DNA of 58,509 nt, the filler included, from Dugesia japonica (lineage: Eukaryota), in assembly GCA_001938525.1 (NCBI GenBank). It is 5 parts of 5 records of this genome, joined end to end, with 100 filler letters (N's around TTAATTAATTAA, not from the genome) between each part and the next. Parts side by side here need not be neighbours in the genome. Positions count along the whole stretch, not along the records: positions 1 to 13,014 come from MQRL01618438.1; 4 more parts are not named here. One strand, 5' to 3'. This document shows positions 1 to 58,509 of the stretch, piece by piece. Positions within the stretch are counted from its first letter, which is position 1. Each line of letters opens with the position of its first letter. A program made the translations under genes and the position numbers. The notes beneath the pieces are model-generated. The model was given only the letters and a program-made list of their open reading frames with translations, was not told the origin of the DNA and made no database searches.

Positions 1-539
1 AATACCTCAGGTTTAATAATTGACGGGAATAACTAGATCAACAGAGAAGGAGATTAAATTCATTTATTAAAAATGCTAAAACCCCAACATAATAATCAAT
101 TATTTATTTTATTTTCTTTTTATTCTTAGTTTAAGATTCAATACATTTGTTGGGGTGAGACACCCATTAGAGAAAGAAAAGAGTCAGAAAGATAAAAGAA
201 AGAAATAAAAGAAGGAGACCCTCGACAACTGAAGAATCAATAAATTAATGATAAATATAAAATCGAACGAAGAAAGAAAGCAATGATAAATAATTAAAAT
301 CAAACATCAAAAAGTAAATAAGAAGAGATATGAAGAGGAAAGAGAAAACAATTAAGGACGTAACAAGAATCATGAATATCCAGCGGTAATGAGGAAAATT
401 CCATAAGAAATAATTAAATTATATAAAATATTGGGGAAATAAATCAAATAAATAAAAAGAAAAATTAACCTGAAAAGGAGTAATTAATTAAGAAGAAAAT
501 TTGAAAAAGGGAAATAACTTCCCAAATTATCGGAGAAGG

Positions 540-3500
540 TCGGGGAAAGAAAATTCGAGAAGCCGACAAGTAAAGGAAATCCATTTCATTAGGCGAAAAA
601 TGATACCGTCTTCAGGAAAAGGTCGGAAAGTTAAGACAAACCACAAGGAAGAAAAAAGATAAAATACAAAGCAAAGAAAGTCAGGTGTCTAAAATTAGGC
701 ACCAATGAAATACAAAGAAAAATAGAGAAAAATCTGGAAATCAGACCAAGGACCAATAAGGAAGCTTGAAGAAAAACTAAAAATAAAAAACCAATGTTAA
801 GAGAGTCAGGGTGCGAACAGAAAACTATTTAAACCCCTCAGAAAATAAAGAAAAACAAAAAAAAATTTCAAATTTTATACTATAAGAGTGTGTATTATTA
901 TCAAAAATGACTAACATATGAAGCGAATTAAAGTGGAAATTATCTAACGATTGTGGAACGAAAAGAAAAAGAGAAATTTAACGAACAAACTCCGTTTGAG
1001 CAAATATTTATGAGTTTCTTTCAATTGTAATTTGGTTATAAAACTAATATATCATTTAATAAACAGTTGTTCATTTATTATAAATTATTCCACTGAGAAT
1101 CATATATGCAAAATTGAACAGTTTTTCTGGCTAAATTCACTGTTATCGTCTCAGACTAATCAAATAAGTCGTTCACTTGGCCAGAAAGTTGCATTACCCG
1201 ATAATTATATATATATCCACACACTCACTCGTATATTGACTCTACTACCAGACACGATAGTGATCATAGATAGATTATTGAAATGTCTGATAAGTGTAGG
1301 CATAAAACTTAGTTGTTAAGATATATCAAGACTGCGTTCAGTATAAACACCAGCGGATTGTATTGGATGAATCAGCCCCACCAGACAACTCGTTGTGTAG
1401 TATGAGCATTGTCTTACTACCTCGTCGAGTAACAACACGTAATTCGAAATTATGGCCATCATTAGTGTTGTAGGATAAGAGTGCAGCAACAACCAAACGG
1501 CTTAGGATCACTATTTTCGTTTGCACACCACCTATCAATGAATAGACCCAAATTAATGAGATGAGTTATTAATGACAGTTATCTATAAGCAGTAGGTGTG
1601 CCAATAGCTAGTGTAATAGAATCGCAATCTACTCATGGAATTATGATTCACCCATGAACTATTAGTTTTTCGTTTACCACTTGACATTGTGAGATCATCC
1701 CAAATTATATGTATTATTCCTCTCGTTATTAGAGGGAATAAGAGGTTGTATTAATTATAATTTTCTTAGCATTATCATCATTCTTATTAAAATTACTATT
1801 ATTATTCTTATTACCAATATTGTCGTTATTATTGTAGCAATCATGAATAATAAAATATTAAATAATTGGTGATTATAAAACAAAGTATTAAAATAGCTGC
1901 ATATCTGACAGGCCCTAAACAAAGGCTCAATAATACATATCAGTAATTATTAGTTAAATTATGTTAATAGTATAAAGTTGTAACAACAAAAATATTTATC
2001 TGAATTTGAAAAGCGACAAAACATATAATGTTATTTAATGATATGGACGAGTAATGGCGATAGATGAAAATAGACCCATTAAATAAAAAGCACAGATCAT
2101 TTCAAATGGTGAGAAGCCATTCAATAAATGATCCACANNNNNNNNNNNNNNNNNAAAACTTTAATTGATTAAATAATAATTTAAACACTTAGCAAAATTT
2201 ATCAAATTTTAAAATTAAAGTAAATAAGAGTTTCTGATAATTATATTTGAAAATAGAATCAATTTAAAATTTTACGGAGTAGATCCCGAACCCCTCATTC
2301 GTTTCGTTTTAGAGAAAGTTGACGTGCGGCCAATTAGTGATCGGCATAACAGAATCATTTTTATTGGTAGATTTGCGAATACAGAATTATCTCGAAATTT
2401 TGTATTTGTCAATGTTTCATTGGAAGATTCATGAGTGCAAAAATTTTTGGATTGATCATAATTTGATAAAACATTTTATTGGATCTTTCTCTTTGTGAAT
2501 TTGATGTTTAGTGTGTATAATTGGTATATATAACGAATGTAATTTTGCAAAAATTCGCCAAATTGGTCGAAGATTTATTTTGAAATAAATCGGTTTATTG
2601 TTATTCAAATAAAACTTTGTGGATTTTCGAGTTAGTATTACTGTGAACAAAGATTTTTCTAAAGTTGGGTAATCGATTATTTACGTCTATTCTGTAGACG
2701 CAATTAAATTTAACTTTGTGGAGTCAGCGAACCCAACATTATTAACATTATTATTATTGTTATATTTATTATGAATTTCATTCTTACTATTATTACTATT
2801 CTCATTATCAGTATTGACCATTCTCTTTACAATTATGAGTATCTGTAACGTTATTATTTCTATTACGTTTGTCCACGTTACTGTTACTATTATCGTTGTC
2901 ATTATTATTTATAGTAATACGATGATGAGAACCTTAATCGAATTACTTTTGGCAACCTAACGAATTTTAATGCAAACATTATTTTTCTGGGGTACTTCCA
3001 TTACCGCTGACTGTGACAGGGTTGTTTTTCGGTTATTGTTGGACATTAGTAGGTGTGTTCCTAAATTAAAATCAGCATTATGTATGGTCATCACTGCTAG
3101 GAACACAACCGATTGATATTAGTAATTTTATTGTTGTCATCATCATCCACACTATAACTAGGACTTCCGCTGATAGTCTCCCGAAACCTGTTACTTTTCT
3201 CTCATTGGCTTATCGATTTAATTTGTATTTCATTATTTTCTTTTAGGATAATATCAGATAATCTACTTGCCACTTTACGATGGATCCGTCACGAAAGAGA
3301 CGCAGAGCGACGAAGGCAACTGATTGTCCATTTATTATCCAAAGGACTGATTGAACTTTCGGACGAAATAGATCTTGCGTGTTTCAGGAAAATGTTTCCT
3401 TTGAAACAGTTTACTACCTACCCTGACACTAACATCTATTTGATATTAATAAATTAACTGTTTAACTCATTAAAAGTGTTCATGTTTTCTTTTATTATTG

Positions 3501-3645
3501 ATATCTTATACTCGTTTAGTGAACTATGTTATATTTAGTGACCGATTACCGATGGAAATTAGTATTAGACGCATGGTTTTTAGGCGGTTCAAAATCCCGC
3601 ACAATAAAAACACCGGCATTTTGACCGATAGTTCCAATTTCCCAA
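540..3645. repeat. Copy A of an unclassified large repeat/element: A-rich block, degenerate minus-strand ORFs, plus-strand mini-ORFs
   Basis: Collinear similarity to copy B: 630-840 vs 6378-6560 (ttaagacaaa...caggtgtc...caccaatgaaata.aaagaaaatagagaaaatctg); SDEIDLACFRKMFPL (~3358) vs ADETDLSCFLEMFPL (~7933); RMVFRRFKIPHNKNTGIL vs RMVYKRFTNPYHRNVGIL. Boundaries approximate. Confidence 0.7.
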
Positions 3646-3679
3646 GTTTTTTCAATTTCATGTTTTTTTTGTTTTTTTG

Positions 3680-3960
3680 TGTTTTTACACTACAGAAAAA
3701 AACATGAAGAATTACTAATTAAAGAAAACAATCTAAAATAAATATAATTTATAATAATTAAAAAATTAAATTTAAATTAACCAATTAAAATTTAGTAAAA
3801 ATAAATTTATCCAAAGAAAATTACTATTATAAGAATAAATATTGAATAAATTAAAAAGTCAACTCCTGAAGAAGACTAAGTCGAAATATCGAATTGTTAT
3901 CAAATATAAATAAAAAAACAAAAAAATTTGATCGAAGCTTTTATTCTAAATGAATTTATG
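3680..3960 (+). mobile_element. Penelope-like element 3' end / pseudo-LTR fragment
   Basis: Homologous to the reverse complement of 30130-30500 (cact.caga.aaaaacatgaa, cctgaagaagac, tttgatcgaagctttt), which lies directly downstream of a GIY-YIG remnant; contains a hammerhead motif. Confidence 0.65.
3860..3896 (+). ncRNA. Minimal type I hammerhead ribozyme motif (Penelope-type)
   Basis: caactc-CTGAAGA-a-GAC-taa-GTC-GAAA-tatc-gaattg: core, stem II, palindromic stem III, and stem I with 5/6 pairs. Confidence 0.7.
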
Positions 3961-6900
3961 ACTACACTATATATAATTTTTCTATTGATTTAAGAAGTAT
4001 ATAAAATATAATTAAAAATTTAAACCGTAGAAGATATATTTTTTTGAAATTTACAGAGAAAAATTAGATTGAATTCAGTTTGTGACATTTTTGGAATTAT
4101 TGATTTTCTGCGAGGTAAAAATTTATCATTAATAAAATTAAATTACTCAACTCGTATTGATTATGTTTCAATTAAATCCTTTAATTGTAAAATATAATCT
4201 CATGGTCGAAATTGATCAAGTTAAGGTTTAATTAAAATCTCGAGAACAAACTTCAAGAAAGCAAGCGTTTTGCTAATAAATTAATCAAAAGTTTCCCTCC
4301 AATTTTCACTTTTCTATTAAGGCGTTGTGCTAAAACGGTACATCCAACGTTTGCTTAGTTTTGGCAAATTGATCCTTGTTAATTCTGTGCTTCATAGGTA
4401 TAACGGTTTGTAAAATTTAAATAACTTTAGTCAATTTTTATAAACCATTTGTAAACGTTTATTGTCATAATTGAAATTAAAGTTTTGAAAATTTTTGTGT
4501 TTGCTTTCAAATTTTTATATTATTTTATTATAATATCTAAAATTGCATAGTTTTTAGTATAAAACACAGATTAAGATAAATTGTTCCTTCCAAACTCTTG
4601 AAATTTACCGAAACCGGAAATTAACTGATTTTTGACTCAAATCTGAGCACGTATTGTGAGGAAATCTATGTTAAAGTTTAAATAGAAAATCACAACCTAC
4701 ATTTATTGATCCTCATAAATTTATGCAAAGAAATCGAACAAATGATTTTAGGTTGATAAGTTAAAAATCAAGACATTTATGAAATTGGAAAAAATTAATT
4801 AAAAATCTGAAAATTAAAATTAACTTAACTCAATCCAATTGAAAATTAATTTGTAAAGTGGAACCAACATGTTACAGTAAGTCGACCGTTAAATGAAGAA
4901 CATTTAATAAGATTAATTGAATTAGGAGCTAACAATATAAATAGAACAGATTGTGAGAGTTTTATCGACATATGCTTGGGTTCATTTCAAGATTTATTAT
5001 GAAAGAAGCAATTATTGATGAATTCTAATTCTATTTTTAGATTAAATTGAATGTCATAAAGATTAAATTGGATGACCAACTATGTATGATCAATATTGCC
5101 ATTAAATTAGTTCAAACTAAAACACCTAGAATAGCTTCAATTTAATTTCACCGTTAAATTATTAAAAATTATGAAATCACATAAGTTTATTAATATTCAA
5201 ATAACGTAAGTAGATTAAATATTACATTTTAGATAGTTGAAACGGTATTTTTCATTTAATTAAATATACTCAACTAAATTTAAATTCAAATCTGAATTTA
5301 ATAATAAATTTTTACATTTATTACCTTGACCCTGAATAACCTTTTAGGTTAATATAGCAAATACTTTGTTACCTCGACATATTTTCATACTAAACGTATG
5401 TGTTTAGCTATTCCTTTTATTGACTGAAATAAATGCATTAAAATTTATTTCAAGAATAATAATAATAACCATTTAATTGATGATTTCTTTTAATAATCAT
5501 AAACGTAAACAATTATTAAAAGAAACAAATATCCAAATTGTGAAGAAAATAAATAAAATAGCAAATAAGTCAATTTTATTTGTAAACTAAAAAAATTGTA
5601 CTTAACATGAATAATAATTTAAATGATTAAAAGTTAGATGGAAATCTGATAAAATCCATAAAATTAGTTAAATTTAAAATATTCTTTACTCCTAGGGCTT
5701 TATATATTAAAAATTATTTACTAAAATATTCTGTAAATATTCCGAATTTCAAAATTGTATTTCGGTATTTTAAAATTATAAATGCGTTCAGTAATAAGGG
5801 TAAGACTTCTTGTGGATTAGTTTCTAATCTTATTTATAAAAATGAGTGTAATGCCACATACATTGTGGTAAATTAATAATCTCTTAAATTCTAAAAGCAG
5901 CCTAAAGCGGAAATAGTATTTAAATTAGTGAAAGCTCAAAATAATGGCAGATTAATAGTAATTTCAACTTCAAAAAAATCCATGATTAATTAATTATCTA
6001 AGAAATTATAAAAAGATCAAAAATATAGAGGAATATCAAGAAAATAATAAAAGTTTATGTTAAAAATAACAGCAAATTAACCATAATTAAAACGAAAACA
6101 CAAGAATATTCAAATCAATTATTTAGTATGAAAAATAAAAGCAGAAATCAATAAAGAAAAATTAATTAATTATTACTAGAAAAAGAAATTAATTACGACG
6201 AAAATCAGTAAAAGACGGATAACCTTTCAGCGGATGGTCAAAAATCACTGGGTCAAGAAACACTGGAAAGCTCTTGATGGGAGAAATTCTATTTTAAGAA
6301 GGAAAAAATGGTAACTCTTTTATTTAGGTTAGGAAAAGGCTTCAAAGTCCGAGCCAATGATAAGTTAAGGAAACAAGTTAAGACAAAGGCAAAAAAGTCA
6401 ACAGGTGTCCAAGAATAGACACCAATGAAATATAAAGAAAATAGAGAAAATCTGTGAATCTTAGAGAAGGCACCAATCAAAATTCTAAAAGCTGAAACAA
6501 AAATAGTAATGGTGAAGAAGTCGGGTTGTCTGAAAGATGGTATAAAAACCCGCAAAGTTTTAGACAGTTTACCCTCATTTTTCAAGAAAAAAAATTCAAG
6601 TCGCACAGAAAGTTCTAATTTAATCAAGGAATAGAAAAGACTGTGAAAAAACCCTCATCGTTCAGTGAAATTTATTTTAAGAAAAGTTTCTATTTAGAAT
6701 AATTCAGTTGCAGGAAGCTCAAGTCAAGAACATAAAGGAGTTGCAAAATAAATTAATTGGAAGAAGTCTATTATTACAGATAAACCCCTGTAATTGGAGC
6801 CAACAGTTTTATAAAACATGGGAATTCGTACTAGGAATTGTCATACTTCGTTATTTGAGATGATCAACATTAACCAGATTATTATTATTGTTGTTAATTT

Positions 6901-8152
6901 ATTTTTTATAAATCTATTATGTTTACCAAATTTTTATCACCATTGTATTATTGATAATTTAATCATGATACTTCTAGTCGGAATAATTTTTATATTTCTG
7001 TCATAAAAGTTAATAACGAAGATAGGTAATCCACCGGCAGTAATACGAACTAGTTCACCAATATCACCAAATCTATGCGGTCTATATGTTATGATAGATA
7101 TTCTTTGGGACACGATGGGCTGAATAACTAGTTGATTTTAGTTTCAGGTAGAATTTTACTCATTTGGTGTTACAATTAACAGCTAATAATAATCTTTGTG
7201 TTTTTGTAGTGTCTAAAGTAACGAATGTTTTTAGGACGTTATACCATTTTAAACATGGCCACGAAATAATCGATTTTTGATTGCATTTAGACCACAGATT
7301 TTCTTATTTTCTTGATAACTTATAATTATGTGGTAAAATTAATATTAGTTAAATGTCGTCCATGGAATATCCAACATACTACCATTATTATCTTTTAATA
7401 ACATTATTGGCATCATTATTAGTGGTGATGTTGGTAATAAACATATTTTTCTCTAAGTCTCTGGGTTAAGCAATACCTTGGTCATCACTTGAACTATTAA
7501 TTGAACTCTTTTGGTTTTAATCATTACTCTCATTTAGAAAATGCCTGCAGAATTCAAAAATGCCTTATGTCTCATCCGTAAAGCGAGAAAGCCAAGTCGT
7601 CTAAAACAGATAAAATTTTAAAAATTATAAGGTTGAAAAATAAATAAATATATATGTAAAACAAAGATATTTTAAATTAAAGTNNNNNNNNNNNNNNNNN
7701 NNNNNNNNNNNNNNNNNNNNNNNNNNNNNNNNNNNNNNNNNNNNNNNNNNNNNNNNNNNNNNNTAAAAAACCAATATTAATGAAAAATATTTTATTAAGA
7801 TTTCTCAGATTATTTGTTTGAAATTTGTGAATTGTTAATTCATATTTTTATTTTTAAGAATAGACTTGTAATAATCAATAAACAATTTATGGAGACTTGT
7901 GAGACTTTAAATTTAACTAATAGGGGGAACAAGCAGATGAAACAGACTTGAGCTGTTTTCTGGAAATGTTCCCTCTTGGACATGATGTTGACATAGATCG
8001 TGAATCGTGAATTAGGATATCTCTGAATTATTTGATGTTTAGTGAAAAAAAGCCTTTTGTGTTAATTTGTTGACTTGTCTTGTATGGTTGATATCTTTAT
8101 CTAGTTATTATAGATTTTTTGTAAATGTGGTTCTTATTCTACTACTTGTTTA

Positions 8153-8434
8153 GTGAACCAATATCGGCGGAGTTTAGTTTTTGATCGTCCCACCAGCCGT
8201 ATGGTATATAAGCGGTTCACTAATCCGTATCATCGGAATGTTGGAATTTTAGTAGACCGATTAAATCTACCGCCGGAGATTGCTGATTTTGAAAGACAAT
8301 GTGATGCGGTATGGCGACAGGCTTATTACAATTGGACAGGTCCTGAAAGTAACCTCCCACTTGTACCTCCATCTCCTACTCGTGAGGAAATTATAAGTGA
8401 CTATTTGTGGAGTATTAGAAACTCCATCAGTTAA
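8153..8434 (+). CDS. Mini-ORF 1 (93 codons), unknown protein; paralog remnant at 3538-3645
   Basis: Open frame starting at tttag|TG; AATAAA ~30 nt after the stop; protein-level conservation with copy A. Confidence 0.55.
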   Translation: MNQYRRSLVFDRPTSRMVYKRFTNPYHRNVGILVDRLNLPPEIADFERQCDAVWRQAYYNWTGPESNLPLVPPSPTREEIISDYLWSIRNSIS

Positions 8435-8652
8435 TTTTGTGTTTTTTTTTCATCTTCTGGTCTAAAATAAATGTTTCTTGTTATAGTCTATCTATCTTTT
8501 CCCCTTAATGAGGTTCATTTTTTGTGATTAATGAAGTGAATTATTATAATAACTATATTTTTGTGAGACTTTCTTAAGATTATGATGTTAATTTGGTAGT
8601 TATGATTAAATGTCTTGCTAACTATCGTTAATTGTTCTTTTATTGTTATTCA

Positions 8653-9012
8653 GTGTGTCGTCTGCTCAATCACTCCGTCGCTCCAACTAAAAAGTCGCTA
8701 GATGATAGTGAGGACATTGAAATGACCTGTGAGGTCTATTAACTCATGAAACGGCGTGAGTAAGTGGTTGTTGCGGTAGCTCAGGCTAAAGTTAAACGTT
8801 TTAAACGCCGATGTTGGAACAGCTGTCAACAAATGGAGGCTTCACACGCCTAGGAGCGTGCCTGGAAGACTCAACTTAAACTCTTTGCCTACATAATTAA
8901 TTCGCCTCACGAGAGAGATGTTGAACTCGTCGCGGATATTCTCGAGTTGCAAAAGCAGATACCCTTCGAGCCATTGTACATAGTTAAGCATATACAAACT
9001 CCTCGGAGCTAA
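8653..9012 (+). pseudogene. Mini-ORF 2 (120 codons, 3 internal stops), unknown protein
   Basis: Single frame from ttcag|TG to TAA 9010-9012; higher GC than flanks; CTAAC branch-like motif upstream; AATAAA ~9045. Confidence 0.5.
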
Positions 9013-9169
9013 CAACTGAACTTTATTGTTTGAAGTTTCCTAGAAATAAAATTGGTAAAGCGAATTTGTCTTGAATTGTCTTTTGCTCATAACGATAAAC
9101 CCCCTAATTTGATTAGTTGTTACGATTTCATGCTGTTGTGATCATTACTTATCTTTCAATTTATATTTA

Positions 9170-9523
9170 GTGCCACGAATCGGTTTGCCGAACTTCTTAC
9201 AGCGATGCCATAAACTCTTAACTAAATTTATCATAAAAGACACTATTCATAAAGGTGTGAAAGATCCCTCCTCCGACACTTGTTCCAGAGGAATCGTCTT
9301 ATAAAAAATGGAAATCGTAAACAAAAAACAAGATGAGCTTGCGAGGCAAACAAGGGACATCCTCGTCAATAAGATAAATTTCCTCAAACAATATATAGTG
9401 GATTTAATTGCCATGTTGGAGATTAAAATTCGGACGCCCTGGAACAGTGAGGATGACGAGGCCGCGTTTAACTTTGCGGATGACGCGCCCCTCAAATGGC
9501 TCGATCCAGGAGATTTAGATTAA
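9170..9523 (+). pseudogene. Mini-ORF 3 (118 codons, 1 internal stop at 9302), unknown helical protein
   Basis: Frame of ORF 9308-9523 extends back to tttag|TG at 9170; AATAAA just after the stop (~9529). Confidence 0.5.
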
Positions 9524-9789
9524 TTATGAATAAATTTTCCTTAATAAGGAGTTATCTTCGTTTTATGAATTATGAGGAATTATGAACCCGAATTAAAGGT
9601 ACGCGGGTATGAACTCTAATTTAACGTTGGGAGTCAACGGTCCTGTACAAAAAACCTAAACTAAGGACTTTATGTAAATTTTTCGATGGGTCCCCTAAGG
9701 ACTGACTTTTCCTCCAGCCATATTTTTCCAACACTAACTCAAAGGGAACCCCAACACATTGCCTAAAGAACTTTTTTCGAAAAATGTTT

Positions 9790-12700
9790 CATGGATGATA
9801 AAAAAAAGGATGCAAATAAAAGTTAAAGAATGCAAACTAGCCAACTTGGAAGAGATATTTGAAACAATAAAAACAAATGTAAACTAAAGAAGGACCTAAA
9901 AGAAACGGACAATATAAATATAACAGAGAGTTACACCAATGTAGTAAGAAGAGGCATTGCAAAAGAACATTTTTCAGGAGTTAACCGAACTCAAAGTGGA
10001 GCTAAAAAATAAATTATATGTTGGTCATGTCAAAAGATAGGTCATATCAGCAAAGGTTGTCCCGAAAAGAAAAGAACGTGTTATGCATGCGGATCAGAGA
10101 ATCATGTAAGACGAAATTGTGACAAAATTAGATGTTCAAGATGTGGAAAAAATAGACATCATACAGAACAATAGTATACTAATTTGGAGAAAAGAAGTGT
10201 ATGGATTAATAAGAGAAGACAGCAGAATAAAGAAAAAATGAAATGAAGCAGCACAATACAACCGAAGAGAGGAAACAAACAGAAGATATGATGATAATAA
10301 CAGATTCCAAAACAAAGTGGGAGGACATCAGCCAAAAAAGGTTTCAGGAGAAGAGACGTCAATAGAAGATAACAAAGAGAGGAGATAATATTTTTTATTA
10401 CGATGAGGAGATAAACAGATATAGAGAAAAGACCCCAAACAGACAAGCTCCATCCAAAGTTGAGATGATTGAACCAATGAACTAAAAAACTATCCAGATC
10501 GCGATATACATGTGTATAGTAAAAGTAGTTAAATTAACAGTATAAAAGATGAAAGTAAAGGGGAAAGAGTAGACAGAAAAGTTTATGCATTTTTAAAGAA
10601 AGATTACAGAGATATGTAGAATACAGATATCAAGATAATGAAAGAAACGAGAAATGATGATAACAGAATAATATTATTAGAAAAGAATGAACAAATACAA
10701 ATAAATTATTACAGAATGCAATGTAAGCCCAGTGTAGAAGTTAGAATTCAAGTAAGATACATGGACTGTCTTTTAAACACAGGTGCAAAGATAAACGTAA
10801 TGAGCCTAAATATATTTAGAAGTCTGGTAAATGTGGAGCTTATAGGAACTGATGACGTGTTAAAATTTGCAAATAATAGCAGAATGAACATTTTGGGAAG
10901 ATATATGTAGAAGTGGAGATTGAAAACAGTAAGAAAACAGTACAATTTACAGTAGTAGAAAAAATGAGTCTGAATCTTGTTGGAGAAATAGACATTCAAT
11001 GCCAGTTTGGATACCATTTAAAGAAAGAAACAGAGAATTACGAGGATGAACAGTGTATCTGCAACATAGACGCAAGGTTTGGTCGGAAAATTGAGGATGT
11101 TGAAAGAGAACAGAGAGCTTTAAGAATTTTGATGACAAAACGAGACGAGAAACTGGAAATGGTAATAGAACTACATTGAGGAGTATTCATGGCAGATAAC
11201 TGGGATGTTGGATGTACAATTGTGGCAGAACACAAGATAGTGACAAAAGATTTTCTCCAATAAATACGAAGCCTTGGGGACAACCCATGAATCTAGAAGA
11301 AAAATAAATACGGCCATAAAAAATTTAGCAGACGCTATTATAAGAAAATGTAATTCGCAGTGGAAAACACCACTGATTTGCGTCTGTAAGAAAGAAAAAA
11401 AGGATGTGAGACTTTATTTAGACTTCAGGAAACTGAATGCAGTTAGGAACGACAGGCCGTNNNNATGACAAACATGGAAAAAATGTAAGACAATTTTTAT
11501 GGAGCTAAATATTTTAGTACCATAGACTTAAGAAACGCGTATTACCAGGTACCGTTGGAAAAAGAGTCACAAAAGAAAACAGTCTTTTCGATAAAAAATG
11601 GCCAATATTGCTTCACAAGAATGCTATTTGGTATAGCAGCAGACCCAGCAACTTTCCAAGAACTTATAACGAAAGTATTGGAGGGTCTAGATTGAGCAAT
11701 GGTGTATATAGATGACATAATGGTATACTCAGAAGGATTAAAAGAGCATTATATAACTTTAGGTCAGGTATTAGAGCGGATCCAAAAGGCAGGGCTGCGA
11801 GTGAATCCAGATAAATGTCACCTAATACGCAAAGAAGTGAAATTTCTTGGTTAAATAATAGATAAAGAAGGAATTCGAACAGATCCAATGATAATCGAGG
11901 CAATCAAGAATTTGGTGAAACCCAAATGGGTAAGGAACCTGAAAAGCTTACTCGGAATATGCAGTTATTACAGGAGATTCATCAAGAATTATTCAAAGAA
12001 ATCAAGAGCCCTAGAAGAAATATGTGGAAGCAACAGCACCAAGCTAATATGATCAGATGAATGTGAGAAAGCTTACGCAGAAATAAAACAATCACTGATA
12101 GAAGCACCTATTCTAGAATTCCCTGATATAAATAAGATAATTATCTTAGATACTGACGCTAGCTTCGACGCAATAGGAGCGGTCCTATCACAAAAAGATG
12201 ATGATGGAAGAGAAAGAGTTATTGCTTATGGCTCACATGTAATGACATCTCATGAGAAGGGTTACGTATCACACGGAAGGAAGTACTATCAATTTACTAC
12301 TTTTGCAACTGCTTTAAACATTATTTATATCGGAAAAAATCCATAACGAGGACAGATCACAAAACCATCGAATTCATTGAAAAGACAAACAAACCGATAA
12401 AACTTCACTTCTATAAATGAAAAAATTACCTTAGCAACTTAGACATAGAACTAATATATAGACAAGGCAATAAACACGCAAACGCAGATATGCTCTCAAG
12501 AATGAATTGCGGAACGGGCACTCAATGTCAAATGCAACACGAGAATTCAAAGATGGAGAAGATGAAAACAAGATATATAAACCAGATGATAAAGATAGAG
12601 AGATGTAAATGGCAAGAGCGAATAGAGGAAATCAAACTAATCAAACGAAATATTCAAGAAGGAAAGGATTACAAATATAGAGTCTAAAGTAATATAGTGA

Positions 12701-13014
12701 AAACAAGTGATGGGAAAATCTTTATTCCAAAAGAGAAAATAATATCAATGATCAAAGAGATACATACATTATTAATACATGCAGGAACAGAGAAAACGAT
12801 CAGCTACATAAACAACAACTACGACATGAAAGAACTGAAGAAGGTAATCACAGACGTGATAAAACAGTGTGAAGCGCGCCAAAAGAACGAATTCAATACT
12901 GTGGCAACAAAAATGACAACAGTAAAATTAAGGGCAAATTTTCCATTTGAAAAGATATACATTGGCATATGTGGGCCTTTTCAAAAGACTGTGAACAAAC
13001 GAAGATATATATAT
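9790..13014 (+). mobile_element. Degenerate Ty3/gypsy retrotransposon (gag C-half, protease, RT, RNase H, integrase N-terminus)
   Basis: Three CCHC-type knuckles (CWSCQKIGHISKGC, CYACGSENHVRRNC, CSRCGKNRHHTEQ*) at 10019-10175; CLLNTGA; LDFRKLN; IDLRNAYYQV; YIDD (~11705); DTDAS; integrase HHCC region. Order PR-RT-RH-IN with many stops and frameshifts. Confidence 0.93.
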
Positions 13015-13114
13015 NNNNNNNNNNNNNNNNNNNNNNNNNNNNNNNNNNNNNNNNNNNNTTAATTAATTAANNNNNNNNNNNNNNNNNNNNNNNNNNNNNN
13101 NNNNNNNNNNNNNN
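13015..13114. other. Artificial assembly spacer
   Basis: 44N + TTAATTAATTAA + 44N = 100 bp. Confidence 0.95.
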
Positions 13115-26900: not shown

Positions 26901-27813
26901 AACCGCTTTTTTAGAAATGGTAGAAATTATCTCTGAGGTTAAGATCAACCTCAACGAAATTCATCAAACTTTAATTTTAGTAAAATAAATCGATAAACAA
27001 GTTATTATGGGTTACTCACCGGACAAAGTATCTACTGAGGAACCTTCAATTTTTGAAAAAATAAAAGTTACTCAAATTTGAACATCAAAGTAATGATTTG
27101 ATAGAGACTTTTACGCAAAGTAGGAAAAATATTGACATATTAAAATCATTATTTTATTGTTAATACTTGTATTTTCTTTGAGGAAACGTTTATTATTTAT
27201 GATAAACCCAAAATTTTAATTAAATCAATATTTTCCATTAAACCTGTATTTTCATTCTCATATTTATGTTCAAGTTGCATTTAATGTCAAGTGTAATCAA
27301 GAGTGCGAATCCATAGAAATATTTTGAACCTTTGAACAATTAATGATTCCAACGAATATCTCAAAGTACGAACCCTATAACATCTAATAAGTAAGTCTCT
27401 CGAGAAACTTAGCCTAACTATCTAAACATTTGAAAACTTTGGTTATTTAAAATTCATTAATTTCACTTAATTTAAACAAAACTCTCATGTAATATCTTTA
27501 TTATTAATGTTGCCAAGAACCATCTAATGTTGATGTTAATATTTCCCGAAGAGTGTCTAAATTTCATATTGTTCTGGAGGAATTCTAAAATTTCTCGGGG
27601 CAACTTATGTTAATATTGATATTGACCAGTGCAACTAAAGTTGATGTTGCATGTACTGACTTACTTGCATTTTCTCTCAAATAATCTCCTGCGTATCTAG
27701 TGCATATGTAGGAATTTGTNNNNNNNNNNNNNNNNNNNNNNNNNNNNNNNNNNNNNNNNNNNNNNNNNNNNNNNNNNNNNNNNNNNNNNNNNNNNNNNNN
27801 NNNNNNNNNNNNN

Positions 27814-28700
27814 TCCCACTCCTCTATATTTTGATACTCAATATACTATCTCGTTTCTTGAAAAATCTAGTCTTGGGTTTCTCTGACTTCGTGTCCGCAT
27901 GTTCTATTTGTCATTGAATACACTTAAAGAACTGCATTCAGATTAGTTTATCAGCGTTCCTTTGTCGAATACCCTTTCTGTATTTAAAATTGATATCTAG
28001 ACATCTGAAAAAGTTGATCCCAGTTTGGAGTTGGCTGTCGTCGGTTTCTTTATATGAATCCTGAAAGTAATAGACTTATTATCTCAGAGTAAAATATCTC
28101 CTATAATAAGTAATGCTTAAAACGCTTTCAAAATCTGGTCTAGTTTAATCTTTATCACACCATTATGCTCCTTTTTTATCTTCGAAAAAATTAATATATT
28201 GTCCAGATATACCATTTATTGTATTCCATTCGTTCCTTTTACCATTATTACCTGAAATGTCTCTGGTGCTGCTGTTTTGAATGGCAACCGCGTGAAATAC
28301 TATTCCGCTTTCACCTAGAATTGTTCTTCGAGCTCCACTAGTTAAATAAGTCTCTTCGCGCAGTACATTCAACATTTCCTCTATCTTTGGCATCGGAAAT
28401 GCCTGTCTTTACATAATTGCATTTAGTTCGCTTAAATACAAACATAACCTAATGTCTTTCTTCTAACTTTCTCTTTTTTCCACACACAAACACCAAGGGA
28501 GTGTTCTAAGGTGAATTACATTTCCGTATTATTCCGTTCTCGAATTAATTTTTGATAGCTTCATTTATTTTTCCTTATAAATTCATTGATTGTCTATATG
28601 GTTTTACGTTGATAGGTCCTTCATTCGTGATTATTTTGTGTTTAATAAGTTGTGCATCAACTATTGAATCGAAAATTTCGGCGGATCTCTTCTTCATTTT
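27814..28700 (-). mobile_element. Internally deleted Ty3/gypsy RT/RNase H fragment
   Basis: PINVKPYRQ; CLYLSELNAI; QAFPMPKIEEML; RNase H-end remnants similar to other copies. Confidence 0.75.
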
Positions 28701-28708
28701 CTTTGTCT

Positions 28709-28984
28709 TTATATGAAGTTATCCTTTGTATAATCACAGATTATTTTGATTTCTCTGTATACAATACAATACAGGTCTATGAAAAATCTGAAATCGTACG
28801 AAATATAGCAGGTTTGGAACTCTTGATTTGAAATTTGAAATGAGCTTATAATAGAAAATTTGTTAACAGGGAGACACCAAAAATATATTGTGCCCATGGT
28901 TCTAATTATGCTCGCTACATCACTGATAACTACACTAATAAATAGTACTGTGCAAGCAAAATTGTAAACTGTGGTAAAATACAT
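28709..28984 (-). pseudogene. Possible class A GPCR fragment (TM2-TM3)
   Basis: FISVVISDV (LAxxD-like), Cys at a TM3-top-like position, IDLYCIVY (DRY-like); weak and appears internally deleted. Confidence 0.25.
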
Positions 28985-30129
28985 TTGACAAATTTATCTT
29001 CAAAGATACAAAATAGACTTATTTTATGCCATATTTTGTTTAATACTAATAAAAGTAATGAAATTAATAAGTTTTGCATAGTAATGATTCACAAGCAGGA
29101 CGGAAAGACTTTAAATAACTTTTGTGATTCAAATTTTAATTTTTCTTTTTAAGTTCGATTAATTAATATTAATTATTCGAAGTTTGTAATGTCAATGTAA
29201 TAATTTTATTGTGTGCTATTTTCGTTTTTTTAATAAAGTAAATTTATAAGACACAAAACTTCCTTTAAAACTTTTTAATCCGGTTTACTAATTCTATTAA
29301 AGGTTAAATTCACAGCATTGCTATTAACAAAAATAATGCATCAATTTTAATTCACAAAGCGCATGAATTGTAAACTTCAATCAGTTAGATTTCTTTAAAC
29401 ATGCCAGACAAGACCATACTAGTGGAAAATAGAATAATACATATTATTATTCATTCAATCAATCAGAAATTATATTCTCACTTTCAATACAAATGCAATT
29501 TTCAATTTCTCGTAATATTTATTCAACTGAAAGGAGATAAACCCTCGGTACAAAATTTAATTAATACTTCAATGCGAATTCCTTGAACAGCTTTGGAAAA
29601 ATTATAAATTTCGACTTTCATCTAATTGATTAAAATGTATCATTAAATAAATATCAAAATAATTTTTTTCTGATGACACTCAAAATTAATAAAAAATAAT
29701 TAAATAACATTACTTGTTAAAATTGTGTTAAGATTATTTTAAATTTAAAACTATTTAAAATTTATTTGGGACTTAAATTTGATAAAATAAAAAGTTACTT
29801 TAGAAAATTGAAATTCAAAATAAATGAAAAATAAAGATTGTAGTATTGTCGAATAATAACTTTTATCTGTTTTACGCGAAAATATTATATATTTACAATT
29901 TAAGTAGAATTTTATCAAGTATTTATTTAAAATTTTTCAAAAATCTAAAAATATGTAAATTTCTTCAGACGTTTAGGTGTATATAGGTTGATTTTATAAT
30001 TTTTTTCAAGCCTGTCGTGGTCAGTTATTTATTTGCTTTTGATTTGGACATGAAGTGATTTGGTGAGTAAGTTTTTGTTAAAATTTAATATAATTACAAT
30101 TATTGTAAGAATAATTGTTGGACTTAACA

Positions 30130-30900
30130 ATTGATCGCATTTGAGATTTCATTAAAATGAAGAAAAAGCTTCGATCAAAATAAGATGTATTTGTAAAGAA
30201 ATTCAAATTTTCGACACTTGTCTTCTTCAGGAATGATGACTTTTTGATATATTCAATAGAGCAATAGATCTTTACAACAAAATTCTTTATCTTTTATCAA
30301 AATTTTATTGGTCTATTGAAAGTAAAATTTTTTTATTTTAAAATTTAATCTCAGAAAATCTTTTTTATTAACATTAAAATTTTACAATATTAAAACTCTA
30401 ATTTTTTACTAATTTTTTTTACAATTTATTAATTATTGAAAATCTTTGAAAATTTTTAATTAATATTTGTTCATGTTTTTTGTCTGTGAAGTGTAGAAAT
30501 ATAGCCTGTTCCTAATGTTTGCCATGTAATATGACGACTTTCTGGTTAAATATTATGTTTGTTTTGAAAGTGTTTTAAGACTTCACTTTCTTTCTATTTA
30601 AGATGTTCTTTAATTCTTGTAGGGATGGTTCTCCACGATTCTCCTATATATGTATACTTACATCAGGTGAATATCATTTTGTAACTGATATTTTTATTAT
30701 TTATTTTTATTATTTATTTTTATTATTATCCTTTACCATCACAAATGCATTGGAAACCACAAAAATTCTGTCTTGGTTTCTGTAATTTAAAGATTTTCAA
30801 TAATTAAAATAATTAATAAATTTAAAAAAATATTAGTAAAAAATTAGAGTTTTAATATTGTAATATTTTAATCTTAATAAAAAAAATTTGTTGAAATTAG
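30130..30900 (-). mobile_element. Truncated Penelope-like element with an inverted pLTR segment
   Basis: GIY-YIG remnant YTYIGESWRTIPTRIKEH (~30600-30660); hammerhead at 30201-30234; 30790-30900 is an inverted copy of 30345-30445. Confidence 0.8.
30201..30234 (-). ncRNA. Minimal hammerhead ribozyme motif
   Basis: Minus strand: attc-CTGAAGA-a-GAC-aagt-GTC-GAAA-attt-gaat. Confidence 0.7.
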
Positions 30901-30901
30901 A

Positions 30902-31550
30902 TATACAAATTATATAGACAAATTAGATATCAAACTAGCTTCATATTTTACTAATAAAATTGATTTTGTATATCACAATCTTATATATCAAATGGAGAAA
31001 TTCTACGAGAAAACCGTATCAAATTGTTATAAAATAAATAGACAATTGTTGCGTACAAAAATGGTACTAGCTTCTATTAATCTATATTTGATAACAGCAT
31101 TATTGTTCGAAGAAGCAAGAACTTTTGGGAGAACTGTCGGTGAAGCATTATTAACTTTTAAATGTAAAATCACAAAAGTTACTTTAACAGACAGCCCAAA
31201 ATGTACAAATAAACTGCCAGTGAAACATAATTATAAAAATGTCTTTTTATTATCAGTGACACGAATTTTAACAGATGAAAATTATAAACCCAAGGAAATT
31301 AATAAATGTAGTAACCTTCTTGACTCACTATACAAAATAAACGATGACGTTAGGATCACTGCTTTAGATCGTATAACAGCACAAAACCTGCTGTATTAGA
31401 GATACTGGAACTCCAAAAAAGAATGGTATTTGATAAACAATACAATATGGAAAATACTGCTATATATACTCAGGACATGGGCTGGCCAAGGAGATAGTAG
31501 AAGGGAATTGTTGGGATGTTCTATAATAATTAAGTAGGATGTGGATATGA
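30902..31550 (+). pseudogene. Chuvirus-like glycoprotein fragment (endogenous viral element or retroelement env)
   Basis: Frame open from 30902: LDIKLASYFTNKIDFVYH..QMEKFY...NC..NRQLL...LAS...GEALLTFKC..V......CTNKLPV......FL...TRIL.......CSNLL...Y; after a frameshift, AIYTQD. Cys spacing and motifs match recalled chuvirus-G-like sequences. Confidence 0.65.
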
Positions 31551-31569
31551 AATAAGAAGATGATTATAT

Positions 31570-31669
31570 NNNNNNNNNNNNNNNNNNNNNNNNNNNNNNN
31601 NNNNNNNNNNNNNTTAATTAATTAANNNNNNNNNNNNNNNNNNNNNNNNNNNNNNNNNNNNNNNNNNNN
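31570..31669. other. Artificial assembly spacer
   Basis: 44N + TTAATTAATTAA + 44N. Confidence 0.95.
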
Positions 31670-32883
31670 TTTTTTCATTAAGCTTTACATTTAAATATAC
31701 TTTTCCAACAATTTTTAAAGAACTATTATTCGTACGTTTGACATTTTTATCAGAATCAATAATTGAAACATTTTCTATCCTTTTTAATAATTCATATTTA
31801 ATAACACTAATTTTAGCTCCAGTATCAAGTAAACATGATGTAACAATATTATTAATTTTTAAATTTATCATAGGTCGATTATCTAGAGTATCAAAATAAT
31901 TATTAATAATAATTGACAAATTATTATTATCGTCATAATTATCATTACTACTATAATTATTTTTATTATTTACAATTATATCAAGCATAACATCATCACA
32001 CAAATTATTTTCAAGCAACTCAATATCATACACACATTTACAATCATTATCAATCATACAGATATTTCTCAAATCAAATCTTACATTTTTTGATGAATCG
32101 CTCCGACAACTTCCTCTCTTGGAAGGGCTTTGGCTTTTGGGAACTGATGTGTCATAGTTCTGTCATCATCTCTCATCAAATCATNTGAATGTTCATCGTA
32201 TGCTGCAACATTGTATTGAGGATAATCTCTTTTCATATCCCGAATCTCATAGCATTGATGTTTAAAATCTCCAGGTCTGTTACAATGGAAACATTTTACA
32301 TTTGGACAATTAACTCTGACATGTCCTTCTTCTTTGCATGCCCAAAATCGTTTAGATCTTTGTGGAAAATTATTTTCGGTTCTCTTAAATCCTCTTCCAT
32401 CAAAACGATTAATGGATGCATTTGAATTAACAAATCTTCTGGAATTCGAATATCGGTTTCTGTTGTTTTCCACTAAATTATTCCTTTTAAATGTGTCTGG
32501 ACGATTTGGATAAAAATCATTAAATTTGGCAGTTGTTGCATAATTCTTCTTTTTGATTTTAACTGCTGCCAAATTGACTTCTAGATTAAGCTCCTTCTTG
32601 AAACTGTCCATTTTTGAAATAATATCTTTCATTTCTTCATTTGTTCTTAATCCTCGAATTTTTATTTCTTTTTAAACATACATATCTTCAACAGCATTTT
32701 GTAAAAGAAAACTAACGAGATTTTCCTTTGTAAAGTTATGTCTGATTATATTTTCTGCAAGACGATCAATTTTGTTGAAAAACGAATTAATGGATTCATT
32801 TCCTTTTCAATAATTTATTGCAGATAATAAATCTTTACCGATATTTGCTGGTTCTTCAAAAGCTTTTCGGCATCTTTGGACAT
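31670..32883 (-). mobile_element. Ty3/gypsy gag + aspartic protease
   Basis: Knuckles (F)WACKEEGHVRVNC and CFHCNRPGDFKHQC; protease CLLDTGAKISVI; pol lies in the -1 frame of gag. Confidence 0.88.
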
Positions 32884-34039
32884 NNNNNNNNNNNNNNNNN
32901 NNNNNNNNNNNNNNNNNNNNNNNNNNNNNNNNNNNNNNNNNNNNNNNNNNNNNNNNNNNNNNNNNNNNNNNNNNNNNNNNNNNNNNNNNNNNNNNNNNNN
33001 NNNNNNNNNNNNNNNNNNNNNNNNNNNNNNNNNNNNNNNNNNNNNNNNNNNNNNNNNNNNNNNNNNNNNNNNNNNNNNNNNNNNNNNNNNNNNNNNNNNN
33101 NNNNNNNNNNNNNNNNNNNNNNNNNNNNNATGACAATCTAAAAAGGAGGAATAAATATATATGCAATTATGATTTGAGCAATCAACATACCTCAATCAGC
33201 AAATAAAGATTGACCTCTTATCCAACATACAAATATTTGAACTCATTGTCAAATATTAATTATGCAACATACAGTTTTAATAATCATTTATAATAAATAT
33301 AAAATATCCTCACACATCACAAAACCATGAATCCAATACATTCAAGCTAATAGAATTAATGAACGAATAACATTCAGTTGATAATAAAATAAAGAAATCT
33401 CAGAAAATTCAGACCCTTTTCCAAAAATATTCACTGATAGCTAAACTTAATGAATTCTATAAAGGAATTTTTGTTATTACAAATTTAAAAGAATTAATTT
33501 AAATAAACTTTGTTTAAACATTTTAATTGATCTAAAATTAAATTACATCATTTCGAAATTAATCAATCAGAAATTTGATTTTGGTAATTTTAACTGAAAT
33601 CAATCACTTAAAGTTAATTTTACATATATAATTTTAATTGGTCTATATTTTTAAGTAAGTATAATGTAATAGTTATGTATTTCACGCTTTAGAAATTAAT
33701 AGAGATTTTAGTAATTTCAAAATCCAATTTATAAATCAATTCAATTTAAATTTACATTTATTGAATTTATAACGTCATTAATAGTTTCAATGGTTAGTAC
33801 GAAATTAGTTACTTTGTTATTTGAAACTGATGATTTCAATTTTTAACCATAAAATCATGTCAAATATCACAATTACTTTGTGGCTGTGTTAATAATTTTT
33901 TGTATCATTTCCTGTAATATTTTAATTCTTTCAATTATTAGTTATTATTTATGTATAAATTGTGATATAAAGTTTTCCCTAAAATCACAAAAAATATAAA
34001 TTGTTTAAATATAATTATCTGAGCTGATGAGAATTTTGA

Positions 34040-34260
34040 CAAATTTTCTTTTTTTAGTTCTTGATAGTATTTCGAATTTTGAACTTTGTATTTGTCAGGA
34101 ATTGACTTTTAACTTTCTGGCGAAGTCAATGTTGGAAATTTGAAATACTATCAAGAACTAAAAAAGATAATATAAAAAAAGAAAAGCAATATTTTGATAT
34201 AAGCTTTTAATTTAATGAAATTCAAAATACAATCAATAGTTAAGTCCAACAATTATTTTC
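34040..34260. mobile_element. Decayed Penelope pLTR fragments in inverted arrangement
   Basis: ttttagttcttgatagtatttc / gaaatactatcaagaactaaaa inverted pair; 34190-34258 similar to the reverse complement of 30110-30180. Confidence 0.55.
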
Positions 34261-36789
34261 CTAATAATTTTCAAATTTTATCTCTTGTAAATTGTTCGAA
34301 ATGTGATTGAACCTCATAAAAGTTNNNNNNNNNNNNNNNNNNNNNNNNNNNNNNNNNNNNNNNNNNNNNNNNNNNNNTTTGTTGTAGTGGGGCTCTGGCT
34401 TTAAAGCAGACCGACAAAAATAATATTTATTTCTATTCCAAAATTATTGTACGAAATCAACATAATAATCAATGATTAAGATTTATTAAATTTTTTAAAA
34501 AATGAATTCAAAAAAATAGTTTAAAACATCATTTCAAAAAATATTTTTACAACATGTATCGACAAGTTATTTATCATCTTCAGGTAAAATTTTCTAATCC
34601 CTTAAAAGTTCTAATAAATAGAAATTTTGATTATGTAATCAATTACATAATCGCATATACAAATTAAATAATATTAAATAAAAACGTAAAAGGACACTCC
34701 TGAACATTCAATTTTAAGGATTGTTGGAAAGAGTTATTTGAGAAGCATTGATGATTATATCGATTTATTGAAAAATTAATATTCAGACAATTCTTTCTAG
34801 ATCAGGAGTGGCTTGCTCGCCTCCCGTGGGTCACATAAGGCCCACTGTTTAATATTTTACGCCCCGCGAGATTCAAGACGAATTTTAAAAAATGTTCAAT
34901 TTCTGCATTAATTTTGTTTTTAGTGTTGTAATGAATATGATAAAGATAAATGTCAATAGAAATAAAAAATAATAATGATTTATTGTGTTTTAAATCTTCA
35001 TCCCCTAAGTTTCTATATACATGCGATATTATAATGTATTTTCAAAGTGATCTGCAAGAAAATTTGGGTGGCCCAGCTGGTTCTAGGTCCTATATTGAAT
35101 ACAAATTTATTCTGAGAGCGCCCGAGGCGCCAGAAATTTTTGAATTTATTTTTAATTTTCAATCTGCTTTGAATTAAAAAAGAGTAGTAAAATTTATTGT
35201 TCATACAATGAAGCGTTTCTAGTATTAATATTGAAATTCTTTAGTATTTCATATTCTTTATAATTAGCAAATTCTTTAAATTATAAATAATTTCTATCAA
35301 AAGGCATTTTATATAATCATTTTATCTACTAATATTGGATTAAATAATAATAAAATATAATAATTAATAAATAATATTGGATCTATATCTTTACTTCCAA
35401 AATTAAAAATTGGTTCTTTGACTCCATTTTCTTGGAGATGAAATTTAATCGACGAAGTGTGAAATCTTTAAAAAATAACAATTTTACATGATTCGGGAGT
35501 TTAAAAGTTAATGTAACATTAATAATAAAAATTTATATAATATTTAAAATAATAAATAAATAATGATAATATAATATATTTCTGCTGAAACCATTCATTT
35601 TAATATGATTTTATCACTGAAATTTATGATTTTTTGAATTTCAGCATAATCCAGTCTACTGTTTGTTATTAACAAGTTGTATTATTGATTAAAAAATTGG
35701 ATTTGTTGATAATAATTTTTTAATCTATTTAATGACTAATTGTACACACTAAAGTACACACTTTATTTTGATGAGTAAATGCTGACAAAAATTGGTAATT
35801 TATTTCAATTGAACACAATTTATATTAATAAATTTCAGTATTTTCATGTTTTCCGGGGTCGTTTTTAAATAATATTATTTATTCGATTAATTTAACCATT
35901 AATCTATTTGTTTCAATTTGTGAAAAAATTTTTATTCAAATTTTGTTTTTCATTTTTTTAGCGGCCTCATTTACATTTGGTTTGCATTGCTCAAAGTAAT
36001 ATTTTATTTCAATGAATCTATTTTCAATATAAAAGAACCTAATATTGAAAGATTATTGCTATATTTAAATAATTTATTACATAAAAAGTAAAATGAATTA
36101 AAACTGGAAACATTTGTTTTGAGCTAAAATTGAAAATTTTACGTTTCAAGTCTGTAAGTTGTTGACAGTGGAAAAAATCTTGGCTCTTAATCGAGATGCT
36201 GACTTCCTATTGGCGTTGTTTCGAATTGCGTCATCATTTGCTGGTTCTAATTAACGACGCAAATCGTTGCCTAGTTGTATATATTTCATTTTAAGTAAAA
36301 TAATAATATCTTAATTTAATCAATAAAACAATTTAATATTGAAAATTAAATAAAGTCTCGTTTATCTATTTGAAATAAACATTAAAAATATTTAGAATTT
36401 TTAATATTCTTTCATGTAAATATTGATAAATATCTTTATTTTGCTTAGATCAAATTCTTATTAAAATTTTGAAATAACGTATTTGTATATTTCTATAATT
36501 TTAATGATTATCGATTTTAATTGTGTTGTTTAATTATCGACTTTTTTGTATTTAATATTTTTTTAAACATTCAATAAAAAATATAATCTTTTCATGCTAC
36601 ATGTTATTGTTAAAATAACATTTGTGTGAAGGAATAACTCTTTATAATCAAGTTATTTTCCAACTTTCATTATGATTGTTTTATATGTTTTAATAAAACT
36701 GCAACTTTACATGAGGTACATGATTTTATTTATTGGATCTATTTGACTATATATTTTTAACAAAGCTAAACAAATGGGTTTAAGTTTAA

Positions 36790-37534
36790 AAGTCCATTTT
36801 TTCCACATCTTGAACATCGAATTTTTCTCACAATTTCTTATATGATTCTCCGATCCACATGCGTAACACATTCATTTCTTTTCCGGATAACTTCTTCTGA
36901 CATGACCAACATGTAATTTCTTTTTTAGCTTCACTTTGAGCTCGGTTAACTCCTGAGAAACGTTCTTTTATCACGACTATTTTTACTGCATTGCTGTAAC
37001 TCTCAACTGTATTTATATTGTCTGTTTCTTTCAGGTTCTCCTTTATTTCATCATTTGTTTTTATTGTTTCAAATATTTCTTCTGAGTTCGCTAGTTTGCC
37101 TCCTTTAATCTTTATTTGAATCCTTTTATCGCAGCAACTATTGAATATTAATTCTTTTGTCATCTCTTCTTTGTCTAGTTTGTGTGCAAAGATTTCATCG
37201 ACCAGTGTTAAAGTCTTTTTCTTGTTCATAAACGTGTTCATCCGTTCTCTTGTATTTAAAGCTTCCTTAAGTCTTGTATTAGAGTAGTCTTTTTGTGGAA
37301 CGCTTTTCTCAGTCGGTCCTCAAAATCTAATAATTCATTTTAGCATTCATATGGTTCTCTTAATTCTTGATCAATTAAGCCAACTACCAAGAGGTTTTTA
37401 TCCTTTTTCTTTACACCAATACATTCGAAGTATTTGGTGCAACCATTGATATACTGTTCAATGTCGTACCAGGCCGGTAAATTCCTGGCTGTAGGGATTC
37501 TCCAATGAGGTCCATTGAAGCGTTGGTCGCCATG
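36790..37534 (-). mobile_element. Ty3/gypsy gag fragment with putative primer-binding site
   Basis: Gag closely similar to 9790-10150 (EEIFETIKTN...FSGVNR.QS.AKK.I.CWSCQK); ...aactaaCA|TGGCGACCA (37532-37524) just upstream of the gag start MDLIGESLQPG. Confidence 0.8.
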
Positions 37535-38261
37535 TTAGTTACAGATAAACTTTCTGAAAACTCCATTAAGTTCAAAAAAATTTTATTTATAAATGAAATT
37601 TCAAATCTTCAAAATACTATATTTTTAAAAGCTGAATATTTAAAAAAAGTTTTTAAACATTTTCTTCTTTAAACTTTAAATAGTAATTTTCAATTTTTAA
37701 TCCTTACAATACTATTAATCTATAAATAAATAATTAAATTTTTTTTAAAGGAAATAACTCCGAATAGTCTCTAAGTATCTAAATATCTTATTAGATATTT
37801 ATTGAAAATTATTTTATCTTAGTTTCCTGTTGTGCATATCGATTAGTTGAGTTGTAAAATTATTGAAATCTACATGTATTATCATGTTTTAAAATTTCTA
37901 TAAATAACATTTGCCTAAAAACAGCTTATAAACAATTTTATTAGTTCTAATAAAAAGATAAATTACAAGGGTAGTTGTGAAGATTTGTATGAAGTTAAAA
38001 TTTAGAATTTTTAATTTTAAAGAAAGTGACAAAATTATGACGTTATAAAGGTGTCTTAAATAAGTAGATTTCTTAAAATCGAAGTTCCATAACTGTATTA
38101 TAAATTTAATATGGTAAATCTATAAATTGAAGTTATTGAAGGTAATTGAGAATTTAATATTCAAGTGTTCAATCCAATTCCTTGCTAATTAAAGAGTAAC
38201 ATTTTGCGATATTTGGAAAAATACCCCGCCCAAAATACGAAACTTAAATTACAATTTATTT

Positions 38262-38411
38262 TCAGCAACGCCAACTGTCTTCGCTGTTATTGAAAGATAG
38301 ATGCATTCGATGGCCACTAGACATTTTATTTTGCGCCAATATACCATGTCTTTGCAAGAAATCAATGCTGCTGTCTTTGTCATGAACTAATGCAGATAGA
38401 TTTATCGCCAT
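38262..38411 (-). mobile_element. Merlin-like transposase N-terminal remnant
   Basis: MAINLSALVHDKDSSIDFLQRHGILAQNKMSSGHRMHLSFNNSEDSWRC* resembles the FLQxxGIL...(C)xxGHxMxL...WRC pattern. Confidence 0.55.
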
Positions 38412-39024
38412 AATTATCCAAATTAAATCCAAAATTTTAAATTGATTCTTAAGATTCTATTTTAAATTTAAAATGAATTAAATTTATTTTAAAGCTACAA
38501 ATTTTAAATTGTTTTTTTGGGACTTTAGGAGGAATTTCTATAAAAGAACCCCATTTAGTTAAATATTAAATTTTCGTAATAGCATATTATTCGTGTTCTA
38601 AAATTAATGTCACTCAAACATCTTACCGTAATGAAATACAAACGAAACGAAATGAAAAATTAATAACAATAATTGAAATAGATTCAACCAAATAAGTCTC
38701 ACTGTCATCTTACGATTGATTAACATATAAACAGATTTTGTATTTAAAATTATTTCTAAATTAATCTGGTCATCGTTTTATCATGACAATGTTTGCTGAG
38801 ATCTCTAAAATTTGCAAAAATATTAATTTTTGTATTTAATAATAAATACACAAAAACTATCCTTTCGATTTAATAGATTCTATTTCCAATTTATTAAATC
38901 TTGAAAAATTACTCGATTATTTCTGACATAAATATTCGCGTATCAATCGATATATTAACTATGTAATAAATATCACTGTAATGATTTATATAATTACTGT
39001 TCTATTATTATTAATCGCTTTAGA

Positions 39025-40039
39025 ATGATGTTATTGAAATTGTCTGTGATCACAATTTTCACTGTTGTTGGATTGTATTATTTATCAGTCTATATTAAAG
39101 GCAATCTGTGTCATTTGAAGGATCGAATAGATGGAAAAATTGTTCTTATTACAGGGGCAAATNNNNNNNNNNNNNNNNNNNNNNNNNNNNNNNNNNNNNN
39201 NNNNNNNNNNNNNNNNNNNNNNNNNNNNNNNNNNNNNNNNNNNNNNNNNNNNNNNNNNNNNNNNNNNNNNATAAATGCACAAGTGGATGATGATAAAGTT
39301 TTTACACATTTACTTGATTTGGCATCGATGAAATCAATTCTTGCTTTTACAAAACAATTTAAAGAATCTGTAGATAAATTAGATATTCTAATTAATAATG
39401 CTGGAATAATGATGTGTCCATATCAAGAAACAGTGGATGGTTTTGAAATGCAAATTGGAGTTAATCATTTAGGTCACTTTTTGTTNNNNNNNNNNNNNNN
39501 NNNNNNNNNNNNNNNNNNNNNNNNNNNNNNNNNNNNNNNNNNNNNNNNNNNNNNNNNNNNNNNNNNNNNNNNNNNNNNNNNNNNNNNNNNNNNNNNNNNN
39601 NNNNNNNNNNNNNNNNNNNNNNNNNNNNNNNNNNNNNNNNNNNNNNNNNNNNNNNNNNNNNNNNNNNNNNNNNNNNNNNNNNNNNNNNNNNNNNNNNNNN
39701 NNNNNNNNNNNNNNNNNNNNNNNNNNNNNNNNNNNNNNNNNNNNNNNNNNNNNNNNNNNNNNNNNNNNNNNNNNNTTTTGATCTGAATATGTGATTTAGT
39801 ATGGTGGTTTTATACTAGGATATTTTATGAGGACGCCATTTGAAGGAGCTCAAACATCAATTTGTTGTGCCGTGAATCCGGATCTTCATCAACATTCTGG
39901 GGAATATTTCAGCGATTGTCAACCTTTGAAACCTCAAAATCCACAAGTTTATAATGAATCATTAGTTGAATTTCTTTGGGAGCACAGTAATAAACTTATC
40001 AATTCAAAATTGTCATCGGTTTATCCAAATGAACTTTAA
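39025..40039 (+). CDS. Retinol dehydrogenase 11/12/13-like short-chain dehydrogenase/reductase (gapped; probably at least one intron)
   Basis: N-terminal membrane anchor; [10 protein letters not shown]; LDLASMKSI; [14 protein letters not shown]; [16 protein letters not shown]; C-terminal [14 protein letters not shown]...SGEYFSDC...LWEHS. The catalytic YxxxK falls in an N-gap. Confidence 0.92.
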
Positions 40040-40485
40040 CAACGAATTTAGAATAAATTTACAATGAAATTTTTATAAATTTAACTTTTACTTGAGTTAT
40101 GTTGTCATGAGAAACATTTTCATTGATTTTTTGGAATAGTACTTCTTTGTTATATGATACCATTTTTTGGTATTAAATCATTCCAGTTGAATTATTAATT
40201 ATTGTTATTATTGTTCGACGAGTTTGTAGTACTCATTGGATCATCAATATCAAAATTCAATTCCATAGGAAACTTTATTCAAAACTAAACTATAAACATA
40301 AATTTTCTTTTTTTCATACAGAAAATTAATTCGCATTTAAAAGCGAAAAATACTAAATAATTTAATTTTCAAATATTTATTTATATTCAATTTCAAAATA
40401 TACTAATTTCGTTTTAAAATGCAAAAAATTTAAATNNNNNNNNNNNNNNNNNNNNNNNNNNNNNNNNNNNNNNNNNNNNNNNNNN

Positions 40486-40486
<1 letters not shown>

Positions 40487-40547
<61 letters not shown>
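40487..40547. repeat. (ATT)n microsatellite
   Basis: Direct reading. Confidence 0.95.
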
Positions 40548-40548
<1 letters not shown>

Positions 40549-40554
40549 TTTATT

Positions 40555-43500
40555 AATTCAATTGTTAATTCATTTTGCAAATCAGAATTCGTATTGTTAG
40601 GTATTTATATTTTACTTCTACAAACACTTCTTAATAAGAGAAATGATTATTGAATAGTATTTTAAAAATCTTTATCCAGAATTTACTCAATTTCTATTGA
40701 CTCAAAATTATTAAATAATAATTATTTCCTCATATCCCCCTTCTTAAGAAACTTTCTACGTTGTTCCACATTTCTTTCTAATCGCTGTCCATTTTTTCCT
40801 TGTACCGCATACCGCCTTTCTCGAATTTTCTCAATTATTTGGCAGGGTCCTTCAAATCTGTCTTGGCTTTTATTTCTTGTTTCTAACTTGATGAGTACCA
40901 TATCGCCCACTTTGAATTCTCTTTTAGTAATCACGTCTGAAGTGTTTTCTTTAGCTCTTTCTGAAACGACTGACTCATACTACTTTTCTCTGCTAATTTT
41001 CTTTTTGCAAATAAAATCTCAGCCGGGCTCTTTCCAGTCGTCTTCTGTTAGTTTGCGTTCATTGTAAATTCTATTTCCGGAAAAGATCTGCCCAATCTGT
41101 TGACTTTCTTTCCTGAAGTGTTGCATTAATCAAATCTCGAATTGTCCTGAACTGNNNNNNNNNNNNNNNNNNNNNNNNNNNNNNNNNNNNNNNNNNNNNN
41201 NNNNNNNNNNNNNNNNNNNNNNNNNNNNNNNNNNNNNNNNNNNNNNNNNNNNNNNNNNNNNNNNNNNNNNNNNNNNNNNNNNNNNNNNNNNNNNNNNNNN
41301 NNNNNNNNNNNNAATAGCTTTTCGTATCGTTTCCTCGTCTTGTCTAGGCAATGGTATAAGAACCAGATATTTACTGTATTGGTCAACTATTCCAAGAATG
41401 TATTTTTTCCGTCCACTTGTTTCCCGCATTGGCCCACATATATCTGTGAATATCACTTCAAATAAATTGGTAGCTTCTAATCTTTTTGCCTTCTCTTTAG
41501 TTGGTGTTGTCACTACTTTGGTCTTCTGACAAATTTCACAATTTTTCTGTATTTGACAAATTCTTTGCAATATATTTTTTTCTCATATATTCGTACACCT
41601 TTTCATCTTCTGCATGACATAATAATTTATGTATTTCTTCTATTGTCTCATGTATTTTGTCATCCGGAATTTCAATTTTCTTGCTTAAATTGGTTTCCTC
41701 AGAAATGATCTTCTTTTTCAATTATATTCAGTATTCTCGTTTTAATCTTCCCTTTCTTGGCATCTTCAGTGACATTTGACATTGTACACATACATCACAT
41801 CTTGGTCTAGATAACATATCTGCATTAGCATTTGGAATTCATTTTCTATATTCCAAAATCATATCTAAACTGCTCAGATAATTAATCCATGTTTGGAATT
41901 GTGACGTAATTGGTTTCTTCGTCGTCATCGTGAAAGTTAAAGCTTTGTGATCTGTTCTAAGAGTGAATCTTCTACCATACAAGTAATGTTTGAAATGTAT
42001 ACAGAAATAATAAACAGCCAATAACTCCTTTCGTGTAATGCAGTATCCTTTTACATGACTTGTCATTGAATGTGATCCATTGGCAACAACTCTTACTCTT
42101 CCTTCTTTATCTCTCTGTGACAATACTGCTCCAACCGTATCAAAACTGGCATCTGTATCTTATATAAATTCTTTGTTTATGTCCGGAAAACACAATATTA
42201 GTGCAGTCATTAAAGATTTTTTTAGACCCTCAAAAGTATCGTTTATTTCATCTGTCCATTCTTATTTTTTGTTGCTTGTTCCGCTACACAACTGCTCTAA
42301 TATCTTTGATTTTCTTGCGTAGTTTTCTATAAACTTCCTGTAATAATTACAAATTCCCAAGAAACTTCGTAACTTCTTTACACAGTTAAGTTTGCCAAAG
42401 GTTCTTATTACTTTTATTTTAGACGGGTCAGTTCTAACACCATCCCTGCTAATTATGTGTCCAAGAAATATGATTTTGTTTTGTAGAAACTGACACTTTT
42501 CTGGATTAATTCTTAAACCAGCCTTCNTTATTTCCATCAATACTCTGTCATTTACTTCATAGTGTTGATATTTATTGTTCGTAAATATCAGTATGTCATC
42601 AAGATAAACCATGGCTCCAGTAATTCCGCCTACCACTTTTGTAAATACCGTCTTTTCTTGAGATTCTTCTCCGAGCTCTACCTGACAGTATGCATTTCCC
42701 AAATCTATCGAACTGAAATATTTGACTCCATCTAACCTGTCCAGCATTTCATCGACATTAGGCATAGAAATATCTTGTCTTTTAGTTACTGCATTCAATT
42801 TTCTGAAATTCAAACATATTTTCATGTGTTTCTTTTCCTTTTTCCAAACACTGATCAGCGGGGTATTTCATGGAGAGTTGCTTTTCCGGATATTATTATT
42901 CTCGAAAAGGTTTTGGATATCTTCTTCAATTTTAGATTCTAAGTTCATTGGTTGTCTATACGGTTTTNNNNNNNNNNNNNNNNNNNNNNNNNNNNNNNNN
43001 NNNNNNNNNNNNNNNNNNNNNNNNNNNNNNNNNNNNNNNNNNNNNNNNNNNNNNNNNNNNNNNNNNNNNNNNNNNNNNNNNNNNNNNNNNNNNNNNNNNN
43101 NNNNNNNNNNNNNNNNNNNNNNNNNNNNNNNNNNNNNNNNNNNNNNNNNNNNNNNNNNNNNNNNNNNNNNNNNNNNNNNNNNNNATCCGTTTTGCTATCG
43201 ACTTTTCGCATAAGTGGTTATCCAAATATCTTCTGCATATCTTTTCCTCCTATCAGATCTATCAAAAAAAAATCTTTTTGCAAACTTCATCAATTATCAC
43301 TCCAATATTAACTTTTCCAGCAATTTCAAGTGTGCTATTATTTGCACAACGCAATCTTTCATCACTCATTTCTAAAATGCATTTCTAGTAATTTATTAAA
43401 GCAACTTAAACTCGTCACGTTAATTCGAGCCCCTGTATCTAATAAACATTCTACGTTATTTCCTTGAATTTATACCGTAACACTTGGTCTGCCTTGAAAT

Positions 43501-44620
43501 TTATGGTACGAAATATTTGTTTTCTTTTCTGCTTCATTTGTTCCAAGCCATTCTACTTTTCTTTCATCGGCAAAAGTTTCCCTCTTTAAGAATCTGTATA
43601 CTTTTTCTGTAACTTTCTAGATATCATCCTACTTTTCGACTCCTTGAGGATAATTACTCACTTCATTTAACAATTGTTGGCTCCAACCAACTCCTCTACT
43701 GATGGAGCCCTGCCTTTTGAGTACTGCCTTTCGAAATCACTTTCATATACTTCCTCATATCCATCATTTGTACTGACATCTTTATCTTCAATCGCATACA
43801 CTCGATCATATCGGTTTCTTGATCTTTCTATAGTCATAAATTTCTCACTTGTTCTTTTCGCTTTCAAATTTGTGTAGCACTCTTCTGCTCTATGTCCACC
43901 ATTACCACATCGTTACACCTCACTTCTTGACATAACCTTCTAATATGGCCAACCTTTTCACAAACAAAACATTTTGTTGGTTTTTTGTTTGGACAATCTC
44001 GACTTAAATGCACTCTGCCACTTTTTTGTCGGACAATTTGCTTTTGCATGACTGATCTTATGACATAACCAATATTCGATATTTTATTCTTCCTTTCTTT
44101 GCTCCACATGTCTATTTACTGTATGATTTACAGGTTTCTGATAATTTCGATTTGTAACTCTTGCTTAACTTCTAAAAGCATCAACTCGATCTCTGTTTTT
44201 CTCTACTAGATCTACTGACGCCATCGTTTCTTCAATTTCTTCAATATTCTCTCGTTTCCGCAAAGTCACTTCTTTTTCAACTTTTTTGTTGTCTGAACAA
44301 CATACTAGCATCTTTGCTACTATTTTTCCTTCAGTAAAATCTTTATTTGTAAATAATCTTTTTAATAAATCTTTTACATTTCTAAAATAAACTTGAATTT
44401 TTTCATTTCCACGCCTGTAGTTAGTAAATTTTGAAAATCTTTGATAACATGCCTTTCTCAAATGCCATACGTAAATGAGCCTGAAAACCTTCAGCTTTTT
44501 TCTACGTCTTTGCATATTCTTCCAAGAAATCTTCATCTAACAAACAAAAGACTAATCTCTCCTGTTGTTTCACATGAGTGAGGTTTTAAACTTCAAAATA
44601 TAATTCACACCTTTGATGAT
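40555..44620 (-). mobile_element. Near-complete degenerate Ty3/gypsy internal region plus partial 3' LTR
   Basis: Gag knuckles (CFVCEKVGHIRRLC); CLLDTGA; IDLGNAY; YLDD; DTDAS; LRTDHKAL; IFTDICGP; FEGP; PPT AAGAAGGGGGA at 40735-40745 followed by TGAGG. Confidence 0.95.
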
Positions 44621-44812
44621 GATGTCGGCCATTGCTCAAGAGGACTGTGATAAAGCCAGGTCTCTTTCCTTTAGTTTCGCGTTGGCATCGCGTAACGAGG
44701 AGTTCTTTCGTTGCAGAACTACGATTTTAGAATAAAAGGTTCTCTGGGTAGTACACCACTTCTTTTAAAAATCCGATAATGGTGTGTCGGTCAGCTTCCT
44801 GGTGTTGGGCAC
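44620..44812 (-). pseudogene. Mini-ORF remnant starting at tgcag|TG, truncated by the gypsy element
   Basis: (x)TG-PNTRKLTDTPLSDF*KKWCTTQRTFYSKIVVLQRKNSSLRDANAKLKERDLALSQSS*; coiled-coil-like. Confidence 0.4.
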
Positions 44813-45129
44813 TGCAATTATTGAGAATTTAATATTAATCTTGAATTTATATGGGTAATTATAATGCGAAATTGAAATCATATGATGTTCATTAAAATTT
44901 ATTAATTAATCAACATTAAAATTTAACAATGAAATCAGTGATGTGTAATAATCGAGCTTAAACTTTACCATAACTAATCTTATTATTATATTATTTCCTC
45001 ACCGAATTTTATGCTCACAATTTTCTGACAGAAAGAAAGCAATTAAAATCAAACTATATTATAATAGAAACAAAGAAAATTGATCAAACAATATCCTCTT
45101 CCTCATACAACGGAATCAGTATTTGTTAT

Positions 45130-45586
45130 AATGTATTTTCAACTTTAGTAAATAATCGGTCTGACATTTTTGAATGCTCTTCCTCCTCGCGTTTTGTAGC
45201 ACGTAACGCCTTTATCAACTTTTGTTGCTACTGAACCAGTTCGATGGAGCGAGCGAGCAAGGTAACTAATTATTTTTCACGAGCCGCTCGTTCTTCCACT
45301 AATTCTCTGATTCACTTTCGATTTGTTTGATCTTGGATGTCCACCCGTTCTTGTAATTGATCAAACATTGTCAGCTTGTGCTTTAGAACATTTGGTAAGT
45401 CTGCTGGACGATTTGTTCTTTCAACCTGATGATCTGCATATCTTTCAATTTAAGTTTATCTTGCACAATCCACCATGGATCCGCATCTGTGCCTTTCGAT
45501 CCGAGTGAATCCCATAAAGTCGGCATGTTGTTGCATGGTTTTGCATTAAAGAAACACCCCTCGTCTCTCAGTAAATCTCTGGCCAT
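45130..45586 (-). pseudogene. Degenerate ORF of unknown function
   Basis: 67-aa ORF (45383-45586) continues as coding-like, higher-GC sequence with stops and frameshifts. Confidence 0.35.
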
Positions 45587-46689
45587 GGTTTTAGTGATAT
45601 GACGAGACTTCTAACTATACAAAACATTTTGAATATTAAAATATTATGAATGATAATTCAATTCTTACTAATACCTAAAACAATCACAATGACAATATCA
45701 ATTTAATAAAGAACTAAATTAATCCAATTGCTATCGCAGAATACCGATTATTCGTCATGGGTGGAAGGAGTAAGATCTTTTTTATCTGAGATGTCTCAGA
45801 ATTTATCATAAGCTACGTAAGTTCAAAATTTTATATTCATTCCTTTAGGGTTTCATATCTTCTCATGATCTGTATAAAGTTCGTTTAACTAGACATAATC
45901 CTTTGAAAACCCATCTCTTCCCTCATAACAAATAGTTCTCTTGCATTATCATGACAAAATTCTAAATAAAGTGGTATCAATTTTATCGCTAATTATGCAT
46001 GAAAATTATTTATAATATTAATCATAATTATACACAAAAGAGCGTGATGTTCATTTATAAACGACTTAATATTTTCATCACAAGTATAATCACATCATAA
46101 CAATAACAGGAATAAATCATTAGAAAAGAAAAACATTTAGAAAGGAATCAACCAACACCATCAATAATATCTCGATCTCTTGTACCCTCTATCCTCTCTC
46201 ACAACATCTCGATCATATACATATGCATTTATTAGCTCGCAACAATTCTTTCATCATAATAATTCTCTACTAACAACTGTTAATACTCTAATTCAACAAC
46301 TGCTATGATCTCACTCATCCAACATTTAGTCATAACTCACTTACAATCCTTCATCTTCCATATACATCTGCATAAACGCTCCGTTCACGTAACTCTTAAT
46401 ATCTCTCATCAACATTTACACTTCGATTCTCGTAAAGTCGTTAAAATTTTAATGTTACTCCTCACATCTCCATAAACATTTAACACCCACATCTCACAGA
46501 TCATATAAATAAATAGGGATGGATCATCTCGTGTCATCCAAATCTCTGAGTCCTAATGCCCATCGTTGCCAGCGTGGCTAGTCAAAGATAAACATCATCA
46601 CAGTCTTCCGTTCATATATTAAAATTAACAATCTAATAAAGTTACTTCAGATCGATTCCTTTCGAAAAATCTTGAAATATATTAACGAC

Positions 46690-47125
46690 TTTTAATACAA
46701 TTTTTAAAAGTTGTCGTTTTTTAGTTTTTAGTTCGTTGCAATTTAGAGTTTGCGAGTTTTAATCATTTATTGAGTTCAATTTTACATCTGCGTTTATAGT
46801 GATTTTATTTCTATCCCCTTTTGACGCCCTGTGTGGGTGTCTACTTCAATTATTTAAGAAACCGTGCGGTGCTTAACCGTGGTTTCTACATAAATGACTA
46901 TATTTGGTCATTTTTATTTTGCTCATCTTGTGGCTCGTATTTCTATTGATCATTTATTTTCTCAACAAAGTGCGGTATTCACCCGACACATACAAATTTT
47001 AGCTGCAATATAAGTGCGATGCTTACCCGATACATATAATTTTCATTCTGTAAGCACTGCGCGGTGCTCACCAAACACATAATTTTCATTCTGCAAGCAC
47101 TAGGCGGTGCTCACCCGACACATAA
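46690..47125. repeat. Motif-repeat region, homologous in inverted orientation to 57635-57975
   Basis: gtgtgggtgtctactt and ctacataaatgactatattt match exactly in reverse complement; five GCGRTRYTYAMC-type motifs at 46866, 46972, 47016, 47061, 47104. Confidence 0.8.
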
Positions 47126-47339
47126 TTTTCTAAAATAATGCATGTCTACGCGTGCAATGGTGCCAATGAAATCCATGATCATTGGACAGGCACGAATGAT
47201 TTCTAAAAATTAATAATATTTATCGATAATAATATTTTCTGGAAAAACAAATATTAATAAATTTAATAATATTTATTACAAAGTAATATTTTAGGTAGTA
47301 TGTTACTATATTACAAATAGGAATATATATATATATATA

Positions 47340-47439
47340 NNNNNNNNNNNNNNNNNNNNNNNNNNNNNNNNNNNNNNNNNNNNTTAATTAATTAANNNNN
47401 NNNNNNNNNNNNNNNNNNNNNNNNNNNNNNNNNNNNNNN
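47340..47439. other. Artificial assembly spacer
   Basis: 44N + TTAATTAATTAA + 44N. Confidence 0.95.
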
Positions 47440-47699
47440 GATTTTCTTTACTAATTCGTAGACGTATTGGTGAAATTAGAAGGAAAACAGCACAGGATGT
47501 AATAAATAATAAAGTTAAAAGTTTACTATCACTAAAATCAAAGGCAATTACTAAATTCAAAAACTTTATATTCAAGCGAATTTTCTAAAATAATGTCCAA
47601 ACCAAAACCAAATTATAAAAACATTATTAAAGGAACCGGAATAAAACGTAAGAATTATATCATTTCAGATATAAACAAACGATTGAAAAGATCTAGAAC

Positions 47700-48700
47700 C
47701 GTATTTCACTAATGATTTGTGAAATCACTGAATTGTTTATTTTTGACAGATCATCGGCTCAAAGTGTTATTGAATATGGGTAGTTTGAAGATGTGTTTCT
47801 AATGAGTATTATTTCTGTTATATTTGAAAAGAGCAAACTCTGTAATATGTTTGGAATCAACAGCTGATGATTAAAGTATGTTAATAAACAAAGTGTCACA
47901 ATTAAAGCCCTTGGAATTTCAGAATGGTAGACAAGAAAAGGCTCAACTTTAAAATCACTTTCTGTATTTCCTTCTAGACCACGTTTATAATGATGTTTAC
48001 TAATTCTGTATCCAGGTCAAGATATTTCAGATGAAGAAATATGTGTTCTTCGCCGCATTCGTTTCCAAAGCAGGCCAGTCTTATCAACTTTCAAAACCTG
48101 CTTAGCATATAATTCATTTTACTCAACGATCGCTTTTAATTCACTTCAAACTTTGTTTGCAACTAAAACACTCGCACGGGTTAATTCTTATTTTACTGCA
48201 TTGTAAAATTGCACTAGTTTCGAAACGTTCATACTAGCCTTCCTAGCTAACAATTTTTCTAAAGATCCAATGTTCAATAATATGAAATTATTTTTAATTT
48301 CATTGAAAATACTTAAAGCTTTTTTTGAATCATCATTTTGCTGAATGACATTCTTCATTTGATTTTGATTTTTTATCCAAATGCTAAAATGGGATTTCAC
48401 TTTTAATAAAACTGAATTTCTCATCTTTGTTCTTTACTTTCATTGTGATAGTGAAGTCTCATTTTTAATCAGGATCTCGATTACAAATTTAATTTACTGT
48501 ATTAGATGCTCAACCGAGACTTATTCTAATATCAACAATCCTTTCCAGATTTAAAACGTTTGCAAACTTCTAGTTTGAGTTCCCACCAAATAATTATTAT
48601 AAACTCCAGTAACTAATCAATATTTTATTAAAATTTTCGATTAAAACCATTTCTTTCATCAACAAAATAAAGATTAATCAACATCCGTACAAAGCTATAC
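47700..48700 (-). mobile_element. pogo/Tigger-like transposase remnant
   Basis: VLKVDKTGLLWKRMRRRTHIS (DETGLFWK-like); GNTESDFKVEPFLVYHSEIPRAL (GNAxGDFKLKPLLVYHSENPRAL-like). Confidence 0.75.
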
Positions 48701-48739
48701 ACAATAACTCTACTAAATTATTTTCCGCTCTCGCGGGAC

Positions 48740-50160
48740 GTATTATAGGAGCATTTGGAAAATATTCTATTTGTCTTCGGACAGCATACAACTGGTTTCA
48801 CAAATTTAGCAGTGGTCAATTTGTCATCAACGATCAGCCAAGATATGGTCAGCCGTCACTTGTTTATAATGACCTTATTTGTATCTGTGTTGAACTCTCG
48901 AAGAAGTTTGGCGTCAGTCACACTACCTGTTTGCATCATTTGAAGAAGATTGGTAAGGTCAGTAAATTGGACATATGAGTACCATACAAGCTGAGCAACT
49001 TCGACCGTTAACGCCGTATTGAATACATGCTTGTCATACTGTCAAGATAGCGTCGTTATGATTGGCTCAATAAACTGATCACAGTAGATGAAAAATGTTG
49101 TCTGTTTTCTAATAAAATGATACGCAAAAGAAGCTGGGTGGACAAGAATACAAGCTTACTACCTCATTTAAAGGCCAACCGGCATCAAAAAAAGATAATG
49201 GTTTGCGTTTGATGGGATGTAAAAGGTGTGATTCCCTGTGAAATGCTGAGACGTAATCAAACTGTCCATGCGGAATTCTATTGCCAACAACTGCAGTGGG
49301 TGGCAGATGCAATTGCCCAAAAGTGACCAGAATTGAATAAAACAATGTTTCTGCATGATAATTCTCGACCGCAGGTTGCAAACATGANCAGTGAAAAACT
49401 TTTGGAGTTGGAGTGGGAAGTTATTCCTCATTCACCTTATTCTCCAAATTGGCACCAACGGACTATCACTTATTCCAGGCCTTGCAAAACTACCTGAATC
49501 TTCATAAGTTTGCAACTGATGACGATTTAAAATCTGCAGTTGGAGGCTTTTTTGACAGTAAACAAATGGACTTTTACAACAAGGGCATCAATGACGTAGC
49601 CCATCGTTGGAAGTATGTCCTTCAAAATAATGGCGATTACTTTAACGATTTATAAATTACTTATTCCTGCNNNNNNNNNNNNNNNNNNNNNNNNNNNNNN
49701 NNNNNNNNNNNNNNNNNNNNTGCCCAAAAGTGACCAGAATTGAATAAAACAATGTTTCTGCATGATAATTCTCGACCGCAGGTTGCAAACATGAGCAGTG
49801 AAAAACTTTTGGAGTTGGAGTGGGAAGTTATTCCTCATTCACCTTATTCTCCAAATTGGCACCAACGGACTATCACTTATTCCAGGCCTTGCAAAACTAC
49901 CTGAATCTTCATAAGTTTGCAACTGATGACNNNNNNNNNNNNNNNNNNNNNNNNNNNNNNNNNNNNNNNNNNNNNNNNNNNNNNNNNNNNNNNNNNNNNN
50001 NNNTAGCCCATCGTTGGAAGTATGTCCTTCAAAATAATGGCGATTACTTTAACGATTTATAAATTACTTATTCCTGCATTTCTTCTTTGAATTTCAATGT
50101 ATTTATCATTCTATTTTGCTATCAATAAAAATTGTGCAAGAACTTTCTTTCCAAAACGTC
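48740..50160 (+). mobile_element. Degenerate mariner (DD34D-type) transposon
   Basis: ITVDEK; KKIMVCV*WD; FLHDNSRP; WEVIPHSPYSP/LAPTDYHLF; multiple stops; the 3' ~360 bp is duplicated across a gap. Confidence 0.9.
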
Positions 50161-50659
50161 CGAGAAATGAATAATTTTTATAACAGGGTTGAAATATTAA
50201 ATAAAATTATGATTTATGGTTGAGATAGTAATAAATAAATAATATGTTGATTCTAATGGTTGGTTTTTAACCATTATTCATCATTGAAATGATAAAATTA
50301 AATATTTTCAAAATTAAGAAAATTAATTAAGGCTTAGATCAAACAATGGTTTTAAAAAATTTTTATTAAGGATAAAAATTTTAAAAATTTAACTTACTTC
50401 CCCAAATGTTTGAGTTTATCTTCTTCGAGAGTTGTGATTGATTAATTCAATTTTTTTAATNNNNNNNNNNNNNNNNNNNNNNNNNNNNNNNNNNNNNNNN
50501 NNNNNNNNNNNNNNNNNNNNNNNNNNNNAAAAAAACATTTTTGGCCTAATCCTTAGTTAAATTTCTTCATTTTGGAAATATTTAATTTTATTTTTTAAAA
50601 TATTAAATATTTAAACATTTAATGAACTTTTCTGCTTATTAATAATAAAATTAATAATA

Positions 50660-50973
50660 AAAGAAGACTTAAGCTCAGAAGTGTAACCGCTCTGTATCAA
50701 GAAAACCAACTAAATGTCCGATAGTGGCAGAAGACTTACAGACTTTATGTAAAAAAATGCTTCCAAAAGAAAGACATCGAAGTTATAGACGCACTAATTT
50801 TAATAGCACGAAAGAGAAGCTGGTTGACGATACAAGATAATCGAAAATGTCTCAAATGTAAATCAGAAGATAAATTAATCGAATTACCAATACCAAATAC
50901 AGTGTTCAAAAAATTGTGTTTAACATGTACAGAGATAATGCGACATCAATTAGAGAAAACATTTAATGAATGA
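50660..50973 (+). pseudogene. Small ORF remnant with a CxxC-x19-CxxC zinc finger
   Basis: CLKC (50848) ... CLTC (50917); stop TGA at 50971-50973. Confidence 0.5.
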
Positions 50974-50982
50974 AATAAAGTA

Positions 50983-52296
50983 ATGGCACAACGGAAAATG
51001 AAAGAGAAACCTTTTCATACAATATATCAGTCCCGAATCGTTGAGGACGTCGATTTTCCGAAAGAAGGGAGTGATCTGCTATCAATAGTAACGAAAGAGT
51101 TTATAAAAACAACGAAAAGAGATTACGGAATAAAGAGATGGCAGCCAAAGAGATGTTACAAGGCTTTAACACATTCAGCTCGTTAGCAAAAAACAAGGAA
51201 CAACATTGGTGAAAGCAGATACAACCCAAAATGAAAGACAAAAAAAACCAAAATAAAGAGATAAAGTAGAGTACGTTATCGGTAGATGATGTGATGGATT
51301 TTATAGAAGATACAGAGGCAAAGATAAAGGAGTTGAAAGCGTCAGACGAAGACGGACAGAAAATCGTAGCAATGTGGAGATGAATCAAGGCATTCACGGA
51401 AGTTGAAAAAAGAGTCGGATCACTACTTTTCTTACAAAAATTGAAGATAGAATGTCAAGAGCTGATAAAAAAATTGGAATGGAACAGAATAAAGAGAAAA
51501 GCGATTCAAGACAGCAGCAAAGGGACACGAGACGAAAGAGAAAAAGTCGAATAAATAGAAATAAAAGGCGATAAGCACAGAATCGGTGTGGTACAGGTAC
51601 AGAAATAAAATTTGAAGATGATGATGGTGACAACGATTATAAAAGACTGATATTAATAAAACAACCAGAAACGACAAACGAGCTCAAAACGATTTAAAAG
51701 AATAAAGAAAATTTAGTTAAAACATGGAACAGTAGATCAAACTGGTTCAAGGCGACATGGAGCAACAGAGAAACTGGTTACGATACGGACGAGCAGAGTA
51801 ACATTATCAAAAGTTGCGAAGAAGATCCCAAAGGAGTGTCACTTCAATGGTGGAGAATTTATGAAGAATAATGAAATACGGAGAAATATTGAATCTGGAA
51901 ACAAAAACAAATGGAAGAATCAGACAAAATTATCGTTCAATGGGACTTAACGAGATGGTACTTCAAATGCAATACAGAGGATCAGTGGAACATCACAAAA
52001 TGGTGCGAAGATAATCCAGAAGATATGATACCGCGATGGTTAGAAGTTCAACAGAAATGGCAATAAGATGAGAGATACAAAGCTTGGAAACAAAAAGAGA
52101 TAGAAAAATAATGCAAGAACTTGAGAAAATGGAAGCAGAGAATGAGAAAATGATACAAAAGATTTCTTTACCTGAAACACCAGTAATAAAAGATGACAGC
52201 AGAATCTATGAAGAAATAATAACGGATGAAATTGAGCCAATCTATGAGAACGAGAACAAGGATGTAATAGTAATTAAAACGCCGTTACTCAGATGA
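50983..52296 (+). pseudogene. Degenerate charged and Trp-rich ORF(s) of unknown function
   Basis: Long readable frames with scattered stops, e.g. TWNSRSNWFKATWS...QWDLTRWYFKC...WNITKWCEDNPEDMIPRWLEVQQKWQ. Confidence 0.45.
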
Positions 52297-52495
52297 CGAT
52301 GGGAAAAATAGCGCGGACATGTATCGTATCGATACCAATAATAATATATTCATAGTGTGTATAATAGCATTGATGGCAATGGTATGGCCTACAAAGATTG
52401 GAATTCAGGTGACAAAATTATACGAAATAAATGAAACTACGACAGCAACAAGCAGAGCAAACAAAACGATCAAAATGATTGATAAATGGTTATAA
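52293..52495 (+). pseudogene. Small frameshifted membrane glycoprotein
   Basis: ATGA overlap with the previous stop; hydrophobic IFIVCIIALMAMVW; NET and NKT sequons. Confidence 0.4.
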
Positions 52496-52779
52496 ATATA
52501 TATATATATATATATATATTACTAGCATTAATAATGGTAAAGGTGATTCAAAGCGAAAGTATGTGGACAACGGGTCTGACAATAATAACAAATCCGAGTA
52601 AAAATGAGAGTAACAGGTATTGGACAATAATAATAACAGTAGCTATATTAACATTAATAATAATGTCATTAATTCTGATAACGATCGCTTTAAAAGGAGG
52701 AAGAACAGATAAACGAAGAGAGTTCGGAATGGAAACGCCCAAAGGAGCGAGTCAAATGATGATTCCAGGAAACCTGTAG
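52486..52779 (+). CDS. Small membrane protein (signal peptide, short ectodomain, TM, tail)
   Basis: Intact 97-aa ORF with two hydrophobic segments and an NES sequon. Confidence 0.5.
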   Translation: MVINIYIYIYILLALIMVKVIQSESMWTTGLTIITNPSKNESNRYWTIIITVAILTLIIMSLILITIALKGGRTDKRREFGMETPKGASQMMIPGNL

Positions 52780-52785
52780 ATATAT

Positions 52786-54253
52786 ATGATAATAATCGTG
52801 TTAATAATAAGAGTAATCAATGGAGAGGAATGCTACGATTATGAAGATGTACATACAGAACATCAAGTATATTTAAAGAGATTCGAGTTAAAGATACAGA
52901 CAATAATGAGAAAAGGACTGAGACGCGTTTTGATAAAAGGAGGTCATTATACGAAAACGGAATATGGAGCTCCATTTACATGGGTACAACCTGGCATACA
53001 GGTAAAAGGTCGAGCAATGATTGTAAAGATATTCAGAGAATCTTGTCAAGTAAATCTTGAGGTAACAGGAGAAAAACCACAAGAAGTACGATTAATACAA
53101 TATCAAGGAGTATATGGAAATCCATACCGATAAGAAACGTGGACTTTAAGTTATCACAAAGATTCGGGAATGTTCGAAGTGTTAAGAATCTTTAGTATAT
53201 ATTACAAGAATTATTTCCACATTCTATATTCAGGACGAGATTGGAACAAATCAATATGGGGGAAATGAGAGATATTGTGTAAAGAAACAAGTATCGTATA
53301 TATCACACTTATAGAAATTTACACCGGAAGGAGTGCATGAAGTACTTTGGACAAAACGAGGAAGAATGTTTGAAGAAAAACGAAGCGATATACCTTACAG
53401 CAGGAGAAGTGCGCTTGGAGTTCAGATAAATTGGACAGGAAAACCTGTGGAATTATCAGTGTTGCGAGAAGGAAAACAAAATATGAGAATTGGATATTAT
53501 CTATCTTTTAAAGATTGGACAAACTGTAATTTGTTATTAGAATATAAATGGGATGACAACCAACGAGAATTAAAACGCAAAATACATTTGGGATATGGTA
53601 AATGGTTCGAAGTGGAATATATGATAGAGTGGGAGCTGCCACCAGATAAAACGACAAAACAAGTCACGAATCCAAGAGTCACATCAAGAATGACAAGCGA
53701 ACCAATACTGACAACAAAGTTAACCAGTAAACCGAAAACGACATGGGGTCGACAGATAACAAAGCCAGAAACAGCAGAGAAGAATAAAGTAAATAACATT
53801 ACAGAAAACAATACAACCCCGTAAAGGATAAGGACCAAAGTGAATCAACAGGAAACTAGAGTGAAAACGAACAAAAATCAGAAACCTTGATAAGAGTGCT
53901 GAATAAAGAAGAAAAGAAATTATCAAAAAATTAATGGAAAATATGGCAAAAGCTAACGAGATAAAAATCCAAACAGATGACTTAAAGTAACTAGAGGATA
54001 TAATGAAGACGATGACAATACCGTAAACAGATGTTGGATGGTTAATGAGACTGATTAGAGATGCGGAGGAATAATAGCGGTAATGGTGTTAGTAATTACA
54101 GTTCTTTTGAATGTCAAAGTGAGAAAAAAGCAATAAGCGAGACCAAAGATTCGTAATAAATTGTTAGAATTAACAGACAAATATTTACATTCACTCAAAG
54201 CAATGGTGAGGACCGGTTCCTCTGAGAGGAGGGCGGGCGGAGATATTTGGTAA
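52786..54253 (+). pseudogene. Large type I membrane glycoprotein, env-like architecture
   Basis: Signal peptide MIIIVLIIRVING; ectodomain read through stops and a frameshift; Thr/Pro-rich stalk with NIT and NNT sequons; TM IIAVMVLVITVLL + KVRKK (~54070-54130). Confidence 0.55.
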
Positions 54254-54612
54254 TGAGAGGAGAGAGAAAATTGTTTAAATAACTTGAACTCGAAATGTAA
54301 TAGTAGAGTGTAGTGTAGTATAAACAATGTATATGGATCACAATTACTTTTGAGAAAACGAGAATTGCAAAATGAGCGTTTTGTGAGAAAAGAGAACCCG
54401 AATAAAAGAGAGATGTAAAGCAAAGTGAAGGCGGGGAGGTGATCGCAGATATTTAAATTATTACATATAAAATTACTAGAACAAGTTAAAATTGTAAATA
54501 ACTATAAAAATCAGACAGAGATGATGCTAGCCCAGCTCAAAATTATTATCTAATGAATCGATTATACTAATAAACTCTTATCTTGATAAAATTGACAATT
54601 TTATATTACAGA

Positions 54613-55410
54613 ATGGCATCTAGACTATATTACGAAAACCAAATTATGAGATGGAAGCATCAATTTGCCGCAACCCAGGCAACCCAACAACTAGCAGATG
54701 ACATTCAAAAAAATAAAATTATCGAGCTAAAAAGAAGTGTTCATTATTGGAAAAATCAATGTTTAAAGAACGGGAGTGAATTTAAAGAGTTTAAATTATT
54801 ATTGAGACAAGAACGAAAAAAATTAAACGTTTTATTAAACGAACAAAGAACGTTGATAAAATGGAATCAAAAGAAAGCCAAAATGTTAGAGCTAACGATC
54901 GCAAATAACAATTTAGTCAGAACACAGGCTCAACGAGTATATTTTGAAAGAACTCATAGAAAAATTTAAGGTAAAGAAAGTTATGAGATTGAGAGTAAAA
55001 GATAGAAGAAAGCGTATGAGGAAAGTCGTACAGTTATTCAGAATCTAGAAAACAGCAACAAATATCCGATACAGGCAAATGAACAATTAAATAAAGAGAA
55101 GGAAGAAAATGAGAATCTTATTATCGAAAATGTCGAGCTAACAAACGAGTATAGAAAATGGAGAAGCAGATATGAGAAATTAAAAAATTTACCCATTTCA
55201 GTAATGCTACCCCCAAGAAGCCAGCCCAACAAACTAATCAGACCCAATTAACTTCAATCAGAACGATCTTTATCATTGGAAATTAATTATTTGGAGCAAC
55301 AATCGCAACAAAGACGAAACGTTTTTTGAATTCTAGAGGTTCCAATGCCCGAACCTTCAATCAAATGGCCCTTATCAGAATCTGATAAAATTCTCTTCTG
55401 GGGTCGTTAA
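54613..55410 (+). pseudogene. Coiled-coil protein pseudo-ORF (266 codons, 4 internal stops)
   Basis: One frame from acag|A-ATG to TAA 55408-55410 with no frameshift; E/K/Q/L-rich. Confidence 0.55.
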
Positions 55411-57634
55411 ACACAGCCTCGAACATTGTAAAAATTGTAGCTATAATTGATATGTTTTCTTCTAGCAGTTATATATTTCACCATATATTGTTAGCAGTTC
55501 TATGCTGCATCAATTCCTAATCCAACCCGAACAGATCTTGACGATCTCAAGTAGAATTCCTAAATTTTGTTTACCTAGAAGGAAATCCCGGCTGTCCTCT
55601 ATCGAAATTGATTCTACACATTCTAATTTTCTTCGGAGATCTTACATCGTGACAGTGTAAATATTTCGATTTTAATTATGTAATACAACCCTGGCTATCC
55701 CGTATCAGCATCATGCAGTTTTCAAAATTTTAATACCTGCAAGCATCCCGGCTATTTTGCAATAACATCGTAAATATCTCAATTTTCTAGTATCAAATTT
55801 CCAGCTACCAATGACTCTTTAGTTCGATTAGATAAAAATCAACCTTTTCAAACTGGAAGCGAAATCTCAGCTTCTCTAGAATAATTCCCGAGACCAATCA
55901 GCAGCAAATCCCTATCAGAATCTTGAAAGATATTCCAGAGTATCTGCGACAAAACTTCCTCGTCGTACTACGAATTCCAATGATCCAGAGAAGTAGTAAC
56001 ATTATATACTAACTTTAATTGTGGGAAAATTGTGATTTAGTTGACAATAATTTTGTGATCCATAACTGAACATTTAACTGCTTATATTTTGCTAACGTAG
56101 ATTTATATTAAAAGTATTTTATTAATTTGCTTATTTCTTTAGTTTTTTTCTGTTATGACCAATGAGAAATCTTGTCTGATAGGATCTTTTTCAACCAACA
56201 TCACCAACGAGAAATATTGAAATGAGAAGTAAAGAACTCAGTGAATTCGATTGATGAAGAAGAAATGTAAAAAGAAGAAATTTAGAGAATTCCGGGGCGG
56301 AATTTTTTGTGGGCCCCAATTAATTTGTTTGGCTGAAACAGACCAGTTAATAAAAAAAATATTAAAACTAAACGAAGCAGTGAAAAGAGGAGACAATAAG
56401 ATTCACGATTAAATGAAGTAATAAAAGAAAATAAGAAAAAGTAAAGCGATAATAAAGAATAAAATAAAATAGCAGCTTCAATAAATTGATAGCTTAAATT
56501 AAAATTAAATTAAATTAATGACAATGAGAGAATTCAGCAGAAAATAATAATTAGAATAAAAGAAACAAATAAACCTAGCTCATCGAAATAGATCAAAAGC
56601 TAGAAAATAATAAGAAAAGTTAAGAATTAATTAATGAGAAGGAATTAAATAAACTCAGAAACCAATGATTATTAAAATATAATAAAAGGGGACATTAATA
56701 ATTGAAAGTGCTCACGAAAATGATAAACCGATTAAAGAAAGTAAATGATAAATTCAGAGATAAAATAATAATAATGAAATACTAAATGAAGATCATGAAA
56801 GGAAAAGAATAATAATAATAAATTAATTAATGAATACTTTATACAAGAAATGTTAAAGGAAGAAAATAAATAAATCAAAAAACGATTAAATGCTCGAAGA
56901 AATAATAATCAATAAATTAAAAGCACAAAAGCTCAAATGATATAAATGTGGCTCACGAAATAAAAAAAATTCGAATTAAATTTATAAATTATGTCAGAAA
57001 ATGGTAAATAAGAAATAGTAAATGCAATGAAATCGAAAATAGAATTGGAATATATTATTATTTATAATTATATATATGTTATAAAAGTAGAAATACGCTG
57101 GTAATTAGAAAATAATAAAATTAATAGTTTTAAAAAGTATAATTAAAACAAAAGTAATTTGTATTAAAAGATTTTATTAAAATCGAACAGAATTACGATA
57201 AAATAGATAGGAAATAAATGAGTATTATAATTATAGTTAAAAACGTTATCAAAATTATTATAATGCCATAAGGAAAAATCATATCATTGTAATAAAGTAT
57301 TAAAATAATTAGAAAGTAAAAAATATTATTATTTTGTAATAAATATTATTAAATTTATTATTATCAGTTAAATATTGTTATTTACAAAGAAAGAGTTAGA
57401 ATCTAGAAATCAGAATTAGATTCAAGGAAAGATCATAATAAATTATGTTGTATTTATATATATACATATATATAAAATTATTTATCAGTTACGATGTAAT
57501 ATACCTTTTTTATCTTTGCAGAACAGGAAAACCAAGTTTTATTTTTTTCTGTGAAAAATATTATTATTTTTCAGAAACTGTGGATAAACACTGATGAGCA
57601 AGATAAAACTAATGCATAATTTTATCAATGACAC

Positions 57635-57975
57635 TTTGTATTCGGTGAACACTAAACATACTTATTACTGTCTACAAATAATAACATGTATATCGGATGA
57701 GCACCGAGAAACACCGTGGTCAATAAAATTTATGATGCTGATTGAGCACCGTTATTTATATGTAAAATAAAATTTATATGAAAATGAACGAGCATAATCT
57801 GAAAAATAAAAATGGCTAAATATAGTCATTTATGTAGAATCTGCGGGTAAGCACCGCATGGTTCTGTAATTTAAAGTAGACACCCACACGACGTATCAAG
57901 ATATAATGCAAAGAAAATTACTATAAAAACACAACTTACTAAACTAAAATCATCTTAAATCTCTTTTAAAAGTTG
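57635..57975. repeat. Motif-repeat region, inverted homolog of 46690-47125
   Basis: gagcaccg / taagcaccgc motifs; aagtagacacccacac. Confidence 0.8.
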
Positions 57976-57989
57976 TGACGCTTATTCAC

Positions 57990-58509
57990 TTAGGTCTTGT
58001 TTGTGGGAGAATCAGTTTTGTTTTTTGATTTTTCAGTTTTGTTTTCATCTTTTTTCTTCAATCCTATGGTCCAATAGATGGCTGTAGGGGGTAATTCTAC
58101 TCGTAGTGGTATTGATGTTATAGGTTCTAATGTGTCCATTTTTGGATCAAGATTATAATCTTTTGTGGGTTTNNNNNNNNNNNNNNNNNNNNNNNNNNNC
58201 TTGAGATGAATGTACGCTTGTCGTATCCATTCAATTCTGTTATTATTAGTGGGTACTGCAGTATGATTCATTGACCATATCATGTCTTGTATTCTGAGTT
58301 GAAATCTTACAGGCTTTAATATAGCTTCAACAAACAATATTTATCCGATGTTTCGTTGTGTTTGGATTTTTTACTAGATTCTGGTGCCACTTTCTTTCGG
58401 CTATATCTCTATATTCTATGATGTGCCTCTGATCTATGTGGAGGCTAGCTAGTTTCTTTTCTAGATCGTAACCGATCAATATTTTCCCATATAGCATTTG
58501 TCTGGCTTG
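57990..58509 (-). pseudogene. DEDDh (REX4/ISG20-like) exonuclease C-terminal half, frameshifted; runs off the window
   Basis: QMLYGKILIGYDLEKKLASLHID...YRDIA resembles LxGxILVGHxLxxDLxxL...RDT; later IQ...NHTAV resembles IQ...HSSVED. Confidence 0.45.

What the first reader, a model, noticed from the sequence alone, without database searches (positions are those of the whole stretch)
8120..9535. Cassette of mini-genes that may receive their start codon from a splice junction (A|TG)
Seen: three consecutive co-oriented ORFs (94, 120 and 118 codons including stops) at ~500-bp pitch. Each begins exactly at a T-rich tract + YAG followed by TG in codon positions 2-3 (AG at 8152-53, 8652-53, 9169-70). 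None has an early ATG (first in-frame Met at codon 17, 24 and 47), and each is followed by AATAAA. The copy A paralog also has tttag|TG (3537-3540). The ORFs look unrelated to each other, and TG is not the usual exon-side acceptor consensus. Inference: one shared leader exon ending in A is alternatively spliced to any acceptor to create AUG, giving a leader-plus-many-acceptors expression unit as in complex viruses. A leader ending in AUG (flatworm SL type) would be out of frame. Caveats: two other candidate exons (~3247, ~7859) do not start with TG, and I did not find the donor.
Basis: partly seen in the sequence, partly recalled or inferred. Interest (0 to 1): 0.75.

Follow-up and report, generated by a model that had tools for sequence, protein, structure and literature searches.

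The report
Mini-gene array with splice-made start codons
A decayed, repeated, likely mobile element in an AT-rich genome carries three small unrelated reading frames in a row; each lacks an early start codon and likely gets one when a shared leader ending in A is spliced onto its TG, though no spliced RNA was seen.

Summary
ORFs at 8153-8434, 8653-9012 and 9170-9523 each start at T-tract + YAG|TG, in the one frame where a preceding A gives ATG, and each is followed by AATAAA. ORF2 has 3 internal stops and ORF3 has 1. In one window-wide scan these were the only TG sites among 24 acceptor-like sites before GC-rich islands; allowing for hindsight, chance is about 0.0015. ORF1 is a real gene: copy A keeps the same AG|TG and frame with a codon-position pattern of selection (18/17/9 of 25), and a 94-aa homologue (41% identical) starts at the same place. 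A serial-exon model fails at ORF2, and a leader ending in AUG is out of frame. A second Gypsy element in the window has a similar CAG|TG ORF just before gag. Not shown: any spliced read (two RNA runs gave almost no coverage), the donor, the element's class and the proteins' functions. Best reading: alternative acceptors completing a split AUG, like gypsy env (AT|G) but in an array. About 50% likely; a new variant of a known kind.

The parts
8114..8153 (+). Acceptor 1: 38-nt AG-free T-rich tract ending TAG, followed by TG
8153..8434 (+). ORF1, 93 codons, open; first codon is xTG across the acceptor; homologues in copy A and in P0004
8466..8471 (+). AATAAA after ORF1
8600..8653 (+). Acceptor 2: 52-nt AG-free tract with a branch-like CTAAC 33 nt upstream, CAG|TG
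8653..9012 (+). ORF2, 119 codons, broken by 3 stops; no homologue found
9045..9050 (+). AATAAA after ORF2
9117..9170 (+). Acceptor 3: 52-nt AG-free tract, TAG|TG
9170..9523 (+). ORF3, 117 codons, 1 internal stop; no homologue found
9529..9534 (+). AATAAA after ORF3
7470..8010 (+). Probable ORF0 of copy B: acceptor-like TAG at 7536-37 with its own ATG at 7541, split by a high-copy insertion (about 7600-7922, with an N gap). The 3' part is clearly homologous to copy A; the 5' part only weakly
   Evidence: protein 763/5000 shuffles, not significant; DNA 43/1000 for the 5' part, 0/1000 for the 3' part
3178..3457 (+). Copy A ORF0: acceptor at 3245-46, 69 open codons, AATAAA at 3448
3520..3670 (+). 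Copy A ORF1: AG|TG at 3537-40 in register with 8152-55; frameshifted by a 13-nt gap after codon 11; cut off by a high-depth repeat near 3672
6289..7533 (-). Decayed long frame on the opposite strand, head-to-head with the cassette (17 stops in 414 codons); unidentified
   Evidence: (1/500 shuffles, bounds chosen after inspection)
5929..6528 (.). A-rich segment shared with copy A (230-813, 63% identical); part of the same element
9804..13014 (+). Decayed Ty3/Gypsy gag-pol, co-oriented and adjacent; its gag lacks the 5' part seen in an 80%-identical paralogue, so it may be a separate element
44634..45620 (-). Parallel layout in a second Gypsy element: acceptor-like site 45611 with own-ATG ORF, AATAAA 44903, then CAG|TG at 44812 opening 58 codons (1 internal stop) in frame with the gag ATG two codons past its stop

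Best explanation
The stretch is a decayed copy of a gene array in a multi-copy, likely mobile element, in which one upstream non-coding leader ending in A is likely spliced to any of several acceptors, so that A plus the exon's TG would form the start codon, and each unit would end at its own AATAAA. Each mRNA would be monocistronic and made only when splicing picks that acceptor. Unspliced RNA and RNA using another acceptor would have no in-frame start for that ORF, so splice choice would act as the on-switch, and one promoter would serve four unrelated small proteins (ORF0 with its own ATG, ORF1-3 with junction ATGs). Shown: the anatomy, coding signal, selection on ORF1, a same-length homologue, related copies. 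Inferred: splicing itself, the A-ending donor, use of the polyA signals, and that the host element is a Ty3/Gypsy-type retroelement with the array upstream of gag (about 45%, against about 25% for a DNA-virus-like element and 30% other).
For: Three of three acceptors are TG and in phase 1. They have AG-free zones of 38, 52 and 52 nt against a background of 13%, 7% and 7%. AATAAA follows each stop. Copy A keeps AG|TG in register: 22/33 nt over the first 11 codons, and in a later block codon positions are 18/17/9 of 25 identical; DNA homology 0/1000 shuffles. P0004 (94 aa, 41%, E 1.9e-10) begins with M one residue from ORF1's first codon, shares N-terminal residues with copy A (W, L, D) and has L where ORF1 has its first internal Met, so the codons before codon 17 look translated. 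Related DNA contigs at 79-86% keep the ORF1-2-3 order. A second Gypsy in the window has CAG|TG in frame before gag, 91 nt after an AATAAA. Precedent: Drosophila gypsy env takes AT from the donor and G from the acceptor (PMC2585583, passages; bioRxiv 2023.08.03.551782, passages).
Against: No spliced read. RNA runs X10 and X13 (about 25% of each read, 80% likeness) gave mean depth of at most 0.31 in every bin from 7956 to 9467, and no RNA-supported joint among the 15 of 89 rows shown. No donor shared by both copies: 12 A-ending candidates upstream of copy A's ORF0, 2 between the copies, none aligned. Donors with A at -1 are the less common kind (recalled). P0004's start codon is unknown and may be a genomic GTG read as M by a gene caller. 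Conservation of TG between copies A and B alone is weak (about 0.4 by chance at roughly 65% identity). Acceptors 1 and 3 show no YTRAY branch motif. The second Gypsy's CAG|TG site did not pass my scan thresholds. The letters of the related contigs at the junctions were not shown (1110 rows hidden).
Confidence: 0.5

Rival explanations
1. Same alternative acceptors, but the shared leader carries its own ATG and a short peptide and ends in phase 1 (as for ZAM/Beagle env); the TG only supplies positions 2-3 of a Met, Val or Leu codon.
For: Explains the shared phase, the missing early ATG, the conserved N-terminus and the separate AATAAA equally well. Splicing of env to a short upstream peptide is reported (passage).
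Against: Gives no reason for TG at three unrelated ORFs (about 5e-4 for TG, 0.014 for any shared pair). ORF0 in copy B has its own ATG 3 nt past the acceptor, which fits a non-coding leader better, though that homology is weak.
Confidence: 0.2
2. An operon-like array resolved by polyadenylation plus trans-splicing of a separate leader RNA, which would explain why no donor is found in cis.
For: AATAAA-to-next-AG distances are 187, 125, 90 and 91 nt, close to the ~100 bp mode for flatworm and nematode operons (PMC8629364, passages).
Against: Reported flatworm leaders end in ATG (PMC12582326, passages). That reads phase 0 and gives 0, 15, 16 and 0 codons before a stop, leaving the conserved N-terminus untranslated. 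It would need a leader ending in A, and the host taxon is not established.
Confidence: 0.12
3. No splicing: the ORFs start at the genomic GTG (non-AUG initiation) or at the first internal ATG, on RNAs cut at alternative polyA sites, like MDG1 sORF1/sORF2.
For: MDG1-group elements have two unspliced small ORFs upstream of gag with a polyA site between them (bioRxiv 2025.03.14.642691, section 7). GTG is present in frame.
Against: Long AG-free T tracts ending in YAG at each start. Many ATGs in ORF1 and ORF2 would block scanning to downstream ORFs. The internal Met17 is not kept in P0004.
Confidence: 0.08
4. The islands are serial exons of one protein.
For: ORF1 has phase-1 GT sites near its end (8382, 8397, 8412, 8430).
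Against: ORF2 has no phase-1 donor-like site in its last 84 codons. AATAAA follows every stop. P0004 ends at about the same place as ORF1, but only near-length proteins were searched, so a fused form is not excluded by those.
Confidence: 0.06
5. Coincidence, or TAGTG/CAGTG are ends of CACTA-type DNA transposons.
For: TAGTG is the reverse complement of CACTA; the finding was picked in hindsight.
Against: No matching inverted terminal arm within 3 kb (best 8-10 of 15). Hindsight-corrected chance about 0.0015. The frame is conserved.
Confidence: 0.04

Closest known systems
Drosophila gypsy / springer-subclade env (start codon split by an intron)
   Same: Start codon completed by a splice junction in a Ty3/Gypsy-type element (PMC2585583; bioRxiv 2023.08.03.551782; passages only).
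   Different: There the split is AT|G, with one acceptor and one large env ORF after pol, and the junction was mapped. Here it is A|TG, with three acceptors, three unrelated ~100-codon ORFs each with its own AATAAA, no env likeness and no mapped junction.
MDG1-group sORF1/sORF2 (412, Mdg1, Stalker, Blood)
   Same: Small accessory ORFs (~110 and ~70 aa) upstream of gag with a polyA site between them (section read).
   Different: Those are unspliced. Here there are acceptor-like sites and four units, and the link to the adjacent gag is uncertain.
Planarian Burro giant Gypsy elements
   Same: Gypsy-like elements with accessory ORFs, one upstream of the polyprotein in D. tigrina, and env resembling mononegavirus fusion proteins (PMC6431247, passages). 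The window has a PF24664 fusion-protein fragment on another scaffold.
   Different: No MATH, BIR, BCL2 or ankyrin domain in the cassette. The passages I saw describe no spliced mini-gene array. The primary Burro paper was not available.
HTLV-1 pX and C. elegans Cer1 CERV spliced accessory genes
   Same: Accessory proteins expressed by splicing to alternative acceptors (PMC6731619; PMC10309623; passages).
   Different: In the passages seen, no per-ORF polyA signal and no start codon split across the junction are described.
SL trans-spliced operons (Macrostomum, C. elegans)
   Same: Co-oriented genes about 100 bp apart, each with an acceptor lacking an obvious cis donor.
   Different: The flatworm SL ends in ATG, which is out of frame here.

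Membership tests
Errantivirus-type split-AUG env | Start codon formed at an experimentally mapped splice junction | tested here: inconclusive
   Near-zero RNA coverage in X10 and X13
Errantivirus-type split-AUG env | Spliced ORF is an F-type envelope downstream of pol | tested here: not met
   ORFs are 93-119 codons, have no Pfam hit and lie upstream of the adjacent gag-pol
Errantivirus-type split-AUG env | AT|G split | tested here: not met
   Exons begin with TG in phase 1
Ty3/Gypsy LTR retroelement (cassette as its 5' region) | Co-oriented gag-PR-RT-RH-IN downstream | tested here: met
   Pfam zf-CCHC, RVT_1, RT_RNaseH, Integrase_H2C2; RVP weak at E 0.018
Ty3/Gypsy LTR retroelement (cassette as its 5' region) | Cassette and gag-pol belong to one element | tested here: inconclusive
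   Gag homology to the 80% paralogue stops abruptly at 9804; copy A is truncated before this point; a second Gypsy shows a similar layout
Ty3/Gypsy LTR retroelement (cassette as its 5' region) | Flanking LTRs, PBS and target-site duplication | tested here: inconclusive
   No long direct or inverted repeat in 1-13014; the scaffold ends at 13014; no genome held
MDG1-group sORFs | Homology to sORF1/sORF2 or an MDG1-clade pol | not tested
   No pol tree built; ORF searches returned no named relative
MDG1-group sORFs | Unspliced transcript with a polyA site between the sORFs | tested here: inconclusive
   AATAAA present; no RNA coverage
Burro elements | Giant polyprotein with MATH/BIR/BCL2/ankyrin and in-frame env | tested here: not met
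   None of these in six-frame Pfam scans of the parts of scaffold 1 examined
SL trans-spliced operon | PolyA-to-acceptor spacing near 100 nt | tested here: met
   187, 125 and 90 nt; reference value
SL trans-spliced operon | SL-bearing reads at the acceptors | tested here: inconclusive
   No coverage, and no loose ends listed at these sites among the 24 rows shown
SL trans-spliced operon | SL-terminal AUG in frame (flatworm type) | tested here: not met
   0, 15, 16 and 0 codons before a stop
CACTA-type DNA transposon ends | Terminal inverted repeats starting CACTA/G | tested here: not met

The most novel reading that the evidence does not exclude
A lineage of invertebrate retroelements (or a virus-like element) uses one A-ending leader as a universal first letter: alternative splicing writes the AUG for each of several unrelated mini-genes, each with its own polyA site, and possibly for gag too. 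Splice-site choice then becomes the translation switch of a modular, extendable accessory-gene array encoding three protein families of no known kind.
Probability: 0.4. Interest if true: 0.72.

Novelty: new variant of a known kind. Interest (0 to 1): 0.55.

Why it matters
If true, it extends the single split start codon known from gypsy env to a general way of adding genes to a mobile element: any ORF placed behind T-tract-YAG-TG becomes expressible from one promoter and is silent unless spliced. Such ORFs have no ATG and would be missed by ordinary annotation, so accessory-gene content of these elements may be undercounted. It also supplies three small orphan protein families, one under purifying selection. 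The claim can be tested with existing RNA data from samples where transposons are de-repressed.

Tried and rejected
No whole genome is held, so copies could not be collected. Run search: no RNA holder listed, which is no evidence either way. Homologue searches: ORF1 none by word search; one hit, P0004, by phmmer over 1.84 billion proteins with a query holding ORF1 and ORF3 in one frame (nothing for ORF3); only P0004 with the two-sequence profile; ORF2 none. P0004's DNA was not found in metagenome, viral or prokaryote contigs. No Pfam or PHROGs family for the ORFs. Atlas uninformative. PDB sequence hits absent or not significant. AlphaFold models were too poor to use (pLDDT 51 and 40); Foldseek on the first gave no match at E <= 0.001. 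Earlier-findings look-ups returned nothing. X17 contigs cross acceptors 3246 and 9170 unspliced, but that run may be DNA. CACTA ends rejected; LTR or Helitron ends at 9540-9800 were looked for by eye and were not convincing. Literature: searches turned up no description of an A|TG multi-acceptor array; I saw listings and selected passages only, read no supplements, and two primary papers (Burro, planarian PEVE) were not held, so absence from print is not established.

Full report
Setting. The window is a string of small scaffolds joined by N runs and spacers; the finding lies on the first (1-13014). GC is 29%, and the window is full of decayed mobile elements. No genome is held. DNA runs of three studies hold the stretch, and two contigs match this copy at 99%, so it is not an assembly artefact. 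The host is not identified. Composition and a Gypsy-associated mononegavirus-type fusion fragment would fit a planarian (PMC6431247 and PMC11410931, passages), but that is inference.

Observation. All coordinates check. Each ORF begins at an AG-free, T-rich tract ending in YAG, followed by TG, and the open frame starts on the G of the AG. A donor ending in A would therefore complete ATG. ORF1 is intact; ORF2 has three stops and ORF3 one, a decay level like the neighbouring RT frame (4 stops in 272 codons). The islands are GC-rich with low GC at codon position 3. ORF2's openness alone is not significant (95/500 shuffles). AATAAA follows each stop at +32, +33 and +6. In a scan of both strands for acceptor-like sites before GC-rich islands, the three were the only TG cases among 24; other thresholds gave 2 of 12 up to 4 of 49. 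Allowing any shared dinucleotide and phase, chance is about 0.0015.

The ORFs are genes of a family. A second, diverged copy of the element lies at about 230-3670. Its AG|TG at 3537-40 is in register with 8152-55: the first 11 codons align without gaps (22/33 nt), then copy A is frameshifted by a 13-nt gap, and the next 25 codons are identical at 18, 17 and 9 of 25 for positions 1, 2 and 3, the pattern of selection on protein. phmmer found one outside homologue, P0004 (94 aa, 41%, E 1.9e-10, from a 512-nt unnamed contig). It starts with M one residue from ORF1's first codon, ends at about the same place and lacks ORF1's internal Met17. Its start codon is unknown. DNA contigs at 79-86% identity cover the cassette in the same order. 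No family, fold or function could be assigned.

The '7859' site sits in a very high-depth repeat that ends at 7922. The likely true start of that unit is an acceptor at 7536-37 with its own ATG at 7541. Its 3' half is clearly homologous to copy A's 3247 exon (0/1000 shuffles), its 5' half only weakly (43/1000 DNA, 763/5000 protein). An acceptor followed at once by an ATG fits a non-coding leader. So the array has probably four units, the first with its own ATG. No donor shared by both copies was found.

Rivals tested. Serial exons: ORF1 has phase-1 GT sites near its end, but ORF2 has none in its last 84 codons. AUG-ending spliced leader: out of frame, 0-16 codons, although the 90-187 nt polyA-to-acceptor spacing is operon-like, so a trans leader stays open. 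Unspliced translation as in MDG1 sORFs: upstream ATGs would block it. CACTA ends: no inverted arm. A short coding leader in phase 1 cannot be excluded, but it does not explain TG three times.

RNA. Two oligo-dT runs, a quarter of each read and laid at 80% likeness, gave mean depth of at most 0.31 over 7956-9467 and no supported joint among the rows shown. Neither this copy nor close relatives are measurably expressed in those samples, so the junction test is inconclusive, not negative.

What element. A co-oriented decayed Gypsy gag-pol follows at 9804, but its gag lacks about 330 nt present in an 80% paralogue, so the contact may be secondary. In favour of a Gypsy 5' region, another Gypsy in the window has, upstream of gag, an acceptor-like site with an own-ATG ORF, an AATAAA, and 91 nt later a CAG|TG opening a 58-codon frame in phase with gag; that site did not pass my scan thresholds. 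Against it, a decayed 414-codon frame on the minus strand starts head-to-head with the cassette and is unidentified, which would also fit a virus-like element with genes on both strands. No terminal repeats were found.

Comparison and verdict. A split start codon is known for Drosophila gypsy env (AT|G), and small ORFs with a polyA site upstream of gag are known for the MDG1 group. The combination here (several unrelated ORFs, A|TG, one polyA signal each) did not appear in searches or 92, of which I saw listings and passages only; two primary papers and all supplements were unseen. It works like gypsy env splicing but is not a member of that env class. Probability of the A|TG mechanism about 0.5; of some shared-leader, alternative-acceptor scheme (cis or trans) about 0.8. 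New variant of a known kind; interest 0.55.

Noticed in passing
window 44634-46580 (-): Gypsy element with a ~2 kb region between a PBS-like TGGCAACG and gag, holding an own-ATG ORF behind an acceptor-like site (45611) and a CAG|TG ORF in frame with gag (44812); possible independent case of the same design.
   Followed up: partly
window 30881-31399 (+): Monjiviricetes-type fusion glycoprotein fragment (PF24664, E 2.7e-20) at a scaffold end; env-like.
   Followed up: partly
window 50700-56200 (+): Unidentified decayed A-rich element with membrane-segment-rich frames and a 131-codon open frame whose ATG follows an acceptor-like CAG at 54611; no significant Pfam hit.
   Followed up: partly
window 6289-7533 (-): Long decayed frame whose ATG (7533-7531) overlaps the ORF0 acceptor tract on the other strand; hydrophobic C-terminal part; unidentified.
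   Followed up: partly
window 9540-9800: Segment between the last AATAAA and the gag homology; DNA depth rises here and it holds a textbook acceptor-like run near 9702-9718 not followed by TG. Could be a terminal repeat or a separate repeat.
   Followed up: no
window 8684-9165: A DNA contig of run X2 joins 8684 to 9165 (ends not GT..AG): a relative lacking most of ORF2.
   Followed up: no
window 38959-40040 (+): Short-chain dehydrogenase host gene, gapped by Ns (PF00106).
   Followed up: no
window 48613-50080 (+): Mariner transposase remnant (PF01359) with an exact 407-nt-offset duplication between N gaps, probably an assembly artefact.
   Followed up: no
window 5610-5865 and 20528-21700 (+): 68% similar pair; the longer one has a weak RT hit and looks Penelope-like (recalled, not tested).
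   Followed up: no
window 36792-37540 (-): Gypsy gag paralogue whose first ATG overlaps a CA|TGG LTR-end/PBS-like junction, 20 nt after an acceptor-like CAG.
   Followed up: no

Follow-up and report, generated by a model that had tools for sequence, protein, structure and literature searches.

A decayed cassette of several orphan genes is embedded in an abundant repeat of Dugesia japonica. It lies within an AT-rich window (the whole stretch of DNA that was analysed, 58,509 nucleotides with filler) that is full of decayed mobile elements, and it comprises eight frames at 50714-54253, or seven should ORF3 and ORF4 form a single gene, plus ORF9 at 54613-55410. We consider it probable that this cassette is the 3′ region, with the accessory genes, of a giant LTR retroelement of the Ty3/gypsy type, that is, a Burro-like endogenous virus. 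Such a carrier would spread through an RNA intermediate; its gag, fusion env and pol would lie upstream, cut off in the present copy, and its LTR would begin shortly past ORF8 and hold ORF9. Expression of the genes would go through subgenomic RNAs, probably spliced, and translation would reinitiate in a stop-start manner where the junctions overlap. We infer both the carrier class and the function, since within the window the cassette is not linked to gag, pol, a proven LTR or a target-site duplication.

Layout and coding signal of the array

All the genes of the array stand on the + strand and are tightly packed. As read from the sequence, the stop at 50973 is followed after 9 nt by the ATG at 50983, ORF5 and ORF6 meet in an ATGA overlap at 52293-52296, the frames of ORF6 and ORF7 overlap at 52486-52495, and the stop of ORF7 at 52779 is separated by 6 nt from the ATG of ORF8 at 52786. 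The initial annotation had pointed out these four junctions, and each of them is found where it had been placed. A fifth one, absent from that annotation, is the TAATG at 52109-52113 that joins ORF4 to ORF5.

The coding signal was measured as the least-cost path through the frames, in which a stop costs 1 and a frame change 2, and compared with local dinucleotide shuffles. The path along the + strand costs 31 against 64.0 ± 4.7 in the shuffles, none of 200 being as low (z −7), whereas the − strand costs 34 against 34.7, a value as low being reached by 93 of 200 shuffles; the coding signal is therefore confined to the + strand. ORF8 taken alone costs 13 against 25.5 (0/200), and no signal was detected by the same test at 55410-57400. 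Because ORF9 also shows coding signal (path cost 5 against 11.9 in shuffles, z −3.7, 0/200), the array does not end at ORF8, as had been claimed, but continues beyond it. When frames of at least 40 codons are considered, there are 4 tight junctions in the array, compared with a mean of 0.31 and a maximum of 3 in shuffled sequences (0/500 reach 4), and the other 3.6-kb blocks of the window (n = 14) have between 0 and 2 per strand. Co-oriented packing of the frames is thus borne out by a signal restricted to one strand and by junctions in excess of all 500 shuffles. As to the notion that this packing is unlike that of host genes, the layout is virus-like and no known host gene was matched.

Predicted products of the array

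The roles proposed for the proteins all rest on sequence anatomy. ORF1 (50714-50973, +) is a remnant of uncertain start with one apparent frame change; it contains the C4 motif previously noted, CxxC-x22-CxxC, for which zinc binding is predicted only, and it might act as a zinc-binding regulator. Its look-alikes in the Atlas are weak, being unnamed small proteins with a score of 0.94 and a low recognition value (2237). ORF2 (50983-51186, +; 67 aa) falls within a part common to few other copies. The ORF3 remnant (51138-51554, +) is charged and, by eye, coiled-coil-like, and its Pfam matches, DUF4349 and DUF4200, are below threshold only. The ORF4 remnant (51560-52111, +), among the most widely shared parts, is acidic and rich in tryptophan (13 Trp in 182 codons), so that the charged and Trp-rich proteins announced by the initial annotation are both present. 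The border between ORF3 and ORF4 is not clear-cut, and the two may be a single gene.

ORF5 (52111-52296, +) is intact and starts within the TAATG overlap. It encodes an acidic protein of 61 aa with two tyrosine motifs, IYEEI and IYEN, spaced 10 residues apart, which we take to resemble Src-SH2 and Grb2-SH2 ligands. A pair of this kind, a motif chosen post hoc, appeared in 57 of 20,000 shuffles of the array residues and in 6 of 20,000 shuffles of ORF5. The protein could serve as a tyrosine-motif adaptor acting on host signalling. The two following frames agree with the two small membrane proteins that had been described, since hydrophobic segments are seen in both. The ORF6 remnant (52293-52495, +), with one frame change, is predicted to be a small membrane protein with an N-terminal hydrophobic segment and two sequons. 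The intact ORF7 (52486-52779, +; 97 aa) has two hydrophobic segments, arranged as a signal-like segment, a short outer part, a membrane segment and a short tail; a TA microsatellite lies inside the signal-like segment. Both proteins may be small membrane helpers.

The largest remnant, ORF8 (52786-54253, +; 489 codons), is a predicted type I surface glycoprotein. It opens with a short signal-like hydrophobic segment (the call of a signal peptide is a by-eye reading) and continues with a beta-rich stretch of about 270 residues. A stalk rich in Thr and Pro, which carries sequons, comes next and leads through a charged linker and a short coil to a single membrane segment; the protein closes with a tail of about 45 residues and contains about 6 Cys. 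The layout of signal, ectodomain, stalk and transmembrane segment over some 490 codons was therefore correctly perceived, except that the frame is not intact: frame reading places six in-frame stops in it, together with five frame changes, over 53131-54134. Contigs with zero differences cover 53557-54190 in runs X1 and X2 and 53630-54190 in X4, one of which may be the source of the window; therefore, the breaks over 53557-54190 are real and not assembly errors.

Does ORF8 qualify as an env, understood as a known type of fusion protein? Six of its pieces were compared with Pfam at E values up to 1, short broken pieces having lower sensitivity, and no fusion family appeared except Orthoreo_P10, which matched the anchor piece with an E value of 0.094, below its cut-off. 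In contrast, a control fragment of the same window (30881-31396) matched the fusion glycoprotein family PF24664 with an E value of 2.7e-20, and ORF8 bears no similarity to it. An identity of ORF8 as an F- or gB-type fusogen was thus not supported, nor was the designation of the protein as env in this sense. As ORF8 does not match the fusion proteins, of F or gB type, that known errantiviruses carry, we prefer an attachment protein over a fusogen. Its layout also resembles attachment or adhesion proteins more closely than F or gB fusogens. ORF8 might then be a stalked attachment protein standing beside a separate fusion protein of the element. Single-sequence folds of ORF8 were all-beta and unreliable (pLDDT 35.6 and 46.4), and a weak fold search with Foldseek gave no match for the first model at E 0.001 in PDB or BFVD. 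An apparent internal duplication of the head (26% over 77 aa, E 0.024) was not accepted.

None of the ORFs queried found a relative in Pfam, PDB, two protein collections, viral contigs or the Atlas, ORF2, ORF3, ORF5, ORF6 and ORF7 being covered only by Pfam, PDB or exact look-ups. In Pfam, nothing exceeded the cut-off in 15 pieces of the cassette or in whole frames; two frames of ORF8 had no match among PDB sequences, and exact look-up retrieved 0 of 7 ORFs. Word-based searches of a protein collection yielded no accepted candidate for the N part of ORF8 among longer proteins (0/67) or for ORF4 (0/12), and no candidate at all for ORF1, which suggests that the collection may contain no gene calls for this repeat family. 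A HMMER search of 1.84 billion representatives with the N part of ORF8 returned 3 matches, all of them tandem-repeat proteins in which weak per-repeat scores had been summed (best single repeat, 15.5 bits); these were dismissed, including P0003, a fungal-lectin-like protein. Viral contigs gave no match for one piece of ORF8 or for ORF9, and the second ORF8 piece reached a score of at most 0.84 in the Atlas, with no credible relative. Five loci in metagenome contigs, with 17-residue matches in 29-codon frames, were dismissed as chance. Rfam had 0 matches over 50000-58509.

Copies, edges and class of the carrier

The region is multi-copy, with frames that carry coding signal; had it been single-copy, or lacking frames, the initial proposal would have failed. 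Contigs aligned to 50530-58170 number 3066, 3155 and 2904 in X1, X2 and X4, which are DNA or likely-DNA sequencing runs, and these approximately 3,000 contigs per run in three runs are what a dispersed multi-copy family of the Ty3/gypsy kind would give. By identity, the X1 contigs comprise 239 of at least 99%, 389 of 95-99%, 1065 of 90-95% and 1373 below 90%. The X1 depth of contigs identical to the window is 23.5-26.7, and the summed depth, which is no direct copy number according to a warning of the tool, amounts to 481-1000 over ORF8, 5475 over ORF1 and 7369 in the ORF4 bin 51805-52059, falling to only 58 in the ORF2 bin 51040-51294 with thousands on either side. On a rough reading, ORF8 would be present in tens of copies and the most shared parts in hundreds. 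Widely shared parts thus alternate with rarely shared ones along the stretch, a pattern that swapping or rapid change of accessory genes among subfamilies would produce. Other copies differ from the present one at 40 listed positions, 28 of which fall within frames, distributed 10/10/8 over codon positions 1/2/3 and, as a listed subset, no measure of selection; 2 of the listed differences are in stop codons of the present copy.

A depth that varies more than 100-fold along the stretch, the many contig joints that skip parts and the vague border between ORF3 and ORF4 would also suit a composite or non-autonomous repeat, in which fragments from a number of decayed elements, or else a host gene cluster that had expanded, were co-amplified and the apparent cassette arose partly by chance. 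We regard this as quite improbable, because the four tight junctions exceed those of 500/500 shuffles, silent-site use is unlike that of a host gene and mariner sample (P 2.7e-5) and diverged contigs cross the junctions, such as that of ORF7 and ORF8 at 52693-53123 in X1 and 52656-53151 in X2.

Which kind of element carries the array? The silent sites offer one indication. At fourfold-degenerate positions the A/T ratio is 3.5 in ORF1-8 (294 sites; A 0.55, T 0.16) and 2.6 in ORF9, compared with 1.8 in gypsy gag/pol pieces (414 sites), 1.4 in the fusion fragment, 0.64 in non-LTR pieces (194 sites) and 0.85 in the host gene and mariner sample (61 sites), some of these control pieces being Pfam-confirmed and the remainder classed by eye. 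The array thus sides with LTR elements and is more extreme than them. Its bias is stronger than that of the gypsy pieces of the window (P 0.001), for which reason the array is not tied to those gypsy families; codon positions 1 and 2 are close to the pol pieces of the same families. Together with a purine tract after the last stop, the A bias of silent sites points to an LTR retroelement, probably Burro-like. The proposal of an accessory/envelope region of an endogenous virus or giant LTR retroelement is therefore supported as regards the multi-copy nature and the retroelement-like bias, and is not supported as regards an env of known type.

That tract, a candidate polypurine tract at 54255-54270 (+), lies one base past the ORF8 stop and consists of a 16-nt purine run followed by TG. 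It is the sole run of this length with a following TG in 50660-54400, and 13.6% of shuffles have one anywhere. In X1, bin 54100-54354, which contains the run, has about 7 times the depth of the preceding bin 53845-54099. The ORF9 remnant (54613-55410, +), coiled-coil-like and open over its first 118 codons, is possibly within the LTR; a T-rich, acceptor-like run ending in CAG directly precedes its ATG. A candidate right end of the repeat is located at 57089-57414 (no strand assigned): 19, 21 and 15 contigs of X1, X2 and X4 diverge at 57089, and X1 depth drops from 4517 to 110 near 57386, past 57414. A 10-bp inverted TG..CA match at 54493/57386 was equalled in 2/500 shuffles, with search windows chosen after looking. 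The candidate LTR starts, both from search windows picked post hoc, disagree, the end of the purine run (54270) and the inverted match (54493) being about 220 nt apart; neither 54272 nor 54493 is a strong boundary among the best-supported contig loose ends, and depth varies strongly across the supposed LTR (X1, 42-56 in 55375-55884). Comparison of the window with itself revealed no second LTR, and no target-site duplication is present. At the left edge of the cassette stands a fold-back element (50277-50606, no strand assigned) with 67-nt arms that are 81% complementary; it is probably a separate insertion because the cassette is cut off there, and the A skew begins only past it. Frames scanned with Pfam in 44000-49100 and 54260-58170 contained nothing, and hence no gag or pol; nowhere in the window is the cassette linked to a gag, a pol, a PBS, paired LTRs or a target-site duplication.

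That no retroelement gene is linked to the cassette, as judged from Pfam and the scanned flanks, is also what one would see if it were cargo of a large DNA element, Polinton/Maverick-like or an endogenized DNA virus, spread by DNA replication and integration. DNA viruses typically have compact orphan genes that overlap, a CxxC regulator and small membrane proteins, and the occurrence of these features here fits such an origin, as does TAAATG at 2 of 8 starts. We nevertheless hold this explanation to be unlikely, since the silent-site asymmetry (A 0.55, T 0.16) would suit an RNA stage over AT-rich DNA replication, all frames are on one strand, two queries found no relative among viral contigs, and 50660-57400 of this partial copy contains no polymerase, capsid, ATPase, integrase or long terminal inverted repeats. 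In its favour, Polintons are described as an active, piRNA-targeted class in planarians in the part of the source consulted (PMC8532177).

Known elements, expression and significance

The giant LTR retroelement that we favour has its closest described counterpart in Burro / GYPSM1. Burro elements exceed 30 kb (PMC6431247, PMC11410931), with internal regions of up to 25 kb around a 4,873-aa ORF1, accessory ORFs and thousands of copies; a fusion protein placed in frame between gag and pol serves as their env (PMC6431247). High abundance and space for accessory ORFs outside the polyprotein are features shared with the cassette. The differences are that the Burro extras are domains of the 4,873-aa polyprotein together with an upstream MATH ORF, and that the part of the description consulted (PMC6431247) mentions neither an array of separate small ORFs nor a stand-alone stalked glycoprotein. 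Pfam found no MATH, BIR, ankyrin, BCL2-like or dUTPase-like domain in the stretch, from which their polyprotein region is absent.

Flatworm errantiviruses, according to the sections seen of PMC13524379, carry only a gB-type env and have the order GAG-ENV-POL, env coming before pol. Smed_errantivirus_1-6 resemble the present repeat as multi-copy (1-215 copies), env-carrying flatworm gypsy elements and differ from it with regard to ORF8, which lacks a gB/Monjiviricetes match and contains only about 6 Cys. It is likely that the HSV/gB-type errantiviruses of Platyhelminthes are the same kind of carrier as that of the cassette. In the part of that source available, the six Schmidtea rows have no LTR coordinates. 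Plant LTR retrotransposons likewise have sense 'env-like' ORFs with transmembrane domains before the 3′ LTR, of unproven function; as far as the excerpted description goes, theirs are additional ORFs in another kingdom and not a packed array of such size (PMC7264820).

By analogy, the cassette would work like a viral accessory region. The ephemero- and hapaviruses have consecutive small ORFs, stop-start junctions, small membrane proteins and an extra glycoprotein, and in rhabdoviruses stop-start junctions and small transmembrane or viroporin-like ORFs are common beside glycoprotein genes (PMC4334499, in part); the accessory regions of foamy-like endogenous retroviruses of fish have a similar layout (as cited in PMC6431247). 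The likeness to these viruses is one of layout only, with no homology, no rhabdovirus junction signals and TURBS at chance level. Yet this layout, and the fact that the Burro fusion gene already has matches to mononegaviruses in the published portion consulted (PMC6431247), would be explained if the cassette were a block from an enveloped RNA virus, such as the accessory region of a rhabdovirus- or nidovirus-like virus, which a retroelement then captured and amplified. We think this very unlikely: there is no TGAAAAAAA gene-end signal in 50660-55500, TURBS-like motifs are at chance level, and no viral homologue was found by sequence, mononegavirus N, P, M, G and L included, or by the weak fold search. 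This account differs from the Burro-like retroelement on origin only and is compatible with it, the carrier being the same.

If the accessory-region reading is true, giant virus-like retrotransposons would be as gene-rich as complex viruses, and a conserved array with its own surface protein would mean that invertebrate gypsy elements reach the gene complexity of complex retroviruses. One proposal sees Burro-like elements as integrated proviruses that interfere with host pathways and shape planarian genomes, and their description, in the part seen, consists of polyprotein domains plus one upstream ORF (PMC6431247). The array would name concrete genes to follow when PIWI silencing fails, and would supply orphan protein families, among them a surface head without a known fold. 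A further reading, which we offer as tentative and rather doubtful, is that a giant invertebrate retroelement with eight or nine separate accessory genes constitutes a complex endogenous virus with two-protein entry, or an undescribed class of endogenous virus. In addition to its fusion protein it would have a dedicated stalked attachment protein whose fold has no known match, and one of its products would be an adaptor with tyrosine motifs of the Src/Grb2 type. No description of such an array was found in the literature searched; Repbase and Grohme et al. 2018 with its supplements lay outside that search and might name the repeat. If the repeat is already named at the DNA level in repeat libraries, the gene annotation will be the new part.

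Signals that could reveal the route of expression are at chance level: the TURBS-like TGAGA is present at 2 of 5 junctions against a 23% background, and YAG precedes 4 of 8 starts and 28 of 116 other ATGs. The proposed route is therefore drawn from the overlaps and from complex retroviruses and rhabdoviruses, as partially consulted (PMC4334499, PMC7264820). Four raw RNA runs from three studies contained 50, 40, 54 and 60 reads of the region among 10.5-13.6 million records each, counted without a control gene; the 489 contigs of run X8, only guessed to be RNA, were not counted as expression. This near-silence fits PIWI repression and favours neither an LTR element nor a Polinton, both being PIWI-repressed in planarians in the part of the source seen (PMC8532177). 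No RNA read is at least 95% identical to the stretch and none shows joints; most are partial matches to a low-complexity spot, and a few agree with diverged copies at about 53.2-53.3 kb and 55.0 kb.

Fusion glycoprotein fragment and retroelement remnants

Pfam matches identified a fragment of a Monjiviricetes-type fusion glycoprotein at 30881-31399 (+; PF24664, E 2.7e-20), facing a gag/protease remnant that lies on the opposite strand (31614-32671, -; RVP, E 8.7e-6). The PF24664 fragment could be an antisense env or could belong to a separate element. Decayed gypsy pol copies were located at 10620-13062 (+), 18279-19828 (-) and 40557-42867 (-), and self-comparison of the window gave 82-86% identity between both minus-strand copies. 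Host-like short-chain dehydrogenase exons (38959-39786, +; adh_short, E 1.8e-7) are surrounded by repeats.

Mariner-like remnant, fold-back element and palindromes

A mariner-like transposase remnant, identified by eye at 49314-50077, contains a near-exact tandem duplication, with 99.5% identity over 210 bp and 100% over another 74 bp. It reflects either a recent duplication or an assembly artefact. The fold-back element at the left edge of the cassette, the packed array of orphan genes, spans 50277-50606 and has arms of 67 nt. It is overlapped by bin 50530-50784, whose depth in sequencing run X1 is very high (8378, a summed contig depth and not a copy number). Short imperfect palindromes are also found at 18170-18259 and 34050-34165.

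A-rich stretch and ORF7 microsatellite

Like the cassette, positions 1-1000 form a strongly A-rich stretch (+; AT skew 0.39); it contains no long frame, and its translated comparison with the cassette revealed no similarity. Within the cassette, the signal-like segment of ORF7, a predicted small membrane protein, harbours a TA microsatellite (52491-52519) that translates as IYIYIYIY, and the ORF7 frame is intact through the repeat.
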